From a virus (taxonomy: Duplodnaviria; Caudoviricetes): a stretch of 64,000 nucleotides of DNA. The position numbers and the translations under genes were made by a program. The notes below the pieces were generated by a model. The model worked only from the letters and a program-made list of their open reading frames with translations, was not told the DNA's origin and searched no databases. The stretch is taken from IMG/VR virus record IMGVR_UViG_3300021378_000015, positions 1 through 64,000 of that record; one strand, given 5' to 3'. Below, one piece after another: positions 1 to 64,000 of this stretch. Every line of letters begins with the position of its first letter. Position 1 is the first letter of the stretch.

Positions 1-592
1 TCGGGGGGTTATTGTTCCCACCCCCTTTACAAGGGGGCGCGGGAATCGCTGGGCTGTGACCTCCTCCCCTAACATCCTCCTACCAAAGGTAGGGCACTGG
101 TTGAGGGCAGTAAAGCCCAAAATCCTGGAAGGATTAGCGCGCGCGTTGACCCCCCTGGGGTCAGAGAATCGGTTTCGGCTTTGGCGCGCGGACGTGTACA
201 TATATATATAATCCCCGCCCTGAACATGACTCAATAGATTTTGCAGGTTGTAACGCGCTGGAGATTGATCGCTTTAGAAATTCTTTGTCAGCGAATTTAT
301 GCGCTCATAGGGATGCAGTAATAACGTCACCGATCGTGAGACGATGGTAACTATTACCGCTGTAATGAATGTTTGTTCTTTGGGAAAAATTTGAGCAAAG
401 AGAGGGCCCCTTTGCAACGGAGTGAATCTGTGTGACGGTTGCTCACTCTCTGAATCAAGTGTCTCACAAACCACTGATGTTTCTTCTTGTCGCTATGCTA
501 AAGAAACTTACAGTTGTTGCTCAATAGAACCTCATACTGATGGTACGAAGTTAGGGTAAAAAAAGGAGAATGTCAAGAGTATAAATACCCAA

Positions 593-913
593 TCAGAAGT
601 TATGGTCATAGTTTTCCATCTCCACTATAAACTTGTGGAATTCAAATGCTTTGAATCCGTTTACATGTGAATCTGTTGGGAAGAAGTACTTCCATCCTTT
701 TGATTGTCCTCTTGGTATGTAGTAGAAAAACGCGAGTCCGACCTTCCCGGTATTCTTTTTGAATCTAACTACTGCGGTGTGGTCTGACGTTGGTATTACT
801 TTCTCTACAGCAAAGTCTTCGTTGTTGAAGTTACCTTCTCTGTCTTTTCTTGAGAACCTTGTTGCTACGACTGTAACGAACTCTTTAAGTTCGATGGCTA
901 TATTCTTATTCAT
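593..913 (-). CDS. Hypothetical protein
   Basis: 106-aa ORF, ATG with A-rich upstream, directly downstream of the DUF5675 gene. Confidence 0.8.
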   Translation of the reverse strand: MNKNIAIELKEFVTVVATRFSRKDREGNFNNEDFAVEKVIPTSDHTAVVRFKKNTGKVGLAFFYYIPRGQSKGWKYFFPTDSHVNGFKAFEFHKFIVEMENYDHNF

Positions 914-926
914 GTTATAAAATTAA

Positions 927-1379
927 TTAAGCGAAGTCTTCGTATGTGATCCATACGTCATTACCATCAAGTAACTCGTTTGATATCTTAGGATATATAT
1001 GTTGATATGCGTATGTGCTCTTACCTATTGTTCCCTTCATATCTGCGGCGTTCCCCACGAGTAAACATCCTGCGGTGTGCTCATCGGTATTGCCAATATG
1101 GATAAGGATGTATTCAAACCCAGGTACGTTTCTTACCCAAAGCATACCATTGTGCATTTTCGGAAACTTGTCTTTGTATCTGTTGTGGAATCCTCCCACT
1201 GTTCGTAGTGTGATGCGGTAGGTGCCGGCGGGTATGCGGGTCTCGCCCATTACCTTCTCATCTCTATCTTCATCTTCAAGAGTAAAACAGAGAAACTCTC
1301 TGCCTTCTTTACTTTCTGCGTACAGTGCTCCAATAGTAAAATCATCTTGGCTGTACATTCTTATTACACGTAGTTCCAT
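927..1379 (-). CDS. DUF5675-family protein (putative L,D-transpeptidase-like endolysin)
   Basis: TLED..IPAGTY, YILIHIGNT..TAGCLLVG motifs; start moved to MELRV to match paralog 61537-61989. Confidence 0.8.
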   Translation of the reverse strand: MELRVIRMYSQDDFTIGALYAESKEGREFLCFTLEDEDRDEKVMGETRIPAGTYRITLRTVGGFHNRYKDKFPKMHNGMLWVRNVPGFEYILIHIGNTDEHTAGCLLVGNAADMKGTIGKSTYAYQHIYPKISNELLDGNDVWITYEDFA

Positions 1380-1384
1380 ATGAT

Positions 1385-1401
1385 CAAAGATACTATATTT
1401 G
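1385..1401. promoter_or_regulatory. Back-to-back Bacteroidota -7 promoter elements (TATCTTTG on -, TATATTTG on +)
   Basis: caaagata-c-tatatttg; same geometry at 61995-62011. Confidence 0.7.
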
Positions 1402-1404
1402 TGT

Positions 1405-2004
1405 ATGGCAAAATCAGAGTTAGAGAAGATATACAGAGCAGAGTTGATCCATCCTGATCCTCGTGGTACCATGTTGACTGATAAAGGAAGTCATCATTCT
1501 TATATACAAAACTATTACAGCAAAGAGTTTACAGACAGGGAGGGAGTATCTAATATTCTTGAGTTGGGTGTGATGTCTGGCGGCAGTGTTATGTTATGGC
1601 ACAAGTGGTTTACCAATGCTGTTATTGAGGGTGTGGACATATGGGATGAAACCATTTCTAACTTCAAGGAGATGTCAGGAGATACAGAGTACCCTCGTGC
1701 GAAACTCTATGAGATGGATGGCTATACTGCTGACGCTGTTAATTGCTTTGATGATGACAAGTATGATTACATTATTGATGACGGTCCCCATAGTTTAATG
1801 TCTCAGGTCTATTGTATAGAGAACTATCTGTGTAAGGTAAAGCCAGGAGGTAAGATGATCATTGAGGATGTGCAGGATATAAAATGGATTGAAACTCTGG
1901 TGAAGGCTATAGACCCAGAACTTGCAGTTGAATTTTGTACCTTTGACTTCAGTAAAATGTCGAACGTAAGTGACGATATCATTTTTGAAATAACACGACA
2001 ATGA
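1405..2004 (+). CDS. Class I SAM-dependent (O-)methyltransferase
   Basis: ILELGV.SGGS motif I, GVDI, YDYIIDDGPH, VKPGGKMIIED. Confidence 0.85.
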   Translation: MAKSELEKIYRAELIHPDPRGTMLTDKGSHHSYIQNYYSKEFTDREGVSNILELGVMSGGSVMLWHKWFTNAVIEGVDIWDETISNFKEMSGDTEYPRAKLYEMDGYTADAVNCFDDDKYDYIIDDGPHSLMSQVYCIENYLCKVKPGGKMIIEDVQDIKWIETLVKAIDPELAVEFCTFDFSKMSNVSDDIIFEITRQ

Positions 2005-2261
2005 AAAAAAAGACCTATAGAGTAGGTGGTCAGAACCCACCACAAGAAAAGCCAAAGGCGAAAGTGTATGGACCACCAAAGCCACCGGGCTATAGAAAGT
2101 CTACCCCGGAAGAGGATAGAGAGCGTGCTGGTGAAAAAGCATACCTGGAACTACGAAAACAAGTTGACCGTGAGGTAAGACAGATGCGTAAAGATGGTGC
2201 TACTGAAGAGCAGATCAATCGCCATGCAAATAAAGTACTAAGCACTTTAGGTCGCTATTAG
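2001..2261 (+). CDS. Hypothetical basic protein
   Basis: ATGA-coupled to the methyltransferase. Confidence 0.7.
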   Translation: MKKKTYRVGGQNPPQEKPKAKVYGPPKPPGYRKSTPEEDRERAGEKAYLELRKQVDREVRQMRKDGATEEQINRHANKVLSTLGRY

Positions 2262-2606
2262 ATGCCAGGACCTGATGAGTTTTACAGAGCCTTATCCCGT
2301 GCTTTAGGACACGGTCGATTTAGTAACCCCAGTGTTACCAAGGAGATCTTTGATCCTAAAACATACGCTAAGAAAGATGGTAAACTCATTTACAGATCTT
2401 CTGGTGAGGAGGTAAAGATGCGTGATAAGAAGCCTAAACTAAAGGTGCGCGGAATTGATGTTGATAAACTGCCAGAGGGTAGAATAAAAGAAGAGGATCC
2501 ACCGTTCCCATTTAGAAAACGATTTGAAGAGGGTGGTCGTTCTGTTAACTATGTTTCAAATTACATTCCTGATCCCTTAGCAACAGGTAAAAAATATAGA
2601 CGATGA
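2262..2606 (+). CDS. Hypothetical protein
   Basis: KVRGIDVDKLPEGRIKE..PFPFRKR segment conserved in 62016-62150. Confidence 0.75.
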   Translation: MPGPDEFYRALSRALGHGRFSNPSVTKEIFDPKTYAKKDGKLIYRSSGEEVKMRDKKPKLKVRGIDVDKLPEGRIKEEDPPFPFRKRFEEGGRSVNYVSNYIPDPLATGKKYRR

Positions 2607-2809
2607 AACTAAAGAAAACAACCAAATCTGTAAAGGTCTCAGCGCCAAAGGGTTACCACTGGATGACAGAAGGCGGTCGTCATTTCTTGATGAAAGGTGA
2701 TTACAAACCACACAAAGGTGCTTCAGCCGAGGCGCCATTTAGAATTGTAACACACGATAAAGGAAAAAGCAATCCAGCAATGGATGCCGCGCGCAAGGCT
2801 AAGGGTTAA
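2603..2809 (+). CDS. Small basic conserved phage protein
   Basis: APKGYHWM motif; near-identical paralog at 62147-62356. Confidence 0.85.
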   Translation: MKLKKTTKSVKVSAPKGYHWMTEGGRHFLMKGDYKPHKGASAEAPFRIVTHDKGKSNPAMDAARKAKG

Positions 2810-3239
2810 ACTCCTCCTCTCCACCCATCTTGCGGTAAAGGCGGGCTACTATTAGCCGGCCTTTTTGCGTTAAGGCGTATCGTACTGCATAGTTATACTT
2901 AGTCTCTTCTCTAAATATATGATCCTCTATGTGATGACTGGGTGTTAGTTTATCGAAGTGTTTATATATAAAGCCTTTGCTCTTTAGTGTCCATATGAAA
3001 TGCTTCCGCATTTGGTTTTCACTCTTCTGCATTTTAGTTGCAACGTACTTTATTGTCCAAAATTCAAGATCGTAAACAAACAAAATGAAATCTACTTCAG
3101 GTCTGGTAAGACTATAATTGTTTTTAGCATCTCTGTATAGGTATGTTAGATTCTTTAAATAGTTTTCTTTGACAAACTTTTTGTTTATCTTAGAGAATTC
3201 TCGGAATCTTTTCTTTCGGTCTACCCTACTTTTAGGCAT
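2799..3239 (-). CDS. Putative winged-helix DNA-binding protein
   Basis: LT..EVDFILFVY, LKSKGFI, YALTQKGR (MarR-like wing); paralog 62322-62786. Confidence 0.65.
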   Translation of the reverse strand: MPKSRVDRKKRFREFSKINKKFVKENYLKNLTYLYRDAKNNYSLTRPEVDFILFVYDLEFWTIKYVATKMQKSENQMRKHFIWTLKSKGFIYKHFDKLTPSHHIEDHIFREETKYNYAVRYALTQKGRLIVARLYRKMGGEEEFNP

Positions 3240-3271
3240 ATCAGTATCTTTGCTGATACAAACATAATCAT

Positions 3272-4249
3272 ATGGCATCACTTAGCGGAAATAAAATAAA
3301 GGATACTTTTAATCTACTCTTGAAACTTCAATCTTCAGAGGCATCAGCCACTGAGCAAGTTGTAGAAGATGGAGCAGGCAACGATACAGCGTTAAAGATA
3401 TCTACAGATACAGTAGAGACTACGGGATCCCTGAAAATATCTGGGACACCATCTACATCCACATCAAACACTACGGCTCTTATGCTCGATGGTAGTGGCG
3501 TTGTTGTAACACGTAACCTCAGCACCAGCCCAATTGGTACTGCATCGATCACAGCAAATACACCGCTATCTGCAACAGGTAGCACTATTGAGTTAAAAGA
3601 CCCAGCGCTACTAAGTCAAATCACTCAGCCGGCGACTAATGATAAGTATCTGATCTGGGATGAAAGCGCCAGTGCTTATAAATACATTGAGCAATCGGAT
3701 TTAGCAACGGCAGTAGGTAATTCTATAACCGCTGGTACGGCAACACAAGGCATCATGTATGCTCGTGCAGGAGCAACCTTACAAATGAGTAGTGCAGCGA
3801 CCAACACGCTTGTTCAGTACGCAGAGATATACGAGGACAGTTCGGCGACTGGTGCAACTACGGCAACTGGGAGTTCAGTATGGTTTGGTACACTGGCCAA
3901 TGGTGCCTCACAACCTGGATTATCTATTTCTCAAGTTTCTGATCCAAGAGATTCAGTTCTAATAAATGAGATTGAAGGGTGGTTTAAAATAACGGGAACT
4001 ATACAGGTAATACTAACTGCGGGTGCGGACTTTAATATAGAAGTTAATAGTACAATCATTCGGACGATAACGGTACCAGCAGTAGCCGGAGAAATAAGCA
4101 CATATACTCTTTCTGCTCTTTATTATTCCGATGGTGCATCAGGTTATAAAATTAGACTCACAGGTCAAGCCGACGGGTTAGGTGTTAACGTGTATGGAGT
4201 CAATACATCTCTTGAGGTTGAGTACATGGGTGATAACGCAACCTTATAA
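3272..4249 (+). CDS. Putative virion fibre or structural protein with beta-rich C-terminal domain
   Basis: Thr/Ser/Gly-rich; paralog 62818-63786 with conserved N-half and diverged C-half. Confidence 0.65.
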   Translation: MASLSGNKIKDTFNLLLKLQSSEASATEQVVEDGAGNDTALKISTDTVETTGSLKISGTPSTSTSNTTALMLDGSGVVVTRNLSTSPIGTASITANTPLSATGSTIELKDPALLSQITQPATNDKYLIWDESASAYKYIEQSDLATAVGNSITAGTATQGIMYARAGATLQMSSAATNTLVQYAEIYEDSSATGATTATGSSVWFGTLANGASQPGLSISQVSDPRDSVLINEIEGWFKITGTIQVILTAGADFNIEVNSTIIRTITVPAVAGEISTYTLSALYYSDGASGYKIRLTGQADGLGVNVYGVNTSLEVEYMGDNATL

Positions 4250-4554
4250 TGACAAAACAAGAAAGATTAGAATTCTTCCAGCAGTTAAGATTAAAACTTG
4301 ACGAGATCGATGATCTTATGGATTCCTATGGCGGTAAAGAAGAGTTCCTATCTATGTATTGTTTTGGTGCGTTTTTACCTGGAGACGAAGACCTTGATAC
4401 CAATGACAGGTATGAGTTTATGTGCGGCATGCATATGTCCGCAATAGAGGAATATGAATTAATGACAGATACAGTAGAAGATACTTTCACTAATTATTTA
4501 CAAGATGAAAGTGACAGAGGGGATTCCTCTTCAATTGACTACTGGTTAAATTAA
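4249..4554 (+). CDS. Hypothetical acidic protein
   Basis: TAATG-coupled; paralog from 63786. Confidence 0.8.
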   Translation: MTKQERLEFFQQLRLKLDEIDDLMDSYGGKEEFLSMYCFGAFLPGDEDLDTNDRYEFMCGMHMSAIEEYELMTDTVEDTFTNYLQDESDRGDSSSIDYWLN

Positions 4555-4559
4555 ATGAA

Positions 4560-4799
4560 ATGGAACTTATTAGAAAAATCATTATCGGGCAAAACCCGAA
4601 AGATGCCATGGCTTACTATGTAGGGCAGAAGGCAGGAGAGTCAGTAATCGATTCTATCGTATTAGACGACAGATGTTTTGTCAAACACGGAATTCGTCGC
4701 TATCTTGTATACATCTATAATAAAGAACAGGGTATAATGCTTTGGAAGACAGTAGATGATATGCCAGTATTAATTGAACATGATTGTGACTTCGAATGA
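4560..4799 (+). CDS. Conserved hypothetical phage protein
   Basis: IRKIIIG..PKDAMAYYVGQ; in operon. Confidence 0.75.
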   Translation: MELIRKIIIGQNPKDAMAYYVGQKAGESVIDSIVLDDRCFVKHGIRRYLVYIYNKEQGIMLWKTVDDMPVLIEHDCDFE

Positions 4800-5359
4800 T
4801 TGTAATTGATAATTTTATAAAAGACCAAGATCTTTTGATGGATCTTGAACTTAACAAAGAATACCTATTTAGTGATAACGGATCTTACTACTGGTGGAAC
4901 GGATGGTGGAACTCACCAGACGATACATTAAAGAAAAGACTAATCTGTTATATATGGAGAGACTATCCTCCGTATGGATCTGTTTCTTTAGATGGCTTTG
5001 AGTACTGGACCGGACAATACGGTGAAGGTAAAGGAGTGTCTAACCTAAATATGCACTTAGACAAAGACGAAGACTTATGGAAAACAACGGGTGAAATAAA
5101 AGCCCCTATCATAGGTACAGTGTTCTATCCTGTTGAAATGGACATAGAAGGTGGTTATCTTGAGATATTCTCTAATGGTCCTGACAATGAGCCTGAAAGA
5201 ATTCAAGCAAAGTATAATAGGTTAATCATATTTGACGCAGGTAACATACATCACAGAGTTACAACTGTGACCAAAGGAACAAGATCTGCTATTGCAATAA
5301 ATCTTTGGGATGAAGCACCTACAACAAAATTAAAGTTTGAGGCTCCAGAACCAATATGA
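4796..5359 (+). CDS. 2OG-Fe(II) oxygenase (prolyl-hydroxylase-like)
   Basis: HLD...GGYL...NRLIIFD..HRV...RSAI: HxD..H triad plus 2OG-binding Arg. Confidence 0.85.
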   Translation: MIVIDNFIKDQDLLMDLELNKEYLFSDNGSYYWWNGWWNSPDDTLKKRLICYIWRDYPPYGSVSLDGFEYWTGQYGEGKGVSNLNMHLDKDEDLWKTTGEIKAPIIGTVFYPVEMDIEGGYLEIFSNGPDNEPERIQAKYNRLIIFDAGNIHHRVTTVTKGTRSAIAINLWDEAPTTKLKFEAPEPI

Positions 5360-6006
5360 GACCTTTAAAACATTTTCTTGTAAGGGTTCCTCATGTAACC
5401 CAGGACACCGTAACTCTTAACGGAGAGGAGATATATATTGACACTAAGTGGGATGAGTTTAAGCATCGTACCATGGAAGGAGAGGTTGTTGGCGTTCCAG
5501 AAAAATATGACACAGGGGTAGAGATTGGAGACACAATGTACTTTCATCATCATGTAATACTGGGTGGTAACCACTTAGTTCTTCAGGATGGTGCTGATCA
5601 ATTAGAAGAGTCCGCAAAAAGAGGACAGTGGCTTGATCCAAACAACGATGTATATATAGTCTATTACGACGGAGGACATGACCCCCTGTCTTGTCAAGCG
5701 TATGCACATAAAAGTAAAACAACCGGTGAGGTTAAGTTACTTGGAGAATGGATATTCCTTACACCAGCAGAAGAAGAACAAGAATTAAAAAGTGACACAC
5801 TGCATCTATTAGAGGAGAAACATGAGTATAACCAATATGGATATATCAAGTATGGTTCTGATAGATTAGAAGAAACTGGGTTGGTACCTGGCGATAAAGT
5901 TATTATTCGAAAGAATTCTGACTATCGAATGGAGGTTGATGGTGAAACAATGTTTAGGGTATACTTAAAACACATACATGGCAAAGTCATCGAAGCAGAA
6001 GCATAA
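5356..6006 (+). CDS. GroES-like co-chaperonin, two tandem domains
   Basis: MRPL..FLV..GEVVGVP..VEIGDTMYF and VKLLGEWIFL..GYIKY..LVPGDKV..VDGE. Confidence 0.7.
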   Translation: MRPLKHFLVRVPHVTQDTVTLNGEEIYIDTKWDEFKHRTMEGEVVGVPEKYDTGVEIGDTMYFHHHVILGGNHLVLQDGADQLEESAKRGQWLDPNNDVYIVYYDGGHDPLSCQAYAHKSKTTGEVKLLGEWIFLTPAEEEQELKSDTLHLLEEKHEYNQYGYIKYGSDRLEETGLVPGDKVIIRKNSDYRMEVDGETMFRVYLKHIHGKVIEAEA

Positions 6007-6274
6007 CATAGTTACAGCGCAAAGATTAGTTGCAGCGATGGATATCGCGATTGACAACATGATTGCTGAAATACAAAAGCCTGTAGATCAGGAACTTAGC
6101 GGATCTCAAAGAAAGGCCGAACTTCAGTCAATTAAAATTACCGCTGTTGACGCTAAAGAACTTATTGTTGAAAGAGAAAGACTTGAACAACTCATTAAGA
6201 CACTTAAAGAAAGTGGGCAAATTAAAGAAGAGCAAGACTATTCAGGAGGATTCGCAGAAAAATTCTCAAAGTAA
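5978..6274 (+). CDS. Putative terminase small subunit
   Basis: Helical 98 aa immediately upstream of TerL, ends GGFAEKFSK. Confidence 0.55.
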   Translation: MAKSSKQKHNIVTAQRLVAAMDIAIDNMIAEIQKPVDQELSGSQRKAELQSIKITAVDAKELIVERERLEQLIKTLKESGQIKEEQDYSGGFAEKFSK

Positions 6275-6305
6275 TCAAGTCTTCATCTACTGGGATTATT
6301 AAACA

Positions 6306-8408
6306 ATGGCGGGACTTGTAGAAATAGAAGATGAGATTGTAATAAATATCTGCCCTGACAAAACTTCCGGAGACGTCAGGCTATACTTTGACTTACCCAT
6401 ACAGTTCCCTAAGCAGCCAGCCAAGAAAGATATACTTTTTAATAATTTAAAAAAAGAAGATCAGAGATGGGTGAGAGAGGGACTTCCTGATGATATCAAA
6501 AAGATCCGGTCAATGGAAGAATGGCTTGGGATGCCGGAATCATTTAGAAAAAAGTTCACACCCTATATAAGCGAAGAATTTAAAAGACGTAGAGATGGAG
6601 TATGGTTTTACAACAACGGGGTACCTACCTATATCACAGGTAACCATTACTTCTTCTTACAGTGGTGTAAGATCGATATTGGATACCCATCATTCCTCGA
6701 CTTTCAAAGGAAACTATTCGTACATCTTGAAGCCTGTATAAGAGATCCAAGATGTGTTGGACAGATCTATGTGAAGTGTCGTCGTTCTGGATACACAAAT
6801 ATGTCCGCATCTATACTCGTCAATGAAGGAACCCAGGTAAAAGAAAAATTATTGGGCATCATGTCGAAGACAGGAACAGATGCACAAGAAAATATATTCA
6901 TGAAGAAGGTGGTGCCTATGTATAAGTCGCTACCTTTTTTCTTTAAACCTATACAAGACGGTACTACCAACCCCCGTATGGAACTCGCATTTCGTGAGCC
7001 ATCAAAAAGAATCACAAAGAAAAATAAGACATCTTCTTCTGGTGAAGCACTCAATACAATTGTAAACTGGAAGAACACTACAACCAATGCATATGATGGG
7101 GAAAAACTCCATATGCTATACTTGGATGAAGCGGGTAAGTGGGAAAAGGGAAACGACATAAGAGAAGCCTGGAGGATACAGCGTACTTGTTTGTTGGTTG
7201 GTCGTAGAATAGTAGGCAAGGCTCTTGTTGGTAGCACCGTTAATCCTCTGGACAGAGGCGGTAAACAATTTAGAGATCTGTATGGTGCAAGTGATCCAAG
7301 GGAAAGAAATGACAATGGGCGTACACGTAGCGGACTGTACTCTGTCTTTATACCGTCTTACGATGCCCTTGAGGGCTTCTTTGATAGGTATGGGATGCCA
7401 GTGGTCGAAGATCCAGAGAAAACTCTTTACACGGAGTATGAGGAGCCTATATCTATAGGAGCAAAGACTTACTTAAAAAACGAACGCAAAGCACTGGTAA
7501 ACGATTCTTATGAACTCAACGAGGTAATACGCCAGTTCCCATTCACTGAAGCAGAGGCATTTAGAGATAGCGCCAAAGCCTCTCTGTTTAATGTGCAAAA
7601 GATTTACGAACAGATAGAATACAATGATGATCTATATCCTTCTCCAATTGTAGTAGGAAACTTTGTTTGGTCTGGCGGTAAGCAGGACACAGAAGTTATG
7701 TTTAAGCCTGATCCAAATGGAAGATGGCGTGTAGCATGGATGCCTCCTTCTGATTTGAGAAACAAAACCAAACCCGATAACGCTTGGATTGGATGTGCCG
7801 GTGTGGATAGTTATGACATCGATGCAACAGTAGATGGAAGAGGATCAAAGGGCGCCTGTCACTTCTATAATAAATTCAACATGGGTCACCCATCGAATAT
7901 GTTTGTTGCTGAATATGCTTCTCGACCACCTCTTGCTAAAATATTTTATGAGGATGTATTGATGGCGGCTAAGTTTTATGGATACCCTGTGTTAATTGAA
8001 AACAATAAGTACGGTATCGCAAGGTACTTTGAGACAAGAGGTTACGATCATTTCTTAATGGAAAGACCAGAGCATTTAGGTTCTAAATTTCAAAGCACTA
8101 AAACTAAAACCAAGGGTATACCATCGAATTCAAAGGATGTTATACAGGCTCATGCTCAAGCGATCGAAGCATATATACATGACCATGTTGGACTCAATGA
8201 AGATACTCTTGAGTTTGGCAAGATGTACTTTGAGCGAACACTGGAGGACTGGGTTAATTTTAAAATAGATGACAGGACTAAGTATGACCTTTCCATATCA
8301 AGCGGGTTGGCATTACTTGCTGCTCAAGGACATAAGCCTGTTAAAGTAAAAAGTGATTTCGAAAAGAAGCAATTCTTCAGAAAGGGTCAGATAATTATAC
8401 GAAAATAA
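6306..8408 (+). CDS. terL: Terminase large subunit
   Basis: KCRRSGYT Walker A, LYLDEAGK Walker B, GVDSYD nuclease, IENN, KYD. Confidence 0.92.
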   Translation: MAGLVEIEDEIVINICPDKTSGDVRLYFDLPIQFPKQPAKKDILFNNLKKEDQRWVREGLPDDIKKIRSMEEWLGMPESFRKKFTPYISEEFKRRRDGVWFYNNGVPTYITGNHYFFLQWCKIDIGYPSFLDFQRKLFVHLEACIRDPRCVGQIYVKCRRSGYTNMSASILVNEGTQVKEKLLGIMSKTGTDAQENIFMKKVVPMYKSLPFFFKPIQDGTTNPRMELAFREPSKRITKKNKTSSSGEALNTIVNWKNTTTNAYDGEKLHMLYLDEAGKWEKGNDIREAWRIQRTCLLVGRRIVGKALVGSTVNPLDRGGKQFRDLYGASDPRERNDNGRTRSGLYSVFIPSYDALEGFFDRYGMPVVEDPEKTLYTEYEEPISIGAKTYLKNERKALVNDSYELNEVIRQFPFTEAEAFRDSAKASLFNVQKIYEQIEYNDDLYPSPIVVGNFVWSGGKQDTEVMFKPDPNGRWRVAWMPPSDLRNKTKPDNAWIGCAGVDSYDIDATVDGRGSKGACHFYNKFNMGHPSNMFVAEYASRPPLAKIFYEDVLMAAKFYGYPVLIENNKYGIARYFETRGYDHFLMERPEHLGSKFQSTKTKTKGIPSNSKDVIQAHAQAIEAYIHDHVGLNEDTLEFGKMYFERTLEDWVNFKIDDRTKYDLSISSGLALLAAQGHKPVKVKSDFEKKQFFRKGQIIIRK

Positions 8409-8415
8409 TAAGAAG

Positions 8416-8423
8416 TATATTTG
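8416..8423 (+). promoter_or_regulatory. Bacteroidota -7 promoter element
   Basis: TATATTTG 20 nt upstream of the portal ATG. Confidence 0.6.
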
Positions 8424-8443
8424 CATAAGTAGCAATCTCAAGT

Positions 8444-10876
8444 ATGGATAACCAATATAAATCAGGACAGTCTTCCTTTCCAGACGCTTTAGCAGGCACA
8501 GAGGAAAAGATGTCTATGCCTTATGGCTTGCAATATGCAAAGGCCATGTTCGCTCAATGGGTTGGGAGTGACTATCAAAATTCATTATACGGCAGAAGAA
8601 ATACAGAAATGGAACGCTGTAGAGACTATGCTCAGGGAACTCAAGACACGTCTATATACAGACAGATTCTAAATTCTCTTGACCCTAATAACGGGGATGG
8701 AACATTATTAACTCTTGATTACACACCTGTTCCAATCGTTCCAAAGTTTGTAAAGATTGTTGTAAACAAAATATTATCTAAAGAGCCTTATCCACAAATA
8801 CAGGCAATAGACCCTCTTTCAAGATCAGAAAAAGATAAAAAGAAAGCCGCTACTATTTTACGTATTGAAAACCGTAACATAATAGAAGAGGCTAAAGCAC
8901 TTGGTTTAAATGTTTCAGTAGATCCAAATGAACTACCGGAAACACCAGAGGAAACAGAAATATTTCTTGACACAAATATCAAAACTGACGCTGAGATATC
9001 TGCACAGATTGCTACTGAACTGACTCTCAAGTGGAACAACTTTAATGAATCTATATATCGCCGTTGTGTTGAAGACTTGGCCACACTTGGTATGGCTGTG
9101 GCTAAACGTACTAATGATCCTAACTATGGCATCAAAGAAGAATATGTTGATCCAAAACGGTTTGTCCATAACTATACTGATGATCCGAACTTTGGGGACC
9201 TGACATATGCTGGACACTTTAAGTTCATAACCATAATGGAACTCAAGCGTATTGCCGGTGATCAGTTTACTGAAGCGCAATACGAACAGATTGCAAAGAC
9301 CGTAATGAACAAGTACGGAAACAATCCGACTCAATTTAGTTCTGCTGGATATACTTATGATCGTCCAGGAACACGTTACCGTCAGGGATACGATGAGTAC
9401 AAGGTTGAAGTTATGGACTTTGAGTTCATGTCTGTTGACAACATCATATACGAGAAGAAAGAATCTGCTTATGGGAACATAGGCTTTTATTACAAAGGGA
9501 CAGAGTACAATGCTCCTCAACAATCGGTATACGATCGAGAAGCAATGTACATGAGTAACGCTACTGTATACGGAGGTACTTACATTGTGGGTACAGAGTT
9601 AATGTTTGACTACGGTCCTAAGAAAAACATACCTAAGAACGTACACGATATATCCCGTGCTACATTATCATACAGCGCCATTGCAACAAACATTAGAGGA
9701 ATGATTCCTAAATCAATGGTTTCCTCTGTTATTGGGTTTGCTGATATGTTACAAATCACACACCTCAAGATTCAACAATCTATTGCTAAGGCAAAGCCTG
9801 ATGGTTTGATCATAGATATCGAGGGCTTAGAGAATGTACAACTTGGTAGAGGTGGAGAACTTCAACCATTAGAGATTCAAGACATATACGAACAAACTGG
9901 TATCTTCTATTACAGAAGTAAAAATCCAGAAGGTGGATTCCAAAACCCACCGGTTCGCGAAATAGGAAATGCTATCAGAAACATCACAGAATTGGTTGCT
10001 ATATACAATCACTATCTAAGGATGATTAGAGACGCCACAGGGATCAATGAGGTCATGGATGGAACTTCACCCAAGGGAGATGCTCTTGTGGGCGTTAGAC
10101 AGCAGCAAATAGCCGCAGGTAACAATGCTATATATGATATTACTAACGCTGCTATGGTTCTTTACAAAAAGGTTTGTGAAGACGTTGTGAAATGTTTACA
10201 GATTATACCACCAAAAAGTATTCTTTACAAGGCATATACTAATGCTATTGGAGAAACAAACATGGCGGTGATAACCTCGTTTGATAATCTATCTATGTAC
10301 AACTTTGGAGTAATGGTTGTTACAGAAATGGGTGAGATGGACAAGGCCTATTTAGAACAAAATATTCAAATAGCGCTTGCTCAAAAAGAAATTGATCTTG
10401 AGGATGCTATTGCGATCAGACAAATAAAGGATGTTGAGCAAGCCGAAAGATTATTGGTTGTTCGTCGCAAGAAGCGTATGAAGCAGCAGCAACAAATAGC
10501 GGCTCAAAATATGCAGATGCAAGCACAGGCAAATGCAGAGTCATCACAAGTTGCAGGTCAGATTGAAATGCAGAAAAAACAAATGGAGGCTCAGATAGAA
10601 GCACAGCGCATTCAATTAGAGACCCAAGCAAAAGCACAACTGTTGGAACTTGAATATCAATACAAGATTCAATTAGAAAACATAAAAGGAGAGTACGGTA
10701 TTGTTGAACAACAAATTGAGAGTGGGGTAAAGCAACAAGAGCAGGCAGTATCAGAGAACCGTAAAGATGCTCGAATAGATAAGCAGGCTGCTGCTCAAAG
10801 TAAATTAATCGCTCAACGTCAAGGAGAGAGACCCCCAATGGAAGAAGAAGTAATAACAAACTTAACCCTATCGTAA
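8444..10876 (+). CDS. Portal protein
   Basis: 810 aa after TerL; PVPIVPKFV, IRDATGINE..DG, Gln-rich coiled-coil C-terminus. Confidence 0.88.
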   Translation: MDNQYKSGQSSFPDALAGTEEKMSMPYGLQYAKAMFAQWVGSDYQNSLYGRRNTEMERCRDYAQGTQDTSIYRQILNSLDPNNGDGTLLTLDYTPVPIVPKFVKIVVNKILSKEPYPQIQAIDPLSRSEKDKKKAATILRIENRNIIEEAKALGLNVSVDPNELPETPEETEIFLDTNIKTDAEISAQIATELTLKWNNFNESIYRRCVEDLATLGMAVAKRTNDPNYGIKEEYVDPKRFVHNYTDDPNFGDLTYAGHFKFITIMELKRIAGDQFTEAQYEQIAKTVMNKYGNNPTQFSSAGYTYDRPGTRYRQGYDEYKVEVMDFEFMSVDNIIYEKKESAYGNIGFYYKGTEYNAPQQSVYDREAMYMSNATVYGGTYIVGTELMFDYGPKKNIPKNVHDISRATLSYSAIATNIRGMIPKSMVSSVIGFADMLQITHLKIQQSIAKAKPDGLIIDIEGLENVQLGRGGELQPLEIQDIYEQTGIFYYRSKNPEGGFQNPPVREIGNAIRNITELVAIYNHYLRMIRDATGINEVMDGTSPKGDALVGVRQQQIAAGNNAIYDITNAAMVLYKKVCEDVVKCLQIIPPKSILYKAYTNAIGETNMAVITSFDNLSMYNFGVMVVTEMGEMDKAYLEQNIQIALAQKEIDLEDAIAIRQIKDVEQAERLLVVRRKKRMKQQQQIAAQNMQMQAQANAESSQVAGQIEMQKKQMEAQIEAQRIQLETQAKAQLLELEYQYKIQLENIKGEYGIVEQQIESGVKQQEQAVSENRKDARIDKQAAAQSKLIAQRQGERPPMEEEVITNLTLS

Positions 10877-10877
10877 T

Positions 10878-11276
10878 ATGGCTTGCGGATGCTCAAATAG
10901 TCCATGTTCATGTCCTAACCCGACAAACTTAAATATGAACAACGCTGCACAGTTAAATATCTGTACGCGTCGTGGAGACACGTTTATCTTAAACTCTGTT
11001 GTAGCATCCTCGAATGGTGTGAAGTTAGATCTTACTCTATACTCTTTTAAAATGGAAGTTAGAGAATATGACAATGGACCACTGGTTATAACCAATACCG
11101 ATATAACTACCACTGGAGATATCAATGGAAATCTCGTGGTGACTATAACAGCGGCTAATATGCAGGTACCAGCAGGTACATATGTATATGGTTTTCAATC
11201 AACACTTACATCTGCTGGCACTGTTGAGACTTGGTTCTATGGAACCTTTGAAGTAGTGCAGGACATCGTAACATAA
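10878..11276 (+). CDS. Putative fibre adaptor (BppU/DUF2479-like beta sandwich) with Cys-rich N-terminus
   Basis: RRGDTF..DLT.Y..MEVR..GTYVY..GTFEV; MACGCSNSPCSCP. Confidence 0.55.
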   Translation: MACGCSNSPCSCPNPTNLNMNNAAQLNICTRRGDTFILNSVVASSNGVKLDLTLYSFKMEVREYDNGPLVITNTDITTTGDINGNLVVTITAANMQVPAGTYVYGFQSTLTSAGTVETWFYGTFEVVQDIVT

Positions 11277-11294
11277 ATTTCAGAACAACCCCTA

Positions 11295-14200
11295 ATGGCT
11301 GAAGTAGAAATCATAGTAATAGAAGCAGGCGGACTTGTCTTCGACATAACACTTCCACCTCAAACAACAGCGGTAATAACTCCTGGTAGTGTTACTCAAC
11401 TTGTTGGTGCCAAAGGAGACAAGGGACAAAAGGGCCAGAAGGGTGAAATAGGTCTTAAAGGTTCTAAAGGGGAAATAGGAGTTAAGGGTGATACTGGATC
11501 AAAAGGAAATACTGGAGATAAGGGTACTACTGGTGATAAAGGCATACAGGGCGACAAAGGTGAAGTCGGTGCAAAAGGAGAAGAAGGTGCTAAAGGTGAG
11601 ATCGGTGTTAAAGGAGATACCGGTGCAAAGGGAGACACTGGAGACAAAGGTACTTCTGGAGACAAAGGCCAGAAAGGTATAGATGGATCCAAAGGACAAG
11701 AAGGCGCTAAAGGAAATATCGGTGATAAGGGTACTACTGGAGATAAAGGTATTACTGGTGATAAGGGCGAGGCTGGTGACAAAGGCCAAAAGGGTATTGA
11801 TGGTACCAAAGGAGATACTGGTGATAAAGGTACTGCTGGAGATAAAGGTCAGAAAGGAATTGACGGAACCAAAGGAGATACGGGAGACAAAGGTACCGCT
11901 GGAGAAAAAGGAGAGAAAGGAATTGATGGCACCAAAGGAGATACTGGCGACAAGGGAATCACTGGTGATAAAGGTGAGGCCGGAGCCAAAGGTGAAAAAG
12001 GAATTGACGGAACCAAAGGAGATACTGGTGATAAAGGTACCGCTGGAGAAAAAGGAGAAAAAGGAATTGATGGTACCAAAGGAGATACTGGCGACAAAGG
12101 TCAGAAGGGTATTGATGGTACTAAAGGAGATACCGGAGACAAAGGTACTGCCGGTGACAAAGGTGAGAAAGGTCAGAAAGGTCAGGATGGCGTCAAGGGT
12201 CAAGAGGGAGATTCATGGACATCAGCGGTAGGACCACCATCTACTCCCGGAGTTAACATAGGTGATCAGTATTTAGATACGGCCACTGGCGATGTTTATG
12301 AGTGGGATGGTGCCCAATGGGTCCCCACCGGAAATATCCAGGGTCCTGCCGGAGGCAAAGGGCAAAAAGGAATTGACGGTACCAAAGGTGATACTGGCGA
12401 TAAGGGAACTGCTGGTGATAAAGGCGAAGCCGGTTCTAAAGGTGAGAAAGGTATTGACGGTACGAAGGGCGCCACTGGCGATAAAGGTACTACCGGAGAT
12501 AAAGGAGAGAAAGGTCAGAAAGGAATTGACGGGTTAAAAGGAGAAGAAGGAGATAGTTGGACTTCCGCTGTTGGCCCACCATCTACTCCCGGAGTTAACA
12601 TAGGTGACCAATACTTAGATACGGCCACTGGCGATGTCTACGAATGGGATGGTGCTCAATGGGTACCTACTGGAAATATTCAAGGGCCTGCTGGAGGTAA
12701 GGGACAAAAAGGTATTGATGGCACTAAAGGAGACACAGGAGATAAGGGAACTGCTGGTGATAAAGGAACTGCTGGCGATAAAGGTCAAAAAGGGATTGAC
12801 GGCACCAAGGGGGATACTGGAGATAAAGGAACCACTGGTGACAAGGGTGAGAAAGGTCAGAAAGGAATTGACGGTCTTAAAGGACAAGAGGGAGATAGTT
12901 GGACTTCCGCTGTTGGACCGCCGAGTACTCCAGGTACTAACGTAGGTGATCAATATCTTGACACTGCAACCGGTGATGTCTACGAATGGGACGGTGCTCA
13001 ATGGGTACCAACTGGTAATATACAAGGACCACAAGGAGGCAAAGGGCAAAAAGGTCAAGACGGCACCAAAGGAACTACGGGGGACAAAGGTATTTCCGGG
13101 GACAAAGGTGAGAAGGGTATCGATGGTACGAAGGGCCAGAAGGGTGAAGACGGAACTAAGGGGACTACGGGAGACAAAGGAGAGAAAGGCCAGAAAGGTA
13201 TAGATGGCGTCAAGGGTCAAGAAGGTGACTCATGGACATCTGCTGTTGGACCACCGAGTACTCCAGGTGTTAACATAGGCGACCAATACCTTGATACAGC
13301 GACTGGTGATGTTTATGAGTGGGATGGTGCACAGTGGGTACCTACTGGGAACATCCAAGGTCCTGCTGGTGGTAAAGGCCAAAAAGGTGAAGACGGCGAC
13401 AAAGGTGCGGCTGGAGACAAGGGAACTGCTGGTGATAAAGGTGAGAAGGGCATCGATGGTACCAAAGGACAGAAGGGTATTGACGGTACTAAAGGTACAA
13501 CTGGCGACAAAGGAGATAAAGGACAAAAGGGACAAGACGGTGTTAAAGGGCAAGAAGGTGATTCTTGGACCTCAGCAGTAGGCCCCCCATCTACTCCCGG
13601 CACGAATATAGGTGATCAATATCTTGACACTAATACAGGAGACGTTTACGAGTGGGATGGTGCTCAGTGGGTACCTACCGGTAATATACAGGGGCCTGCT
13701 GGTGGCAAAGGTGAAAAAGGACAAAAAGGACAAGACGGTGCATCTGTAAAAGGCCAAAAAGGTGAAGCGGGTGACAAAGGTCAAAAAGGGATTGACGGTA
13801 CTAAAGGTGATAAAGGTATCGATGGCACCAAAGGAACCACTGGAGATAAAGGTGAAAAAGGACAAAAGGGACAAGACGGTGTTAAAGGCCAAGAAGGAGA
13901 CTCTTGGACTTCCGCTGTTGGACCTCCATCTACTCCAGGTACTAATGTTGGTGATCAATACCTTGATACTAATACAGGTGATGTCTACGAATGGGACGGA
14001 GCGCAATGGGTGCCGACTGGAAACATTCAAGGACCACAAGGCGGTAAAGGAGAGAAAGGTCAGAAGGGCCAAGATGGTGCTTCAGTCAAAGGGCAAAAAG
14101 GAGAAGAAGGAGATAAGGGATCCAAAGGAGAGAAGGGTATTGACGGTACTAAAGGTACCACTGGTGATAAGGGACAAACTGGTGAGAAGGGTGTCGCTGG

Positions 14201-17200
14201 AGATAAAGGCGCTGCTGGAGACAAAGGTCAAAAAGGTGAAGATGGTACCAAAGGCCAAAAAGGTGAAGAAGGAGATAAAGGACAAAAAGGCCAGAAAGGT
14301 GAAATAGGTCTTAAAGGACAAGAAGGAGACTCTTGGACATCTGCTGTTGGACCTCCGTCTACTCCGGGTACCAATGTAGGTGATCAGTACTTAGATACTA
14401 ATACAGGCGATGTCTACGAATGGGACGGCGCTCAATGGGTACCAACTGGGAACATCCAAGGTCCACAAGGAGGTAAGGGCCAGAAGGGTCAAGACGGAGC
14501 CTCGGTCAAAGGTCAAAAAGGAGAAGAAGGAGATAAGGGTCAGAAAGGTCAAGACGGTGCTTCCGTTAAAGGACAGAAGGGCGAAGCCGGTGCTTCGGTT
14601 AAAGGTCAGAAGGGTGAAGCAGGTGCCAGTGTTAAGGGGCAGAAAGGCGAAGAAGGAGACAAGGGCCAAAAAGGAATTGACGGCACCAAGGGAACTACTG
14701 GTGATAAAGGAGAGAAAGGTGAGAAAGGGCAAAAAGGAGAGATAGGAGTTAAGGGCCAAGAGGGAGACTCTTGGACTTCCGCTGTTGGACCACCTTCAAG
14801 TCCCGGAACGAATGTAGGCGACCAATACTTAGATACTAATACAGGCGATGTCTACGAATGGGATGGTGCACAGTGGGTTCCAACCGGTAATATCCAAGGG
14901 CCACAAGGTGGTAAAGGACAGAAGGGTCAAGATGGAGCATCTGTCAAGGGCCAGAAAGGTGAAGCGGGTGACAAAGGTGCACAAGGAGCGTCTGTCAAAG
15001 GACAGAAGGGCGAGGCTGGAGACAAGGGTGCACAAGGAGCATCTGTCAAGGGTCAGAAAGGTGAAGCAGGAGATAAAGGAACAGCGGGAGATAAAGGACA
15101 GAAAGGTGAGGCTGGTACTAAAGGTCAGAAAGGTGAGGCTGGAGATAAGGGTCAGAAAGGACAAAAAGGAGAAATAGGAGTCAAGGGCCAAGAAGGAGAC
15201 TCTTGGACATCGGCTGTTGGGCCGCCATCTACCTCTGGCACTAATGTTGGCGACCAATATCTTGACACTGCCACAGGTGATGTCTACGAATGGGACGGAG
15301 CGCAATGGGTTCCTACTGGCAATATCCAGGGACCACAAGGTGGTAAAGGAGAGAAAGGCCAGAAGGGTATCGATGGAGCCTCTGTTAAAGGACAAAAAGG
15401 TGAGGCTGGAGACAAGGGTCAAACAGGCGCTTCAGTTAAAGGACAAAAAGGTGAGGCTGGAGACAAGGGTGCAACTGGTGCCAGTGTCAAAGGTCAGAAA
15501 GGAGAAGCCGGAGACAAAGGTGCAACTGGTACAGCGGTCAAGGGTCAAAAGGGTGAAGACGGAACCAAAGGTCAGAAAGGACAAGACGGTGCTTCGGTAA
15601 AAGGACAAAAAGGCGAAGCAGGAGATAAAGGTGCTCAAGGGGCTTCGGTCAAAGGACAGAAGGGCGAGGCTGGAGACAAGGGTGCACAGGGTGCAAGTGT
15701 CAAAGGCCAAAAGGGTGAGGCTGGAACTAAGGGTCAGAAAGGACTTGAAGGTGATTCATGGACTTCTGCTGTTGGACCACCGAGTGGTTCAGGTACTAAC
15801 GTAGGTGATCAATATTTAGATACAGCGACTGGTGACGTCTATGAATGGGATGGCGCGCAATGGGTACCAACTGGAAATATCCAGGGGCCTCAAGGCGGTA
15901 AGGGTCAGAAGGGTCAAGATGGCGCATCCGTTAAAGGCCAAAAGGGTGAAGCAGGTGATAAGGGTCAGAAAGGACAAGACGGTGCATCTGTTAAAGGACA
16001 GAAAGGTGAGGCCGGTGCATCTGTTAAAGGACAGAAGGGCGAAGCCGGAGCAAGCGTTAAAGGACAGAAAGGTGAGGCTGGTACTAAAGGTGCTACCGGT
16101 ACTGCCACTAAGGGCCAGAAGGGTGAGGCTGGTACTAAGGGTGCTACTGGTACCGCTACTAAAGGTCAGAAGGGCGAGGCTGGTACTAAAGGTGCTACCG
16201 GTACTGCTACCAAAGGACAAAAAGGAGAAGTGGGAGATAAAGGCGCTGCTGGAGCATCTGTCAAGGGGCAGAAGGGTGAGGCAGGTACCAAAGGCCAAAA
16301 GGGAGAAGAAGGAGATAACTGGACCTCAGCAGTTGGACCACCGAGTGGTGCAGGTACCAATGTAGGTGATCAGTACTTAGATACTACCACAGGTGACGTG
16401 TACGAATGGGATGGTGCACAGTGGGTTCCAACTGGAAATATCCAGGGGCCACAAGGTGGTAAAGGACAGAAGGGTGCTGCTGGTGCTGCTACTAAAGGTC
16501 AGAAGGGCGAGGCAGGAACAAAAGGTGCTGCTGGAGATAAAGGTGCAACGGGCACAAGTGTTAAAGGTCAGAAGGGTGCTGATGGTGCTTCAGTTAAGGG
16601 TCAGAAAGGTGAAGCCGGTACTAAAGGTGCTACCGGTACTGCTACTAAAGGTCAGAAGGGTGAGGCTGGTACTAAAGGTGCTACTGGTACTGCGACTAAG
16701 GGACAAAAAGGTGAGGCTGGTACTAAGGGTGCAACCGGTACTGCGACTAAGGGCCAGAAGGGTGAAGCCGGTACTAAGGGTGCTACTGGTACTGCGACTA
16801 AGGGACAAAAAGGTGAGGCTGGAGCCAGTGTCAAAGGACAAAAAGGTGAGGCTGGTACAAAGGGACAGAAAGGTGAAGAAGGAGATAACTGGACCTCAGC
16901 AGTTGGACCACCGAGTGGTGCAGGTACTAATGTTGGAGATCAGTACTTAGATACTACCACAGGTGATGTCTATGAATGGGACGGCGCTCAATGGGTACCA
17001 ACTGGAAATATCCAAGGTCCTTCTGGTGCTTCGGTCAAGGGACAGAAGGGTGCTGCTGGTGCTTCGGTCAAGGGACAAAAAGGTGAGCAAGGTGTTTCAG
17101 TCAAAGGACAAAAAGGTGAGCAAGGTGTTTCAGTCAAAGGCCAGAAAGGTGAGGCTGGTGCTTCAGTCAAGGGACAAAAAGGTGAGGCTGGTGCTTCGGT

Positions 17201-17783
17201 CAAGGGACAGAAAGGTGAGGCTGGTACTTCAGTCAAAGGCCAGAAGGGTCAGACAGGATCAGCGGGTAATGATGGATCAGACGGTACTAAAGGACAGAAG
17301 GGTCAGACAGGTTCTTCTGGAACACCGGGTACTGGATTTACTCCTATGATTGGCGGAATTGACTCCAGTCAAACATTTACTACGGCTCAAACGCGTTGTA
17401 ATATAAACAGAACTTTAGGTGGTGGTCAAGCGGGTACAAACGTAGATATTAGTTCTAATCAAATTACTATATCAGCAACGGGTACATATCTGTGTACTTA
17501 CTCTGTGACACTAAAGTCTAATTACAACAACCGTTCATGTGTAGGTTTCTACTTAAAGCAAGTGACAGGGGGTAGCACAAACCCAATAGGTTCAGCGGCA
17601 ATTCAATACTTCCGTCATAATACTTATGGAGACTTCAGTACCCTTAGCGCATGTTTTATTTTCCAATCAACATCTGGTGATGCATATGAGTTGACTACAT
17701 CCAATGCTCTTGATGGTATTTGGAATCACTCAACGCAATCCGCAAGTGTATATAGAGGTATAATGGTTCAAAGATTAACATAA
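11295..17783 (+). CDS. Giant collagen-like fibre protein (Gly-X-Lys rich, 12 repeated knob domains, C-terminal C1q/BclA-like head)
   Basis: Long Gly-X-Y runs (GDK, GQK, GEK, GTK); 12 x D(S/N)WTSAVGPP..GDQYLDT.TGDVYEWDGAQWVPTGNIQGP; ITISATGTYLCTYSV in C-terminal domain. Confidence 0.95.
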   Translation: MAEVEIIVIEAGGLVFDITLPPQTTAVITPGSVTQLVGAKGDKGQKGQKGEIGLKGSKGEIGVKGDTGSKGNTGDKGTTGDKGIQGDKGEVGAKGEEGAKGEIGVKGDTGAKGDTGDKGTSGDKGQKGIDGSKGQEGAKGNIGDKGTTGDKGITGDKGEAGDKGQKGIDGTKGDTGDKGTAGDKGQKGIDGTKGDTGDKGTAGEKGEKGIDGTKGDTGDKGITGDKGEAGAKGEKGIDGTKGDTGDKGTAGEKGEKGIDGTKGDTGDKGQKGIDGTKGDTGDKGTAGDKGEKGQKGQDGVKGQEGDSWTSAVGPPSTPGVNIGDQYLDTATGDVYEWDGAQWVPTGNIQGPAGGKGQKGIDGTKGDTGDKGTAGDKGEAGSKGEKGIDGTKGATGDKGTTGDKGEKGQKGIDGLKGEEGDSWTSAVGPPSTPGVNIGDQYLDTATGDVYEWDGAQWVPTGNIQGPAGGKGQKGIDGTKGDTGDKGTAGDKGTAGDKGQKGIDGTKGDTGDKGTTGDKGEKGQKGIDGLKGQEGDSWTSAVGPPSTPGTNVGDQYLDTATGDVYEWDGAQWVPTGNIQGPQGGKGQKGQDGTKGTTGDKGISGDKGEKGIDGTKGQKGEDGTKGTTGDKGEKGQKGIDGVKGQEGDSWTSAVGPPSTPGVNIGDQYLDTATGDVYEWDGAQWVPTGNIQGPAGGKGQKGEDGDKGAAGDKGTAGDKGEKGIDGTKGQKGIDGTKGTTGDKGDKGQKGQDGVKGQEGDSWTSAVGPPSTPGTNIGDQYLDTNTGDVYEWDGAQWVPTGNIQGPAGGKGEKGQKGQDGASVKGQKGEAGDKGQKGIDGTKGDKGIDGTKGTTGDKGEKGQKGQDGVKGQEGDSWTSAVGPPSTPGTNVGDQYLDTNTGDVYEWDGAQWVPTGNIQGPQGGKGEKGQKGQDGASVKGQKGEEGDKGSKGEKGIDGTKGTTGDKGQTGEKGVAGDKGAAGDKGQKGEDGTKGQKGEEGDKGQKGQKGEIGLKGQEGDSWTSAVGPPSTPGTNVGDQYLDTNTGDVYEWDGAQWVPTGNIQGPQGGKGQKGQDGASVKGQKGEEGDKGQKGQDGASVKGQKGEAGASVKGQKGEAGASVKGQKGEEGDKGQKGIDGTKGTTGDKGEKGEKGQKGEIGVKGQEGDSWTSAVGPPSSPGTNVGDQYLDTNTGDVYEWDGAQWVPTGNIQGPQGGKGQKGQDGASVKGQKGEAGDKGAQGASVKGQKGEAGDKGAQGASVKGQKGEAGDKGTAGDKGQKGEAGTKGQKGEAGDKGQKGQKGEIGVKGQEGDSWTSAVGPPSTSGTNVGDQYLDTATGDVYEWDGAQWVPTGNIQGPQGGKGEKGQKGIDGASVKGQKGEAGDKGQTGASVKGQKGEAGDKGATGASVKGQKGEAGDKGATGTAVKGQKGEDGTKGQKGQDGASVKGQKGEAGDKGAQGASVKGQKGEAGDKGAQGASVKGQKGEAGTKGQKGLEGDSWTSAVGPPSGSGTNVGDQYLDTATGDVYEWDGAQWVPTGNIQGPQGGKGQKGQDGASVKGQKGEAGDKGQKGQDGASVKGQKGEAGASVKGQKGEAGASVKGQKGEAGTKGATGTATKGQKGEAGTKGATGTATKGQKGEAGTKGATGTATKGQKGEVGDKGAAGASVKGQKGEAGTKGQKGEEGDNWTSAVGPPSGAGTNVGDQYLDTTTGDVYEWDGAQWVPTGNIQGPQGGKGQKGAAGAATKGQKGEAGTKGAAGDKGATGTSVKGQKGADGASVKGQKGEAGTKGATGTATKGQKGEAGTKGATGTATKGQKGEAGTKGATGTATKGQKGEAGTKGATGTATKGQKGEAGASVKGQKGEAGTKGQKGEEGDNWTSAVGPPSGAGTNVGDQYLDTTTGDVYEWDGAQWVPTGNIQGPSGASVKGQKGAAGASVKGQKGEQGVSVKGQKGEQGVSVKGQKGEAGASVKGQKGEAGASVKGQKGEAGTSVKGQKGQTGSAGNDGSDGTKGQKGQTGSSGTPGTGFTPMIGGIDSSQTFTTAQTRCNINRTLGGGQAGTNVDISSNQITISATGTYLCTYSVTLKSNYNNRSCVGFYLKQVTGGSTNPIGSAAIQYFRHNTYGDFSTLSACFIFQSTSGDAYELTTSNALDGIWNHSTQSASVYRGIMVQRLT

Positions 17784-17784
17784 T

Positions 17785-17982
17785 ATGGCGGTTCAAGAAA
17801 GTTTCTACATACAAAATGCAGACAATACAGCGAATTTAAAAACCGATGGATCATGGGAAAGGACTGATGATAACTTCGATGAGTTTCGTTCGTTCTCAAC
17901 AAAGGCAGAAGCGCTTGCATACATAGATAATATACCCGACGGGGCATATGTGATATACAGTAGAATTGTAAAGACCAGTTAG
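17785..17982 (+). CDS. Hypothetical protein (possible fibre chaperone)
   Basis: 65 aa directly after the collagen gene. Confidence 0.7.
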   Translation: MAVQESFYIQNADNTANLKTDGSWERTDDNFDEFRSFSTKAEALAYIDNIPDGAYVIYSRIVKTS

Positions 17983-18029
17983 ATAATGTATCTTTAGTGA
18001 TGCAATAGTTAATTTAATTGTATCAACAA

Positions 18030-20282
18030 ATGGTCATTGTATTCCACGCAGGATATTATGCAAGTGCCTGGAACCCCTATTATAACTCAGAAGGAATAGG
18101 AGGAACCGAGCAATGTATAATGGGGTTATCAAGGTCACTGGCTATACAAGGGCATAGTGTTTTTGTAGTAGGCCAGGTCAAGCCTGTTTCTGATAAATAC
18201 CCCAACAGCGGATCCCTTAATTATGTAGATCTAAAAAACATAAGTGAGATCCCAGAGATAGATATACTTATCGGTGTATCATATATCCACTACTTAAAAT
18301 ACTATAATCTAAAGCCACAGACTAAGAAGATATTCTGGTTACACAATGAACATCCTCACTATTGGTACAAGGGCCAGCGTATGTCTGACGCAGATATAAA
18401 AGATGCTTATCTAAACACGGACACAATTGTTTGTCTTACCAATTGGCATAAAGAATACTTTATAAAGAATGAAGCCCCGGATCATTTATCAGTAGATAAA
18501 GTAGAGGTGATTGGCAATGGCCTTGATACATCGCTGTTTGAGCCTGTCATCACTAAGAAAAAAGATTCTTACATATACACATCTCATCCAGAACGAGGAC
18601 TTGATGCAGTAATCAGTGATATTGAAAAAGGATACCTTGATGGGACTCTCGATATATGTACACCTGCTTATGGTTTGGAGTACTACAATAAAAACTTTTC
18701 CGAGCGTGTATCTAAATTAGAAGGTGTTACTTTTCATGGTAGTCTCTCTAATAAAGAGTTGTATAAACTAATGTCTAAGTGTGAGAGTTGGTATTACCCT
18801 ACTACATACAATGAAACTTATTGTTTAACAGCGATTGAAATGTTGGGACACCATGTAAGACCTTTGGTCAATCCTATTGCTGGGCTTAAAGAAACTTTAA
18901 ATAAGTTTAGCAAACATATAACAGATTGGTCTAAGGTTGATGAATACGTTAACTCTCGTGACTGGAAGTTAGTAGCAAAAGAATGGGAAATTTTATTTAA
19001 TAAAAAGGAAAGCCTTATGATTCAAAAAGTCTATGTAATATCTATGGACACCTCTGACAAAAAGTTAAAAGAGTATACAGGTAGACTAAAGGAAGCGGGT
19101 ATTGATTGTGACGTAGTGATAGTGCCAGGTGTAGACGCAAGATCTTTTAAAGATTATAAATGGTCTCCACATGATTCATGGGCTATGAACAGTGATAATA
19201 AATGGTGGAACCAACCGGTAACAGTCGGTGAGATGGGCTGTGGTTTAGCACATTTAAATACCTGGAAGAAAATTGTAGAGGATCAAACAGAGATTGCTTT
19301 AATATGTGAGGAAGATTTCTTCTTTAAAGGCAAGATAGATTATTCAATTATTCCTGATCCAAGTACATGGGACATGCTTTACTTAGGGCGCAGAGCAATG
19401 GCTCCAGATAGAGATGATTACGGGGATATTGTAGTCCCTGGATACTCTTATAACTTGCATGCGTATATGGTTACCCAGGCAGGTGCATTATCTTTTACTC
19501 AGCATAACTTCCAGGAGTATATAACAGCGGCAGATGAATTTATTCCTGCTACTTATTGTGTCCATCCAAGAGGTGATTGGGACTGGGTAACAAGAGATAC
19601 TCGTGCACTTGCGCTAAAAGAAGATATTGCTTTTCAGTCATCTAATGACAACACAAGTAGAACCCAGTCTACTGTTCACGAAGAGATTTTTAAATCTGGC
19701 AAATGGCCTGAATGGGTTGATAAATGGATTCATCCTGCTGCTAAGACAAAGGCTTGGGACATGATATTTGAAGAGCCTATACAAGATGTTATATCATATC
19801 CTTTGTTTACAGAAGAGTTTTGCAAATTGCTTATAGATGAGGCAGAGCAGAAGGCTTTATGGCAAACTAAAAGACATGAATTTTATCCAACAGTGGATAC
19901 ATTAATATCTTCATTTGGGTACGACGAAATATACAAGCGTGTTCTAAAAGAGTTTGTTTTTCCGGCGGCGATAACCAGGTGGCACCTTCACGGTAAAGCA
20001 TGGATAAATATGGATAGTGAAAACTTCATGATTAAATACACTACAGATACACAGGGTCACTTAGATCTGCATCATGACAACGCTGTTATTAGTTCGGTGC
20101 TAACTTTAAACAAAGACTATACAGGGGGAGGTACATATTTCTATAATCAAAAACAAACACACGTAGGAGATGTGGGGCATATTGCTGTTCATCCTGGGCA
20201 AGTAACACATAGGCATGGTGGAAGACCAGTACACAGTGGTAAGAGATATATACTTGTCTCGTTTTGTAATAAACAAAACTAA
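18030..20282 (+). CDS. Trifunctional GT4-like glycosyltransferase / GT25 (COLGALT-like) / PLOD-like lysyl hydroxylase
   Basis: GIGGTEQ..WLHN..IGNG..YTSHPERGL..ETYCLTAIEM (GT-B); GVDA..GEMGCGLAH..EEDF..WDMLYLGR..AYMVT..DEFIP (GT25); NFMIKY..HHD..DYTGGGT.F..HPGQVTHRHGG..RYILVSF (PLOD). Confidence 0.88.
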   Translation: MVIVFHAGYYASAWNPYYNSEGIGGTEQCIMGLSRSLAIQGHSVFVVGQVKPVSDKYPNSGSLNYVDLKNISEIPEIDILIGVSYIHYLKYYNLKPQTKKIFWLHNEHPHYWYKGQRMSDADIKDAYLNTDTIVCLTNWHKEYFIKNEAPDHLSVDKVEVIGNGLDTSLFEPVITKKKDSYIYTSHPERGLDAVISDIEKGYLDGTLDICTPAYGLEYYNKNFSERVSKLEGVTFHGSLSNKELYKLMSKCESWYYPTTYNETYCLTAIEMLGHHVRPLVNPIAGLKETLNKFSKHITDWSKVDEYVNSRDWKLVAKEWEILFNKKESLMIQKVYVISMDTSDKKLKEYTGRLKEAGIDCDVVIVPGVDARSFKDYKWSPHDSWAMNSDNKWWNQPVTVGEMGCGLAHLNTWKKIVEDQTEIALICEEDFFFKGKIDYSIIPDPSTWDMLYLGRRAMAPDRDDYGDIVVPGYSYNLHAYMVTQAGALSFTQHNFQEYITAADEFIPATYCVHPRGDWDWVTRDTRALALKEDIAFQSSNDNTSRTQSTVHEEIFKSGKWPEWVDKWIHPAAKTKAWDMIFEEPIQDVISYPLFTEEFCKLLIDEAEQKALWQTKRHEFYPTVDTLISSFGYDEIYKRVLKEFVFPAAITRWHLHGKAWINMDSENFMIKYTTDTQGHLDLHHDNAVISSVLTLNKDYTGGGTYFYNQKQTHVGDVGHIAVHPGQVTHRHGGRPVHSGKRYILVSFCNKQN

Positions 20283-20869
20283 TGGTATATCATAATCATA
20301 AATTAGTTTTCATAGCAGTACCAAAGTGTATGACAACTTCGATCCACAGAGAATTGAGGACTCAAGAAGAGATTGATAACAGACATGGTCATAAGCATTA
20401 CACATTCTTTGACCTAACAGAGGAATACAGCAATAAAATGCTTTCTGAATATACATCCTTTACTATTGTACGTAACCCCTATGATCGAATATGGTCCGCG
20501 TGGAAACATAATTTTTTAAGACAGCAGACTATAGAGGAGCCAAACATGATTGAAAGGTTTCAAGATTATATTAAAACAGATTTGCTACTACAATTTAAGA
20601 AAGATGATTATGACCGTATACATTTTGTACCACAGGTAGACTTCTTGTATCTAATGCGGAGGCACAAACTTGTAGATCATATTTTTAAATACGAGACATT
20701 TGCTAATGATTGGTTACTGTTCAGGGAGAATCATAACAAGAAACTACCAGAGAAATTTGTCCGCGTAAACTATACAGCGAAAACAGATCAAGATCCATAC
20801 GACAATGAATCAAGAGAGATTATAAAAAAAATATATGAAGACGATTTCAGACTCTTTAATTATTTATAA
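20282..20869 (+). CDS. Sulfotransferase family 2 (carbohydrate sulfotransferase-like)
   Basis: FIAVPKCMTTS 5'-PSB, VRNPYDRIWSAW 3'-PB, HFVPQ, YEDDFRLFNY; TAATG-coupled. Confidence 0.87.
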   Translation: MVYHNHKLVFIAVPKCMTTSIHRELRTQEEIDNRHGHKHYTFFDLTEEYSNKMLSEYTSFTIVRNPYDRIWSAWKHNFLRQQTIEEPNMIERFQDYIKTDLLLQFKKDDYDRIHFVPQVDFLYLMRRHKLVDHIFKYETFANDWLLFRENHNKKLPEKFVRVNYTAKTDQDPYDNESREIIKKIYEDDFRLFNYL

Positions 20870-20871
20870 AA

Positions 20872-21015
20872 ATGAGACACTTCTTAGATCTAACTACAGA
20901 TCAATTAAAATTATTACATGAGATGATTTCTTCTCGTCGTCTTGAAAGTAATGAGGTTTTAGAACTTATTGAGAAAATTGAGATACACCTCGCTATACCC
21001 GGCATAAAACGATAA
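20872..21015 (+). CDS. Small hypothetical protein (47 aa, not in ORF track)
   Basis: MRHFLDLTTDQLKLLHEM..; fills the intergenic gap exactly. Confidence 0.55.
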   Translation: MRHFLDLTTDQLKLLHEMISSRRLESNEVLELIEKIEIHLAIPGIKR

Positions 21016-21031
21016 TACTTATATTTGCTTT

Positions 21032-21325
21032 ATGGCAGAAAGTAAGTACGGCAACATACTAAAACGATATAGACTCAAGGGTTTTAATCAACCTAAGCGG
21101 ACTCCAGATCATCCTAAAAAGTCACATATTGTAGCGGCTAAAGAAGGCGACAAGGTTAAGATTATTCGCTTTGGAGAGCAAGGAGCATCAACAGCGGGTA
21201 AGCCAAAGGCAGGTGAATCTGACAAGATGAAAAAGAAACGTGCTTCCTTTAAAGCCCGTCACGCCAAGAACATTAAGAAGGGTAAATTCTCTGCTGCGTA
21301 CTGGGCCAATAAAGTAAAGTGGTAA
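21032..21325 (+). CDS. Small basic protein (DUF6321-like)
   Basis: KSHIVAAK.GDKVKIIRFGEQG..RASFKARH..SAAYWA; TATATTTG 4 nt before ATG. Confidence 0.75.
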   Translation: MAESKYGNILKRYRLKGFNQPKRTPDHPKKSHIVAAKEGDKVKIIRFGEQGASTAGKPKAGESDKMKKKRASFKARHAKNIKKGKFSAAYWANKVKW

Positions 21326-21507
21326 TGGCTAAGAAGTACAAATCAAAAGTAAATCAATCAGGAAACTATACTAAGCCAGGGATGCGTAAGCGTTTGTTTA
21401 AAAGAATTATGGCTGGTACTAAAGGTGGTAAAGCAGGGCAGTGGTCTGCTCGTAAAGCACAGATGTTAGCGAAAGCCTATAAAGCCGCAGGGGGCGGATA
21501 CAAATAA
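21325..21507 (+). CDS. Small basic protein (DUF5872-like N part)
   Basis: YTKPGMRKRL..GGKAGQWSARKAQMLAKAYKAAGGGY. Confidence 0.75.
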   Translation: MAKKYKSKVNQSGNYTKPGMRKRLFKRIMAGTKGGKAGQWSARKAQMLAKAYKAAGGGYK

Positions 21508-21752
21508 TGCCAGGTTTAAAAAAAGCACAAGAGTCCCTAAGAAAATGGACTAAACAAAAGTGGCGTACTAAATCAGGTAAGGCCTCATCTAAGACAGGAG
21601 AGCGTTACCTACCTACAGCGGCAATTGCTGCGCTTTCAGATGAAGAATATAATGCTACTTCAAGAGCGAAAAGGGAGGGTACAAAAGAAGGAAAGCAATA
21701 TGTTCCTCAACCCAAAGCCGTTAAAAAGAAGACTAAGGTTTACCGAGCATAG
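21507..21752 (+). CDS. Small basic protein (DUF5872-like C part)
   Basis: SLRKWTKQKWRTK..GERYLP..KQYVPQP. Confidence 0.75.
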   Translation: MPGLKKAQESLRKWTKQKWRTKSGKASSKTGERYLPTAAIAALSDEEYNATSRAKREGTKEGKQYVPQPKAVKKKTKVYRA

Positions 21753-21891
21753 ACACACAACGATCTATAATCTTAGCGTATAACTCAGACTTTTCTTTTG
21801 TTCTCATCATGTTGCTTGCAGCGTAGTCAGCAATATTTGTCAACACACATTTACTTTCAACACTGATGTTTGTTTCGTAATTTGTTTTCAT
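21733..21891 (-). CDS. Small hypothetical protein (52 aa, antisense to the late operon)
   Basis: MKTNYETNISVESKCV..; TAAGTTTA element at 21911-21918 on -. Confidence 0.45.
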   Translation of the reverse strand: MKTNYETNISVESKCVLTNIADYAASNMMRTKEKSELYAKIIDRCVSMLGKP

Positions 21892-21957
21892 GATATGAAT
21901 TTCAGTTCCTTAAACTTACATAACATTACTTAAATTTGCAATACTAATCTTATTGAC

Positions 21958-22200
21958 ATGGATGATCGACTAATGAAAATGTACAAAAGTGGGGGACTAC
22001 TCAAGGCTCTACTTAAAGACCCAAGCCAAAGAGAGATGGCTCGCAAGATGCTTGACTCTAACAGCGACTCAGTTGTTGATGGTAACGCTGGAAGAGGTGG
22101 TACTAAGAAGTATAAAGCAGGTGGTAAAGCAGAGAAAGCAACAATGACAATGCTTGGTGCTAAAGCAGGATTTAATCCAGGAGCAAAGGATACTTACTAA
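21958..22200 (+). CDS. Hypothetical protein with two KxYKxGG motifs
   Basis: Own promoter TAAATTTG 21931-21938 and downstream terminator. Confidence 0.75.
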   Translation: MDDRLMKMYKSGGLLKALLKDPSQREMARKMLDSNSDSVVDGNAGRGGTKKYKAGGKAEKATMTMLGAKAGFNPGAKDTY

Positions 22201-22220
22201 ACACCGCTTACACTATATAT

Positions 22221-22256
22221 AAAAAGGGGACTCTTAACAGGGTCCCCTTTTCTTTT
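22221..22256. terminator. Bidirectional intrinsic terminator
   Basis: aaaaaggggac..gtcccctttt. Confidence 0.8.
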
Positions 22257-22348
22257 GGCTACTCCTAACCACAGTAAGTGCCATTGCACTCACTTCCACA
22301 AACATACAGTTTATGTATTAAATTTGCTGTATAAATAAATTAAATAGA

Positions 22349-23497
22349 ATGGAAAAAGTAGAAAGCCAAATGGAGCAGGCTATCCAGGATGCAGGATTCA
22401 CTATTACTGATACCTTCCCCGGAGAGCCACAGACTACAGAAGAGGCACCTGTGCAAGATAATGTGCAAGCGCCTACACCAGAGGTAAGTGCAGAGCCTGC
22501 ACCTACAAATGAAAGTGAGCCGCAACAAGTAGTTGAATCGGCTCAACCAGAAGTACAACAAGAAGTACAACAAGATGTACAACAGGTTGTAGAACAAGAA
22601 ACGGCTCCTGTACAAGAGGAGCAAAGTTCTTTAAATAATGAGAGTGAAGGTTTTGAAAGTTTCTTTCAAGCGTTAACAGGCGAAATGCAGGCAACGCAAG
22701 AAGAACCAACAGAGCCTCAATCTATATCTGAGTCAAGTCTCGACCCACGGATTGCAGTCATTGCTGATTTTGTGGAGAAGACAGGTCGCTCACCTGAAGA
22801 CTGGTTCCGTTACCAGGCATTAGATCCGTCCGAAATGGATGATCGTACTGTTATGCGGGTCCATATGGCAAGTGAGTATCCATCTCTTGGTAATGATGAA
22901 ATTGATTTATTAATCTCATCTAAATACAAGACTGATGAAAATGTTTTCTCTGAAGAAGAAGTTAGACTTTCAAACCTTCAGTTGAAGATTGACGCAGAGA
23001 AGGCCAGACAGAATGTAGGATCATTACGTGAAGCGTATACCCTACCTGCTGAAGGGTCTTCAAATGTTGTTGAAACTGAAAGCCCATTTGATGTGGAATG
23101 GTCTCGGTCGAATGCACAATCATTAACAGAGTTAGGCGAAATTGCCTTTGAACTCCCCGGTGGTCGTGAATTCAATTATGGCGTGAGTACTGATTACCGC
23201 AATGAGTTGGCCAAGGATAACGGCAACATGACTGAGTTCTTTGATAAGTACGTGGATAACACGGGCAACTGGGACCATGATCTTTGGAATATGCACCGTA
23301 CGGTTACTGATAACCTACCGAATATCCTACAGAGCATTTACCAGCAAGGTATGAGTGACGGACAACGCAATGTCGTTGAGAAGGCAGCGAATATTGACGC
23401 CAGTAATCCTACTGCTAATCCAGAGCAAAGTCAAAGAGATTCTGTTGCCCAACAGGTACTTGATGCTTTGGGACGGCAACAAACATTTTTAAAATAA
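22349..23497 (+). CDS. Capsid scaffolding protein
   Basis: Acidic, disordered N-terminus, directly before the capsid gene; promoter TAAATTTG 22319-22326. Confidence 0.7.
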   Translation: MEKVESQMEQAIQDAGFTITDTFPGEPQTTEEAPVQDNVQAPTPEVSAEPAPTNESEPQQVVESAQPEVQQEVQQDVQQVVEQETAPVQEEQSSLNNESEGFESFFQALTGEMQATQEEPTEPQSISESSLDPRIAVIADFVEKTGRSPEDWFRYQALDPSEMDDRTVMRVHMASEYPSLGNDEIDLLISSKYKTDENVFSEEEVRLSNLQLKIDAEKARQNVGSLREAYTLPAEGSSNVVETESPFDVEWSRSNAQSLTELGEIAFELPGGREFNYGVSTDYRNELAKDNGNMTEFFDKYVDNTGNWDHDLWNMHRTVTDNLPNILQSIYQQGMSDGQRNVVEKAANIDASNPTANPEQSQRDSVAQQVLDALGRQQTFLK

Positions 23498-23517
23498 CGC
23501 TATAAAAACAAAATAAC

Positions 23518-24900
23518 ATGGCAACATCTTCAGCACCTCCGGTGTTTAATGACAACAAGGCTGCGGTATTCCGTCGTCTTGACCCAGCGAAATACACTTC
23601 ATTGGGTGACTTTATTGACGAAATCAATGCTCCTGACAATCGTGATCAGTTGGTTAAAACTTATGGTTACCAGCAAATCTCAGGTGGTTTAACGGGGTTC
23701 CTAAACCTTACAGGCGCCGTACGCGCAAGCGGTACCGCCGATGAGGTTCAATACTGGGAAGAAACTCGTCTACACTCTTACGCAACTGTAAACCCAACGG
23801 CAACAGCGGCTTCTACTGCAACTACATTAGTAGTGAAGAAAGCAACTGCTGACGCTAACGTATTGCGTTTAAACGATGTAATCTTATGGAATGGTGAGCA
23901 CCGCATGATGGTTACTGCTATCTCTCCAACTGGTGAGATCGGTCACAATGCAACTGCTGACTATACTCTTGAGTCTTTAAGTGGTAACATCGGCGCTACT
24001 GCTGCTACTACTGCTGTTAACCTACCAGTGATTGGTAACTTGTTTGCACAAGGATCTGATCAAAACACTGGTTACTTGGAGTCAAACGTAATCAAGCGTA
24101 CAAACGCTTACAACATCATCAAAGAGGTGTTTAAGGTTACAGGTTCTCAAGCAACTAACATTGGTTGGGTTAATGTAGGTAACGGCGATTACCGTTGGTA
24201 CGTAAAAGGAGAGATGGACACTCGTGCTCGTTTCCTCGATAAGCGTGAAATGATGTTATTGTTAGGTGAGACAATCACTAACACATTGACAACTACAAAT
24301 ATCGGTGGTACACCAACAGCAGGACAAGGTTACTTCGCTGCTATTGAGAATCGTGGTATTGTACAGAATGGCCAGATCGATGACTTCACTGAAATGGATG
24401 TATTGATCTCAGAACTTGACAAGCAAGGTGCAGCACCAGAGTACGCTATGTACGTGAATACTGCTCAGGCTTTGGCAATTGATGACATGGTTGCTTCATT
24501 GAACGGCGCTGCTGGTTTCACTGATGTAACTTCTGGTATCGGTGCATTCGGTGGACGTGGATCAGAACTTGGCTTCGATTCATTCAAGCGTGGTGGATAC
24601 ACATTCCACAAGCACTCTTGGAAGTTATTGAACGACCCAACATTGTTGGCTGGTTCTGATTACTTAGGAGCAATGATTCCGTTGACTACTGTAGTTGATC
24701 CTAAGACCGGTGATCGTGCCGCTGCTTTGGAATTGAACTACAAGGACACTAACGGATACTCTCGTGAAATGGAGCACTGGATGACAGGTTCTATCTTAGG
24801 TGTGAATAACACCAACACAGATAGCCTACAGTTCAACTACCGTTCTGAGTGTGCATTGGTTACTCGTGCAGCAAACCAACACATCCTTATCAAGTCATAA
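23518..24900 (+). CDS. Major capsid protein
   Basis: 460 aa, strongly biased codons, WEETRLH and GFDSFKRGGYTFHK, followed by a terminator. Confidence 0.85.
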   Translation: MATSSAPPVFNDNKAAVFRRLDPAKYTSLGDFIDEINAPDNRDQLVKTYGYQQISGGLTGFLNLTGAVRASGTADEVQYWEETRLHSYATVNPTATAASTATTLVVKKATADANVLRLNDVILWNGEHRMMVTAISPTGEIGHNATADYTLESLSGNIGATAATTAVNLPVIGNLFAQGSDQNTGYLESNVIKRTNAYNIIKEVFKVTGSQATNIGWVNVGNGDYRWYVKGEMDTRARFLDKREMMLLLGETITNTLTTTNIGGTPTAGQGYFAAIENRGIVQNGQIDDFTEMDVLISELDKQGAAPEYAMYVNTAQALAIDDMVASLNGAAGFTDVTSGIGAFGGRGSELGFDSFKRGGYTFHKHSWKLLNDPTLLAGSDYLGAMIPLTTVVDPKTGDRAAALELNYKDTNGYSREMEHWMTGSILGVNNTNTDSLQFNYRSECALVTRAANQHILIKS

Positions 24901-24915
24901 GGATAATGATTTCTG

Positions 24916-24942
24916 GAGAGGGGCTTTGCCCCTCTCTTTTTT
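24916..24942 (+). terminator. Intrinsic terminator
   Basis: gagaggggc-ttt-gcccctctc-tttttt. Confidence 0.85.
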
Positions 24943-24962
24943 AATTTTTTAATTCTATTCAA

Positions 24963-25769
24963 ATGTCAACTACAACAAAGGCTGCTCCCAAGGCGGCAGC
25001 AAAAAAAACACCTGCGCCTAAAAAAGGCTACAGCGTAATCAAAAAAGATGCGGCTCCAGAAACCACTAAGGTTTTTGAAATTCCAAAAGGAGGCGGTATC
25101 GTTTCAAAAATAAAATCAGAGGTAAGTGTATACGATCCAGAAACAAATCAGGTTCGTAGTATACGTTATTGTCCTGGAGAACCAAGTGTATTCCGTGATC
25201 AACAGAACGAAAAGTCTCGTCGAGAACACGTCATATTCAGAGATGGTCTATTGGCTGTTCCGTATAATAAACCAAACCTTGCTAAGTTTCTTGAACTACA
25301 CCCCAGTAATATAGCAAACGGCGGTAAGTTGTTTAAGATTGTAGACAACAGTAGAGATTCTGAAGAAGTGGTTAACAGCGAGTTCTTGACTCATGATGCT
25401 GTTTCCCTTGTTCGTACAAAAGGTTCTGATGAGATATTAGCAGTTGCTTTATCTTTAGGAATCAACATTGAACAACAAATGATTGATATCCGTAGAGAGA
25501 TGTTACGCGAAGCAAAAAGCAGCCCCGCTACTTTTATTGCTATGTTTGATGATCCACGCGTTAAGACTCGATCAGCAGTTATTCAATCAAATGATTTTCA
25601 AATCATATCGTGTAAGCCTGACGGAGTATACTGGTTTGACAGTGGTAGATTAATTATATCTGTTCCTGCTGGTCAAGATCCAAAAGACATGATGGTTCGT
25701 TTTTGTCTTACCGAAAAAGGAGCGTCTGTATACGATGAACTAATATCTCGATTAGAAAAACTTTCGTAG
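24963..25769 (+). CDS. Conserved phage protein
   Basis: RSIRYC..SVF.DQQ..IFRDGLL.VP; follows the capsid gene. Confidence 0.75.
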   Translation: MSTTTKAAPKAAAKKTPAPKKGYSVIKKDAAPETTKVFEIPKGGGIVSKIKSEVSVYDPETNQVRSIRYCPGEPSVFRDQQNEKSRREHVIFRDGLLAVPYNKPNLAKFLELHPSNIANGGKLFKIVDNSRDSEEVVNSEFLTHDAVSLVRTKGSDEILAVALSLGINIEQQMIDIRREMLREAKSSPATFIAMFDDPRVKTRSAVIQSNDFQIISCKPDGVYWFDSGRLIISVPAGQDPKDMMVRFCLTEKGASVYDELISRLEKLS

Positions 25770-25820
25770 ATTTACAGTACATTATTCGTATATGTGTTCT
25801 GTTAAACACATGTAAGCAGT

Positions 25821-25850
25821 AGAGGGGGTCCCGTAAGACCCCCTCTTTTT
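25821..25850 (+). terminator. Intrinsic terminator
   Basis: agagggggtc-ccgtaa-gaccccctct-tttt. Confidence 0.85.
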
Positions 25851-25884
25851 ATTTCGTATATTTGCTGTAAAGCCAAAAACTATT

Positions 25885-26637
25885 ATGGCAAGTGTAGAAA
25901 GAGTTTACAAAGCAGTTAGAGACATAGCCAACAAAGACCAAAGAGGTTTTGTTACGCCGGCAATTTTCAATGAGTTCGCAGGCATGGCACAGATGAATGT
26001 ATTCAATAGTTTGTTTGAAGAAATGACTATGGCTAATAGATTACGTCGTAGTGCATTGGACGGGTCTCGTCAGTTTGCGCGTGCTAAACAGATAGAAGAA
26101 GATCTGTCTACATTCTCTAAGAAGTCAGAGTTGACTTTAACTTCTGGAGTAGTGGATAAGCCTTCTGATTTTGCTCGTGCAATTTCAATATCAACTATTG
26201 GCAAAATGATACTGGGTGTTCAACAACAGTCTCTTGTGCAGATGTGCTACAATGAAGATCATATTGATAGAATACTAAACAGCGATTTATCAGCACCTTC
26301 AGATGATGCCCCTGTTGCATTGATTGCAAATCAGATAGAGATATTCCCTAATGTAAATACAAGCATAAATAAAATCAACCTTCGGTACTTTAAGTTGCCT
26401 CAAGGTATTGTCCCAACGACAGGAGCAAAAACAACAGCGTCTCCTAAGTTTGGTTATTCCTCTTCTGTAGCAGGTGTTGAATTATATCTTGCCGCAAACA
26501 GTGTAGACTTTGAATTACCTGAGCAATACTTTGGTGAGTTGGTTAACGAGATTGCTTTACTTATAGGTGTAAACCTTCGTGATGCGAATGTATACAATTA
26601 CTCTAATTCAGAGATAACGAAACAAGAGAATAGATAA
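25885..26637 (+). CDS. Putative tail adaptor or ring protein
   Basis: ANKDQRGFVTP..FN..AQ, DFELPE; position; promoter TATATTTG 25857-25864. Confidence 0.65.
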   Translation: MASVERVYKAVRDIANKDQRGFVTPAIFNEFAGMAQMNVFNSLFEEMTMANRLRRSALDGSRQFARAKQIEEDLSTFSKKSELTLTSGVVDKPSDFARAISISTIGKMILGVQQQSLVQMCYNEDHIDRILNSDLSAPSDDAPVALIANQIEIFPNVNTSINKINLRYFKLPQGIVPTTGAKTTASPKFGYSSSVAGVELYLAANSVDFELPEQYFGELVNEIALLIGVNLRDANVYNYSNSEITKQENR

Positions 26638-27380
26638 TGAGTCAGTCATACGTAACAGTAGATAAAGTAGTTAACGACTACACAATGAGTATAGATGCAG
26701 ATGACTATGGGTCTAATGCGTCTGATTATATGTTGCGTCAGTATGCGTTAAGAGGTATCCGTGAATTTGGATTTGACATAGCACATACTATTAAAACAGT
26801 ATTGCTTGATGTTAATCAATCACTGGGTACCGTTGACATGCCGTCTGATTATGTTGACATGGTCAAGATGGGGCAGTTGGGTAATGATGGACTCGTATAT
26901 GTTTTTGCCGAGAACCCTAACATGAATCTTCTTCCTGATCAACCGGCTGATGCTATTCCAGATTACTTACTGGGGTTTGATTCTTATGTGTTCAGAAACT
27001 TTGTTTATGAATCTACAATGGGACGTCTATACGGTCTTGGTGGTGGACAAGGTGCAGGAGAGTATAGAGTCAACTGGGCAGAATGTAGATTTGAGATATC
27101 ATTACTTTCAGATACTACCCAGGTAGTTCTTGAGTATATTTCAGATGCTGCTAAATCAAGTAACCCTTGTGTGCCTGTATACGCAGAAGAAGCGTTACGT
27201 GCTTATATATATTACAAGACAGTACATCGTAAATCAAGTGTACCTGTAAGTGAGAAACAGCGCGCTCGTGCAGAATACTATAACGAACGTCGATTGGCAA
27301 ATGCTCGATTGAAATCGTGGAATAAATTTGATGCGTTAAGCACAAGCAGAAGAAATTTCAAACTAAGTCCTAAAGCATAA
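26637..27380 (+). CDS. Putative tail ring protein
   Basis: MPSDYVDMVK, VVLEYISD, AEEALRAYI; TAATG-coupled. Confidence 0.65.
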   Translation: MSQSYVTVDKVVNDYTMSIDADDYGSNASDYMLRQYALRGIREFGFDIAHTIKTVLLDVNQSLGTVDMPSDYVDMVKMGQLGNDGLVYVFAENPNMNLLPDQPADAIPDYLLGFDSYVFRNFVYESTMGRLYGLGGGQGAGEYRVNWAECRFEISLLSDTTQVVLEYISDAAKSSNPCVPVYAEEALRAYIYYKTVHRKSSVPVSEKQRARAEYYNERRLANARLKSWNKFDALSTSRRNFKLSPKA

Positions 27381-27383
27381 TCA

Positions 27384-30300
27384 ATGCCGTCTATTGATAA
27401 AATCATACCACGCTATCTGAACAGTGACGATGATGAGCGTTTGATCAAGCGTACCGAAATGGTTGACGCTCAAAACGTACGTGTATCTATAGACTCAGAG
27501 ATAGATGCTCAAGTTTTAAAAAATGCTTGGGGTAATATTAGTCGAGCAGACACAATAGAAAACGGAACTATACCGGCTGGTACTAATGTTGTTATAGGAT
27601 CTATTGCTGATGAGCAGTCAGCGCAGATATATTATTTCTGTTACAACAGTGCCACCAATCATACGATATTTAGATATGATCAAAACGCTAAGAAAACATT
27701 TATTGTTTATCAAGGCTCTGTGTTGCAGTTTACAGAAGAAGGTCATGTTGATGCTGACATAGTTCGGCTATCAAATCACAACATACTTTTATACTTTAAT
27801 GACAGCCTAAGTCAACCAAAAAAGATTAACGCTACCCTTGCTGAACAAAGTGTATCTGGTGCAGGAGGTTACCCTGCTAATTTTATAACAGGTAGTGATG
27901 AAGAAAGACTGGCATATATCACAGTGGCAAAGGCACCGCCTTTAATTCCTCCGGTTGTTACCTTTCAAAACAATAGTAACTATCCTCAGAATGATATATT
28001 CGAAAAAAACTTTCAGTTTGCTTATCAATATGAATATTTTGATGGTGAGCAGAGTGCATTAAGTCCATACTCTTTACTGGGTATATCTAAGTCTCAATTG
28101 AAAGATGGGTTTATAAATGCCGGTGCAAGAAACTTTTATAATGAGGCCAAGATCCAGGTGACATACAGCGCAGCAGATGTAAAAGATTTAAACATCTACG
28201 GGCGTATTGGTGATAAGGATGCTCCATTCTTTTTGATTGACACTATACCTAATGACAACGGAACCGGAACACAGAATATATTTTTTAGGAATGATTCTAA
28301 CTATATAGGTCTTTCTACTCAGGTTCAAGATAAGAGATACGATAATGTACCTCAGAAAGCAGATAGTCAAGCACTGTCTCAGGGGCGTCTTTTTTATGGT
28401 GGTTATACCGAAGGGTACGACAACCTTCCGTTTATGGATGTAGACGCGTTACCTAACTATAACGAGAAGCCGAATACCTATCAAGTAACTATTTCAAAAA
28501 ACACTAATCTAACTCCTTACTTAGGTGAGTTTATAGATATAGACTTTAGCAGTATACCAATAGCAGGAGTTACCGCAGACTCAAAAGTATTGCTATCATT
28601 CAATTGGAATGACGGTGCTATGACCATACGTAATGATCTCAAAACCGACAGAGATTTTAACTTTGTTGACTCACTTGGTAATTTTAAATTATATAATGAT
28701 GCAGCCGGTACAGATTTAGTAGGTCTTGCAGGTGGTACAGATGCGGAGAAACTTGCAGGAATGGCGGGTCTTAGAACTATTGCCAATGGTACTAATTATC
28801 AGACTGGGATAAACCTTGATTCAGGAACGCTAAACTCTCCTCCTCAAATAAGATTTATATCTCAAAAAGGAACTTCAGATACAAGAGAAGAAAGTGTTGG
28901 TATTAAAAAGATCAACAACGGTATTAAGGTTATTAGTAGTGGTTTTCAGGTAAGAAAGATTATAGATATACCGGCTAACAAAACTCGTGCTGAGATACAG
29001 ACGATTATAGCAAATGAAGTCGATGGGTTATACCCTACTCAGTTGATGCCTCAAGATGGAGAGGCAGGCTTCAGTACTTTTACTACAGGCTTTGGCACCA
29101 GAACAACAGTTGAGTCCGCTGCTTTTGCGGGTGCTGGAGAGGTATGGTTTAGAAGAACTAATCCAAACTTCACGACTGGTGTTGACACCTACAAGTTGTC
29201 TTTAAGCCTTGTGAACATGAGAATCAATAAATTGGTTTTCGGAACAAAGGAGGCTGAGGTCATAGAGCCGTTTGGTACATCTTCATCATTTGACATTATC
29301 GAAGCAAACATCGATGGCCAGTTACCAATGCTTAATAGTGGCAGTAGTTTTAATCTTGTGCCAACTACTAATGGACTTTATCTTTCAAACCAGGGTGCAA
29401 GTATCACTGGTAAGGGCGCATCGATTGAGCGCAATGGAGGATACATTACAGCGGGAGGTAGTTTTGCTATTGCTAATGATGACATGGATGGTAACAGGTG
29501 TTTTAAGTCTGGTTCAAGTCATGAACTTGGTTTGCTATACTATGATCAAAAAGGAAGACCAGGTGGTGTGCAGCCTTTAGATGATGAGACTTTTGTTCAG
29601 CATACTAACAATCGTTCAAATCAAAATAATTTAGATGGCTACGCAGATATTACAATGCGTATACGCCATAAGGCCCCTGCTTGGGCAGATAGGTTCAGTG
29701 TTGTTTATGCTGGCCAAGGATCAATAATAAACAAGGTTCAGTACTCTATTGGCGGAGCCTATCTTGCTTTAAATGATGCGGCTGAAGGAAGTTTTGGATC
29801 AACAATGAGTATGTATCTATCAATAGGTACGCTGCAAGGGCGAAACAATTCTTATGATAATCAATTAGGCGCTGACATAAACTATGGTTTTGCCGAAGGC
29901 GATAGAGTTCGTATAGTTTCATATGGCGACAATCTTAAAGAAACAAAAACATGGAGGATATCTAAAAAGATAACTCTCTTAGCAGACGCTACCTTAAATC
30001 CTATTTTAGACAGAAGTTCAAAGGCAGCCATTCAAAATACAACTGGTGACTTTCTTGTATTAGAAGACAACAATACTCCTGGTTGGAATACCAGTAGTTT
30101 AATGGACAACACCTCCAACTGGAACAACAAATGTGTTATAGAAATATACCGAGAGAGCGATGCCTTCACGGAAATGTTCTATTACGAAATAGGTGAAAAC
30201 AAATCTATAGACAGCGTAGGTGTTCACCAGACAGATCGCGTAAGCACAACCGCAACCATTGAGATAGTTTCGCAAACAGGAGACGTTGTAGAGTTTCGTT

Positions 30301-32444
30301 CACCAATACGATTTTTCAAGGGAGATAATATTGAAACTTCAGGTGGATCAAGTATTACAGTGGGTAATGTTGTAGAAGATACATCTAAGTCTGGATATTC
30401 TTTTAGAGTTTATGGTGAGACTACATACACATGGCCAACTTTAAGCCTACATGTAATGACTGTTACTAATCCTGATTCTGTATTTAATATAGATCAGGGT
30501 GATTCATACTTTAGGTTACGTACATTATTCTATGGTAGTGCTCCGCGAAAAGGAGACGTATGGAGAAACCTTTCAGCAGCGTATACTCAAAATGCTTTAG
30601 TTGATTGGGTTGAAGATCCTCGTGTTAGTGATTTCTTTAAATCAGATTACACTTCATTAGGTAAGAGTTATCCTTATCTTCCTGATGCAACTACTATAAA
30701 AAGATATGGTTCTATAACTTATTCAGATCCATTCTCTTTTGAAAACACACAACTTGGACTTTCGTCATTTAATTTGACGATGCAGAATTTTGCCGATATG
30801 TCTTATGACTACGGCTCAATTAAGTCTATGGTTTCCCATGATCAACTAATGTATATAATACATGAGCGCCGTGCTGGTGTTGTACCTGTTCAGAGAAATA
30901 TACTCACAGCGGATTCTGGTGAGTCTCTTGTAGCGTCAAATATGATACTGGGTCCAGTAAACTATTATGTGGGAGAATATGGGGTAAACAATAACCCTGA
31001 ATCTGTTGCTCAGTATAGAGGACAGATTTACTTTATGGATGCAAGAGCCGGTAAGGTATTGCGTATAGGAAAGGAAACAGGGATTAGTGTTATAAGCGAG
31101 GTTCTGGTTGATGGATTCTTTAAAAGCAAAACATTCTCAACTGCTCTTTCTGCTAAAAACAAAAGATATCATGGTGGCATAGACAGAGAAAACACGGAGT
31201 ATATTATTAGTTCTCCTGCTCTGTTCACATCACGCATTACTATCAATGATGCGTGTACGGGTCAAACGGCTACAGGTAACTCAAGAACGAATCAGGACGG
31301 TGACATCATAAATGTTTCGCCGGTGTATGACGATTCGCTAACATTCTTTTGGAATACAGATGTAAGAAACTGGGAGTGTAGTCTTGATGACTGGGACACT
31401 TCGGGAAGCGGTCTTATATTAATTGATCAACTTACGTCTAACCCTATCGTAGGGCTTTCAGAGAACTACTCTCCGTCACTTTCTACGTCTTTGAATACTG
31501 CCATACCAGTTGTAATGACATCGTCTCAGTATACAGCGTTTTATCCTGCAACATTTAATCAATTGACAGGGGTGGTTAGACCTGATACAACATCACCGAG
31601 TGGTGATATTCTAATTGACAACACTCTTGAAACTCTTGAGGCATTTACTATTGCTTATAACCTTTGGGATAAATACTGGAGTACCAGATACTCTTACAAC
31701 ACCGATGGGATAATATCATTGACGGACAGAATGTATACGTTTAACGGTGCTAAGATATATGAGCATTCTCCTGATGCAACAAGAAATACTTTTTACGGAA
31801 TTGCTGGTGACACAATAGTTGAAGTGGTTTCTAACTTTAATCCATCTATGATTAAGGTCTATGAGGCGTTAAGTCTTGAAGGCAACAATTCAGCATGGAC
31901 TGTTACACTTAATAATAGTGACCAAACCAGTACGATTGCTTCCTCAATATGGGACGAGAAAGAAAATTTCTACTACGCTCCCGTACATCAAGACTCCTCA
32001 AACAATGTCACGTACACTTCTACCGCAAATGTTACTACCGTTAGCGGAACGTCTGAAGTCTTTTCACTTGGAGAAGTAGATACATTACCGAGTCCTCTTG
32101 CTGACAAGATACCTTTTAAGAATGCTATAAATAATCAAGCGTTCCCATTAGGAGACTCAACAGCGTTGTATGTTTTAAATATTGCTCAGAATAGATTAGA
32201 GCCTTTAAATCTCTATGCTGTTTCGGTTTCTGGTGAAAAAGAATTAACTTGTAATGCAACCATATCTGGGTTCTCTGCTGGAGATACGCTGGTGTTGATT
32301 GCTAACTCTGCAATAGAAGGAGATTCAATTAGAGATTATTATTTGAAAGCAAAATTTGTAAACCCGACTACAACTAAACATGAGTTGTACGCTATTAACT
32401 TTATATATACTAAGTCAAACCTACACAACCAACAAGGACAGTAG
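27384..32444 (+). CDS. Tail nozzle / stabilization protein (P22 gp10-like, crAss-type muzzle)
   Basis: LNSDDDERLI..DAQNVR N-terminus, QFAYQY.Y.DGEQSALSPYS, YGSIK, YGV.NNPES, EKENFYYA. Confidence 0.75.
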   Translation: MPSIDKIIPRYLNSDDDERLIKRTEMVDAQNVRVSIDSEIDAQVLKNAWGNISRADTIENGTIPAGTNVVIGSIADEQSAQIYYFCYNSATNHTIFRYDQNAKKTFIVYQGSVLQFTEEGHVDADIVRLSNHNILLYFNDSLSQPKKINATLAEQSVSGAGGYPANFITGSDEERLAYITVAKAPPLIPPVVTFQNNSNYPQNDIFEKNFQFAYQYEYFDGEQSALSPYSLLGISKSQLKDGFINAGARNFYNEAKIQVTYSAADVKDLNIYGRIGDKDAPFFLIDTIPNDNGTGTQNIFFRNDSNYIGLSTQVQDKRYDNVPQKADSQALSQGRLFYGGYTEGYDNLPFMDVDALPNYNEKPNTYQVTISKNTNLTPYLGEFIDIDFSSIPIAGVTADSKVLLSFNWNDGAMTIRNDLKTDRDFNFVDSLGNFKLYNDAAGTDLVGLAGGTDAEKLAGMAGLRTIANGTNYQTGINLDSGTLNSPPQIRFISQKGTSDTREESVGIKKINNGIKVISSGFQVRKIIDIPANKTRAEIQTIIANEVDGLYPTQLMPQDGEAGFSTFTTGFGTRTTVESAAFAGAGEVWFRRTNPNFTTGVDTYKLSLSLVNMRINKLVFGTKEAEVIEPFGTSSSFDIIEANIDGQLPMLNSGSSFNLVPTTNGLYLSNQGASITGKGASIERNGGYITAGGSFAIANDDMDGNRCFKSGSSHELGLLYYDQKGRPGGVQPLDDETFVQHTNNRSNQNNLDGYADITMRIRHKAPAWADRFSVVYAGQGSIINKVQYSIGGAYLALNDAAEGSFGSTMSMYLSIGTLQGRNNSYDNQLGADINYGFAEGDRVRIVSYGDNLKETKTWRISKKITLLADATLNPILDRSSKAAIQNTTGDFLVLEDNNTPGWNTSSLMDNTSNWNNKCVIEIYRESDAFTEMFYYEIGENKSIDSVGVHQTDRVSTTATIEIVSQTGDVVEFRSPIRFFKGDNIETSGGSSITVGNVVEDTSKSGYSFRVYGETTYTWPTLSLHVMTVTNPDSVFNIDQGDSYFRLRTLFYGSAPRKGDVWRNLSAAYTQNALVDWVEDPRVSDFFKSDYTSLGKSYPYLPDATTIKRYGSITYSDPFSFENTQLGLSSFNLTMQNFADMSYDYGSIKSMVSHDQLMYIIHERRAGVVPVQRNILTADSGESLVASNMILGPVNYYVGEYGVNNNPESVAQYRGQIYFMDARAGKVLRIGKETGISVISEVLVDGFFKSKTFSTALSAKNKRYHGGIDRENTEYIISSPALFTSRITINDACTGQTATGNSRTNQDGDIINVSPVYDDSLTFFWNTDVRNWECSLDDWDTSGSGLILIDQLTSNPIVGLSENYSPSLSTSLNTAIPVVMTSSQYTAFYPATFNQLTGVVRPDTTSPSGDILIDNTLETLEAFTIAYNLWDKYWSTRYSYNTDGIISLTDRMYTFNGAKIYEHSPDATRNTFYGIAGDTIVEVVSNFNPSMIKVYEALSLEGNNSAWTVTLNNSDQTSTIASSIWDEKENFYYAPVHQDSSNNVTYTSTANVTTVSGTSEVFSLGEVDTLPSPLADKIPFKNAINNQAFPLGDSTALYVLNIAQNRLEPLNLYAVSVSGEKELTCNATISGFSAGDTLVLIANSAIEGDSIRDYYLKAKFVNPTTTKHELYAINFIYTKSNLHNQQGQ

Positions 32445-32480
32445 TAATCCTTATTTTTGTAGGATAAAAAAACACGAGAT

Positions 32481-33629
32481 ATGGCAATAGGACCTTTAAT
32501 TAACCTTGGTGCAGGTTTAGCAAAAACCGGATACGGATTGTATCAGGAGAATCTTGCTAAAAGAAAAATGGCGCAGGCTGATCAAACTGCCATGGGACCT
32601 ATTCGTTCACAGGCTGCACGTCAGCGCATTGCGCGTCAAGAATCTGATTCACAGTCAGCGATAGATGCAGCGTTACGATCACAAGCCACACAAGCCCAGC
32701 AGATTGGGGCAACTGGCGGCTCTCGTTCTTTGCAGGCAGCAACTCCTGCATTACTTAGAGCAACAGAGTTAACAACCGGACGCGCATTAGATAGATTTGG
32801 GTCATTAGGTGCAAGAACATCTCAACTTGAAGACAAAGTAAACTTAGCAAATGCTAATGTAGGTGTAAACGCTAACCTTGCTCGATTACAACGTGCGGCA
32901 GATGCTGCTCGCTCTGTAACTTTAAGCGGTGTATCTGACGTTATCGGAGGAACAGCCGGCCTACTTGGAGGCATTGGTAAAAAAGGGAAGGGCACTGATG
33001 ATGTTGTTGAAACCATGACGGAAGAAACAATAACTCCAGAGAAACAGGCAGTTATGGATCAAGCCAGTATACCAATGACAACAAATGCTTTTGGTGCAAT
33101 GGATATTCCTGGAAGCAGTATGGCTGGAGTAAACAGAGCGTCTGATATTGCAGTACGTAGAAAGGGCGCTGGCCTCAATTTAACACCTGAGTACGAAGTC
33201 AATGCAAGTAACTATGCTCCTTCACCTGTTGGAGTACAAGACATTGATACTTCATTTGATACCAAGGCAGAATATGACTTTTTAAATCAGAGTCGTGCTA
33301 AAGCAACAACTCAATTAGATGATCTTGCTAATAGAGTAAACACTTTTGAAGACAGGCAAGAAGAAGAAATCAATAGATTGGGTCTGTTGAACCAGCCTAT
33401 GAGTGAAGGTGGAGAATTAGACAGAGCAGAAAAAACACCAGGTGATTTTGATCATGAAGAAAACCCAATTGACATTGTGCAAGAGGGAGACAAGATTGGT
33501 GAGATGACTGGAGGAGAGTATATATTTAACCCAGAGCAAGCAGAGGAATTGTTAGAACTTTCTAAAGAAGGTGATAGTGAACTACATGAGTTCGTCCGTA
33601 ACTTGTTAAGTAAAGAACAATTTAAGTAA
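32481..33629 (+). CDS. Putative internal virion (ejection) protein
   Basis: Ala/Gly/Gln-rich helical; EMTGGEYIFNPEQ C-terminal motif; promoter TATTTTTG 32452-32459. Confidence 0.6.
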   Translation: MAIGPLINLGAGLAKTGYGLYQENLAKRKMAQADQTAMGPIRSQAARQRIARQESDSQSAIDAALRSQATQAQQIGATGGSRSLQAATPALLRATELTTGRALDRFGSLGARTSQLEDKVNLANANVGVNANLARLQRAADAARSVTLSGVSDVIGGTAGLLGGIGKKGKGTDDVVETMTEETITPEKQAVMDQASIPMTTNAFGAMDIPGSSMAGVNRASDIAVRRKGAGLNLTPEYEVNASNYAPSPVGVQDIDTSFDTKAEYDFLNQSRAKATTQLDDLANRVNTFEDRQEEEINRLGLLNQPMSEGGELDRAEKTPGDFDHEENPIDIVQEGDKIGEMTGGEYIFNPEQAEELLELSKEGDSELHEFVRNLLSKEQFK

Positions 33630-35284
33630 TGGCTGATACATCCCAATTTATGGCAATAGGCCAGATGCCGTCTGTTGATTATGGTGCTATATATGAGCGC
33701 TCTAAACAACGCCGTGAACTGGAAGAGCAAAGAAAGTTAGATTACTTAAATCAGTTTCAGCAAGAGCGTGGTGCTTTTGCTCCTGGAGTAAAGGCTGAAC
33801 TTCAAAAAGTTTATGACGATACTATCAAGGCAGAGTTAGATAAAGGTGACATGTCTTTTGAGGGTAAGTCCAGACTACAGCGCAACTATAATGCTTACAA
33901 AGATCTTGCAGCAAATGCACTTGACTACACTGGACGCATTAATGATTTCGAAGCGTCGATCATGGCGGATCCAAAATCGTTTAACGATCCCGGTGCACTC
34001 ATAGAAACATTAGGTGTCGCAAGAGATTCTCAAATACCATTGAGTCAACTACCACAGATAATGCAAGACCTGCCTAATCCAAATGATTACCGTAGGTTCG
34101 AAGTAACAGAGATGGCTCCAATGGCCGTTGCTGGCGACATACTAAAGAAGTTAAAAACTGAGGGTGGGGGTATTAATCGTTTCTACGATATGGCCAAGAG
34201 TGGTCAGATTGATCCAGCCTCAATTACTGAAACTGTAACAGCGTGGTTTGACGGTAATCAAATATCTCAAGAACAAGAGAATGAGGCTATTGCTTTTTCT
34301 ATGCGTCAGTTAGGTGCATTAGACCAAGACCTTACAGATTACTCTAAACTAAATCAGTTAAGTGAAGAGCAGAGATTAAAATATCTACAGCAGTACGCAG
34401 GATATGTGACAGATGCTGTTACTAATTTATTGGCAGACGACATAACAACAGCGGCGGAACAAGCGAATGCTGAGATTCGTGAGTATGCCCAGAAAGAAGA
34501 CATTAAAGCGCGTGCAAAGGCTCGATATAAAGGAGCAGATGGTTCACAAGGTGATGCTGGTGCTCAAGGATTCCAAGTAGGTGCATTAGAATATGTTCCA
34601 GCATATGGTACAGATGAAAGAGGAAAGGTAACCAATCAGTCTCGCAAAGATTATAAAGACCAGTATGGAGACGATGGTATAGCCCAGGCTCAAACTGACC
34701 TCTTTAAAAACGTAAGTTATAGTCAACCTACTATTGTAAGTAGAAAAGGAGATAACAATGTATACACTGTAGAGTCTCTTGCTATAGGTCCAAACGGAGA
34801 AAAGTTAGTGTCTCTTCGTTTTAATCAAGAAGTTGCTGGAAAGAAAAAGACTGTAAGAACTATTGTTGATTTTGAGGATATCAAAAATGAAGGAATCAAA
34901 GGAGGACAAAAAGCAGTAGACAGAATAAGTAGTGACCTTGAAGGTATGTCAGCATACTGGACACAGAACATTCTTCCTACGAAGAACCAAGTTTCTTCTG
35001 TCACAGAAGAGCAGGTTATTATGCCTACAGCGAGCAGCAGAATATCACGATTGGAAGGAATGACTGGAGAGGGAACTCCGCCTTCTGAAGAAGCAAAATC
35101 AGAAACGTCAGCAAGAGAACGTCGTAGATTACAAATCGTACAAGCGAGTAGTCCTGAAGAACGTGCACAAATTATTGCACAGCAACTTCAAGAAGATTTA
35201 CCAGACGAAGAGAAAGAAGAGTTAATTGAGATGGGTGAAATGCCTATATTCGATCCATCAACCTTACCAAATGTTATAGATTAA
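33629..35284 (+). CDS. Putative internal virion (ejection) protein
   Basis: Helical 551 aa between nozzle and giant protein. Confidence 0.6.
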   Translation: MADTSQFMAIGQMPSVDYGAIYERSKQRRELEEQRKLDYLNQFQQERGAFAPGVKAELQKVYDDTIKAELDKGDMSFEGKSRLQRNYNAYKDLAANALDYTGRINDFEASIMADPKSFNDPGALIETLGVARDSQIPLSQLPQIMQDLPNPNDYRRFEVTEMAPMAVAGDILKKLKTEGGGINRFYDMAKSGQIDPASITETVTAWFDGNQISQEQENEAIAFSMRQLGALDQDLTDYSKLNQLSEEQRLKYLQQYAGYVTDAVTNLLADDITTAAEQANAEIREYAQKEDIKARAKARYKGADGSQGDAGAQGFQVGALEYVPAYGTDERGKVTNQSRKDYKDQYGDDGIAQAQTDLFKNVSYSQPTIVSRKGDNNVYTVESLAIGPNGEKLVSLRFNQEVAGKKKTVRTIVDFEDIKNEGIKGGQKAVDRISSDLEGMSAYWTQNILPTKNQVSSVTEEQVIMPTASSRISRLEGMTGEGTPPSEEAKSETSARERRRLQIVQASSPEERAQIIAQQLQEDLPDEEKEELIEMGEMPIFDPSTLPNVID

Positions 35285-35293
35285 TTTATATAA

Positions 35294-38200
35294 ATGGAAG
35301 ATCAAGACTTACTAATAGAGTTGCAATCCGCTTACGATCGTGGTGTTTCACTGGAGCAAATTCAACAGGTTCTCAGTGATGACCCTAATGTAGAGCAGGG
35401 TGCGTTACAAGTTGCAGAAGATTTCTTTTTAAAAAAAAAAGACTCTTCCGAAGGTTCACAGGCAGGAGATCTCGTGGTATCAGAATCAGAATCGGTTCAA
35501 GATACTATGGCATCTCCTTCTACAGCAGTCGACTCTAACTCTGGATTTCTTTTACAGGAAGGTCTTACATCTTTATCAGATGCATACGATCGTGGTGTAA
35601 ATCTTTCTCAAATTGAGCAAGAGTTTCAGGACGACCCTGAATTCGTAACCTTAGCAAAGGACTACTATAAAACTTTAGACTCTCGTGTATGGGATGATCC
35701 ACGCGAAGAAGGCATGGGTATTATCATTGATGATAATCCTAACATGCTTGGTCGCCTATGGAATAGAGGTGCGGCTTCAGGACGCCTTGCTGCTGAAATA
35801 GCAAAGGGTGAGGCAACCGGATACATGAATTGGGAGAATATCGCCTACCTAAATAGTATCATGCAACGAGACGGAGTAAAGAAAACAGGTGAGGAAAACC
35901 CTGTTTTTGATTTTGCTGGTGATGTAATTCGTGCTATACCTGAATCTTTAATATCAATGGCAACTGGAATAGAGGCTGGTCTTGCTGGAGCAGCGACTGG
36001 AGCCGGTACTGGAGCAGGAGTAGGATCTGTTGTGCCAGGGATAGGAACAGCGGTTGGTGCAGGTACTGGTGCTGTCTCTGGTTTCTTTGGCGCATCATCT
36101 TTAGCAATTGAGTATGCTCACTCTTTGATGGACGTTATCCGTGAAGAAGGTGTGAATGTTACAGACGGTGATCAATTAGCATTTGCATTTGAGGATGAAG
36201 AACTCATGGATCGTGCTCGCGAGAAAGGACTGAAGAGGGGTATTCCTATTGCAGTATTCGATGCTATTTCAGGTGGTGTTGGTGGTAAGGTTGGTACAAC
36301 CGTTGTAAAAAACATATCAAAATCAGCAACAAACAGAGCCGCTAAGATTTTAGCAGCAGAAACATTAACTCAAGGTGCACTTGGTGCTGGTGGAGAACTG
36401 TCTGGGCAGTTGGTTGCAGGTGAAAAGATACGTCCTCGTGACATTGCTCTTGAAGCATTTGCTGAGTTAGGTCCTGCTGCTCCTGTGATGGCATACAACC
36501 TTGCGGGTCGTATAAACGCTACTCCAGGAGAGTTAAAGTATGCTGACAACATAAAGGCTAAGGAGAAGCAAAGCGATGTAGTAGAGGCCAGCAATGCGGT
36601 AGATGCTATACCGGAGATGTCTAAACTAAATACAGAGATAGAAGAACTTGAGGCTGTAACACCAGTAGATAAAAATGAAGCCCGTGTTAAGAAACAAAAA
36701 CTTAGAGAACTTAGAGATAAGAAGTATGATCTAAAGGCTGACCTTTCTGAGAACTACTTAGCCCTTGATGAAGAAACTCGAAATCAAGTAAAGGCAAAGT
36801 TGGCTATGGTAATGGTCAACGACGAAACAATCTCTGCTCAAGGAGCCAACCCTGAACTTTCAAATGTTCTACGTGAAGAAAATAAAAAACTAAAGGCTGA
36901 GATTAAAGAAACAATAACCGGAAAAACAACAAGCAATGATCAAGCAAGTGGGCAAGAAGTACAGGGTGACATCGAAGCAAGGCAAGAACTTGGGGACGTA
37001 CCCGACACTGAAGGAAGCGCAACGCCGGTTACAGTTAGTGGAATACTTCAAGCGCGTGAAGAAGAAGGGCAAACGCAAGGAGAATTAATTGAAGGGGAAG
37101 CAACTGAGCGCTCATCATCTTTCTTAAATATAAAAGATAGAGATGGTCAAAGCCTTAATCTTTATGACCCTAATGATGCTGCTGCTTTACGTCGTGCTTT
37201 AGATGAGGGTGAGTTCAGAGCCGGGGAAAGAGAGTATTTAGAAAATATGATTCTTGCTTCAGAGTCATATCGCAAGTCAATTCCCGAAGCAAAGATGTTT
37301 GTTATTGGCTTCGGTAGAGAGGGGTATCAAAATGCACTTGAACGTACTGGATTTGGAAGAGACAAGCCAGGACAAAGAAGTGCTGGTATGACTGCTCGTG
37401 ATAGGGGGCAAAAAAATGTAGGTAGAATAGCATTAGAAGTACCAGTGGAAAGTTCTCTTTATGGCGAGGCTCAAGGCCGTGGACCAGGTGAGAAGTTTAC
37501 GGGGATTCAAACAGCGTATCATGAAATCTTTCACAATGTTTTAAATCAACATTTTGGGGAGAACCTATCTGATTACAATCAGTTAAGAAAGTTAGTGATT
37601 CGACAACTCGCAGAGTCAGATGTAAAGCAATTAAATGATTTTGCAAAAAGATACGCAGATGCAGATGATGTTACTGGTACACTACCTTCTGAGGAGTTCA
37701 TGGTTCAGTTGTCTGGACTTCTTGCAAATAAGAATATTAAGTTTGCTCCTTCTTTTTTAGAACAACTTAAAGCCTTTATAGGTAAGATTATTCAAAAGGT
37801 TACAGGAGGACGTGTCAAGTTTCAAGAATTAAACGATGCTGTTCTTGCTCAAGATCTTGCCAACTATTTAAAAGGAACGACTGAGGCTATGCGTCTTGGT
37901 GCTGATGTTAGAGAAGTTTCACAGCCTGCTTCTTTAAGAACAGAGCGTTTCCAAAGAACAAGGCAAGACGTAAGGTTTGGGCCTGATGGTGAAGTAGTTA
38001 GTCTTACTGAAGCACGAAATGCTGCGAGTCTACCTGATCCTGAAAACTATAACCGAACACTTGATCCTGTAGAAAAACTTTTAAAAAGTATAAAGGACAA
38101 GACAAGCAGTGCTACAAGAGCATTAGAAAAAAAATTAAACACTGGTCTTAGAAAAGTTAGAGGAGAGGTTCTGTCTGCGATGGAATTCAAACAGTCTGCT

Positions 38201-41200
38201 AACATACCATATCTAAAGAACCTTGCCAATAGACTTAAAAGTGTCAGAAAGATTACTGATAAGATGACACCAGAACAGCGTGATGAAGTCTATGAGGCTT
38301 CAGATGCATTCTTGTTTGGTGAAGATCAGAAGACCAGGGACGAAGGGATTGCAAGATTAAAAGAGATTAATGAGACACTTGCTCAGGAAGTAAGTATCAT
38401 GAAACAAATCAGAGATTTTTACCAGGGACAGTTTGAGTCTGACCCTATGTTTGATATACTCCCTGATGAGTTGATAGATATCATAAAAGATAATTCCCAG
38501 TTCTATGGCACCACAACTTATCGTGCGTTTACCGATCCTGATTTTAAGTTTGATAGTGAGTTAGGGAAAGCGGCAGAGCAGGTAATGGTACTGGAAGCCT
38601 TGGAAGATAAGTTTATAGAGTTAACCGATCAATTAACTCTTGCTCCAGAAGGGATGAAAGTCTTGGCTGAAATGCGGGAAATGAAACTTGATCCGCGTAA
38701 ACCAGATGATGTTAAAAAATATGTAGAGGCTAAGAAGAAGTCCTTAAACAAGGGGATAAAAGATATTTCCAAAGAGGGTAACACCTCGGCGGTTGTAACA
38801 GCGACAGATAACCTTAAAGCATTTTCTGAAAAAGATTTATCTCAGATACAAGAAGAAATAGATGCAGCATTTCTTGCTGAAAAAATACAAGCGCAAAATT
38901 TACGTTGGGATACAGACGAAGGACTTTTCGCTTATATAGACAAAGTTGAAGCCCCTGCAATTCAGGCTCAGGTAAGAAAATACATCAAAGACATACAGAT
39001 AACGTCTCGTCAAAACATTAACAATGCTGACAATGGTTTTGTTAAAGACACCAGTTTAGGTGGCCTCAGAGTGCCTACTAAATCCTTTAAGGGTAAGCAG
39101 GATCTACCGGTTGAATTAAGAACATTCTTAGGTGAGGAAAGAAATCCATTTATAAAGTTTACTACCACTGTAAACAACTTAGCCAATATCTATGGGCAGT
39201 ATGGATTAGTTTCAAGAGTAAACAAGGCGGGGCAAAACGCAGGCACAGGTGACATAATTATTACTAAGGCTATTGCTGATGCGATCATGAATGGAATCTA
39301 TTTGTTAGATGCTAAAGGAGATACGTTGCCGGTATTCATGAATGACATCAATGAGGTCTCTGCACGAGCGCAAAAAGAACTGATATATTTGGCAGAAGGC
39401 TTGGGCTTAAAAAGAAGAGACGAGTCGCTTACAGATTTCTATGACAGAATAGGAATTGAGTATAAAGAAAAAGACTACCAAACTAAAGTAATGTTTGTCG
39501 AGGGTAAAGTCGACAAGGTAATTGAGCCAACTAATTTTAATGAGTTCCAAAAATTAAGTGATGCTATAGAGATTTACTTTAGAGAAAACTATACATCAGT
39601 TCAAGATAATAACTCACCTCTTAAAGGTCAGTCTATTAATAATGATTTTGTAGAAGCGTTAAAGATGACGCCACTGTATGCTGCGAAGAACCAGGGTATG
39701 CGAATCTACTATGGTATCCTATTGCAGATGCGTAGAACACGGGTACTCTATAACCTGCCTACCTGGAGAAAGAACATTATGGGTGGTTGGTATTTCCTGG
39801 GGCTTAATGGAATACTTCCTATTGGTGAAAACTTAGGTGGCTATAATATTATAAAGGATCTAAGAACACGATTAAAGAAAATGAAAGATGGGGAATATAC
39901 TGATCCCCAAATACAAGAGCACTTTGAGACAGCGGCTAAGTACGGACTATTTGGTAGTTCTATTAGCCTGGCTATGTTTGACAACATCAATAATTCTTTC
40001 TATTCTCAGATGAGTGGAGAGAACCCCAATAAAGCATGGGGCTGGATGAAACAAAAATCAAAAGACTTAGCATATCAGTACGGTGCGATAGATGACTATA
40101 CTAAATTAGTAGGCTTCCTTGCTAAGAGAGAAAACTTTGCGAAGCGTTTAGCCTCTAACCCAGAAGGCAAACCATTCAGTGAGTTAAATCCTCAAGAGCA
40201 AAACGAAGTAAACGAGATGACAGCGGAGAGAATAAAACAAAACTTCCCGACGATGTCACGTATACACCCTGCTTTCAGGGGTCTTATGCAGAGTCCTTTT
40301 GGGGATTTCCTTTCGTTTAGACTGGAGTCGTTCCGTAGTTTTCTTGCTGTATACCAAAATGCAGTAAGTGATATAAGAGAGGGTGCAACTAATGAAAGTT
40401 TAACACCATCGCAAAAGAAAGCATACATCCTTGACGGTACGAAAGCATTGGTTACTGGATCAGCACTGGCAGGTATGTCTGCTGTTGGTTACACAATGAT
40501 TGGTGAACTTGTTCGCAGTCTCACGGGGAAAGAAGATGAAGATGAGCAAGAATTAGCAGCAACAGCAAGAGGTGTTAACATGATACTCCCCCCGTGGATG
40601 CAGGGCGCTAACATTGTCCCTATTGAAATGAATAAGAATGGTGAGATTCGTTTTGTAAACATGAGTTCAGAAGATCCTTACGATGAGATACAGGGATTGA
40701 TATATGGTCGTGACGGAATAAATAGGCTCACTCAAATCAATGAGATACTGTCAGACTTTAAAGATCCTAACATGGCGGTTAAACTTGTGTTTAATTTAGC
40801 CAAAGGAGAAAACCAATACGGACAACCGATAAGAAACAGCGATGATCTAAACTGGTTTTACAGACACTTGATCCCTTCTTCTTACTTAGACTGGGATAAG
40901 ACGACTGGCACCTATGTTTTAAAAGAAGTATTTATACCACCGAACATTGCTTTTATTGAGCGTACTCTAAGAAAGAGAGCAAAGGAAATACAAGATGCAG
41001 AAAAAGAAGGGCGTGATCCAGAGTTAGAACCTTTGAATGCACTTCAATTGGGTACTAATATATTCTTTAGAGACTACCCAGTTAATATCGCCAGTCAATT
41101 TGGTTGGAATCTCAAAGACAAAAACTTTAGAGAGAAGTGGGAAGATATTCCTGAAAGTAGAAGAACTGTACGCAAGGCGCATCTCGATGAGGTTAAGCAG

Positions 41201-41344
41201 GCTTATCAGTATGGGGTGACTTATGGTGAGGCAAAAGACAACTATGATCTTATTGATAAGTTTGAGAATCAAGTGCGTAGGAAGTTCGGTCGTAGCCCAG
41301 CAGAATTAGATTACATCCTGTATGACATGGAGTTACCAGATTAA
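35294..41344 (+). CDS. Giant ejection or polyvalent protein with HExxH metallopeptidase-like motif
   Basis: 2016 aa; Gly/Ala hydrophobic segment, AYHEIFH..EEF, duplicated L..AYDRGV.L.QI.Q...DDP. Confidence 0.7.
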   Translation: MEDQDLLIELQSAYDRGVSLEQIQQVLSDDPNVEQGALQVAEDFFLKKKDSSEGSQAGDLVVSESESVQDTMASPSTAVDSNSGFLLQEGLTSLSDAYDRGVNLSQIEQEFQDDPEFVTLAKDYYKTLDSRVWDDPREEGMGIIIDDNPNMLGRLWNRGAASGRLAAEIAKGEATGYMNWENIAYLNSIMQRDGVKKTGEENPVFDFAGDVIRAIPESLISMATGIEAGLAGAATGAGTGAGVGSVVPGIGTAVGAGTGAVSGFFGASSLAIEYAHSLMDVIREEGVNVTDGDQLAFAFEDEELMDRAREKGLKRGIPIAVFDAISGGVGGKVGTTVVKNISKSATNRAAKILAAETLTQGALGAGGELSGQLVAGEKIRPRDIALEAFAELGPAAPVMAYNLAGRINATPGELKYADNIKAKEKQSDVVEASNAVDAIPEMSKLNTEIEELEAVTPVDKNEARVKKQKLRELRDKKYDLKADLSENYLALDEETRNQVKAKLAMVMVNDETISAQGANPELSNVLREENKKLKAEIKETITGKTTSNDQASGQEVQGDIEARQELGDVPDTEGSATPVTVSGILQAREEEGQTQGELIEGEATERSSSFLNIKDRDGQSLNLYDPNDAAALRRALDEGEFRAGEREYLENMILASESYRKSIPEAKMFVIGFGREGYQNALERTGFGRDKPGQRSAGMTARDRGQKNVGRIALEVPVESSLYGEAQGRGPGEKFTGIQTAYHEIFHNVLNQHFGENLSDYNQLRKLVIRQLAESDVKQLNDFAKRYADADDVTGTLPSEEFMVQLSGLLANKNIKFAPSFLEQLKAFIGKIIQKVTGGRVKFQELNDAVLAQDLANYLKGTTEAMRLGADVREVSQPASLRTERFQRTRQDVRFGPDGEVVSLTEARNAASLPDPENYNRTLDPVEKLLKSIKDKTSSATRALEKKLNTGLRKVRGEVLSAMEFKQSANIPYLKNLANRLKSVRKITDKMTPEQRDEVYEASDAFLFGEDQKTRDEGIARLKEINETLAQEVSIMKQIRDFYQGQFESDPMFDILPDELIDIIKDNSQFYGTTTYRAFTDPDFKFDSELGKAAEQVMVLEALEDKFIELTDQLTLAPEGMKVLAEMREMKLDPRKPDDVKKYVEAKKKSLNKGIKDISKEGNTSAVVTATDNLKAFSEKDLSQIQEEIDAAFLAEKIQAQNLRWDTDEGLFAYIDKVEAPAIQAQVRKYIKDIQITSRQNINNADNGFVKDTSLGGLRVPTKSFKGKQDLPVELRTFLGEERNPFIKFTTTVNNLANIYGQYGLVSRVNKAGQNAGTGDIIITKAIADAIMNGIYLLDAKGDTLPVFMNDINEVSARAQKELIYLAEGLGLKRRDESLTDFYDRIGIEYKEKDYQTKVMFVEGKVDKVIEPTNFNEFQKLSDAIEIYFRENYTSVQDNNSPLKGQSINNDFVEALKMTPLYAAKNQGMRIYYGILLQMRRTRVLYNLPTWRKNIMGGWYFLGLNGILPIGENLGGYNIIKDLRTRLKKMKDGEYTDPQIQEHFETAAKYGLFGSSISLAMFDNINNSFYSQMSGENPNKAWGWMKQKSKDLAYQYGAIDDYTKLVGFLAKRENFAKRLASNPEGKPFSELNPQEQNEVNEMTAERIKQNFPTMSRIHPAFRGLMQSPFGDFLSFRLESFRSFLAVYQNAVSDIREGATNESLTPSQKKAYILDGTKALVTGSALAGMSAVGYTMIGELVRSLTGKEDEDEQELAATARGVNMILPPWMQGANIVPIEMNKNGEIRFVNMSSEDPYDEIQGLIYGRDGINRLTQINEILSDFKDPNMAVKLVFNLAKGENQYGQPIRNSDDLNWFYRHLIPSSYLDWDKTTGTYVLKEVFIPPNIAFIERTLRKRAKEIQDAEKEGRDPELEPLNALQLGTNIFFRDYPVNIASQFGWNLKDKNFREKWEDIPESRRTVRKAHLDEVKQAYQYGVTYGEAKDNYDLIDKFENQVRRKFGRSPAELDYILYDMELPD
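36936..37088 (+). CDS. Nested +1-frame small basic protein (50 aa)
   Basis: MIKQVGKKYRVTSKQGKNLGTYPTLKEAQRRLQLVEYFKRVKKKGKRKEN; A-rich start context. Confidence 0.6.
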   Translation: MIKQVGKKYRVTSKQGKNLGTYPTLKEAQRRLQLVEYFKRVKKKGKRKEN

Positions 41345-41386
41345 CTCAGCCTTCGCGAATAACAATCAGAATCTTATTTTTGTATA

Positions 41387-41620
41387 ATGAAGTGGAAACA
41401 AATATTTAAGGACAGCAACGACTGGAACGAGAAGAGTATTCTTGGTGCAATTTCTTTTGCTGTAATGGTTTTGGTAATGGCTCTTGACCTTATCACTGGT
41501 GCGTTCGGAAAAGATTTAGTAATCAATGAAGGTGTCTACAACTCTTTTGTGTACGTCACAATTGGCTGTTTTGGAATTGCTGGATTAGAAAAATTTTCTA
41601 AGTCCGGTGGCGATAAATAA
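41387..41620 (+). CDS. Putative holin
   Basis: Two TM helices, GIAGLEKF end; TATTTTTG 4 nt before ATG. Confidence 0.6.
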   Translation: MKWKQIFKDSNDWNEKSILGAISFAVMVLVMALDLITGAFGKDLVINEGVYNSFVYVTIGCFGIAGLEKFSKSGGDK

Positions 41621-41888
41621 AGAGATATCAGAAGACACGGTAGTAGGTCTATCACTAAAGACCGTTGGTATGATTATCGGCGGGGCAGTAATAGTTAGTC
41701 TGGGATACTTTGACCTAAAGGCTGAGGTACAGGATGCAAAAGAATTACCAGCACCTGTTATTGGCCGAACAGAGTATGACTTAAAAGATGAGTTGATACG
41801 GACCACGATCATGAACACCAAGTCGGATGTTGATGACATCAAAAAGCAATTAGACAAAATAGAAGAGCGCCTCTTCGAGATGAAATGA
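41607..41888 (+). CDS. Single-TM coiled-coil membrane protein
   Basis: Hydrophobic helix then LDKIEERL coiled coil. Confidence 0.7.
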   Translation: MAINKEISEDTVVGLSLKTVGMIIGGAVIVSLGYFDLKAEVQDAKELPAPVIGRTEYDLKDELIRTTIMNTKSDVDDIKKQLDKIEERLFEMK

Positions 41889-42217
41889 AAAAGGTTGCAC
41901 TCGCCATAGCATTCACCTTACTGTGTGCCTTCAAGGTGCCGACCAGGGGATTGGTGGTAGTGCATTATAACGCTGAGTTTAATTCAACCAACAGCGTACC
42001 ATTAAAAAAAATAAGTGATGCCCGTGTTATCAACGCATGGATAGACGAGACTGATGTAAAAGAATACGGGAAGATAAAATCTGTTCCTACCATAGTCCTT
42101 TACCAAAATGGTGAGGAGATACAGCGGTGGGAGCCAGGTCTTTCATTAAACCTTTCCGTAACACATAAGGATATACAGGAGAGTATTGATGAACTAACCG
42201 GCGCAATCAAATTCTAA
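41885..42217 (+). CDS. Exported thioredoxin-fold protein lacking CxxC
   Basis: Signal peptide; VVVHYNAEFN, IKSVPTIVLYQNGEEIQRW. Confidence 0.65.
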   Translation: MKKVALAIAFTLLCAFKVPTRGLVVVHYNAEFNSTNSVPLKKISDARVINAWIDETDVKEYGKIKSVPTIVLYQNGEEIQRWEPGLSLNLSVTHKDIQESIDELTGAIKF

Positions 42218-43296
42218 TGAGAAACATACTGATTACTTTTTTCTTAATGAGTTCTATGTTGCTGCACGCTCAAAAAATTGGGGGTGTATTTAAGTATGCT
42301 ACTGTTTACACAAGTGCATTCGCTTCATCACCTATGCCTGCTCAAAAAGAATACTTCGTTACTCAGGGCGGAGAACTTCAAGACATTACAATTGAGAATC
42401 CATTCGACTACAAAGCAACTATTGGTATACGTAGGGTTGCTCGGTATGACTATGAGAACAGACAGAACAGGTTCTATGACGGACAAACAGAGTCTACAAC
42501 AGCGTTGTCTGCTACAGTTGGTTCTGTGAAGGGACTTGAATACCTTGCTCAGTACGACGTGGGTCGTCAGCAAGGGTCAGCATACGTAAACCAAAGATAC
42601 TTCCTTAGATACCTTGCTAAATACTTTATGGTAAAGGGCGAGTACTATAGTCAAGGGCTTGTTGATTTGAATTATACGCAAGTAGAATCAAGACTAAGAT
42701 TACATATAGGTGAGTTAGATTTTTCAGCAGGTGTTGCCGGGCGTTTACACAGGTCATATGGATATAATCCAATAGCAGACTTCTTAGCACACAACCCTTG
42801 GTGGGACTTAGTACGCAACATGGGTTATGAAGACGTCTACTATGGCATTGATTACGACAATGATGATGAGATAGATAACGGCGACTGGTTCTGGTTAGAC
42901 CCAGAAGGGGAGAAGGTTGCTGATACCGATGAAGACTTCCGCAGATATATCTACCCTGGTATCGTAAATGAATTCAACAAACTTAGCATAGATAGTGTTG
43001 GTCTTATTCAGTCTGTGTCTGCGATAATTGGGGTAGACTATTATCACTATGAGGATGACTTTTGGATACACTCTTGGTTAAACATTCTTCCTTACCACAT
43101 GCACGTAGGTGACAAAGAAGAGTTTTCTTATAGCAACTACGTAGATGGGAATCAATGGGTTGACTACAGTACAGGTCTTGTCTTTGGATGGAAACCAGGA
43201 AAGCGTTGGGGCTTTTTTACAGAGGTCGAGTACATGAAGTATTGGGACAGAAATATATTCAACCTAAGAGCGGGTGTTAACTATCAGTTGAGATAA
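42217..43296 (+). CDS. Putative outer-membrane beta-barrel protein
   Basis: Signal peptide ending HAQ; alternating aromatic strands; C-terminal NLRAGVNYQLR. Confidence 0.6.
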   Translation: MRNILITFFLMSSMLLHAQKIGGVFKYATVYTSAFASSPMPAQKEYFVTQGGELQDITIENPFDYKATIGIRRVARYDYENRQNRFYDGQTESTTALSATVGSVKGLEYLAQYDVGRQQGSAYVNQRYFLRYLAKYFMVKGEYYSQGLVDLNYTQVESRLRLHIGELDFSAGVAGRLHRSYGYNPIADFLAHNPWWDLVRNMGYEDVYYGIDYDNDDEIDNGDWFWLDPEGEKVADTDEDFRRYIYPGIVNEFNKLSIDSVGLIQSVSAIIGVDYYHYEDDFWIHSWLNILPYHMHVGDKEEFSYSNYVDGNQWVDYSTGLVFGWKPGKRWGFFTEVEYMKYWDRNIFNLRAGVNYQLR

Positions 43297-43713
43297 ATGA
43301 AATGGCTATCCTTATTAATAATAGTGCTATCATTGAGCAGTTGCAGCGCGCAGTGGCACCTAAGAAAAGCAATCAAGAAAGACCCCAGCGTACTAAGGAA
43401 AGACACGGTTGTTGTTACGGATACGATTGTAACTGCACCGGTCTCGGTGCGTGATACCATAACTCTTCAACAGCGGGACACCATTACCATCACTAAGGAT
43501 AGACTTAAGGTTAACATCGTGCGTTCGTTTGACACCATTATGGTAGACGCAATTTGCGAAAGTGATACTATTGTACAGGTGATAGAAGTACCTGTCCCGT
43601 CCATCGTTATGAAGGACAGCGACAGGTGGTACAACAAGGTTTACAAGTTTTCTTTTTACTTACTGTTGCTTCTTCTATCTGTGCTTTTCTTACGTAAGAA
43701 ATTAATCTCCTGA
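43297..43713 (+). CDS. Lipoprotein with C-terminal TM helix (unimolecular-spanin-like)
   Basis: LSSC lipobox, DT-repeat beta region, C-terminal hydrophobic helix plus RKK. Confidence 0.6.
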   Translation: MKWLSLLIIVLSLSSCSAQWHLRKAIKKDPSVLRKDTVVVTDTIVTAPVSVRDTITLQQRDTITITKDRLKVNIVRSFDTIMVDAICESDTIVQVIEVPVPSIVMKDSDRWYNKVYKFSFYLLLLLLSVLFLRKKLIS

Positions 43714-43812
43714 TCAGGAGCCACACGCTTCGCAGTCTTCCGGGTTTAAGGTGTTACAAGTCGGTTGTTCAGCCGATTCAAGTTCTGCTACGAATTTGTC
43801 GAAGTCTTCCAT
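43714..43812 (-). CDS. 32-aa peptide resembling the ribonucleotide reductase alpha C-terminal CxxC tail
   Basis: MEDFDKFVAELESAEQPTCNTLNPEDCEACGS; TATCTTCG element at 43860-43867 on -. Confidence 0.65.
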   Translation of the reverse strand: MEDFDKFVAELESAEQPTCNTLNPEDCEACGS

Positions 43813-43877
43813 AATGAGCGATAAATAATTGTTTGTAACCCACGAAATTGTGGGAGCATCGAAGATACAAAACGTAT

Positions 43878-44387
43878 CTATAGAGGTTTCATTTCGTAAT
43901 AGGGTGAGTATGCGTGCCTTACATCCCAGAGCCTTACATCGTCGGGTGTGAAATCGGCAAATAGATATTCGTCTGGTGATGTAAACAAGATGAAGAGTAC
44001 TATGTCGGACTCTTCTTTATCCATCGCTCTCTTGTTAGCCTTGAATGTTTTCTCACAAGTCTTTACACTAAGTCCGTACTTAATCTTTGTTGACTCTACT
44101 ATAATGTCTGGGTCATCAGTAACATTCTTTGTTTCTTTTAACAGCGTAGACACTGTATATCTAGTTACCTCTGGTGTAACCTCAAAGTAATGACGGATAA
44201 GCAACTCACCAAGTATGCCTATGTACTCTGTGTAATACTCTCTTGATACTTCTCCCAATAATACTGATTGCTTTGTACCCTTTCTCTGTTTGTGAGTACC
44301 CTTATACCTTCTGCGATTAGCATCAATCCTTCTTAACGTAAGGTCATTGGCATATTCTTTTAGGTATGATGGGATCTGGTCTTTCAT
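43878..44387 (-). CDS. Hypothetical protein, possible PD-(D/E)xK nuclease fold
   Basis: GILGE..PDI..SVKT pattern. Confidence 0.55.
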   Translation of the reverse strand: MKDQIPSYLKEYANDLTLRRIDANRRRYKGTHKQRKGTKQSVLLGEVSREYYTEYIGILGELLIRHYFEVTPEVTRYTVSTLLKETKNVTDDPDIIVESTKIKYGLSVKTCEKTFKANKRAMDKEESDIVLFILFTSPDEYLFADFTPDDVRLWDVRHAYSPYYEMKPL

Positions 44388-45349
44388 GAGAGTCCTTCAA
44401 GCCGCAGTTTATTTATGGTAGACAAATCATAATGCTCTTTACAATACTCGTAAAGATTCTTACCAAGCCTCATAGCCTTGGGTAATGTCATGCCCTCTAC
44501 GGCCTCCTTCCATTCTTGTGGTGTGTCACACAGGATGCCTGTCTCTCCGTGCTTTATAACCTCCTTATATGGCGTTACGTTTGATGCTATGATTGCAGTA
44601 CGAGTGAACCCTGCTTCAACTACTTTTAATTCAGACTTGCTTTTGTTGAACTTGGAGTCCTTCAAGGGGCTAAGGGAGACATCGAAGAACTTGTACAACT
44701 TAGCGTACTGAGTAATATCCACAGGGTTCATTCTATACTTTGCTTTTAACTTTTCTGGATAGTCCATCAGACCCATGCAATATAACTCATGGTCTTCAAA
44801 CGTCATACCCATCTGCTCTAAATCTTTTTGATGTCCATTGGCTCCGAGATATCCAAAGCGAACCTTGTAGTCTTTAGGCATATCCTTTTCCCAATCAATC
44901 CATTGCTCCTCCTTTTGATGTATGGTATTCGGTATCACCCGGTATACAGCGGAAGGGTTTATGTCTTTCATTATCTCTACAAGAAACGCAGAGGGACTCC
45001 AAATCTCATCGGCTATGAGTATACTCGCCTTGATATCTTTTGACTGATGGTTCTTGTAGTATTCGTAAGCAGGATTATCCTTTGGTAGTTTCCAATAGTC
45101 ATCGTTGTCTAATATAAGTTTGACATCATTGTCTACCAGATACTGCTTGAATGCTTTATGATTGGAGACGCTAAACCTTCTTGACCCTACAAGGTTCTTG
45201 ACCTTTGAAAGGTCGAACTCTTTAAGGTCATTAAAGTTTTCTATAAAGTGTATCTCCAGATCCTCCTCTTCCTTAAGTCTAAGGAAGGGTGTCATTAGCC
45301 GGTGATAGTTGATACCATTTAGGCCGTCAAGATAAATCAGCGTCATCAT
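44384..45349 (-). CDS. GT4-like glycosyltransferase
   Basis: YHRL.TP, DNDDYW, DVSLSPL..FNKSKSELKVVEAG, IASNVTPY. Confidence 0.85.
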   Translation of the reverse strand: MMTLIYLDGLNGINYHRLMTPFLRLKEEEDLEIHFIENFNDLKEFDLSKVKNLVGSRRFSVSNHKAFKQYLVDNDVKLILDNDDYWKLPKDNPAYEYYKNHQSKDIKASILIADEIWSPSAFLVEIMKDINPSAVYRVIPNTIHQKEEQWIDWEKDMPKDYKVRFGYLGANGHQKDLEQMGMTFEDHELYCMGLMDYPEKLKAKYRMNPVDITQYAKLYKFFDVSLSPLKDSKFNKSKSELKVVEAGFTRTAIIASNVTPYKEVIKHGETGILCDTPQEWKEAVEGMTLPKAMRLGKNLYEYCKEHYDLSTINKLRLEGLS

Positions 45350-45551
45350 AATGCTCTAACAATGCGGCTCTTATTAAATCAAATTCTGTATCTATGCTTC
45401 TCTTATGCTTTCGTATGGTGTTATGCAGACGTTCAGCATCGGTACGAGCCTCACCACTGTTTGTGTGTAGGTCTTCGTACAACTCTATGGCTGCTTCCTG
45501 CATTCTTGCAGTCGCCAGGAAATAAACTTTACTTAATAGTTTCGTATCCAT
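45327..45551 (-). CDS. Hypothetical protein
   Basis: Fills the operon between RusA-like and GT genes. Confidence 0.65.
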   Translation of the reverse strand: MDTKLLSKVYFLATARMQEAAIELYEDLHTNSGEARTDAERLHNTIRKHKRSIDTEFDLIRAALLEHYDDADLS

Positions 45552-45903
45552 GCGCTTTTATTTTTGCTACAAAGGTGTCCTTGGCCACCGTCCCGTCGTA
45601 ATGCGTAGACTGTGATGTGAAAAATCTAGGACTATCGTCATCAATATAACCATTGTTTCGTAGATAATCAGCAAGAAATTTACTGCAACAAATAGCGTTA
45701 TCAACATCATAACGGCAATTGTAGTAAACATGAATAGACATAGACTCCATGTGCCACTTATCAAATCCTTCAAGAACCTTTTGGATTTTTTCCCAGTAAG
45801 TTTTTTTGTACTTTGAGCGTACCGCGTAATGCCTCCCACTGTAAAATTGATTAAGCGAAGGCGGCTTTGGTAACTCCAATTTGATTTCGGTGACTTCATC
45901 CAC
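45529..45903 (-). CDS. RusA-like Holliday junction resolvase
   Basis: LPKPPSLN, DVDN..K..AD, IDDDS. Confidence 0.75.
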   Translation of the reverse strand: MDEVTEIKLELPKPPSLNQFYSGRHYAVRSKYKKTYWEKIQKVLEGFDKWHMESMSIHVYYNCRYDVDNAICCSKFLADYLRNNGYIDDDSPRFFTSQSTHYDGTVAKDTFVAKIKAHGYETIK

Positions 45904-45906
45904 CCT

Positions 45907-47697
45907 CTAATATAAGTCTAAACTACTGTTCTTGTACGCTAAAGGAGTAAAACTTTTTTCACTACTACCAAGATTCCTAAAACCTGTACGTGAACTATTG
46001 ATTTCAAGAACCACAGGATCATCCCAAGGTGTGGGTTGACCACCGGTCTCTTGGTTACGTTGTTTACGCACATGAATCTCTGTACGTTGGCGTATATCGT
46101 AGTCGTTTGACTGCGTTTTTCTATGAAATGTGAGGAAAGAATCGGCCCTATTCACGAACTTACCGCCGCCCTCAGTCATAGCAGCACTCGGTGCTACAGG
46201 CAATCCATCGGGGCCTTTAATTCTTTGAGCCTCAGTAACCGAGTGGGTGTTCAGCCACACTGCCATGTTGTTGTTGACACTAAAGGTGAGTAGTTCTGAT
46301 GCGGCCTCGTAGTGATACTCATGAGAAGATAGTTGAGCGTTCTTTGATATGGTTGTCTTCAATGAGTTGTAAGGGTCAATCAGTATACCATCATAAGGCT
46401 CTTGTCGTATAAGTTTCTCAGCGAATACTATAAGGTCGGTGTAACTATACACTTGATTGTTATTTATAATCGTAAAATGTTTGTTCACCCACTTGTATGC
46501 GGCTACTCTTTCCTCATAGTGCATGTCACTAACAGGTACATCAACTAAGAACTCCATAAGCCTCATCTTAACAGCGGCAGTTCTGTTCTCGGAAGAATAT
46601 ATAATCCATCTCCAATTGTGTAGTACAGATGCTGTCACCATTAGATACAAAGCCATTGTTGTCTTACCAACATTACTGTGACCATTGATAATAGTAAACT
46701 CTTTCTTAAACAAGTAGTACTTATCTAGGTTTGTTAGCCCGGTGGTAAGTCCCTTCTCTATCTTACCTGTTGCGAAATCATTTATCCATTCCAGATCAGT
46801 GGCATCCGAAGATATAAAAGACATGTCTCCATCGTTGATACGGAACTCTCTTTTAATCTTGTTCTCGTCATCAATAATCTCACGGATAGGCATGGTCTTA
46901 CCCTGGTTGATGCCGTCACCCATAGTCTTACGTGCTAGGTCTATGTCTTGTACATCTCTACGTACAAGTTCACGCTCCATAACACGCAGTGCTTCGTCCT
47001 CTTCCATCCTTCCTGCGGCGATGTATCCACCACACAATATGGAAGCACGTAAAAGCGTACGATGTTTATCTCCATCATCAGCCTTGCGTATCATGTGTAC
47101 TACAATATCTAACTTCTCGTAGTCGGTGTATGCCTCACGCTGTACTACCTCTTGATGCTCACTGCCTTCTGAAAGCATTAGCCCAAACACATGAGGGTCT
47201 TCATTACTTACAAGGTCTGGGTCATAACTTTCAAAGCAAGCACGCGAAAGATTTATTCCAGAAGGGTCAACCTCTAGTCCATATGTTCTATCGAAGTAGG
47301 CTTGCAACGCACGGAAGTGATCACGGTGTCTCTCGGGATTTGTAACCTGTACAAGTGCTTTCAATCCGTCTCCACTCGGAGACGTCCAACAGGCACGTAT
47401 GTAATCATCGGTGCCAAGTAATGACTTGTAATCCTCTACATCTATATGGTCAAAGTCCAATACTATTATACCGCTATGCCCCAGGATCTGGCTGTCTCTT
47501 CTGCCTTCAAATACACCAGAGAACAGTGCGATAGGCAGGGTTTTCTTTACATCCTTATTGCCTGCTCTAACTTGCTCGACCTTGGCTTGACTTTTTCCTT
47601 CACGTATACGTGTGAGGGATTCATCTAGTGTTGTGTAATGTGGGTTATCTATATCCGTTACAGACGGAAACATTGTGATTGTCTCACTTGAACTCAT
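45907..47697 (-). CDS. Primase-helicase (BT4734/VirE N-terminal domain + DnaB-like helicase)
   Basis: KKTLP..FSG.F, LDFDH, SPSGDGLK, RACFESYDP; GHSNVGKT Walker A; ILIDPYN. Confidence 0.85.
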   Translation of the reverse strand: MSSSETITMFPSVTDIDNPHYTTLDESLTRIREGKSQAKVEQVRAGNKDVKKTLPIALFSGVFEGRRDSQILGHSGIIVLDFDHIDVEDYKSLLGTDDYIRACWTSPSGDGLKALVQVTNPERHRDHFRALQAYFDRTYGLEVDPSGINLSRACFESYDPDLVSNEDPHVFGLMLSEGSEHQEVVQREAYTDYEKLDIVVHMIRKADDGDKHRTLLRASILCGGYIAAGRMEEDEALRVMERELVRRDVQDIDLARKTMGDGINQGKTMPIREIIDDENKIKREFRINDGDMSFISSDATDLEWINDFATGKIEKGLTTGLTNLDKYYLFKKEFTIINGHSNVGKTTMALYLMVTASVLHNWRWIIYSSENRTAAVKMRLMEFLVDVPVSDMHYEERVAAYKWVNKHFTIINNNQVYSYTDLIVFAEKLIRQEPYDGILIDPYNSLKTTISKNAQLSSHEYHYEAASELLTFSVNNNMAVWLNTHSVTEAQRIKGPDGLPVAPSAAMTEGGGKFVNRADSFLTFHRKTQSNDYDIRQRTEIHVRKQRNQETGGQPTPWDDPVVLEINSSRTGFRNLGSSEKSFTPLAYKNSSLDLY

Positions 47698-47980
47698 TGT
47701 CGTAGTCTTTTTCTTTGTGAATCTCTGAGTACCCTACTATCTCTTTGCTATTGATTTTGTATACTCTGAAGTTTAGTTTCTTGGCTGTAAGTTTTGTAAG
47801 GCCCTCTAAAAATTCTAATGCTTTCTTATCCTTATTCAAACCCTTAAGGTCTTTCGCTCTGCTCACACACTCTAGCCCTTTCCATTTATTGGTATACATT
47901 TTTTTGCCACGCTTGGTCTGCCATATAATGTCTACATTATAGTAGTGTATAGGTTGCTTCTCACTTAAGTCCCATTCCAT
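47684..47980 (-). CDS. Hypothetical protein
   Basis: In operon. Confidence 0.65.
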   Translation of the reverse strand: MEWDLSEKQPIHYYNVDIIWQTKRGKKMYTNKWKGLECVSRAKDLKGLNKDKKALEFLEGLTKLTAKKLNFRVYKINSKEIVGYSEIHKEKDYDNEFK

Positions 47981-48599
47981 ATGCTATCCTGTCGTTGTAC
48001 ATTTTTATGTCATCTTCATACAAGATTTCAAAAACCTTCTTGGCCTCATCGCCTAGACTCCAGATCTTAGAGTTGGTAGCATTAGTTTTAAACAGCGGAA
48101 TGGTTTCTCCAATGCGCTCACAAACATACTGCCAATCCTCCTCGATGTTTTCAACCACGCCTAGCCACATGTCATCTTCCATCCATTCAACCTGCTGATA
48201 CTTAAGGTAGGGCTTACTCCAGAACTTGTCAAAGAAATGAAACTGCATGAGCATATCCCTTGTTATTATTTTGTCTTCCGGGGCAGGGAAGTTGCCTGTC
48301 TCGTCAAACACCCACGCAACACTGGGGTTATTCCTGTAGTGGTAATCGCAGTTGTATACATAGTGTGATATAAATCTTCTCTCCGGATTTCTGACAAACC
48401 CAAACTTAAAGTACTCGTTCCACCTATCTTCACCGGCTATCTTTTTGATAGTAGCCATTGTCTCGTGACCAAATGGTGGACTATTATTATCCATGACCAT
48501 TGCCTCTGGGTCTAGTTTAAGCAGTGCTTCCTCCATTGAGGTGCTTGCGTTCTTCGGAATCTTTACGAAGATGAACTTAAATTTGTCTGATATAATCAT
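47961..48599 (-). CDS. Sulfotransferase family 2
   Basis: FIFVKIPKNASTS, FKFGFVRNPERRFISHY, YEDDI. Confidence 0.87.
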   Translation of the reverse strand: MIISDKFKFIFVKIPKNASTSMEEALLKLDPEAMVMDNNSPPFGHETMATIKKIAGEDRWNEYFKFGFVRNPERRFISHYVYNCDYHYRNNPSVAWVFDETGNFPAPEDKIITRDMLMQFHFFDKFWSKPYLKYQQVEWMEDDMWLGVVENIEEDWQYVCERIGETIPLFKTNATNSKIWSLGDEAKKVFEILYEDDIKMYNDRIAYGMGLK

Positions 48600-49045
48600 A
48601 CCTTGGTTACATTTACTATTTCATATTTATCTAACGTCTCAGTGTTGTTGGTGTATAATACTACTCGGTACACTAGGGACTTATTCTTCTCACGTGTGTG
48701 GGCAAGCGCCTGATCCAGGATAACTGAACCCTCTTCATACTTGCTTACATACAAGGGGTTAATAGGCTTACCATTGCTGAACACATCCATGTTCTTGTTA
48801 TGCACCCTTAGACCTGCTATCACGGTACTGTGGTGTCTATTAAATACACTGCCCATATAGGACATGGTAAGTCTTGTGTTCTCTTTTAGATAAGCCCATA
48901 TCATCTGCCTAGTTTCCACTAACTCTCTATCCCTTCTGCTCATTGTTAAACTTTCCTTGTGTGCTCGGTTAATCTTCGAGAACACAGAGGTCGCTAGGGT
49001 TATAGCGTTCTGCTCTATGCTTCTTTCTATTTGATACTCAGTCAT
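48596..49045 (-). CDS. DnaA C-terminal (domain IV)-like DNA-binding protein
   Basis: RRDRELVETRQM..GSVFNRHHSTVI. Confidence 0.75.
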   Translation of the reverse strand: MTEYQIERSIEQNAITLATSVFSKINRAHKESLTMSRRDRELVETRQMIWAYLKENTRLTMSYMGSVFNRHHSTVIAGLRVHNKNMDVFSNGKPINPLYVSKYEEGSVILDQALAHTREKNKSLVYRVVLYTNNTETLDKYEIVNVTKV

Positions 49046-49269
49046 ATTAGTTTTTCATTTCTCAAGTAACTAATAGAGGATGAGTCCAACTCAATGTTGT
49101 TGAGCATCCATGTAATGTATGACCTAGGTACATCTTTGAGCGATTGACCTTTGTAGCGACCAACCAATAACCGCCCATCACTTCTTCTGAATGGTTGCAG
49201 TTTCTTCATTGGTATCGCATTATTATTGAGAGAGGTATTGTTCATCTCTCTTAGTTGAGACTTATTCAT
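49042..49269 (-). CDS. DUF3820-like small protein
   Basis: GRYKGQSLKDVPRSYITWM. Confidence 0.65.
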   Translation of the reverse strand: MNKSQLREMNNTSLNNNAIPMKKLQPFRRSDGRLLVGRYKGQSLKDVPRSYITWMLNNIELDSSSISYLRNEKLI

Positions 49270-49496
49270 TACTTGTCAATTATAATTCGTTTGTAATACT
49301 CTGGCACTAGCCTTTTGATTTCCCTGTACAGCACAGCCTCTGCTTCCTTAAGTTCCTTCTTTGTTCTTTTATCACCCTTACCTTTAGTACCAAACGAAGT
49401 GTGCAGTGTCGCTAATTTCTCTAACTGCTCATCCACTTGCGCGCGTACAAGAGTGCACATGTTGGCGCGATACGCGCTCTTACATATCTTGTCCAT
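49269..49496 (-). CDS. Hypothetical protein
   Basis: TAATG-coupled on both sides. Confidence 0.7.
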   Translation of the reverse strand: MDKICKSAYRANMCTLVRAQVDEQLEKLATLHTSFGTKGKGDKRTKKELKEAEAVLYREIKRLVPEYYKRIIIDK

Positions 49497-50104
49497 TATT
49501 CTTTCAGATTAAATTCGAAATGATTCTTGAAGGGATCTCTGCTAGAACTGGTGCGCATGTCTATAGCATACACGTCATCAAACTCTTGATAGACTAGGTA
49601 CTCTCTGCTCTCAAGTAATTCCCTCATGGATGCCCATCCATTTGCAACGTGCTTGTGCTCTGCCTTAATCAGTTTGGGTCGCAACGCACCCTCGTATGCA
49701 ACTTGATTAAGGATAACCAAGTCATGCCCTTCGGTGTCGATTTTTAAGAAGTCGATCTGGCTTATACCAGACTCCTTTATCATGTCGTCATAGGTAATTG
49801 ATTCAACTAACCTTGACTCCACTAGGTTCTTGTTGCCCTTGAGAGTGTACTCAGAGAACGAACTCATGCCCGCAAAGTCTCTGTCTTTTTCAATGACAGA
49901 CTGCTTGAATACATCCATCTGTCTTGAGCCTCTACTCACATCAATCGCGCAGTTCATGTACGTTACACCATCGTGCTTCTCTAAGTTGTTTAGGTACTCT
50001 TGTACCGGCTCAATGATAACTCCTGTCCACCCATTCTTACCTAGGTCATTCAGTGTGTTAAAATCACAACTACCTATCTCAACAAAACATTTAGTAGCAC
50101 TCAT
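49496..50104 (-). CDS. FkbM-family methyltransferase
   Basis: FVEIGSCD, GWTGVIIEP, IDFLKIDTEGHD; start set at MSATK. Confidence 0.87.
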   Translation of the reverse strand: MSATKCFVEIGSCDFNTLNDLGKNGWTGVIIEPVQEYLNNLEKHDGVTYMNCAIDVSRGSRQMDVFKQSVIEKDRDFAGMSSFSEYTLKGNKNLVESRLVESITYDDMIKESGISQIDFLKIDTEGHDLVILNQVAYEGALRPKLIKAEHKHVANGWASMRELLESREYLVYQEFDDVYAIDMRTSSSRDPFKNHFEFNLKE

Positions 50105-50546
50105 GAAGCGTCTCTGATTTGTGATAGTACTCATCGGGTGCAAAATATATGTAAGGCAACAGCGTTTCACCTTCGGGTGTGACCGCCCCTCGTCTCTTTC
50201 TTTTATACCAATCGGGGTGTCCTTCTAACATATCCAATTGTTTAAGTTCATCCTCCGATACTAAGTATAGTTCTACATCTACGTTGAATCCAACACCAGG
50301 CTTCTCTACGAGAAAGGGTAGTCCTGATCCATGTACTACCATAGGGTATTGTCTCTCTGTCTTTGCATTCGAAACGTATACAGCATTGCTTAGTAGTATG
50401 TTGTTACCAAAGCCACGCTTCAGTGTACCGTATACAGCGATTAGAATATCACGCAGTTCTTCGTTATCACTTCCTTGTACCACCACTCTACGTCCTCCTT
50501 CTGCTTCGCGCTGAAGATTGGGTTTATTCCTTTGTTTAGTTGCCAT
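50091..50546 (-). CDS. Gamma-glutamylcyclotransferase (AIG2-like); start uncertain
   Basis: IAVYGTLKRG..N, ELY.V, LDMLEGHP.WY.R. Confidence 0.85.
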   Translation of the reverse strand: MATKQRNKPNLQREAEGGRRVVVQGSDNEELRDILIAVYGTLKRGFGNNILLSNAVYVSNAKTERQYPMVVHGSGLPFLVEKPGVGFNVDVELYLVSEDELKQLDMLEGHPDWYKRKRRGAVTPEGETLLPYIYFAPDEYYHKSETLHECY

Positions 50547-50638
50547 CTTTTTTTTCGTCTATTGTATTTAATGTTATAAGTGCGCACACTGTGTTGACCA
50601 CCAGCCGTCTTTCTTTTATCTCCAAAGTTTCCATTCAT
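50441..50638 (-). CDS. Hypothetical protein
   Basis: 65 aa, protein-like composition, overlaps the GGCT 5' extension. Confidence 0.55.
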   Translation of the reverse strand: MNGNFGDKRKTAGGQHSVRTYNIKYNRRKKRWQLNKGINPIFSAKQKEDVEWWYKEVITKNCVIF

Positions 50639-50723
50639 AATGTAAAGTATTAATGCAGGGAGGGGCCCTTGAACAGGGGAGTTTTGCTTAACATGATTGA
50701 ATCCCCTCCCTTACATTAGTAAT

Positions 50724-51005
50724 TTAGAACGGCAATCCGTCGTTGCCTTGAGCCACTGCTTTAGCGGCTTGGCTTTGAGTGTTCGCTCCCCCGTTTGCAC
50801 GTGGGTTGAACACACTCGTGAATGCAGTTCCGTCGGTCTTAATGATGAAGTCCACGTTCACATTACCTGCGCCCGTTAGATACTTCTTCATCTCATCCAA
50901 CTGATCTTCCTTGAAAGAGATGTTGTACTTGACAACACCACTATCAAACTCTTTGCGTTCGCCTACATATCCCATGTAAACTCCCTTGCTTTGTTGTTGT
51001 GACAT
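50724..51005 (-). CDS. Putative single-stranded DNA-binding protein
   Basis: C-terminal NDGLPF tail; follows exonuclease and annealing genes. Confidence 0.65.
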   Translation of the reverse strand: MSQQQSKGVYMGYVGERKEFDSGVVKYNISFKEDQLDEMKKYLTGAGNVNVDFIIKTDGTAFTSVFNPRANGGANTQSQAAKAVAQGNDGLPF

Positions 51006-51018
51006 AGCAATTGATTGA

Positions 51019-51798
51019 TTAAATTTCCCCTTGTAAAAAGAACGTAGTCGATGGCTTGTCATTCTCATAATGTTCCTTGATTATGCTCAAGGCACGAGCC
51101 ACTTTACGTCTACCAGAGTCAAGGGTTTCCTCTGATGCTTTATATACTGCTGGTAAATACGGGTATGCTTTCTCCTGCACTACCCAATAGAAATCCTTTA
51201 CTCCGAATGCGTGTGTGTATAGGAATGCTTGTATGTCGTATCCGAATACACGTACATCTCTCGGGAATCCCTTCACGCTACGAGAAGACTTACTGTCTGC
51301 TATGAATCCTTTGCCGAGGCAGTCAAGGAAACCGCGGAAGGGAACTACCTCCCCGCCAATTTCAAGTTCTTGTAAGAACTCTACTTGATAGTCGCCATCT
51401 AGGTATATGTTCAGCACCTTCGATTCATCGAGCCTTGTTATCATGTCGATGCATTGTTGGTAGTCCTCTATAGATACAACAGTCTTGTCTTTTGCTTTTG
51501 TTTTTTCTTCAGCCTTCCATTCCTTGTACACTTTCGTGACACGAGGGTTCTTGCCTCCGACTTCTTTGATAATCTCAGTGTCATCCATGACGTGAAACTG
51601 ATTGTCAAACTTGTGAGGCTCAAACAAAAGACAATCGTAAGCACTCCCAAAAGTGAGTGCCTCCGATTCCTTACGCAACTTGCCTTGCATATATAATTCA
51701 AACAGCGCAATGTCTTGCAGTGCATGCTTGATTGAAGAGTACGATAGGTACTTCTTTCCTGTCTTCTTTACTAAAGACTCAAACCATCCATGAGTCAT
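51019..51798 (-). CDS. RecE/exonuclease VIII-like PD-(D/E)xK nuclease (DUF3799)
   Basis: LSYSSIK, FGSAYD, RGFLDC, IADSKS, YDIQAFLY, EKAYPY. Confidence 0.82.
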   Translation of the reverse strand: MTHGWFESLVKKTGKKYLSYSSIKHALQDIALFELYMQGKLRKESEALTFGSAYDCLLFEPHKFDNQFHVMDDTEIIKEVGGKNPRVTKVYKEWKAEEKTKAKDKTVVSIEDYQQCIDMITRLDESKVLNIYLDGDYQVEFLQELEIGGEVVPFRGFLDCLGKGFIADSKSSRSVKGFPRDVRVFGYDIQAFLYTHAFGVKDFYWVVQEKAYPYLPAVYKASEETLDSGRRKVARALSIIKEHYENDKPSTTFFLQGEI

Positions 51799-52331
51799 AC
51801 TAACTTCTCTAACTTAGAAATCTGAGAAGCAGTCATGGTGCCTTTGTATTTGTCTTGTATCGCAGTGAAGCGTGTGTTACGATCAGGCTTGTTCTTACCT
51901 GCCTTGATGTACTCCACTGACTTCTTGAATATCTCGTTGAGACTTTCCTTACTTTTGGGTGCAGGCTCCCCTTCCTTAGCGATTGCCATGCCTACCTCAT
52001 CAGCCGTAGCGATTGATGTCTCTATCCCTATACCTAAGAACCCAAGGGCTCTACCTACAGCGGACGTTTCACAATTCTCTACGTATGAGGTTTGATTGAT
52101 TCGAGAGGAACTCTTGTCCTCTTGCGCCATACCTTGAGCCACTACGTTTCCGTCAGCGTTTGATATGGTTGCTTGTATGACACATGACTCTGGATCCAGG
52201 TGTAGCACCTGTGTTTCCAATGAGAAATTTTTGTACTCTGATAGAGTACGGAATGCAATGACACGTTGATTAACCTCAACGTACTGCTTGCCTTTGATGT
52301 TCGTTGTTTTGAACTGATAAGTGTTAGACAT
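51795..52331 (-). CDS. Single-strand annealing protein (Rad52/Sak-like)
   Basis: IKGKQYVEV..R, TSYVENCETSAVGRAL; promoter TAAATTTG 52352-52359 on -. Confidence 0.7.
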   Translation of the reverse strand: MSNTYQFKTTNIKGKQYVEVNQRVIAFRTLSEYKNFSLETQVLHLDPESCVIQATISNADGNVVAQGMAQEDKSSSRINQTSYVENCETSAVGRALGFLGIGIETSIATADEVGMAIAKEGEPAPKSKESLNEIFKKSVEYIKAGKNKPDRNTRFTAIQDKYKGTMTASQISKLEKLV

Positions 52332-52385
52332 AGTATAAAATTTAATTGATTCAAATTTACAGTATCCACATTTAACTAACAAATG

Positions 52386-52631
52386 TTACACTGTTTTTTT
52401 TTTCAACGGCTCAAGATCTGGAAGTCTCCACTCAATATCCCACCTGTTGATGAGCCGGAATATTGTGCGGGGTGTTACCCCTAGTTCCTTGGATGCCTCC
52501 TTAACATTCTGGTGCTTGCACAATGCGTACCTTACCATTATCCTCCAATGTCTCTCGATGTTCAAGTCCTCTTGGGGGTACTTCATTCCCTCTACTTCTT
52601 TGTAGAGTGTCCATTCTTTCTTTCTTGCCAT
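52386..52631 (-). CDS. Fis-type HTH protein
   Basis: NVKEASKELGVTPRTIFRLI. Confidence 0.75.
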   Translation of the reverse strand: MARKKEWTLYKEVEGMKYPQEDLNIERHWRIMVRYALCKHQNVKEASKELGVTPRTIFRLINRWDIEWRLPDLEPLKKKTV

Positions 52632-52735
52632 CTTCTGTACATGTTTGCAGCCCACGCTCTGCGTTGAGCGGGGTGTTTGTAGATAGGGCGTAGCCTTGCC
52701 ATTGCTATGCGCATAAATTGTTTCATCCTTTTCAT
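52592..52735 (-). CDS. Small basic protein (47 aa)
   Basis: MKRMKQFMRIAMARLRP..; ATGA-coupled. Confidence 0.55.
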   Translation of the reverse strand: MKRMKQFMRIAMARLRPIYKHPAQRRAWAANMYRRWQERKNGHSTKK

Positions 52736-52809
52736 TGCTGTTCTCCTTTACCGGTTAGATACATAAACAAGACAGCAAGCATAAGTGTAAGTACAATTAG
52801 TGTTTTCAT
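52732..52809 (-). CDS. Single-TM microprotein (25 aa)
   Basis: MKTLIVLTLMLAVLFMYLTGKGEQQ; ATGA overlaps at both ends. Confidence 0.5.
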   Translation of the reverse strand: MKTLIVLTLMLAVLFMYLTGKGEQQ

Positions 52810-52948
52810 TTCTCTTTGGTGTTAAAGGTTATATGTGTGTACGTATAATGTGAAGGTTTACCCTTATTTTGTATGTTTAAACGTACAATTTTACCCTTAA
52901 TTTGTGACAATTTAAGGTTCATCGTTGTGAGGATTTGCGATTCGCGAA

Positions 52949-53134
52949 TCACATTCGTATTAACCTAAGTCTACGTTGGTACTTGCGTATCAACATCGCT
53001 GAGTTTGTTAGTTGATGTTGAATGTCAGTCGACCAACCAAACCTACTCGCATGTAGGGTAAGGTTGATCTGATCCAACTCAAGCATACGCAGGTATGCCT
53101 CAGTTCTTTTTATGTGTTTGCGTTTACGGAACAT
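52949..53134 (-). CDS. Hypothetical protein
   Basis: 61-aa ORF in the early operon. Confidence 0.65.
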   Translation of the reverse strand: MFRKRKHIKRTEAYLRMLELDQINLTLHASRFGWSTDIQHQLTNSAMLIRKYQRRLRLIRM

Positions 53135-53135
53135 G

Positions 53136-53279
53136 TTAGTATCCGAATAAAGTGTTGAGCCCCTTGATAATCACGTAGAAGAACGTGAAGATTGGGCCGT
53201 AAATAAATACATAAGCAAGCAACTCCATTACTAATGAAGGCTTCTTTCTCGGTTGAAATTCTTTGGGTGTCTTAGGCAT
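53136..53279 (-). CDS. Small membrane protein (47 aa)
   Basis: MPKTPKEF..LLAYVFIYGPIFTFFYVIIKG. Confidence 0.55.
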   Translation of the reverse strand: MPKTPKEFQPRKKPSLVMELLAYVFIYGPIFTFFYVIIKGLNTLFGY

Positions 53280-53919
53280 AAGTCAATTCATTTAATTTTA
53301 ATATTTCTAAACATAAGTCATGCGGTATCTTACTCCGCTCATGGTTGTTGGCTCTCCCTTGAGTGCCTGTTTGTGACCCTCTTGGTGCAGGCTCATGACA
53401 AGGCGCACCATTCTTACACATAGGGCGTGGGTTCCAACGCAAGTCGTTAGTCCATATGTCGGTTGGCTTCATACGTGTGTCTCCATACTGGCAGTACGTT
53501 ACCGTGTGCCGTATCGGATGACGCTTCATGAAGTCCATCTTGCGTAGCATACCACGAGGGTTCTCAATGTAGTACACAAGGTTAGGATTCAACAGTGTAA
53601 AGTAGTGTATCAACTCATGAACTTTGTCCATAATCTTGTCACTCTTTACAGCGAAATCTGACGTAGGTTCTTGTCCATTGCGGTGGTGTCTTACACCTGC
53701 AATACTATACGATGTACACGGGGGTGATGCCCAGATCACATCGGGTACCCATAGATTCTTAGTGAATCCATGCACTTCTGCTACATCAAAGTCCAGGATG
53801 TCAACAACGTAGTCGATACCACCAAACTGTTTGATGTCACTTGAGAATACATTCATCCCAAGTTCTTCTGCGGCTTTGCCCACTGAACGTGAGCCAGCAA
53901 ATAATTCTAATACTTTCAT
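53272..53919 (-). CDS. C5 DNA cytosine methyltransferase (short phage type)
   Basis: LELFAG, WASPPC, IENP, YCQYG..MKPT. Confidence 0.88.
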   Translation of the reverse strand: MKVLELFAGSRSVGKAAEELGMNVFSSDIKQFGGIDYVVDILDFDVAEVHGFTKNLWVPDVIWASPPCTSYSIAGVRHHRNGQEPTSDFAVKSDKIMDKVHELIHYFTLLNPNLVYYIENPRGMLRKMDFMKRHPIRHTVTYCQYGDTRMKPTDIWTNDLRWNPRPMCKNGAPCHEPAPRGSQTGTQGRANNHERSKIPHDLCLEILKLNELTYA

Positions 53920-53937
53920 AAGGCAAGTTGTATTTAG

Positions 53938-54231
53938 TTATCTGTACTCTATCTTCCACACCTTCACGGTGCCTTCGTTAATCATATCGAACACGCTATC
54001 CCAATCATTAGCATCCATTGCCCACTCAAGGTCATCCTTGTGGTGTGGTATTCCAAAGTTGCTGAATGCATAGCCACCCGTACGGATTACGAAATCTCCA
54101 TCGTCGTTCTTACTCGCTATCCATCTGTACTTGTTGTCGCACATCACGGACACCAAGTCAATCTTGATTTGACGTATCGAATCCGGTACTCTTAGTGTAG
54201 GTGGGTAGTCCACCAATTGTCTATAAGTCAT
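53938..54231 (-). CDS. Hypothetical protein
   Basis: Early operon ORF. Confidence 0.65.
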   Translation of the reverse strand: MTYRQLVDYPPTLRVPDSIRQIKIDLVSVMCDNKYRWIASKNDDGDFVIRTGGYAFSNFGIPHHKDDLEWAMDANDWDSVFDMINEGTVKVWKIEYR

Positions 54232-54376
54232 ACTCTTGTTTATTAAATTCTACTTCTGCTTTGGCAAGCACCTCAAGTGCCTGATCTAATTGTATACGTA
54301 TGTAGGTACTGTGTAGAAGCGCGGCGGTATCCCGCGCCTCTTCCACAATACGTACCGCTTTACGGAACTCATTCAT
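54221..54376 (-). CDS. Small hypothetical protein (51 aa)
   Basis: MNEFRKAVRIVEEAR..; TAATG-coupled to the upstream gene. Confidence 0.55.
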   Translation of the reverse strand: MNEFRKAVRIVEEARDTAALLHSTYIRIQLDQALEVLAKAEVEFNKQEYDL

Positions 54377-54957
54377 TATCCACCACGTTTAGAAGTTAAA
54401 CGCTCAATGAAACTAAGTTTGTCACGACTTAGCCCGGTGTTCTTTAAGCCACTAAGACTTTGGTTCACATCATCACTCACCTCATCTGCAAGAGATTGTA
54501 GTTCACTTAGTGGTACCTCCTCTATCTCAATTTGAGATTGTAGAGTAGACTCAAGGCCTCTGAATGCAACGAACTCATCGAGTTCAGTCACCTTACGGAT
54601 AGCCATAGCCAACAGCGGGTCGGTGCTGTCATTGGATATGAACTCACGCAGTAATTGTTTCGCTTGATTTGCATCAAGTGCTTCAATCTCCACGCTATCC
54701 AGGATCGCAGGGGTGTTGGGTACTACCGCTCGCTTGAGTACTCGTGAGTCCTCTGCGATAGGTGTAATAGTTGTGAGGGTAGGTAGGTTCCTTCCTCTAC
54801 CACAAAATTCTACGAACGCTAAACGCGCATCCTCGTAGTCTTTTGCGAAGACTGTAAAGTAAGATAGCATTGTCTCACCCGCAGGTGCTACTCGGTCAAT
54901 ACTCTTACTGCCTTCACCCAAGTAAGGATTGGGTACGGTTACTGCAAATACTTTCAT
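54376..54957 (-). CDS. Hypothetical protein
   Basis: Start at MKVFAV within the 20-bp start repeat. Confidence 0.7.
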   Translation of the reverse strand: MKVFAVTVPNPYLGEGSKSIDRVAPAGETMLSYFTVFAKDYEDARLAFVEFCGRGRNLPTLTTITPIAEDSRVLKRAVVPNTPAILDSVEIEALDANQAKQLLREFISNDSTDPLLAMAIRKVTELDEFVAFRGLESTLQSQIEIEEVPLSELQSLADEVSDDVNQSLSGLKNTGLSRDKLSFIERLTSKRGG

Positions 54958-54975
54958 AAGCATAGTTGTGCGGTG

Positions 54976-55182
54976 TTATCCTCTTGCACTCTTGAGTTTG
55001 GTTGTTACTAAATCATCTATGTCGCTCATCGCTAATTCGATTTCATGGGGTTGCGACCCACCATCTTCTATCTCCATCATACATAGGTCAAAGAAGTCAT
55101 GCACCTCATCCGTAAGATCTGGGTGCTTGGCCACGATGTCCTTGCAGTATGTAATAAAGTTATCTATCATCCTGTCATCCAT
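54976..55182 (-). CDS. Hypothetical acidic protein
   Basis: Early operon ORF. Confidence 0.7.
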   Translation of the reverse strand: MDDRMIDNFITYCKDIVAKHPDLTDEVHDFFDLCMMEIEDGGSQPHEIELAMSDIDDLVTTKLKSARG

Positions 55183-55183
55183 T

Positions 55184-55423
55184 TTAAACTGTGTAAATAG
55201 TTTCCGTTACGCCTGTCTTGTAGTCATAAAACATGGCGGCACCTCCATCATTCCCTTCATCATCGCACTGCAATATCAATTGCGTGTCGTCTTGGAATAT
55301 CAATACGAGTGGGTTCTTGTACCACATTAAATCGTTCATCTCTGAATCTTCCAATCTTCTTACCGCTTTTACGGTCTTGTTCTCCAGCATTTCGCCGAAT
55401 TTTTTTATGTGTTTCTTATCCAT
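55184..55423 (-). CDS. Conserved hypothetical phage protein
   Basis: DDEGNDGGA motif. Confidence 0.7.
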   Translation of the reverse strand: MDKKHIKKFGEMLENKTVKAVRRLEDSEMNDLMWYKNPLVLIFQDDTQLILQCDDEGNDGGAAMFYDYKTGVTETIYTV

Positions 55424-55493
55424 ATCTCATGTGTATAAGGTTACTAATCCGTTAATCATTTCCAAATGTGTCTCGCAAATTGAGACTAAATAC

Positions 55494-55724
55494 TTACTCA
55501 ACTCTATCGTTTATAATTTTATCAATACTATCTCGTAACTCTTTAGAGAGCAGTTCGGTAGGCAAGTACACAAGGTTACCCTCGTGGTCATACATACTCA
55601 CCTCCAGATCTTCCACCTCATGTTCGGTGTAAGGTGGCGTGTCGTATGTACCTTCATCTCGGTACACAGCAACAGTGGCCACCACGTTCAACGTGTTGTC
55701 TTTGTATTCTAATTCAAATTCCAT
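55494..55724 (-). CDS. Hypothetical acidic protein
   Basis: GTYDTPP motif; TAATG-coupled. Confidence 0.7.
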   Translation of the reverse strand: MEFELEYKDNTLNVVATVAVYRDEGTYDTPPYTEHEVEDLEVSMYDHEGNLVYLPTELLSKELRDSIDKIINDRVE

Positions 55725-56605
55725 TACGCTATATCTTTAAGGTCATCACCCTCGTAGCCACACTCAAGGCTTGTCCATAATTCCATGACCTCATCGACTG
55801 CATCGAGTTGGTATGCACTACAATTCATACACTCTGCGTTGAAGTTTATCTTCGTGTTTTGTGTGCCACATCCTACGCAGTCATACGTTCCTTGCAGTGG
55901 TGCTTCAGTGTCGTATGCTATGTCATCTAACTCATCGGTAGTAGTTACACCAAAGGATGCGTTCCAAGAATCCACATCGGCCTTGTCATCATCCCAATCG
56001 TAGGTGTACTGGCTCGATCCTGTGACGGCTGTGCTTCCGTAGTATCGTACGGCACGTGAATGGCTGTCGTTACTGAACCAATTGTCACCAATCCATGAGC
56101 CTGCACCCTCATTGAATATGCGGTACAACCCCTCGTTGTCCATGAACACCACCTTACTTGAGCCACCCAAGTATGTGAAGATTGCATCCTCGATAAAGGG
56201 GTTGTCGAGCATCTCAATATCTACGTTGGGTATGGTGCCCACAAGTTCTGCGAACTCGGCAGTGTCACTCTTGTCCTTAGTTCCGAACCCCGAAATAACA
56301 CCGTTGTGTATGAGTCCAAGTGTAGGTGTCACAGCGAATGGGTGTAGGTACTCGTCACTCATACCGTGTGTAGCGATACGGAAGTGCAAGAGCATGGGCT
56401 TGTCACCCACATCGGAAGTCTTGAGTTCGCGGTAACGCTCAAGGAATTTGTCAAACGAGTTGCCCCCCTTGTTAGGGAACTTCTCGATACACAACAAGCC
56501 ATCCATGATGTAGAGCATACCGGCCCCATCATCGTTGTTGTTCCAACAGTTCTTTAGTTTTTTCTTAGGTAACATCTTACCATCATTCATAATTGCAATA
56601 CACAT
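55724..56605 (-). CDS. Class II (Ntn) glutamine amidotransferase
   Basis: Start MCIAI (Cys nucleophile), NDDGAG, HFRIATHG, HPF, HNGVI, SDT. Confidence 0.88.
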   Translation of the reverse strand: MCIAIMNDGKMLPKKKLKNCWNNNDDGAGMLYIMDGLLCIEKFPNKGGNSFDKFLERYRELKTSDVGDKPMLLHFRIATHGMSDEYLHPFAVTPTLGLIHNGVISGFGTKDKSDTAEFAELVGTIPNVDIEMLDNPFIEDAIFTYLGGSSKVVFMDNEGLYRIFNEGAGSWIGDNWFSNDSHSRAVRYYGSTAVTGSSQYTYDWDDDKADVDSWNASFGVTTTDELDDIAYDTEAPLQGTYDCVGCGTQNTKINFNAECMNCSAYQLDAVDEVMELWTSLECGYEGDDLKDIA

Positions 56606-56658
56606 AAGCATAGTTGTGCGGTTATATCCCATCGCACTCTTCGGTTTCGGTTATATAA

Positions 56659-58035
56659 TTATTTTTGTTCTTCAAGAAGTTTATCCATCGCCTCCAAAGT
56701 AGGTTGCGCATCAGTCACGTAGTTCATACCGAACTTGTCTCGCAGTCTATCCACCGCCTCACTTGAGTACGACACGATAGTACGTGGGTCTACCTTGCGG
56801 TTCTTCAATCTACGCACAGCACTCTTGTAGAATACACCTACACCATCAGCACTAAAATTGAATGAACCGTACAAGTCATCGGCAAACTGAGCGTATAGGC
56901 TCACTACCTTCAGCACTTGGTCATTCGAGTACACCTTACGCAAGTGAATACCCAATGCACTCTTAGGATTGAGCATCATAGTAATCAATTGCAACGGCTT
57001 GATGTTCTCGTTAGCACACATAATACGCATCAGATCCCTACGCCATAGCAGGTTGGTCACGTTCTTGAACGCAGGTGGTAAGCGGAACTCAATGTATCTA
57101 CTTTGAATGTTGACCGCTGAATACTTGCCGGCACGCTTGTAGTTGTCCGGCTTACGTTGTATTTGCGAGTAGTGGTTAGTAATCCGGTGTCTCCATATAG
57201 TTAGAAACAACGGCACGAATGCTTGAATCGAATCGAAAAATTCCTCACCCGATATACCGCGCTTACCTACATTGATGTGTCCACCACAATTACTGCCGTA
57301 GTCAGCGTTGATATGGTCACGAAGTATTCGGCCCTCCAAAGCACTGTCTAACAGCGGGTCATTCAAGTCATAGATTGGACTGACTAATTCAAAGCCGGTC
57401 TCATCGCATAGGCTACTATCCGACTCGCGGCACCACCCTGTCTCATCCACAGCATCCAAGTCCCACGTATCTAACGGGTCATCATCTTCCTTCTCGACCT
57501 CGAAGCCGATTGTGTACACAGTGTCACGTGAAGTGAAGTCCCTGCGAAACCCACTATGGTATTCATGCAGTTGGCGGTCATTCTCCTCTTGAAGTCGGTA
57601 CTCCTCATTGCGCTCACTCCAAAAGATATTCGAACCACAATCATCAATGTGGTACGTGCCCCCATCTTCCTCGCAGTACAGCGTGTCATCTGTCCAACAC
57701 CACCCGCCTTCGTACATACTGTACGCCCCATCTATGTAGGAAACACTGCACTCATTGTCGTAGTCTGGCCACCATATCTTGTCACCACACACAAGTGTTT
57801 TTACATCTGACACGTACTCGTCATTAAGTATGGTGACTCTATTGAAACCCCCATCGTGGTGCAACATAGGTCTATCACACATCGCTTCTCGAGCAAACTC
57901 TCCCTCGTACTCGCTCGGTGCTGTAAGCATTAAGCAGTCATCTAAATTCTCGACTTCGCCGTTAAAACAAACGACTTGTCCATCTTTCAATTCATCCATA
58001 GGCATATGTTTATGTGCATCATTAGCCCTGCACAT
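56659..58035 (-). CDS. Putative amidoligase (COOH-NH2 ligase type 2)
   Basis: IGFEVE, DSSL, GFELVSP, CGGHINV, KYSAVN, IEFR. Confidence 0.82.
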   Translation of the reverse strand: MCRANDAHKHMPMDELKDGQVVCFNGEVENLDDCLMLTAPSEYEGEFAREAMCDRPMLHHDGGFNRVTILNDEYVSDVKTLVCGDKIWWPDYDNECSVSYIDGAYSMYEGGWCWTDDTLYCEEDGGTYHIDDCGSNIFWSERNEEYRLQEENDRQLHEYHSGFRRDFTSRDTVYTIGFEVEKEDDDPLDTWDLDAVDETGWCRESDSSLCDETGFELVSPIYDLNDPLLDSALEGRILRDHINADYGSNCGGHINVGKRGISGEEFFDSIQAFVPLFLTIWRHRITNHYSQIQRKPDNYKRAGKYSAVNIQSRYIEFRLPPAFKNVTNLLWRRDLMRIMCANENIKPLQLITMMLNPKSALGIHLRKVYSNDQVLKVVSLYAQFADDLYGSFNFSADGVGVFYKSAVRRLKNRKVDPRTIVSYSSEAVDRLRDKFGMNYVTDAQPTLEAMDKLLEEQK

Positions 58036-58041
58036 TTAGGC

Positions 58042-58152
58042 TTAGGGGACTGCATGGGACTCGAACCCATAGTACACCCAAACACCACGTTATAAACCAA
58101 AACCAAAAGACTTGGTGCTTGTGTAGCAGTCCGTTTATAGTGTGGTCTCCAC
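58042..58152 (-). ncRNA. tRNA-like structured element 1
   Basis: GGACTGC/GCAGTCC 7-bp stem, ATGGG-TTCGAGT-CCCAT T-arm, one long internal hairpin, no D or anticodon arms. Confidence 0.65.
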
Positions 58153-58168
58153 TACCAAATCATCCCTA

Positions 58169-58214
58169 CAAACATAGGGTAACTATCTGACAATCAGCGT
58201 TAAAGAAATGTTAA
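58169..58214 (-). promoter_or_regulatory. Early promoter TATGTTTG with TTAACA-N5-TTAACG box
   Basis: Boxes at 58209-14 and 58198-203, 21-nt gap, then -7 element 58169-76. Confidence 0.7.
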
Positions 58215-58235
58215 AACTCATTCTCAACCTTCGGT

Positions 58236-58400
58236 TCAACGTATGAGCGATCGGATAATACCTACGTCTACCGTACCGTACTTGTCATGTACCTTACATA
58301 GGTACGCCCAAGCCTCGCGTATTTCCTTCTCGCTCCCTCTCCTTCTGCCGGTGTGTATAGCAACAGCCCGGCTCAGTCTTTGTAACTCATTCATGCTCAT
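58236..58400 (-). CDS. Small hypothetical protein (54 aa)
   Basis: MSMNELQRLSRAVAIH..; starts right after element 2. Confidence 0.5.
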   Translation of the reverse strand: MSMNELQRLSRAVAIHTGRRRGSEKEIREAWAYLCKVHDKYGTVDVGIIRSLIR

Positions 58401-58410
58401 TCACATTTGT

Positions 58411-58499
58411 TTAGGGGACTACGAGTGTCTCGCTCACTCAGTGCAACAGGGGCATAGGTATCCCCTTTGCAGGTAGTCCGTTGTAGGTGTGGTCACCAC
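58411..58499 (-). ncRNA. tRNA-like structured element 2
   Basis: GGACTAC/GTAGTCC stem, GAGTG-AGCGAGA-CACTC arm, internal hairpin TGCAA-AGGGG/CCCCT-TTGCA; flanks shared with element 1. Confidence 0.6.
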
Positions 58500-58517
58500 C
58501 ATCCAAAAAGTACAGTT

Positions 58518-58739
58518 CTATTTCCGCTTTGCCCTACGGGTTTCACGTTGGGCTTGTGCCCTGTATACCTTGCGGTCAATCCGGTCAGCGTACATGTTTT
58601 CAAGTGCATCGGCTTTCATCTTACCCCGAACCTTGCGCTTACTTGCACTTGCAGTCTTACCGCCCAGAGTCGGTGCGCTCACCACTCGGACTACGTACTC
58701 ATAGCCCTTGTGGTTGCGTTGTGTTGCGAAATTCCCCAT
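58518..58739 (-). CDS. Hypothetical basic early protein
   Basis: TAATG-coupled. Confidence 0.6.
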   Translation of the reverse strand: MGNFATQRNHKGYEYVVRVVSAPTLGGKTASASKRKVRGKMKADALENMYADRIDRKVYRAQAQRETRRAKRK

Positions 58740-58975
58740 TACACATTTGTGTTTTGAGGGGCAACAAACATATCGAAGTTGCCTTGCACAAGTAAGCGGA
58801 ACTGCGGGTCACGGACACTCTTGTAGGCACCAGCCAGTAGGTCTGTGTAGAAGCCGAACGATGCGAAGGCTTCGGTGTTGATGAAATCTTCGAACAGGTT
58901 TTCGATGAAGTCACGCCCCATTGTGCTTTCGAGGGCTTGCAATTGTGTGGTTGTGTTGGGTGTTGTGTTGTCCAT
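58739..58975 (-). CDS. Hypothetical early protein
   Basis: First gene of the leftward early operon; TGCCTTATG start. Confidence 0.65.
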   Translation of the reverse strand: MDNTTPNTTTQLQALESTMGRDFIENLFEDFINTEAFASFGFYTDLLAGAYKSVRDPQFRLLVQGNFDMFVAPQNTNV

Positions 58976-59418
58976 AAGGCAATCGTTTTTAGTTTTCGGT
59001 TATCGTTTCAACACCACAAACAACCAACAAGATTTTTTAATAATATCACAACAAAATGTTAAAATCCCTGCGCATTATGCCCACCAATTTTCCTGCGTAC
59101 ATACAGGATCAGGCGTCGCGCGATGCTGCTTCACGCGTAAGGGAAGGGTCGAGTCAGTCCATCCCGTGATGAGCAAGTCCATGACTTGCGAAGGCGTGTG
59201 TGTATGTATGTGTACGCGCGTCACTCGCGCGCATAGCACGAAGGAATGGTTCACATTTGAGATTTCGCATTCTAAGGGGGTGTGGTGCTTCTCGAATGGA
59301 GTCCGAGGTATGGGAGGTAGGGGATTGCCGAGATAGTATAGAGATATCCCCCTACCACTACGTAGTAGGGGGTATATCTATAGAAAATAATTGACAAATC
59401 CAAATGAAAAAACACGCT

Positions 59419-59459
59419 TTAACAAAACTTTAACAGCACGTTTTAACAAGGCTTTAACA
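59419..59459 (+). repeat. Four TTAACA direct repeats (spacing 11, 13, 11)
   Basis: At 59419, 59430, 59443 and 59454. Confidence 0.8.
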
Positions 59460-59709
59460 GAAAATTTTTGTATTCATGTGTGTAGGCGTATGTGTGCGCA
59501 GGCAGGGGCGCAGGCGTGCCCGAGCGCAGGCGTGCAGGCGCGAGTGTGTATGTATGTACAGGTGCGCGTGTGTGTGCGTATGTGTGTGCGCGCGTGCATG
59601 GGTTGATTCTTCCCACCCTTTTATATATCAACCCCCTACCGAGCGTGTACATGTGAGCGCATACAGGATCTGGCGTGCGCATAATGCACACGTAAGATAG
59701 AAACACACT

Positions 59710-59755
59710 TTAACAAGGCGTTAACACTTTACAGCGAAATAACCCCCTATGTTTG
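59710..59755 (+). promoter_or_regulatory. Early promoter TATGTTTG with TTAACA-N5-TTAACA box
   Basis: Boxes at 59710 and 59721, 21-nt gap, -7 element 59748-55. Confidence 0.72.
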
Positions 59756-59778
59756 CGGTGTAACCAAAACGAAATACG

Positions 59779-60204
59779 ATGAAAAATTACAACGACAGAA
59801 CGATTGAACTACTACGTAGGGACATGGAAGCCTTCGACAAGCAAGTGCGTGACTGCGTAGTGTACATGTACGACTCGATTGTGAACCACGAAGTGAATGC
59901 AATTACTAAAGACTACCTACCGGTAGTTAAACTGATTGAAATTGTCAATGAAGTTGCCGATGCGCTCGACCTTGTGCATGATGTGTGCAAGGTGACCCAT
60001 GAGCACCTGTGTCACATGAGCCTAGTGTACTCGTACTGCGACTTTGCACATGGCCATGATACACGAATGGAAGTTGTTTGTGAACTGATTGGAACAATAC
60101 TCACTGATGAGGTAGAAATGTCCACTCGTTCGATTTACAGCCCTACATTCGAAGTTCTCGATGAAGGCTCACACTTGCAGGTGTACACAGAACACATGGA
60201 CTGA
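59779..60204 (+). CDS. Hypothetical protein, monocistronic early gene
   Basis: Own promoter and terminator; 141 aa. Confidence 0.8.
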   Translation: MKNYNDRTIELLRRDMEAFDKQVRDCVVYMYDSIVNHEVNAITKDYLPVVKLIEIVNEVADALDLVHDVCKVTHEHLCHMSLVYSYCDFAHGHDTRMEVVCELIGTILTDEVEMSTRSIYSPTFEVLDEGSHLQVYTEHMD

Positions 60205-60225
60205 GCCTACATGATGCACACACGA

Positions 60226-60254
60226 AGCCCCGCCATTGAGCGGGGTTTTTTTTT
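60226..60254 (+). terminator. Intrinsic terminator
   Basis: agccccgc-cattga-gcggggtt plus T run. Confidence 0.85.
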
Positions 60255-61105
60255 GCCCCAATCGAAAAACAACCGTTGCGCGGGGGCATTATGCGCGAGG
60301 GGATCAGGCGCGCTCAGACCTGCGCGAGCGTGCATACATATGGGCCTATGCGTTACACATATACGCGAGGCTATTTTAAGCCGTTCTAAGGGCTTTTCTC
60401 CTCTTGGGTGGTGTGTTGGTATTGTTGGCGGTAATGGATTCGCTAGGCGTTCTCTTGGGGTGGTCAGTGTGCCTCCAATGGTGGGGCGTGGGGTTGTGGT
60501 TTCCTTGTGGGGTTGTGTATGGGCGTGATTTGTTCCCCCCCTCATATGTACGGGGGGCGGGTGGGGGCTGTACGGGTCACCCATGGGGGCGTGTGTGTAC
60601 TACGTGTGTGCACATAGGCGTGCCGGTGTACGTACGTGCTCGCGTAGGTGCGCTCGTGCTCGTGCACAAACGCCCAAACCTGTGCGCGTGTTCGCTTGTA
60701 TGCATGCCCCCCCGTTCGTGCGGATGCGTTCGGGTGCGCGCGCGCTGGCGTCCATATAATATATTATCCCCACCAGAAACATTTCTCAGCAATTTTTACG
60801 GATCAGGAGTAATGGCCCGTGTTGTTTCAACTGATGTGCCGAATCGATACCCCCATAACAAAACACCCCCCGATAAACGGAGGGTATTTCTTGTCGCTGT
60901 AATACGCGAAGCATGCGAAAAATTTGAGCAAATTAGGGGCCCTTTGAAACTTTCTACTGTCTTGTTGTGTTCTGAGTTTCTTCTTTAGTCGTTTTGAATC
61001 CACTTACGCTGTTGCTGTGGATTAATAACTTTGTGACCCATAAGTCGTAAGACGGTGGAAAGGTACAAGAAAAAAATGATAAAGTCAATAGTAGTAAATA
61101 CCCAA

Positions 61106-61537
61106 TCAGTACATAATTTTAAATCCTACGTGTAAGTAGTTTAACTCTCTGTTGATTTGTAGTATGCTTGCTGATGCGTAAAGACGCTTATACAAACGAA
61201 GGTCTGCACCAACACGACCAATGATTAGACCCGGATCAAGATTCAGTTTATAAGCAGGCCCACCATATATTATTAATTGATGGATAACATACTCATACTG
61301 TAAGAAAGAATAGGTTGCTCCGTGATGACCTTGGCCCATTGCTAGAACACCAATAAACATATTATCATATCCTAACTCCGCAACAACTCCCGTAGCGTGA
61401 AGACAAGCAACATAACCAAGTCCTACAGACTTAGGAGCATTGTGTTTAATATGTTTAATCTTATGATAAGGACTGCACTCTTGACCCTTACCCAAGGTCG
61501 TCAGCAATATCAGTATCAATAGAATCTTTATCTTCAT
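61106..61537 (-). CDS. Exported protein, possible small outer-membrane beta-barrel
   Basis: MKIKILLILILLTTLGKGQ signal peptide; C-terminal YLHVGFKIMY; TAATG-coupled to DUF5675. Confidence 0.6.
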   Translation of the reverse strand: MKIKILLILILLTTLGKGQECSPYHKIKHIKHNAPKSVGLGYVACLHATGVVAELGYDNMFIGVLAMGQGHHGATYSFLQYEYVIHQLIIYGGPAYKLNLDPGLIIGRVGADLRLYKRLYASASILQINRELNYLHVGFKIMY

Positions 61538-61989
61538 TAAGCAAAGTCCTCGTATGTAATCCAAACATCTTTGCCGTCAAGCAGTTCGTTGGCTACCTTG
61601 GGATACATGTGTTGGTATGCATATGTGCTTTTGCCTATGAAGCCTTTCATGTCTGATGAGTTACCTACTAACAAGCAACCCGCTGTATGCTCATCTGTGT
61701 TTCCAATATGTATTAGGATGTATTCAAATCCTGGTACGTCGCGTACCCATAACATACCCTTATGCATATTAGGGAACTTGTCTGAGTATCTACTATGGTG
61801 ACCACCTACGGTACGCAGGGTAATACGATATGTACCTGCTGGGATCCTGGTTTCACCCATAACCTTCTCGTCACGATGTTCGTCTTCTAATGTAAAGCAG
61901 AGGAACTCTCTACCTTCTTTGCTCTCTAGGTACAGTGCTCCAAGAGTGAAGTCGTCTTGGCTGTACATTCTTATTACACGTAGTTCCAT
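61537..61989 (-). CDS. DUF5675-family protein (copy 2)
   Basis: Highly similar to 927-1379. Confidence 0.85.
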   Translation of the reverse strand: MELRVIRMYSQDDFTLGALYLESKEGREFLCFTLEDEHRDEKVMGETRIPAGTYRITLRTVGGHHSRYSDKFPNMHKGMLWVRDVPGFEYILIHIGNTDEHTAGCLLVGNSSDMKGFIGKSTYAYQHMYPKVANELLDGKDVWITYEDFA

Positions 61990-62015
61990 AAGGGTAAAGA
62001 TAGTATATTTGTAAT

Positions 62016-62150
62016 ATGAAATATAGAACAGGAGACCCCAAGAAAAAGAAGAAGGCCAAGGTGCGTGGTGTCGATGTAGACAAACTACCAGAGGGACGCA
62101 TCAAGGAGTACGATACACCTTTCCCCTTCCGTAAACGCAAGAAGAAATGA
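62016..62150 (+). CDS. Small basic protein (44 aa), short homolog of 2262-2606
   Basis: MKYRTGDPKKKKKAKVRGVDVDKLPEGRIKEYDTPFPFRKRKKK. Confidence 0.7.
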   Translation: MKYRTGDPKKKKKAKVRGVDVDKLPEGRIKEYDTPFPFRKRKKK

Positions 62151-62356
62151 AACTAAAGAAGACAAACAAGAGCGTTAAGGTAAAAGCACCAGAGGGATAC
62201 CACTGGATGACAGAGGGTGGACGCCACTTTCTAATGAAGGGCGACTATAAGCCACACAAGGGAGCATCACCAGAGGCGCCATTCAGACTGGTAACCCACG
62301 ATAAAGGGAAGAGCAGTCCTGCTATGGATGCTGCTCGGAAGGCGAAGAAAGGTTAA
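62147..62356 (+). CDS. Small basic conserved protein (copy 2)
   Basis: Paralog of 2603-2809. Confidence 0.85.
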   Translation: MKLKKTNKSVKVKAPEGYHWMTEGGRHFLMKGDYKPHKGASPEAPFRLVTHDKGKSSPAMDAARKAKKG

Positions 62357-62786
62357 ACGGTTCTTCACCCCTCATCTTTCTATATAGGCGGGCCACATTG
62401 AGCCTGCCTTTTTGTGTCAAGGCATACCGTACCCTGTAATTCATCTTGGTTTCATCTCTAAAGAAATGGTCTTCCATATTTTGGCTCGGTGTGAGTTTAT
62501 CGAAGTGCTTGTATATCCATCCCTTCTTCATTAATGGATACACGTATCTATCCGCTAACTTCTTATGGCTTCTATTCATAGTCTCTGAAACATAGGATAT
62601 CGTCCAAAACTCCAGGTCATAGATAAAGAAAAGTAAATCCACCTCAGCCTTTCCCAGATCCATGTTATCCTTCGCATCCCTGTAAAGGAAATGTAGGTTC
62701 TTCATACCGTTCTCCTGGATATACTTCTTGTCTATCTTCGAGAACTCTCTAAACTTCTTCTTTCGGCTTACAGTACTTTTGGGCAT
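62322..62786 (-). CDS. Putative winged-helix protein (copy 2)
   Basis: Paralog of 2799-3239; start MPKST. Confidence 0.7.
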   Translation of the reverse strand: MPKSTVSRKKKFREFSKIDKKYIQENGMKNLHFLYRDAKDNMDLGKAEVDLLFFIYDLEFWTISYVSETMNRSHKKLADRYVYPLMKKGWIYKHFDKLTPSQNMEDHFFRDETKMNYRVRYALTQKGRLNVARLYRKMRGEEPFNLSSPSEQHP

Positions 62787-62817
62787 ATCAGTATCTTTGT
62801 TAGGTAAAAGTAATACT

Positions 62818-63786
62818 ATGGCATCACTTAGTGGAAATAAAATAAAGGATACGTTTGACAAGTTACTCAAACTTGAGTCAGCGCAACTCTCAGCATCAGA
62901 ACAAGTAGTAGAAGACGGGGCTGGAAACAACAGTGCGCTCAAACTTTCTACCGACACACTCGAGACTACGGGTGAATTAAAGATATCTGGAACACCCTCT
63001 ACCTCTACCAGCATTACCAAGGCGCTTATGCTTAGTACATCTGGAGTAGTAGTTACCCGTGACCTCAACACAAACCCAATTGGAACCGCATCTATTACAG
63101 CGAATACTCCTCTGTCAGCAACAGGGAGCACGGTTGAACTACAAGATGCAGGAAACTTAGGGCAGATTACATCTCCCGCTAATGCAGACAAATACTTAAT
63201 CTGGGATGAAACTGCTAGTGCCTATAAATACATAGAGCAAGTAGACCTAGTGAACTCAGTCTCTACTCAAGTAGTTGGCCAGGGTCTTGAAACTTTATAT
63301 GCAAGACCACAGAGTAGTAACGCTGTACCCACAGTCCTCAACGCTGTGCAGTTCGCAGAAATATTTGGAGACTCTAGTGCTACAGGATCAGTAACAGCAG
63401 CAACATCATCTGTAATTTTTGGTTCAGCCAATACTTACATGAGTATTCCAGAAACAGGTATTTCTGACCCTAGAGATAATATCTTAATCAACGAGAAGCA
63501 AGGATTCTTTCAGTTGACCGCATCTATAGAGGTTACCTCTACAGCAAACACAGATGTTACTTTCGATATCTATGACTATAGCGCTAGTTTAAAACTCGCA
63601 GAAACCTTCAGAACTGTAAAGAACGGTGAGACTTATCACTTGGAGTTCAACGTATTATGGTACAGCGACGGACTAGCAGGATACAAGATTCAACTCAGAG
63701 GGTTTGCAGGAAGCAGCGGGGTGGTATACAGCGCTGACAACTCACATCTTGAAGTAAGATTCCTGGGAACAAACACATCTTTCTAA
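62818..63786 (+). CDS. Putative virion fibre or structural protein (copy 2)
   Basis: Paralog of 3272-4249; start MASLSG. Confidence 0.75.
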   Translation: MASLSGNKIKDTFDKLLKLESAQLSASEQVVEDGAGNNSALKLSTDTLETTGELKISGTPSTSTSITKALMLSTSGVVVTRDLNTNPIGTASITANTPLSATGSTVELQDAGNLGQITSPANADKYLIWDETASAYKYIEQVDLVNSVSTQVVGQGLETLYARPQSSNAVPTVLNAVQFAEIFGDSSATGSVTAATSSVIFGSANTYMSIPETGISDPRDNILINEKQGFFQLTASIEVTSTANTDVTFDIYDYSASLKLAETFRTVKNGETYHLEFNVLWYSDGLAGYKIQLRGFAGSSGVVYSADNSHLEVRFLGTNTSF

Positions 63787-64000
63787 TGAACTATAAGCAG
63801 AGATACGAGGCATTCCAACTCATAAGGCTTAAACTAGGGGAGATAGAAGAGATAATGGAAGTATATGGAGGAAAGACGCAGTACCTGTCTATGTATTGCT
63901 TTGGAATCTTTGTACCAGAGTCAGATCAGGAAGAGGAGAAGTACGAGATGATGACAGGGATGCATATGGCTGCACCAGACGAATACGATTTAATGATAGA
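63786..64000 (+). CDS. Hypothetical acidic protein (copy 2, truncated by window end)
   Basis: LSMYCFG..YEMMTGMHM matches 4249-4554. Confidence 0.75.
   Translation, partial: MNYKQRYEAFQLIRLKLGEIEEIMEVYGGKTQYLSMYCFGIFVPESDQEEEKYEMMTGMHMAAPDEYDLMI

Follow-up and report, generated by a model that had tools for sequence, protein, structure and literature searches.

The glycosylation of collagen via hydroxylysine is regarded as a trait of animals, mimivirus being the only exception among viruses. In humans, LH3 (PLOD3) and GLT25D1 (COLGALT1) jointly carry out, in the ER, lysine 5-hydroxylation, the addition of a first sugar by a GT25 enzyme and the addition of a second sugar by a retaining glycosyltransferase; the glycosyltransferase domain of LH3 is of the GT-A type. 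BclA of the Bacillus exosporium is a glycosylated prokaryotic collagen that is O-glycosylated on the threonines of its GPT repeats, without a lysyl hydroxylase, and the E. coli O157 prophage collagens are said to be collagen-like phage tail fibres with trimeric collagen-like segments. Mimivirus L230 is a virus-encoded, bifunctional collagen lysyl hydroxylase/hydroxylysine glucosyltransferase; according to the available part of PMC9614988, hydroxylysine was found in mimivirus particles but its glucosylation was not, and L230 uses Glc as the sugar donor whereas COLGALT1 uses Gal. A 2022 review (PMC8968730), in its available sections, describes most prokaryotic collagens as lacking hydroxylation and glycosylation and, among viruses, names only mimivirus. 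Iyer, Abhiman, de Souza and Aravind (2010; PMC2938197, text available in part) predicted bacterial operons that combine a 2OG dioxygenase and a sulfotransferase with collagen-like or tail-collar proteins. Among earlier work, L230 and this prediction of bacterial collagens that are hydroxylated and sulfated come closest to the phage locus analyzed here. The preliminary description of the locus knew of no such system in a bacteriophage, and our literature search likewise found no bacteriophage precedent for the pairing of a collagen with a lysine-hydroxylating and -glycosylating enzyme; however, the idea of a hydroxylated and sulfated prokaryotic collagen predates it, so that, as far as the available text of PMC2938197 goes, the novelty is narrower than a first animal-like system beyond animals and Mimivirus would imply.

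The window, that is, the whole stretch of DNA analyzed, comprises 64,000 nucleotides from the genome of an aquatic tailed phage. A + strand block of five genes between the portal and head genes had been noted in it, and all five open reading frames were recovered, with the following features:

10878..11276, + strand: conserved protein of 132 aa, encoded immediately 3' of the portal gene; phrog_1084, function unknown
11295..17783, + strand: collagen-like fibre protein, 2162 aa; Pfam Collagen PF01391, E=1.7e-143
12216..12341, + strand: 42-aa non-collagen insert (WTSAVGPPS...WVPTGNIQ), copy 1 of 12; interrupts the triple helix
17337..17780, + strand: TNF/C1q-like jelly-roll head formed by the C-terminal 148 aa of the collagen; AlphaFold model, mean pLDDT 82.9
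17785..17982, + strand: 65-aa gene between the collagen and the enzyme
18018..19007, + strand: enzyme domain 1 (aa 1-330), GT4-type GT-B glycosyltransferase; PF13439, 3.7e-7, over its cut-off
19017..19655, + strand: enzyme domain 2 (aa 334-546), GT25, COLGALT1-like; PF01755, 2.1e-12
19677..20282, + strand: enzyme domain 3 (aa 554-754), lysyl-hydroxylase (LH)-like Fe(II)/2-oxoglutarate dioxygenase; phmmer, L230 4.1e-22, LH3 2.2e-20
20282..20869, + strand: Sulfotransfer_2 family sulfotransferase, 195 aa; PF03567, 6.6e-19 (69.5 bits; gathering cut-off, 22)

The genes located 5' of this cassette encode the large terminase and the portal (PHROG matches). In the relatives Flavobacterium phage elemoE (NC_055854) and MW202828, the head-gene block lies directly 3' of the portal gene, and the collagen block is thus an insertion relative to both. 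The relatives of the large terminase include phages of Bacteroides intestinalis DSM 108646, Cellulophaga phages and an Azobacteroides phage (best identity 47.8%), a 1686-aa protein matches the crAss muzzle C-terminal domain (1.2e-7), and the lineage, which is probably crAss-like, has about 400 portal relatives in IMG/VR. The 81-kb record from which the window was taken resembles a join of two related phages of about 60 kb. The 132-aa protein has no Pfam match, and its nearest protein-atlas clusters (score 0.96), which are auto-named 'BppU N-terminal domain' or carry LtfC in 11% of their members, provide no more than a lead; 79 of 80 portal-relative loci contain the protein regardless of the fibre gene downstream (the 80th locus stops 2 nt past the portal gene), and it is probably a fibre-attachment adaptor. 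The 65-aa gene has no match in Pfam, PHROG or NCBIfam, and its homologs occupy the same position in 22 of the 79 related loci (tblastn).

The fibre protein consists of a 37-aa N-terminal region, approximately 427 Gly-X-Y triplets, 12 copies of the 42-aa insert and the C-terminal globular head, and is strongly matched by PHROG tail-fibre families. The triplets are distributed among 39 runs, the longest of which comprises 90 triplets, and the triple helix is broken by the inserts as well as by many G-x-x-x-K-G interruptions; for the insert itself, only weak leads were obtained, to a collagen-flanked surface repeat or to Mtd_N clusters (0.84). The composition of the triplets, described earlier as Lys at the Y position in roughly every second triplet with almost no Pro, is borne out by the counts: Lys is found at Y in 219 of the 427 triplets (51%) and is outside the ten most common residues at X, whereas Pro is found at X in 11 triplets and is outside the ten most common residues at Y. 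Hundreds of X-Lys-Gly sites are indeed available, given that 270 of the 272 lysines precede Gly, 231 of these in a strict G-x-K-G context. The top Foldseek matches of the head are Bacillus anthracis BxpB (8d02; E 1e-7, TM 0.72), BAFF, TNF-alpha and B. cereus ExsFA, so that the fold matches point to an organization shared with the exosporium proteins BclA and BxpB/ExsFA, namely, a trimeric head of the TNF/C1q type at the C-terminus of a collagen-like stalk; the Pfam BclA_C match to the head is not significant (E=0.06).

The enzyme is encoded by an open reading frame at 18018-20282 (+), which yields 754 aa from a TTG or 750 aa from the ATG at 18030; the latter is likely to be the true start because it agrees with the starts of the homologs. 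From the N-terminus to the C-terminus, the GT4/GT-B, GT25 and LH-like domains follow each other, and the proposal of a PLOD-like and a COLGALT-like domain with an additional GT-B domain is upheld by homology, catalytic residues and a confident fold model (mean pLDDT 86.8). The best PDB matches of the single sequence are mimivirus L230 (4.1e-22), human LH3 (2.2e-20) and COLGALT1 (7.2e-12); with a 20-member family profile, the respective values are 3.2e-36, 4.9e-41 and 2.3e-32, the last one covering the whole GT25 domain, against 2e-6 for one bacterial GT25 protein. No dioxygenases besides LH3 and L230 were listed at E<=0.001 in the search of the profile against PDB. The model of the LH domain superimposes on L230 (6ax6_B) with a TMt of 0.84, an rmsd of 1.9 A and 32% identity, and the Foldseek comparison with PLOD3 suggested earlier gives an E-value of 1.1e-21. 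The GT4 domain model matches retaining GT4 enzymes, namely, MshA, PimA, the alpha-1,2-glucosyltransferase tll1591 (TMt 0.69) and a tetrahydrobiopterin glucosyltransferase.

The predicted catalytic residues are invariant in 20 diverse members of the family, and their conservation was also assessed in 70 extracted viral relatives, 67 to 70 of which reach each site. In the GT4 domain, E266 and E274, with the spacing of what we take to be the E-x7-E motif of GT4 enzymes, are invariant in the 20 members and in the extracted relatives. In the LH domain, Y674, H685, D687, H733 and R743 align with L230 Y814, H825, D827, H877 and R887, the Fe and 2OG residues of L230 being those given in the available part of PMC5802723. 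The 2-His-1-Asp Fe(II) triad (H685, D687 and H733) is invariant in the 20 members and in all 68 relatives that cover these columns, and Y674 and R743, at the positions that bind the C5-carboxylate of 2-oxoglutarate, are kept in every relative covering them (67-68). In the GT25 domain, E431 and D433, which align with the Mn-binding positions E435 and D437 of GLT25D1, and D506, which aligns with the catalytic base D522 (by residue count on the HMMER alignment), are kept in 70 of 70 relatives; the roles of D437 in metal binding and D522 in base catalysis come from a 2026 structure (PMC12987934, text available in part). The ribose-binding D436 of GLT25D1 is replaced by Glu in the phage enzyme (E432; Glu in 48 and Asp in 22 relatives), and the DxD motif 461-463, which is lost, corresponds to TWD at 450-452, with both Asp positions variable across the family. 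This DxD motif had been reported as essential in earlier mutagenesis of GLT25D1.

Compared with L230, the phage enzyme has the same Fe and 2OG residues and likewise a GT25-like domain N-terminal to the LH domain, but it possesses an extra N-terminal GT4 domain within 750 aa (895 aa in L230), its gene adjoins that of the presumed substrate in a fibre cassette, and the host is a bacterium rather than an amoeba; it has an optional sulfotransferase partner, and its activity is predicted. The three chemistries predicted for the phage enzyme are those of human LH3 and GLT25D1. Unlike in the human system, the three domains are united in one polypeptide, the inactive N-terminal glycosyltransferase domain of GLT25D1 is missing, the second glycosyltransferase is the GT-B-type GT4 domain rather than that of LH3, and the reaction would be cytoplasmic. 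The operons of PMC2938197, as far as the available text describes them, follow the same logic, with a prokaryotic collagen-like protein that would be hydroxylated by a hydroxylase and then sulfated by a sulfotransferase, but involve other dioxygenase families without GT25/GT4 glycosylation and are bacterial rather than part of a phage virion-fibre cassette.

Taken on homology, conserved catalytic residues, predicted fold and gene linkage, the best reading, to which we assign a probability of roughly 0.7, is that the lysines of the collagen are hydroxylated and then glycosylated by the adjoining enzyme. The locus would then be an exchangeable fibre cassette of a putatively crAss-like podovirus, in which the 2162-aa protein would form a trimeric collagen stalk with a distal TNF/C1q-like head, probably docked on the virion via the conserved 132-aa protein. 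The enzyme encoded downstream would modify the chains of the collagen in the cytoplasm of the host, ahead of triple-helix folding: with Fe2+, 2-oxoglutarate and O2, the LH domain would hydroxylate the Lys of X-Lys-Gly, the GT25 domain would add a first hexose to the new hydroxyl by an inverting mechanism, and the GT4 domain, a member of a retaining family, would probably add a second sugar. The substrate, the order of the steps, the identities of the sugars, the sulfate acceptor and the position of the fibre on the virion are what we infer. Mimivirus lysyl and prolyl hydroxylases co-expressed in E. coli hydroxylated a fragment of human collagen III (PMC9546862, available text), suggesting that the proposed phage pathway is feasible.

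The sulfotransferase start overlaps the enzyme stop as TAATG, in agreement with the translational coupling noted earlier; the protein has no PDB sequence match. It carries PKCMTTS near the N-terminus as well as RNPYDR, which are putative 5'-PSB and 3'-PB loops for PAPS binding. It may sulfate the glycan with PAPS from the host, no PAPS synthase having been seen within the 64,000-nt window. Many characterized PF03567 members are carbohydrate sulfotransferases, and the protein also matches phrog_3347, labelled 'galactose-3-O-sulfotransferase' (5.6e-13); furthermore, its gene occupies a slot that in relatives holds other collagen-tailoring genes. Sulfation of the collagen glycan is nevertheless the weak step of the pathway as initially drawn: the gene is a sporadic add-on, present in 6 of the 79 related loci and absent beside three enzymes that are 95% identical, and a second, paralogous Sulfotransfer_2 gene is located in the replication module. 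The acceptor of the sulfotransferase could also be the hydroxyl itself or another target, and we consider it a serious, although not the favoured, alternative that hydroxylation and glycosylation occur while sulfate is transferred directly to the hydroxylysine hydroxyl, or to something unrelated; direct sulfation after hydroxylation is what was proposed for collagen-like and tail-collar proteins in the accessible text of Iyer et al. 2010 (PMC2938197).

An unlikely alternative is that the collagen is an unmodified, charge-stabilized fibre and that the enzyme acts on something else produced at that time: another virion protein, the inserts or the TNF-like head of the fibre, or glycans of the host envelope (LPS or capsule), in superinfection exclusion. 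Lys at Y could be explained by KGE/KGD charge pairs that stabilize a Pro-poor helix (88 of the 270 Lys-Gly dipeptides are followed by Glu or Asp), and Arg in the related collagens is likewise found almost only at Y. GT25 in bacteria is best known as an LPS glycosyltransferase family, and homologs of the enzyme are named 'GR25 family glycosyltransferase involved in LPS biosynthesis' by the source databases; however, the GT25 domain is much closer to COLGALT1 than to the bacterial GT25 protein and is fused to an LH domain for which collagen lysyl hydroxylases are the only PDB matches at the above threshold. In bacterial genome contigs, just 1 of 27 loci with an LH-domain homolog (standalone or GT4+LH) includes a collagen within 10 kb, the neighbors of these homologs being housekeeping genes, and no collagen was found within 10 kb of the two-domain form P0089 in four loci. 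In viruses, a collagen gene (an open reading frame of at least 15 triplets, upstream of the enzyme on the same strand) is present in 67 of 79 loci; with the enzymes clustered at 90% identity, this applies to 38 of 43 clusters; of the remaining five clusters, four have less than 3 kb of upstream sequence and the last clade has a collagen about 11 kb away. The two genes, moreover, are gained and lost jointly in one phage lineage: among 18 informative loci with at least 82% portal identity and at least 9.5 kb of downstream sequence, 17 contain both genes and one contains neither, and the enzyme was not found in the three portal relatives examined that have non-collagen fibres. DNA hypermodification, by base hydroxylation followed by glycosylation, is highly improbable: phages do combine dioxygenases and glycosyltransferases for this purpose, and phrog_2297, which also matches the C-terminal domain of the enzyme, is labelled 'DNA endonuclease', but there is no TET/JBP-type match, the best matches being collagen lysyl hydroxylases, and the gene belongs to the late structural block and accompanies collagen genes.

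The survey also shows that some related enzymes with intact LH residues adjoin collagens with just 1-14% Lys at Y, so that a Lys-rich partner is not required; the co-occurrence with Lys-rich collagens that the preliminary description proposed to survey thus holds for the linkage to collagen but not for the Lys-rich character of the partner. The enzyme set of the cassette tracks the composition of the collagen: a P4H-type PF13640 gene is present in all 40 loci where at least 6% of the triplets have Pro at X and in none of the 16 loci where 3% or less do. In a second lineage, the cultured Synechococcus phage S-8S55 encodes a GT25+2OG fusion 3' of a tail-fibre gene with 55 triplets, of which 24 have Lys at Y and none at X.

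If collagen lysines are indeed modified by the phage enzyme, the chemistry of hydroxylysine glycosylation extends to viruses that infect bacteria, the origin of the LH and GT25 collagen enzymes is reopened, and a new type of phage surface emerges, formed by a long fibre that offers hundreds of possible sites for glycans and could matter for host recognition, adhesion to mucus or particles, and escape from defence. A broader reading, which we put forward tentatively, is that abundant aquatic phages carry a complete, self-contained collagen-tailoring toolkit matched to the composition of the collagen, and make heavily glycosylated, sometimes sulfated fibres in the bacterial cytoplasm; this chemistry would then be common throughout the viruses of prokaryotes, where it may even be older. 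The toolkit in question consists of the lysyl hydroxylase and two glycosyltransferases, joined by a P4H-type oxygenase if the collagen contains Pro and optionally by a sulfotransferase or methyltransferase; the phages are the putative crAss-like lineage and myovirus-like lineages including cyanophages, and the fibres would be mucin- or glycosaminoglycan-like. The production of hydroxylated and glycosylated recombinant collagen is an unsolved problem, according to the available text of PMC9546862, and the enzyme, if active as predicted, would be suited to this purpose in the bacterial cytoplasm. It is a compact single-chain protein, encoded next to the gene for its presumed substrate and conserved across dozens of phage genotypes.

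Downstream of the terminase and portal genes, all five ORFs of the plus-strand block outlined in the preliminary description were recovered, in the following arrangement:

6306-8408, plus strand, large terminase (phrog_6681)
8444-10876, plus strand, portal (phrog_6547)
10878-11276, plus strand, 132-aa protein, directly after the portal gene
11295-17783, plus strand, 2162-aa collagen
17785-17982, plus strand, 65-aa protein
from TTG at 18018 (754 aa) or ATG at 18030 (750 aa), plus strand, tri-domain enzyme
20282-20869, plus strand, 195-aa sulfotransferase

The ATG at 18030 agrees with the starts of the homologues of the enzyme, and the ATG of the sulfotransferase gene shares bases with the TAA of the enzyme gene (TAATG). 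Flavobacterium phage elemoE and MW202828 have the head-gene block directly 3' of the portal gene, so the cassette is an insertion relative to these genomes. The terminase and portal genes yielded no blastn match in the phage collection and relatives were found at the protein level only; the terminase relatives, together with a muzzle domain in one of two large proteins encoded further downstream, point to a crAss-like phage, and relatives make Flavobacteriia the probable hosts. Both large proteins are compatible with a crAss-like tail and cargo module:

27384-32444, plus strand, 1686-aa virion protein with the crAss muzzle C-terminal domain (PF25729, 1.2e-7)
35294-41344, plus strand, 2016-aa protein with a weak PHROG match only

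In the tri-domain enzyme, Pfam recognizes GT4 (aa 27-172) and GT25 (aa 336-440) domains, with an OGFOD2-like dioxygenase domain falling under its cut-off, and NCBIfam offers nothing useful for this protein, the sulfotransferase, or the 132-aa and 65-aa proteins. When the single protein was compared to PDB sequences, the best match was the lysyl hydroxylase domain of Mimivirus L230 (4.1e-22), followed by human LH3 (2.2e-20) and COLGALT1 (7.2e-12). A family profile built on 20 diverse members retrieved LH3 at 4.9e-41, L230 at 3.2e-36 and COLGALT1 at 2.3e-32, the latter match spanning the whole GT25 domain, compared to only 2e-6 for a bacterial GT25; no dioxygenases besides LH3 and L230 were listed for this profile among PDB sequences at E<=0.001. 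The catalytic residues map as follows:

Y674, H685, D687, H733 and R743, Fe and 2-oxoglutarate binding (L230 Y814, H825, D827, H877 and R887)
E432 and D433, ribose contact and Mn (GLT25D1 D436 and D437)
D506, catalytic base (GLT25D1 D522)
E266 and E274, GT4 pair, which we take to be the E-x7-E motif

These residues are invariant across the 20-member alignment and are kept in every extracted viral enzyme that reaches the relevant column (70 enzymes from 79 loci). The DxD motif of GLT25D1 (461-463) is TWD in the phage enzyme and varies across the family. The AlphaFold model (mean pLDDT 86.8, linkers at 330-333 and 547-553) matches LH3 (Foldseek E 1.1e-21), L230 (TMt 0.84, rmsd 1.9 A, 32% identity) and COLGALT1 (3.6e-15), and its N-terminal domain matches retaining GT4 enzymes. 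The PLOD-like, COLGALT-like and additional GT-B domains that had been read from the sequence are thus corroborated by profile, residues and fold model, including the proposed Foldseek comparison with PLOD3 (LH3) and COLGALT1. As in L230, for which a review (PMC9614988) gives the order GT25 then LH, the GT25 domain precedes the LH domain; unlike L230, the phage enzyme has an additional GT4 domain.

The 2162-aa protein is a collagen (Pfam Collagen E=1.7e-143), with 427 Gly-X-Y triplets spread over 39 runs; a 42-aa insert that occurs 12 times and many G-x-x-x-K-G breaks interrupt the helix. Lys occupies the Y position in 219 triplets and is outside the ten commonest X residues, Gly directly follows 270 of the 272 Lys, and Pro is found at X in 11 triplets, in accord with the earlier description of a Lys-at-Y-rich, Pro-poor collagen. 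For the C-terminal 148 aa, the model (mean pLDDT 82.9) predicts a TNF/C1q-like jelly roll, with B. anthracis BxpB, BAFF, TNF and B. cereus ExsFA as its top structural matches. That Lys sits almost exclusively at Y might be taken as the signature of a hydroxylase substrate, but we dropped this as a discriminating argument because related collagens place Arg, too, almost solely at Y and because charge pairs explain the pattern: Lys-Gly is followed by Glu or Asp in 88 of 270 cases, an arrangement that a Pro-poor helix stabilised by charge would require in any case.

Taken jointly, we put the probability that the C-terminal domain hydroxylates collagen Lys and that the GT25 domain adds a hexose to the resulting hydroxylysine at roughly 0.7. 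Under this prediction, the C-terminal domain would act on Lys in X-Lys-Gly of nascent collagen chains, the GT25 domain would then place a hexose on hydroxylysine, the GT4 domain, less certainly, would lengthen the glycan, and the sulfotransferase, where encoded, would place sulfate on it. In animal collagens, modification is reported to precede helix folding (PMC8968730), and mimivirus hydroxylases are reported to function in E. coli (PMC9546862). Sulfation of the glycan is a tentative prediction, with the odds somewhat against it. The sulfotransferase is present in 6 of the 79 viral loci; these belong to a single enzyme cluster at 95% identity, three members of which have no sulfotransferase. 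The sulfotransferase has no sequence match in PDB, the window yielded no PAPS synthase, and a second Sulfotransfer_2 gene is located in the replication module. Alternatively, the sulfotransferase may act on the hydroxyl itself, by analogy with the direct hydroxyl sulfation already proposed for other bacterial systems, or elsewhere.

The predicted hydroxylation and glycosylation by the phage enzyme has partial precedents. In the full-text literature searched, with subscription journals mostly outside the scope, neither a lysyl hydroxylase nor a collagen glycosyltransferase was found described for a bacteriophage. The nearest prior art there consists of mimivirus L230 and R699, the human LH3-GLT25D1 complex, and the prediction of Iyer et al. 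2010 (PMC2938197) that bacterial collagen-like/tail-collar proteins are hydroxylated and then sulfated, which, as presented there, concerns dioxygenase families other than LH. Given these precedents, the novelty is limited to the way in which known enzyme families are fused, to their host context and to the modular cassette adjacent to its substrate.

The enzyme family is common in metagenomes, with 118 clusters at E<=1e-3, mostly of 725-877 aa, whose source names are only hypothetical protein or 'GR25 family' LPS/cell-wall glycosyltransferase. When the profile was run against 1.84 billion representatives, the best 150 hits comprised about 25 full-length tri-domain proteins as well as two-domain and single-domain forms. 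Relatives of the enzyme are encoded on 377 IMG/VR stretches, the best 80 of which (79 loci) were analysed, with a collagen defined as an upstream ORF of at least 15 triplets on the same strand. Such an ORF was found in 67 of the 79 loci. After the loci were collapsed at 90% enzyme identity, the pairing of enzyme and collagen in the preliminary description held for 38 of the 43 clusters; in 4 more, under 3 kb of sequence is available upstream, and the remaining one, a single clade, has no collagen within 10 kb and one about 11 kb upstream (three records searched).

The Lys-richness of the partner did not hold up to the same extent. Where enzyme identity falls to 34-38%, the clades retain every LH residue, but the neighbouring collagens, of the Gly-Pro-Ile/Gln kind, have Lys at Y in just 1-14% of the triplets; a Lys-rich partner is not required for the enzyme. 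In a more distant clade (loci L055-L073, e.g., L071 3369-9938), the enzyme gene is preceded by two or three collagen genes that differ considerably in make-up, with Gly-Pro-Ile/Gln repeats and of the Gly-Ser/Thr-Ser type, in which Lys is rare but Y-placed, for example, in periodic GPKGD sites beside short helix breaks.

A natural experiment started from the portal, using 80 relatives of at least 82% identity out of 400. Among those with at least 9.5 kb of downstream sequence, 17 of 18 encode both collagen and enzyme and one encodes neither; with at least 1 kb downstream, the collagen begins after the 132-aa gene in 57 of 68, and three collagen-less loci that were examined carry other fibre-like genes in the slot and no enzyme. 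Many contigs of the portal-relative loci (L097-L175) stop inside the collagen gene or shortly past its start. Collagen repeats evidently break metagenome assemblies, so collagen cassettes are probably under-recovered. The 132-aa gene is retained in 79 of the 80 loci regardless of the fibre gene downstream, and the 80th stops 2 nt past the portal gene. Neither the 132-aa nor the 65-aa protein has a Pfam match, even at E<=1; the closest atlas clusters of the former are labelled BppU-N-terminal or LtfC-like, and its position and this language-model label offer a lead to a putative fibre adaptor.

Beyond the lineage of this phage, in a cultured cyanomyovirus, Synechococcus phage S-8S55 (OQ504983.1 20,472-40,148), a GT25+2OG fusion annotated only as 2OG-Fe(II) oxygenase lies directly after the tail-fibre genes. 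One of these contains 55 triplets, of which 24 have Lys at Y and none has it at X. Several more 2OG oxygenase genes are found near this fusion. For a two-domain form, P0089, there is no collagen within 10 kb in any of four loci; of two records searched whole, one contains a collagen and the other does not.

Bacterial LH-like proteins (L186-L204), which are 38-46% identical to the phage LH domain, include standalone proteins of about 250 aa in Thiothrix, Thiotrichaceae and Leucothrix and GT4+LH fusions of about 560 aa in Aliishimia and Granulosicoccaceae. The expectation that such homologues reside beside collagens did not hold, which counts against the collagen-directed reading of the enzyme: of 27 loci on bacterial genome contigs, just 1 has a collagen within 10 kb, and the neighbours are housekeeping genes. 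Collagen-like ORFs are present elsewhere in 5 of 5 genomes hand-picked from these 27 vs 4 of 14 control genomes, a weak difference in a small sample, and those of 4 of the 5 have Lys at Y.

Other cassette genes also track collagen composition. A PF13640 oxygenase gene (P4H-type, about 200 aa) adjoins the enzyme gene in 40 of 40 loci where 6% or more of the collagen triplets have Pro at X and in 0 of 16 loci where at most 3% do (56 usable of the 79 loci, L003-L081, which are not phylogenetically independent). The Pro-poor cassette of the window has no PF13640 gene, and the sulfotransferase gene occupies that position. Further variable accessory genes in the related cassettes encode DUF6445, FkbM methyltransferase, Laminin_G_3 and DUF7936 proteins. 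Outside the cassette, the window contains four candidate glycan/protein-tailoring genes:

4796-5359, plus strand, PF13640 2OG oxygenase, upstream of the terminase
44384-45349, minus strand, group-1 glycosyltransferase, replication module
47961-48599, minus strand, second Sulfotransfer_2, replication module
49496-50170, minus strand, FkbM methyltransferase, replication module

The window covers the first 64,000 bases of an IMG/VR record of 81,340 bp, which most likely joins two related phages in a chimeric or concatenated assembly. The record has two collinear segments, 61533-81340 and 923-21563, with a nucleotide identity of 64-77%; complete records of relatives measure about 60 kb, and an independent 21,758-bp contig is 99% identical from window position 58,771 on, beginning at contig base 1. 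A tRNA gene lies shortly before the presumed join:

58045-58132, minus strand, tRNA-Gln (anticodon TTG)

The probable join leaves the cassette finding unaffected and adds a second natural example, located outside the window at 70,808-80,198 of the same record (partly in locus L002). Between the two copies, amino acid identity is 83% for the terminase, 85% for the portal, 64% for the 132-aa protein and 46% for the tri-domain enzyme, which is 770 aa long in the second copy. The second cassette, in which no sulfotransferase gene was found, encodes, in this order, a collagen, a Laminin_G_3 protein, a 65-aa protein, a DUF6445 (2OG-like) protein and the enzyme. Its collagen differs from the first: it is 1789 aa long, 231 of its 475 triplets have Lys at Y, and its C-terminus, by eye, looks like an endosialidase-type intramolecular chaperone.

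Follow-up and report, generated by a model that had tools for sequence, protein, structure and literature searches.

To our knowledge, hydroxylysine-linked glycosylation of collagen is regarded as an animal trait, with mimivirus as the one viral exception. The collagen-like protein BclA of Bacillus is glycosylated on threonine by enzymes unrelated to the phage enzyme described here, and we know of no lysyl hydroxylase involved in its modification. The mimivirus protein L230 is said, from work by Luther in 2011, to combine two activities, those of a collagen lysyl hydroxylase and of a hydroxylysyl glucosyltransferase. A later report gives it the same pair (Guo 2018, PMC5802723). In humans, LH3 (PLOD3) and COLGALT1 (GLT25D1) form a complex (8zgc; PMC11897130, PMC12987934, PMC12003778).

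The stretch of DNA analysed here (the window, 64,000 nucleotides) reads as a marine tailed phage of roughly 60 kb. Its open reading frame at 18030-20282 (+) encodes a 750-aa protein of three domains: a GT4 glycosyltransferase of GT-B fold, a GT25 glycosyltransferase and a lysyl-hydroxylase-type (LH) 2-oxoglutarate (2OG) dioxygenase. It shares with human LH3 and COLGALT1 the combination of an LH dioxygenase and a GT25 module, with metal ligands and catalytic base conserved, but the phage enzyme is one chain, whereas the human proteins are two that bind each other. The non-catalytic glycosyltransferase domains of the human pair (NGT in COLGALT1, AC in LH3) are absent, and the acceptor motif is 'YN' instead of the 'YW' of COLGALT1. 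The second sugar would be added by a GT-B domain of family GT4, in contrast to the GT-A domain of LH3, and the proposed workplace is the bacterial cytoplasm rather than the ER.

Like L230, the phage enzyme is a virus-encoded polypeptide with multiple glycosyltransferase domains and the LH domain at its C-terminal end, and the Fe and 2OG ligands of the two are identical; mimivirus, like the phage, also encodes its own collagen-like proteins. However, L230 belongs to a giant virus of a eukaryotic host, and L230-type enzymes have PLOD-type GT-A domains, whereas the phage enzyme has a GT4 GT-B domain in place of GT_PLOD. As a stand-in for the L230 type, we took the metagenomic protein P0219 (GT25 + GT_PLOD + LH), which matches LH3 at E 1e-110. 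Unlike the gene for L230, that of the phage enzyme adjoins the gene of its presumed substrate. Since it lies right after a giant collagen-like fibre gene, these phages probably decorate collagen of their own making, as animals and giant viruses do. The function we predict as most likely, and hold to be reasonably probable, is hydroxylation and O-glycosylation of fibre lysines by a phage 'collagen-maturation' enzyme.

Architecture of the three-domain enzyme

The enzyme is encoded in a single open frame (18018/18030..20282, +), and its start was taken at 18030 because most rows of a 32-sequence alignment of homologues (A1) begin at the Met of this ATG. The AlphaFold2 model has a mean pLDDT of 89.4, and its sole low-confidence stretches, aa 325-328 and 546-549, place the domain borders at nt ~19002-19013 and ~19665-19676. 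These agree with the borders at 19010/19017 and 19670/19680 in an initial annotation made from the sequence alone, the three domain calls of which hold. The translation contains every motif quoted there, and all of them align with the counterparts named for LH3 or COLGALT1. The same annotation called the fusion unusual, but the full GT4-GT25-LH architecture is common to 91 out of 114 database clusters, and other GT25+LH fusions exist.

The N-terminal domain (aa 1-324; 18030..19001, +) matches Pfam Glyco_transf_4 at aa 27-172 (E 3.7e-7, 30.7 bits against a cut-off of 28.5). In Foldseek, it retrieved retaining GT-B enzymes, namely MshA, glycogen synthase, BshA, PimA and the alpha-1,2-glucosyltransferase tll1591 (TMt 0.66-0.68). 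The GGTE motif, with G25 and E27, and the EX7E motif (E262-x7-E270) are invariant in all 32 sequences. The two-Rossmann GT-B fold, the N-terminal Gly-rich motif and EX7E that mark GT4 members are all present, and the enzyme is expected to be retaining. As first proposed, this domain is of GT-B type, unlike the GT-A domains of PLOD.

The middle domain (aa 329-545; 19014..19664, +) has the GT-A fold and resembles the catalytic C-terminal domain of COLGALT1. Pfam Glyco_transf_25 covers aa 336-440 (E 2.1e-12, 47.8 bits, cut-off 24), and Foldseek aligned the domain with 9evk over 229 columns at an rmsd of 3.4. In phmmer searches of the PDB, aa 389-517 matched human COLGALT1 (9evj) at E ~1e-12, whereas the other GT25 entries scored far worse (bacterial 8xlz, E 0.08-0.37; mimivirus R655, E 0.2), in line with the earlier claim that this domain is specifically COLGALT-like. 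E427, D429 and D502, invariant in 32/32 homologues, align with E435, D437 and D522 of GLT25D1, as do E503 with E523 and C404 with C412. For GLT25D1, D437 is given as a Mn2+ ligand, D436 as a ribose contact and D522 as the catalytic base, and the alanine mutant of W495 as inactive (PMC12987934). D436 corresponds to E428 here, a D-to-E change. The acceptor cleft has diverged further: in the 'YW' pair (Y494, W495), found here as Y-N within 'YSYNxHAY', the tyrosine is kept and W495 is replaced by N, K470 is R in this protein and N in most homologues, and the lid loop Y561-E580 is unalignable; H477 of the same motif is invariant. Judging from these substitutions (YW to YN, K470 to R), recognition of hydroxylysine (Hyl), if it occurs, would differ from that in COLGALT1.

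The C-terminal domain (aa 550-750 plus the stop; 19677..20282, +) gave a Pfam match to OGFOD2-like at aa 572-649 that falls below its cut-off (E 9.9e-5, 22.8 bits, cut-off 31). Searching the PDB with phmmer, aa 551-747 matched the LH domain of mimivirus L230 (6ax6, E 4e-22) and human LH3 (6fxk, E 2e-20), and no other protein at E<=1. Its double-stranded beta-helix overlays LH domains of known structure: Foldseek aligned 208 columns with 6ax6_B (TMt 0.87, rmsd 2.3 A, 31% identity) and matched LH3 at E 1e-20. The PLOD/LH-like assignment made at the outset stands. The Fe(II) triad His-x-Asp...His (H681, D683, H729) and the 2OG-binding R739 and Y670 are invariant in 32/32 homologues, aligning with H825, D827, H877, R887 and Y814 of L230. 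By alignment, the phage enzyme lacks the aromatic pocket of the L230 tail-to-tail dimer (Y798 to H, Y801 to A and Y831 to I, the alignment being weak at Y798-Y801), and the Leu-lock residue L873 is V725 here (V or I across A1). A complex prediction with two copies of aa 550-750 scored 0.18, against a mark of 0.42, which speaks neither for nor against a dimer. In the protein atlas, the best scores for the LH part were 0.85-0.87, below the 0.9 that counts, and all belonged to viral 2OG clusters. Across the protein, the analysis shows the three folds, the conserved catalytic residues and the specific kinship in sequence and structure to LH3/L230 and COLGALT1.

It had also been suggested that the in-frame ATG at 19017..19019 (+; Met330), on the GT4/GT25 border, serves as a second start, giving a 421-aa GT25-LH protein alongside the full-length enzyme. 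We consider this quite improbable. The ATG and the preceding '...aaaaggaaagcctt' are both present, the position falls exactly in the disordered GT4/GT25 linker, and free-standing GT25-LH proteins of ~440 aa elsewhere (P0177, P0181, P0184 and P0186) have their first residue precisely where aa 330-331 lie in the phage enzyme. Such proteins exist, and the short form is therefore a separate gene in other genomes. Met330 itself is conserved in only 3/32 homologues (13/32 have a Met within ~5 residues), and the ORF contains 15 in-frame ATGs. A purine-rich 'aaaaggaaag' lies ~5-14 nt before the ATG, but this Shine-Dalgarno-like run carries little weight because the regions upstream of other starts show, by eye, no obvious Shine-Dalgarno motif. 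The motif TAnnTTTG, found within 80 nt of 8/28 real gene starts (1.2 expected), is absent from 18900-19017, and none of the sigma-70-like sites listed for 10800-22400 lies inside that interval; the sigma-70 scan as a whole returned 13 sites against 18.2 expected, that is, no signal. The argument that GCCTT resembles the signal of an early-gene start is not supported either, given that it precedes none of the 28 other gene starts examined and that the window is from a tailed phage.

The collagen-like fibre and its linkage to the enzyme

The strongest clue to the function of the enzyme is the adjacent collagen-like fibre gene (11295..17783, +), the product of which, at 2162 aa, is the proposed substrate. 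The fibre combines collagen sequence, matched by Pfam Collagen in 20 stretches (E 1.7e-143), with a ~45-aa globular module (GD.Y.W[DN]G..W) present in 12 copies and a C-terminal TNF/C1q-like head. Its G-X-Y triplets, 332 in runs of at least 6 and 463 in runs of at least 3, form the long uninterrupted repeats typical of a collagen triple helix. The head model (pLDDT 85.5) has its best Foldseek matches in the TNF family, APRIL (TMt 0.79) and Bacillus exosporium BxpB/ExsFA, a pairing with collagen also seen in Bacillus exosporium filaments. BclA, like the phage fibre, has a collagen stalk and a trimeric TNF/C1q-like head, and is itself glycosylated, according to PMC8968730.

Among the 272 lysines of the fibre, 270 are followed by Gly, 231 lie in G-x-K-G and none in G-K-x-G, nor is any at X; the fraction of Y positions occupied by Lys is 0.55. 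The contexts include 73 KGE and 15 KGD, and Lys at Y followed by G-E/D would also be favoured by electrostatic stabilisation of a triple helix free of hydroxyproline. The K-G pattern matches the acceptor rule Xaa-Hyl-Gly stated for GLT25D1 (PMC12987934), and the commonest Y residue in bacterial collagens is Thr according to a review (PMC8968730).

A 65-aa ORF without a Pfam match (17785..17982, +) lies between the fibre and enzyme genes and was found by tblastn in 22 out of 80 related loci. Downstream, a Sulfotransfer_2-family sulfotransferase (20282..20869, +; Pfam E 6.6e-19, 69.5 bits, cut-off 22) is a variable accessory gene, present in only 6/80 related loci. Its ATG shares one base with the stop codon of the enzyme. 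With this 1-nt stop/start overlap and, on the + strand from 10800 onwards, no convincing terminator-like site before one at 22222, the layout of the enzyme gene is operon-like; the terminator scan also gives a weak 5-bp site at 18174.

The enzyme family occupies at least 343 loci in IMG/VR. A collagen-like ORF of at least 20 triplets was found upstream, on the same strand, in 65 of 79 IMG/VR enzyme loci; among the 14 loci that lacked one, nine offer under 1.8 kb of sequence on the upstream side, too short to test, and four of the other five records carry a collagen ORF ~11.5 kb upstream. When the enzymes were clustered at 70% identity, a fibre was present within 10 kb in 14/17 clusters. For comparison, a collagen-like ORF was within 10 kb in only 1 of 36 LH-like loci of cellular genomes, and the two nearest terminase relatives without the enzyme pass straight from the portal to structural proteins. 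Neither of these two has a long collagen ORF, although one has a 15-triplet tail fibre elsewhere. The linkage between the enzyme and collagen-like fibre genes is strong. In Thiothrix, Leucothrix and others, LH-like domains occur without a collagen neighbour, and the fold is therefore not tied to collagen everywhere.

This linkage bears on whether the protein might instead modify glycans of the host or the phage, serving as a glycosyltransferase for the cell surface, LPS or capsule, with an unrelated role for the dioxygenase. Database source names do include 'GR25 family glycosyltransferase involved in LPS biosynthesis', Pfam describes GT25 and GT4 as families rich in LPS/LOS and cell-wall enzymes, and an NCBIfam search of the enzyme yielded a sub-threshold glycosyltransferase match and nothing specific. 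Nevertheless, the gene sits within the virion structural module, between the portal and capsid genes, and is tightly linked to collagen-like genes; its GT25 domain is far closer to COLGALT1 than to bacterial GT25, and fusion to an LH-type domain makes no sense for LPS synthesis. We regard a glycan target as very improbable.

Modification of the fibre by a different chemistry, with the dioxygenase acting on Pro, Asn, Asp or Arg, or the glycosyltransferases acting directly on Thr/Ser of G-X-T/S as in BclA, deserves more weight but is still unlikely. Pointing towards it, fibres linked to the same enzyme in distant clades are G-P-I/Q rich, with much Pro at X, Thr/Ile/Gln at Y and ~1-13% Lys at Y (0.05-0.13 in L057/L064/L072, ~0.01 in L074). 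Several linked fibres have Thr at 0.24-0.48 of Y positions, the Hyl-binding Trp of COLGALT1 is missing, and glycosylation of BclA is on record. However, the only solved sequence relatives of the dioxygenase are lysyl hydroxylases, the lysines of the nearest fibres are confined to X-K-G, and the GT25 domain has retained its catalytic base, as well as the Glu by which GLT25D1 anchors the amino group of Hyl. Lysine modification remains our preferred reading.

GT25-LH fusions are not unique to the GT4-GT25-LH family. Synechococcus phage S-8S55 (a 621-aa protein) and Roseobacter phage CRP-6 (gp58) have GT25-GT_PLOD-LH genes directly after collagen-like tail-fibre genes, in which Lys accounts for 0.44 and 0.26 of Y positions, respectively. 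These proteins resemble the phage enzyme in having GT25 and LH-like parts and following fibres with Lys at Y, but they carry a PLOD-type GT-A domain where it has the N-terminal GT4. Their carriers, both cultured, are a T4-like cyanomyovirus and a roseophage, of other phage lineages than the carrier of GT4-GT25-LH. The two are annotated as '2OG-Fe(II) oxygenase superfamily domain containing protein' (S-8S55) and 'hypothetical protein' (CRP-6 gp58). A literature search found no study of either protein, and nothing in print on phage GT25-LH fusions beside collagen-like fibres.

A proposed route of fibre modification

The substrate, the sequence of the reactions, the sugars involved and the location on the virion are inferred, as follows. 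In the infected cell, the enzyme would act on the fibre protein encoded just upstream. Its Fe(II)/2OG domain would hydroxylate the Y-position Lys of G-X-K-G in unfolded fibre chains, and the GT25 domain, an inverting GT-A enzyme using Mn2+ and a UDP-sugar, would add a first hexose to the new hydroxyl. The GT4 domain, from a retaining GT-B family, might then attach a second sugar in alpha linkage, which is the most speculative part of the scheme. The product of the next gene may, in the closest relatives, sulfate the glycan. Once modified, the chains would fold as trimers into collagen fibres that display their TNF/C1q-like heads on the virion. That tailed phages of marine bacteria run this entire animal-style route on their giant fibres, from Lys through hydroxylysine and hexosyl-Hyl to a disaccharide, sometimes with sulfate, self-contained and in one polypeptide, is a tentative proposal, which we regard as possible rather than probable.

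Within a large phage family, collagen fibres as long as ~2200 residues are paired with LH/COLGALT-like enzymes. Should the route from Lys through hydroxylysine to a disaccharide prove true, the bacterial world would have its first case of hydroxylysine-linked glycosylation, and the phage fusions (GT4-GT25-LH, GT25-LH and GT25-GT_PLOD-LH) would constitute a large overlooked reservoir of LH and COLGALT modules. Confirmation of the chemistry would extend the pathway to bacterial viruses, provide a natural single-chain fusion mirroring the human LH3-COLGALT1 complex and account for a share of the numerous '2OG-Fe(II) oxygenase' genes of marine phages. It would also offer single-chain enzymes, compatible with the bacterial cytoplasm, for modifying recombinant collagen, a use for which mimiviral L230 and R699 have already been proposed (PMC9546862).

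The phage record

A giant-virus origin, implied in the initial annotation, was rejected: the terminase (E 1e-187) and portal (E 5e-178) match PHROGs as those of a tailed phage. The closest terminases are from phages of Flavobacterium, Cellulophaga and Bacteroides, and the host is probably a member of Bacteroidota. Compared with INPHARED phages by megablast, the 20282-42000 part of the window had no match.

The record contains a second copy of the enzyme. A paralogue inside one genome was considered and rejected; the copy is the orthologue of a related phage, joined in a hybrid assembly that switches from one phage to the other near 42 kb. When 50000-64000 of the window was compared with contigs of four DNA runs, exact-match contigs from three other runs extended across 60.4-61.9 kb, and a repeat-like patch of high depth appeared at ~52.8-52.95 kb.

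Domain architecture and catalytic residues of the enzyme

The enzyme is encoded on the plus strand in a single open frame that runs from TTG at 18018 or ATG at 18030 to the stop codon at 20280-20282. We placed its start at 18030, giving 750 residues, because the Met of this ATG is the first residue in most rows of an alignment of 32 homologues. Pfam assigned Glyco_transf_4 to residues 27-172 (E=3.7e-7, barely over the cut-off) and Glyco_transf_25 to residues 336-440 (E=2.1e-12), while an OGFOD2-like 2OG-oxygenase model matched residues 572-649 under the cut-off (E=9.9e-5). Compared with all PDB sequences, the C-terminal 200 residues retrieved collagen lysyl hydroxylases (LH) only, namely the LH domain of mimivirus L230 (E=4e-22) and human LH3 (E=2e-20). 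The middle domain matched human COLGALT1 at about 1e-12, against 0.08-0.37 for a bacterial GT25 protein and 0.2 for mimivirus R655. AlphaFold2, run with the 32 homologues, gave a model of mean pLDDT 89.4, with disorder limited to residues 325-328 and 546-549. Foldseek searches of the PDB matched this model to LH3 (E=1e-20), to the L230 LH domain (TMt 0.87, rmsd 2.3 Å, 31% identity) and to COLGALT1 (229 columns, rmsd 3.4 Å). Its N-terminal third resembled the retaining GT-B enzymes MshA, glycogen synthases, BshA, PimA and the alpha-1,2-glucosyltransferase tll1591.

The three domains proposed in the initial annotation are confirmed, with AlphaFold2 borders within a few codons of those first drawn. 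Every motif it quoted was found in the enzyme, and each aligns with the LH3 or COLGALT1 counterpart that it had named. Its likening of the GT25 part to COLGALT agrees with the gap between COLGALT1 and bacterial GT25 E values, and that of the dioxygenase part to PLOD with the L230 and LH3 matches, no other PDB sequence family being retrieved.

The putative catalytic residues were invariant in 32 out of 32 homologues: the Gly-rich motif and E262-x7-E270 in the GT4 domain; E427, D429 and D502 in the GT25 domain; and H681, D683, H729, R739 and Y670 in the dioxygenase domain. Residues were mapped through pairwise alignments to positions of GLT25D1 (COLGALT1) and L230 known from structures and mutagenesis. 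The enzyme keeps all counterparts of GLT25D1 E435, D437 (Mn2+), D522 (catalytic base), E523 and C412, and of L230 H825, D827, H877, R887 and Y814. By contrast, the acceptor 'YW' pair of GLT25D1 is 'YN' in the enzyme, K470 gives way to R or N, no equivalent of the aromatic pocket in the L230 dimer can be made out, and V or I takes the place of L230 L873. According to PMC12987934, W495A abolishes GLT25D1 activity. Because the catalytic residues are kept, the enzyme is predicted to work like a lysyl hydroxylase combined with a COLGALT-type transferase; since the 'YW' pair, K470 and the dimer pocket are not, its acceptor site and quaternary structure may be unlike those of GLT25D1 and L230.

It had also been suggested that the in-frame ATG at 19017 resembles an early-gene start and may yield a separate GT25-LH product. 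This codon exists and sits in the GT4/GT25 linker. The ORF contains 15 in-frame ATGs, this one included, and the Met encoded here is conserved in only 3 of the 32 homologues. Scans for TAnnTTTG and sigma-70-like motifs found no promoter-like motif ahead of it, and the GCCTT noted there precedes none of the 28 other gene starts listed, all of which argues against its use. Free-standing GT25-LH genes elsewhere do start exactly at the position of this Met (Met330), and 15 of the 114 database clusters are of two-domain size. We consider a separate shorter product from 19017 very unlikely.

Recurrence of the fusion

Among 114 clusters at 90% identity retrieved from a set of 5.8 billion proteins, 91 have the full architecture (at least 97% query coverage); these have generic names only and are encoded on contigs as long as 40-63 kb. 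An exhaustive search of the 50% representatives gave 129 proteins at E<=1e-30. A Pfam scan of the matches revealed other fusions, in the orders GT25, GT_PLOD and LH (P0219, P0225 and P0183), GT_PLOD, GT25 and LH (P0197), and GT_PLOD and LH (P0202 and P0194). For P0219, the match to full-length LH3 had E=1e-110 and that to COLGALT1 3.5e-48. Given the full-length clusters and these further architectures, a single chain that combines modules of the COLGALT and PLOD types is a recurrent natural solution. The initial description of the fusion as unusual has to be tempered accordingly; the GT4-containing form is the variant that distinguishes this phage group. The full three-domain protein occurred in no cultured phage of INPHARED. 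Searches of the main text of papers returned none tying tailed phages to lysyl hydroxylase, PLOD, GT25 and collagen-like fibres. BLAST supplements of PMC12003778 mention bacterial GT25-domain matches, which could bear on the claim of novelty.

On one Flavobacteriaceae MAG contig (L093, 6188-9287), a tblastn match to the whole enzyme (residues 1-750) is spread over three neighbouring ORFs (459, 205 and 369 aa), apparently an unfused form.

Phage, host and the hybrid record

The window belongs to a tailed phage. It encodes a large terminase (6306-8408; PHROGs E=1e-187), a portal (8444-10876; PHROGs E=5e-178) and a primase-helicase (45907-47697, minus strand; PHROGs). The nearest terminases come from a 60.8-kb freshwater podovirus (48%), Flavobacterium elemoviruses (41%), Cellulophaga phages and Bacteroides crAss-like phages. 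These matches contradict the giant-virus setting implied at first. TAnnTTTG, which we take to be the Bacteroidota -7 promoter consensus, occurs within 80 nt upstream of 8 out of 28 plus-strand gene starts (1.2 expected), six of the eight lying 27-30 nt from the ATG (plus-strand sites at 3245, 8416, 21020, 21931, 22319, 25857, 27323 and 32452). Three-domain homologues were also found on contigs of two Flavobacteriaceae MAGs. Together, the terminases, promoter motifs and MAG homologues indicate a likely Bacteroidota host, probably from Flavobacteriia.

Terminase, portal, collagen fibre and enzyme are each encoded twice in the full 81,340-bp record. The second enzyme gene, 47% identical to the first with architecture and catalytic residues conserved, is set among the second terminase, portal, collagen fibre and a DUF6445 gene; the accompanying fibre (1789 aa) ends in a Peptidase_S74 chaperone instead of a TNF/C1q-like head. 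From about 61.1 kb of the window through the rest of the record, the gene order of 0.5-21.6 kb recurs at about 72% identity. Positions 22-41.9 kb are 92-94% identical to G006, a complete 60,040-bp relative, whereas 42-52.8 kb are 90-93% identical to G007, a different 51.8-kb relative, and only about 72% to G006. Because of this duplicated gene set and the switch near 42000, the most plausible reading is that two related ~60-kb phages meet near 42 kb in a hybrid record, probably an assembly chimera. On the same evidence, the second enzyme is an orthologue and not a paralogue within one genome.

A short AT-rich patch with 'tttacccttaNtttg'-like repeated elements lies at 52780-52960 and 61071-61105. 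A 35-nt piece of it recurs at six places in G006 (94-97% identity). The summed depth of contigs over the patch exceeds that of the neighbouring bins by a factor of about 4 to 30, varying with the run, and many contigs end there. The patch may represent a cluster of conserved promoters.

The collagen-like fibre and its proposed modification

Downstream of the portal come a 132-aa ORF, the 2162-aa fibre ORF (11295-17783), a 65-aa ORF, the enzyme gene and a Sulfotransfer_2 gene that begins with an ATG overlapping the enzyme stop codon. A block of small basic-protein genes after this cassette ends in a strong terminator-like hairpin (22222-22251; 13-bp stem, then a T-rich tail), the first convincing plus-strand one past 10800. 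The fibre is a collagen (Pfam Collagen, E=1.7e-143), with 12 copies of a ~45-aa globular module (consensus ~GDxYxWDGxxW) spaced by ~110-190 residues between collagen stretches; in Pfam, these modules gave a diffuse DUF6087 signal and nothing else. Its C-terminal head (17319-17780) is modelled as a ~150-aa TNF/C1q-like jelly roll (pLDDT 85.5), with the TNF family, APRIL and Bacillus exosporium BxpB/ExsFA as best Foldseek matches. Gly follows 270 of the 272 fibre lysines; 231 stand in a G-x-K-G context and none at the X position. Lys occupies a fraction of 0.55 of Y positions in strict G-X-Y runs. X-Lys-Gly is described in PMC12987934 as the target sequence of lysyl hydroxylases and GLT25D1, and bacterial collagens, according to a review, usually carry Thr at Y rather than Lys (PMC8968730).

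An IMG/VR profile scan yielded 392 pattern matches, 343 of which encode a relative; the best 80 of these 343 represent 79 loci. An upstream same-strand ORF with at least 20 G-X-Y triplets lay within 10 kb at 65 of the 79 loci and, when these enzymes were clustered at 70% identity, a fibre lay within 10 kb in 14 out of 17 clusters. In nine of the 14 misses, the upstream flank is shorter than 1.8 kb. The remaining five form one myovirus-like clade; four of these records have a collagen ORF at ~11.5 kb upstream, and the last is a fragment of 14.5 kb. As a control, LH-like loci in cellular genomes had a collagen-like ORF within 10 kb in 1 out of 36 cases, that of a three-domain gene from a contig of a Flavobacteriaceae MAG; most others were free-standing domains of ~215-260 aa in Thiothrix, Thiolinea and Leucothrix. 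In the two nearest enzyme-less relatives, the portal is directly followed by structural proteins, with no long collagen gene. The cultured Synechococcus phage S-8S55 and Roseobacter phage CRP-6 encode GT25, GT_PLOD and LH-like fusions directly after collagen-like tail-fibre genes (Lys at Y of 0.44 and 0.26, respectively), an independent occurrence of the same linkage.

The S-8S55 and CRP-6 fusion proteins (621 and 589 aa; loci within L084 2940-10713 and L085 4952-8564) are annotated as 2OG oxygenase or hypothetical, and S-8S55 has two further small 2OG oxygenases in between the fibre and fusion genes. The free-standing LH-like proteins on Thiothrix, Thiolinea and Leucothrix chromosomes (L104-L122; ~210-270 aa, 38-42% identity to the LH domain), including those of the isolates T. 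fructosivorans and T. eikelboomii, have no collagen-like gene within 10 kb.

The most likely role of the enzyme, each step of which we infer and which we hold with fair confidence, is to hydroxylate and then glycosylate fibre lysines. The LH domain would hydroxylate Y-position lysines on nascent chains, the GT25 domain would add a first sugar to the new hydroxyl, and the GT4 domain, whose family consists of retaining enzymes, would add a second, alpha-linked sugar, a logic analogous to that of the LH3 glucosyltransferase site on a different fold. This simple picture is weakened by distant clades in which the same enzyme accompanies G-P-I/Q fibres with Lys at Y of just 0.01-0.13. The 88 K-G-E/D pairs of the fibre could also be present for electrostatic stabilisation alone, a further complication for this picture. 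The sulfotransferase may add sulfate to the glycan in this group of strains; its gene was found at only 6 of the 80 best IMG/VR relatives' loci.

The distant three-domain enzymes (L057-L076; 35-38% identity) are encoded after two or three fibre genes in tandem, which belong to other types, namely G-P-I/Q collagens (Pro at X 0.5-0.9, little Lys) and G-S/T-S proteins. A separate small 2OG-Fe(II) oxygenase gene lies upstream of the terminase (4796-5359; 2OG-FeII_Oxy_3, E=1.5e-7), with a counterpart in the second phage at 326-874 of L003, the remainder of the record (64001-81340). A DUF6445 protein of ~187 aa, absent from the window's own cassette, is encoded directly upstream of the enzyme gene in the second phage (L003 13326-13889) and at 28 of the 80 best related loci; DUF6445 and 2OG-FeII_Oxy co-occur in the database protein P0114.

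Follow-up and report, generated by a model that had tools for sequence, protein, structure and literature searches.

A putative gene for a small basic protein nested in the +1 frame of a giant late gene of a tailed phage

The locus

The window, i.e., the whole stretch of 64,000 nt that was analysed, carries a short open reading frame that lies entirely within a giant one. The features concerned are as follows.

35294..41344, plus strand: host gene of 2016 codons in the late structural block, with a segment rich in Gly and Ala, an HExxH motif and conservation in the C-terminal half
36916..36935, plus strand: A-rich leader without Shine-Dalgarno sequence, 60% A and no T in 20 nt, in a weakly structured stretch
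36936..37088, plus strand: putative nested gene, marked by its ORF, a family-profile match, a predicted fold and selection on the +1 frame
36936..37085, plus strand: main-frame linker covering roughly residues 548-598 in the giant protein, acidic, of low complexity and at a hypervariable site

The nested ORF starts with the ATG at 36936, directly preceded by aaaaacaacaagca, comprises 50 codons and ends with the TAA at 37088. It lies wholly inside the ORF 35294-41344 with a frame offset of +1, i.e., another ORF fully encloses this open alternative frame, whose start codon is usable. Start context, ATG, length and translation agree with a preliminary description of this DNA, whose translation is identical to ours. 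Over 36936-37085 the main frame reads SNDQASGQEVQGDIEARQELGDVPDTEGSATPVTVSGILQAREEE, which reproduces the acidic low-complexity linker of that description.

The giant protein matches phrog_32588 (function unknown) with an E-value of 9.8e-17, while neither a Pfam match nor any PDB sequence match (0) was obtained for it. Its gene is surrounded by genes for terminase, portal and virion structural proteins, and an HExxH motif (HEIFH) is found about 190 codons downstream of the overlap. The preliminary description spoke of an ejection protein with a peptidase domain; the motif and the position in the structural module are in accordance with this assignment, whereas the empty Pfam and PDB sequence searches lend it nothing further. 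Relatives of the giant protein carry other inserts at the linker position, and the giant gene would read the shared bases as a tolerant linker between its N-terminal region and the HExxH region. Near its 5' end, the giant gene furthermore shows an A10 tract that is invariant and accompanied by a conserved -1 frame, the putative product of which would have about 80 aa; given this slippery tract, recoding may occur in the giant gene.

The length of the nested ORF is within chance expectation. The giant gene holds five plus-strand alternative-frame ORFs of at least 40 aa, and when synonymous codons are resampled, the +1 frame remains open in 11-56% of the trials per lineage. The significance of the ORF therefore derives from homology and conservation rather than from its length, and it is on homology, conservation and selection on the +1 frame that we reject a chance ORF.

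The nested protein and its family

The predicted product has a mass of about 6 kDa and is strongly basic (17 Lys/Arg vs. 3 Glu). AlphaFold2 predicts three short beta strands (residues 2-5, 8-12 and 18-22) that pack against a long C-terminal helix (25-49) with a pLDDT of 88.9, in agreement with the beta-beta-beta-alpha pattern read from the sequence beforehand.

A search with the single sequence against 5.8 billion sequences returned seven candidates, all of which (7/7) are homologs of 43 aa with 55-63% identity (E 3.3e-7 to 4.8e-5). The family profile (A2) derived for this group finds 3556 cluster representatives at E<=1e-3, 838 of them at E<=1e-10, as well as 4382 proteins of 23-121 aa at E<=1e-5. 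Among 120 members listed, most have 43-47 aa and none carries a precomputed Pfam domain. Judged by these profile matches, the nested protein belongs to a very large, unnamed phage family of mostly 43-47 aa. The likeness to small stand-alone phage proteins noted in the preliminary description was thus borne out by clear homologs. In the window, the profile match spans 36936-37067 and covers positions 1-44 of 44 (E 2.8e-24); the record of 81,340 bases has no second copy. The 12 residues that are invariant in the family (V11, S13, G16, L19, G20, A28, R31, V35, E36, Y37, F38, K39) are all intact here, i.e., membership in the basic family of about 44 aa is indicated both by the full-length match and by its invariant positions. 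A family of thousands of clusters with no Pfam model among the rows listed represents an annotation gap.

Foldseek found no match of the nested protein in the PDB at E<=0.001, a PDB sequence search with the family profile gave 0 matches, VIA-align reported generic beta3-alpha matches only (Z <=5.4) and the ESM Atlas returned only unnamed clusters of 45-49 aa. In a comparison with the AP2/integrase-arm fold, the GCC-box domain 2gcc (Z 4.3) and the lambda Int arm domain 2wcc (Z 4.2) score no better than many unrelated beta3-alpha matches, which reach 5.4.

Two uncharacterised groups were compared in addition. DUF2188 (PF09954), considered with the help of excerpts of bioRxiv 10.1101/2022.04.27.489752, is likewise a small domain and is matched weakly by 4 of 25 family members (best E 8e-5), whereas the other 21 show no match at E<=10; the window's protein itself has none at E<=1 and stays below the Pfam gathering threshold. 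The family is thus possibly a distant relative of DUF2188 at most. The peptide and several of its relatives also match phrog_3684 (function unknown) around positions 146-190 with E-values of 4e-4 down to 4.9e-6, but this concerns a 44-residue segment of a 262-position profile, the rest of which has no counterpart in the window's protein, such that we do not assign the protein to this group.

Among cultured phages, a tblastn search of the peptide against 50,697 phage records gave six chance-level matches only (E 0.5, all in Vibrio portal genes); by this search, a close copy of the query is absent from every cultured phage in the collection. A free-standing, unannotated copy of the family is found in Aeromonas phage 1233 at 54709-54852 of its record, which could provide an experimentally tractable phage for the family.

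Conservation and loss among relatives

We searched for relatives both with the peptide and with the giant protein. In the peptide-based search, 23/34 loci have the match inside an open frame of 1366-2571 codons and at an identical relative frame; in the giant-protein-based search, 24/33 loci contain the nested domain, again with the frame unchanged. Together with L040, L064 and L065, the 23 loci amount to at least 26 viral contigs besides the window with the nested arrangement, in which the gene is invisible to gene callers since these forbid nested genes. Given the same arrangement in 26 further contigs, a sequencing frameshift is rejected. Nested copies start with ATG or, in two clades, with GTG at the same position, and the alternative frame is kept open even between giant-gene lineages that are only 44-47% identical in protein. 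Most relatives keep a conserved, open +1 frame.

In the tree, nested copies occur in both deepest branches, with at least four losses. Four giant-gene lineages are without the nested gene, and in locus L058 the frame was lost via deletions of 12 nt and 6 nt. Two of the records without it are near-complete (CheckV 100% and 96%) and hold no copy elsewhere, so the gene is dispensable.

The arrangement also occurs in giant proteins that share no other detectable similarity. BLASTP among the giant proteins of the window, L022 and L023 showed no similarity outside the overlap, and neither did a profile comparison of A3 with the giant protein of L022. From this recurrence in otherwise dissimilar giant proteins one may suspect that the small protein is functionally connected with giant virion proteins.

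Selection on the +1 frame

Main-frame conservation by codon position (first/second/third) is 0.70/0.83/0.82 in the overlap compared to 0.70/0.78/0.47 gene-wide. That is, main-frame synonymous variation is reduced, a check proposed in the preliminary description. The six best 20-codon windows for third-position conservation are all located in the overlap. There, conservation is lowest at the codon position that serves the +1 frame as wobble position. The mean pairwise identity across these codons is 0.78 for the +1 frame and 0.58 for the main frame. When synonymous codons are resampled, the +1 identity averages 0.288 (sd 0.016) and none of 2000 trials reaches the observed value; this null ignores shared ancestry and the gene-internal window comparison is the better control. 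Among 438 pairwise differences, which are not phylogenetically independent, 49% change the main frame but are silent in the +1 frame (expected 20%), while 21% are silent in the main frame but change the +1 frame (expected 24.5%).

In the sister pair L054/L058, where L058 has lost the nested frame, the overlap is 0.60 identical compared to 0.817 for the whole gene and ranks last among 376 windows. Such sister lineages without the nested frame serve as a natural control for the drift rate of the shared bases. Judged by these substitution patterns, the nested frame is under selection, of the purifying kind, in the giant-gene relatives. Among the variants listed from contigs of public sequencing runs none falls in 36824-37096, but the 279-base stretch 36476-36753 is equally clean and 159 further variants lie beyond the listing, such that we draw no conclusion from this.

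On homology, conservation and selection, 36936-37088 is in our view a genuine protein-coding gene located wholly within the giant late gene in the +1 frame, with a probability of about 0.82.

Expression and alternative readings

A Shine-Dalgarno sequence is absent from the nested gene start as well as from 23/23 other gene starts examined in the window, for which the upstream 20 nt consist of 43% A. The 80 nt around the nested start fold with -4.67 kcal/mol (z +1.56), which is equalled or surpassed by 193 of 200 shuffled sequences. No -7 promoter motif of the Bacteroidota type (TAnnTTTG) was found on the plus strand of 32799-37738. For the terminase, the nearest counterparts come from Flavobacterium, Cellulophaga and Bacteroides phages, and the host is probably a member of the Bacteroidota. 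RNA-library contigs cover the region; such contigs are uninformative on transcription, strand and translation.

Given these observations, internal Shine-Dalgarno-independent initiation on the late mRNA is the most likely mode of expression. Ribosomes would initiate internally at the nested ATG on the late mRNA common to the giant gene, using the A-rich, unstructured context that all genes of this phage appear to share. No promoter of its own was found, and the nested gene would have to compete with ribosomes translating the main frame.

The missing promoter and Shine-Dalgarno sequence are also what a silent relic would show, i.e., a formerly coding frame that is now untranslated in this phage and intact only through recent ancestry, and the dispensability of the gene (four lineages without it, a decaying remnant in L058) points the same way. 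We nevertheless consider this reading, which fares best among the alternatives, very unlikely: the window's copy retains 12/12 invariant residues and fits the family profile (E 2.8e-24), the frame is kept across strongly diverged lineages, and substitutions preferentially spare the +1 frame while decay is fast where the frame was lost.

Next in line is recoding, where a programmed +1 frameshift would join the domain to the N-terminal 547 residues (a truncated isoform ending at 37088) or two shifts would splice it into the full protein. The domain does occur in frame within large polyvalent and XkdF proteins of other phages, and the A10 tract lies in the same giant gene. On the other hand, a stop closes the +1 frame 1-38 codons before the start codon (1 codon in L004 and L022, 6 in the window), and no upstream shift-prone motif is common to the lineages, as a programmed frameshift would demand. 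In addition, an ATG or GTG is kept where free-standing homologs begin with MI[KR]K, the distant nested copy of L023 has an AGGAGG 5 nt upstream of its ATG, and only a short basic tail of variable sequence separates the domain from the stop. We thus hold recoding of the domain to be highly improbable.

The least credible reading dispenses with a second protein and ascribes the conservation to a nucleic-acid element (RNA structure, binding site) or to constraint acting on the peptide of the main frame. It can appeal to third-position conservation, which alone does not separate an RNA/DNA element from a second frame, and to the moderate main-frame conservation of 0.58. Against it, thousands of free-standing proteins are homologs of the +1 translation (E down to 1e-26), the wobble position of the +1 frame is the one that varies most, the local RNA is weakly rather than strongly structured, and loss of the +1 frame leaves the main-frame peptide free to diverge. 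An RNA-structure element was rejected.

Genomic context and function

Free-standing copies adjoin portal or major head genes, and relatives are located beside portal, protease and major head genes. L033 has the domain joined to a head maturation protease (DUF2213/phrog_530); other fusions involve phosphatases, an SLT domain and Fic, and predicted-structure matches fall inside XkdF and polyvalent proteins. The copies in head modules or fused to effector-type enzymes suggest a head-associated or nucleic-acid-binding module. From gene neighbourhoods and fusions, we tentatively regard the nested protein as a head-associated module, which may interact with packaged nucleic acid or provide capsid-carried proteins with a handle. 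A predicted complex of the window's portal and the small protein scored 0.00 against a mark of 0.32 in a run without controls, such that it carries no weight either way.

Such a role would work like that of MuF-type head-incorporation domains and polyvalent proteins, where a domain is repeatedly found beside portal genes and joined to effector enzymes of various kinds, in proteins that are presumably packaged and injected (Iyer et al. 2017, PMC5512222). The likeness is one of arrangement; the nested family is far smaller (44 residues) and its packaging is putative.

A wider scenario is speculative and, in our estimate, rather unlikely. Here, the family of about 44 aa would be an internal-head handle on DNA or portal whose fused forms carry effectors into the host, and an ancient free-standing copy would have been engulfed in several unrelated giant ejected proteins, in Shine-Dalgarno-using as well as Shine-Dalgarno-blind hosts, and kept out of frame for expression from the mRNA of its cargo. 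In that case, the window's giant gene would yield three products, i.e., an A10 slippage product, the full-length protein and the nested protein.

Origin and comparison with known overlapping genes

We infer that the nested frame is the older, widespread coding sequence and that the main frame reads these bases as a linker under little constraint, located at a hypervariable site. The preliminary description had proposed a captured gene whose alternative frame serves as the linker. The linker part of this proposal holds, while capture is one of two possible origins: the gene may have been captured between two fused genes, or an in-frame domain may have been thrown out of frame. When residues 1-569 of the giant protein were compared by BLASTP with the 812-aa protein encoded upstream of the Aeromonas phage 1233 copy, nothing was found (best E 1.3), which leaves a fusion across the small gene without direct support.

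In phage lambda, the spanin gene Rz1 is wholly embedded in the +1 frame of Rz and encodes a lysis lipoprotein, the partner of Rz. Both cases concern a small phage gene with its own start that is located fully inside a larger one in the +1 frame, with both frames selected. There is no homology between them: the gene described here would encode a basic beta3-alpha protein within a giant virion-module gene, and it is the embedded gene that appears widespread and older, the host frame over it being merely a linker.

Overprinting is also known from small viruses (reviews: PMC8227390, PMC7017920), e.g., phiX174 B in A and E in D. The likeness lies in two-frame coding with suppressed synonymous change in the host frame. 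In these classical cases the embedded frame is a de novo newcomer in a size-limited small virus, whereas the present one is found in a 60-kb tailed phage and has thousands of free-standing relatives, with the host frame being the novel one. The locus would thus be a clear natural case of an old embedded frame under a new host reading, i.e., the reverse of textbook overprinting.

The nested ORF and its phage

The following two reading frames are considered.

36936-37088, + strand: nested ORF with ATG start, 50 codons and TAA end
35294-41344, + strand: giant gene of 2016 codons

The nested ORF starts 1642 bases inside the giant ORF and thus lies in the +1 frame of the giant gene, whose main frame encodes an acidic, low-complexity stretch across it. 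Both features had been noted from the sequence alone in a preliminary description; the peptide given there matches the translation of the ATG-initiated ORF exactly, and the acidic stretch is seen in the giant-gene translation. The giant gene holds five alternative-frame ORFs of at least 40 aa on the + strand, and the +1 frame remains open in 11-56% of the trials per lineage when synonymous codons are resampled. That is, the length of the nested ORF is uninformative as evidence against chance, such that the case for a nested gene rests on homology and selection.

The window is from a tailed phage; the + strand 5' of the giant gene encodes a terminase (phrog_6681), a portal (phrog_6547), a collagen-like fibre and virion structural proteins. 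Among 15 matches listed, the nearest relatives of the terminase are from Flavobacterium, Cellulophaga and Bacteroides phages (41-48% identity). A Shine-Dalgarno sequence was found at none of the 23 other gene starts examined in the window, while TAnnTTTG motifs are located directly upstream of several; together with the terminase relatives, this points to a probable Bacteroidota host. The whole virus record (81,340 bases, of which the window is 1-64000) is longer than its close relatives (about 58-60 kb), which fits a separate earlier remark placing a restart of the genome after about 60.5 kb.

Homologs and predicted fold of the small protein

A search with the single nested peptide among 5.8 billion sequences returned seven candidates, all of them 43-aa proteins with 55-63% identity (E 3.3e-7 to 4.8e-5). 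With a 25-row family alignment (A2) as profile, a search of 1.84 billion entries yielded 3556 cluster representatives at E<=1e-3, of which 838 also passed E<=1e-10. In addition, 4382 of 6957 candidates were proteins of 23-121 aa matching at E<=1e-5, and 8000 scored candidates included 646 longer proteins. The likeness to small stand-alone phage proteins put forward in the preliminary description is thereby borne out. The 120 matches listed for family members are mostly 43-47 aa long and nearly all hypothetical or nameless; none of these 120 proteins of 23-121 aa shows a Pfam domain. A Pfam search with the window's peptide gave nothing relevant, DUF2188 is weakly matched by 4 of 25 relatives (best E 8e-5), and within PHROGs the peptide matches phrog_3684 in part only.

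Given A2, the AlphaFold2 model shows three strands followed by a long helix (pLDDT 88.9), in agreement with the beta-beta-beta-alpha order proposed from the residue pattern. According to Foldseek, the module recurs at TM 0.7-0.9 and 30-50% identity in predicted viral structures, namely in small T4-like phage proteins and within XkdF-type, 'cytidyltransferase-like', DUF5824 and polyvalent proteins. Solved-structure searches with the small protein gave generic matches only.

Presence and loss among relatives

The peptide search of viral contigs yielded 34 loci. In 23 of them the small gene lies within an open frame of 1366-2571 codons, in the same relative frame every time; it is free-standing in five and occupies the N-terminus of a longer ORF in six. 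Searching with the giant protein instead gave 33 loci, 24 of which hold the small domain in the +1 frame, i.e., the frame whose interruption in relatives would have spoken against the preliminary description is kept. Two of the remaining nine do not cover the site, and seven represent four lineages.

In a maximum-likelihood tree built from 16 giant proteins, each lineage without the nested gene groups beside or within lineages having it, and the nested gene is found in both deepest branches (midpoint root only). Given this root, four losses from an ancestor that had the gene explain the distribution more parsimoniously than five gains plus one loss. One such loss is seen in locus L058, where the main frame is intact, 12-nt and 6-nt deletions are present and the family motifs are gone. 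No copy elsewhere was found in the whole records of five loci without the nested gene, two of them rated 100% and 96% complete; as positive control, the window's own record gave exactly one copy (36936-37067).

Selection on the +1 frame

We compared seven lineages with giant proteins 44-47% identical to the window's. Conservation of the main-frame codon positions is 0.70/0.83/0.82 in the overlap vs. 0.70/0.78/0.47 gene-wide, which shows the reduced synonymous variation expected for a second coding frame in the earlier proposal; within the overlap, conservation is lowest where the +1 frame has its wobble position. Over all 20-codon windows of the giant gene, third-position conservation averages 0.469 (sd 0.099), and the top six windows (0.81-0.87) all lie within the overlap. 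Over the same codons, identity is 0.78 in the +1 translation vs. 0.58 in the main frame. The flanks are far less conserved, e.g., identity between the window and relative L003 is 15% over the 100 codons upstream.

Among 438 pairwise differences, which come from non-independent pairs, 49% change the main frame and are silent in the +1 frame (vs. 20% of possible mutations), and 21% change the +1 frame and are silent in the main frame (vs. 24.5% of possible mutations). A cleaner control is the sister pair L054/L058: after the nested frame was lost, the overlap region is 0.60 identical vs. 0.817 for the whole gene, the lowest identity of 376 windows. Since the region diverges most where the nested frame is lost, the conservation in the overlap belongs to the nested frame. 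This divergence, along with the quite different inserts at the same site in other giant-gene lineages, also agrees with the linker role proposed for the main frame, whose peptide over the overlap appears to be a tolerant linker.

Other host genes and possible origin

Two further nested copies lie in giant ORFs of other kinds.

L022, 6001-6132: nested copy in the +1 frame of a 1365-aa giant ORF
L023, 6001-6207: nested copy in the +1 frame of a >2556-aa giant ORF

Outside the overlap, no similarity among the giant proteins of the window, L022 and L023 was detectable by BLASTP, or by the alignment profile A3 against L022. The latter two carry other domains, i.e., phrog_4700 and phrog_947 (processivity-factor-like, in L023). 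Thus, the nested arrangement is either very old or has repeatedly arisen or moved. Of the two coding sequences, the nested gene is clearly the older. It may have been enclosed by fusion of two genes across the small gene, or a domain once read in frame may have been shifted out of it. With regard to the former, BLASTP of the giant protein's first 569 residues against the 812-aa protein of Aeromonas phage 1233 gave nothing.

Phages are known to carry genes embedded completely in the +1 frame of another gene, e.g., Rz1 in Rz, so this kind of arrangement, which the nested gene shares, is not new in itself. What is new is its direction (an old gene within a new reading), its hosts (giant virion-module genes of several unrelated forms) and the small-protein family itself, which has no name. 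In the literature searched, we found no description of the nested arrangement or of the family.

Probable expression

Most lineages start the nested gene with ATG and two clades with GTG, and this start codon aligns with the beginning of the free-standing homologs. A frameshift fusion to the giant protein is unlikely, because the +1 frame upstream of the start is closed within 1-38 codons and no shift-prone motif common to the lineages was found there. In the distant copy L023, whose phage uses Shine-Dalgarno sequences, AGGAGG is placed 5 nt before the ATG. In the window, the 20 bases 5' of the start are 60% A, and the 80 bases around it fold weakly (-4.67 kcal/mol, equalled or exceeded in stability by 193 of 200 shuffles, vs. 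-10.7 and -14.0 kcal/mol for two internal controls). This is consistent with initiation in Bacteroidetes as described in PMC6847099, namely mRNAs without Shine-Dalgarno sequences and initiation tuned by mRNA structure. Since no -7-type promoter motif was found on the + strand of 32799-37738, the nested gene would be translated from the giant gene's own late mRNA.

Genomic context and possible function

In the nested protein, 17 residues are Lys/Arg and 3 are acidic. One free-standing copy is located directly before a portal gene (L030), and another has a major head gene on one side and a structural gene on the other (L025). L033 encodes a DUF2213/phrog_530 head maturation protease whose N-terminus is formed by the domain. 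A common 245-aa form is encoded few genes 3' of the portal in contigs of up to 480 kb. Further fusion partners are tyrosine and histidine phosphatases, SLT, DUF5662 and Fic, and in T4-like phages one match lies under a CDS with the annotation 'RNA ligase', at its 3' end. Packaging and injection have been proposed for polyvalent proteins (Iyer et al. 2017, PMC5512222). Based on composition, neighbour genes, fusions and this proposal, we tentatively favour a head-associated module that might bind nucleic acids or tether cargo, a reading from context to which we give a probability of roughly 0.4.

Another free-standing member shows a second, partial kind of overlap within the family, as the portal ORF (3043-4977) shares its final ~70 bases with it.

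L027, 4907-5041: free-standing member with GTG start and GGAGG upstream

The cultured Aeromonas phage 1233, whose record has only 28 annotated features, holds an unannotated free-standing copy (L070 4980-5132, record 54709-54852) of about 43 aa from an MIVK start, 3' of the 812-aa Gly/Ala-rich protein and an 89-aa ORF.

An A-run near the 5' end of the giant gene

35431-35440, + strand: A10 run, main frame FFLKKKD
35536-35538, + strand: TAA, conserved stop of the -1 frame

All 16 lineages whose sequence includes the 5' end have an A10-A12 run in this position, about 120-160 bases from the giant-gene start; locus L048, whose 5' end is missing, was excluded. In 11 of these lineages the -1 frame stays open for 32 codons past the run; this frame lacks a start codon and specifies a conserved Arg-rich peptide. 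L065 and L066 have an open +1 frame after the run in place of the -1 frame, which is closed. Main-frame third-position conservation across 35431-35538 is 0.70-0.80 vs. 0.47 gene-wide. The run looks like a candidate site of programmed -1 frameshifting or transcriptional slippage with a product of roughly 80 aa. Within the N-terminus of the giant protein (window 35294-35700), two motif copies are found, AYDRGVSLEQIQQ then AYDRGVNLSQIEQ, while most relatives apparently have a single one before the A-run.
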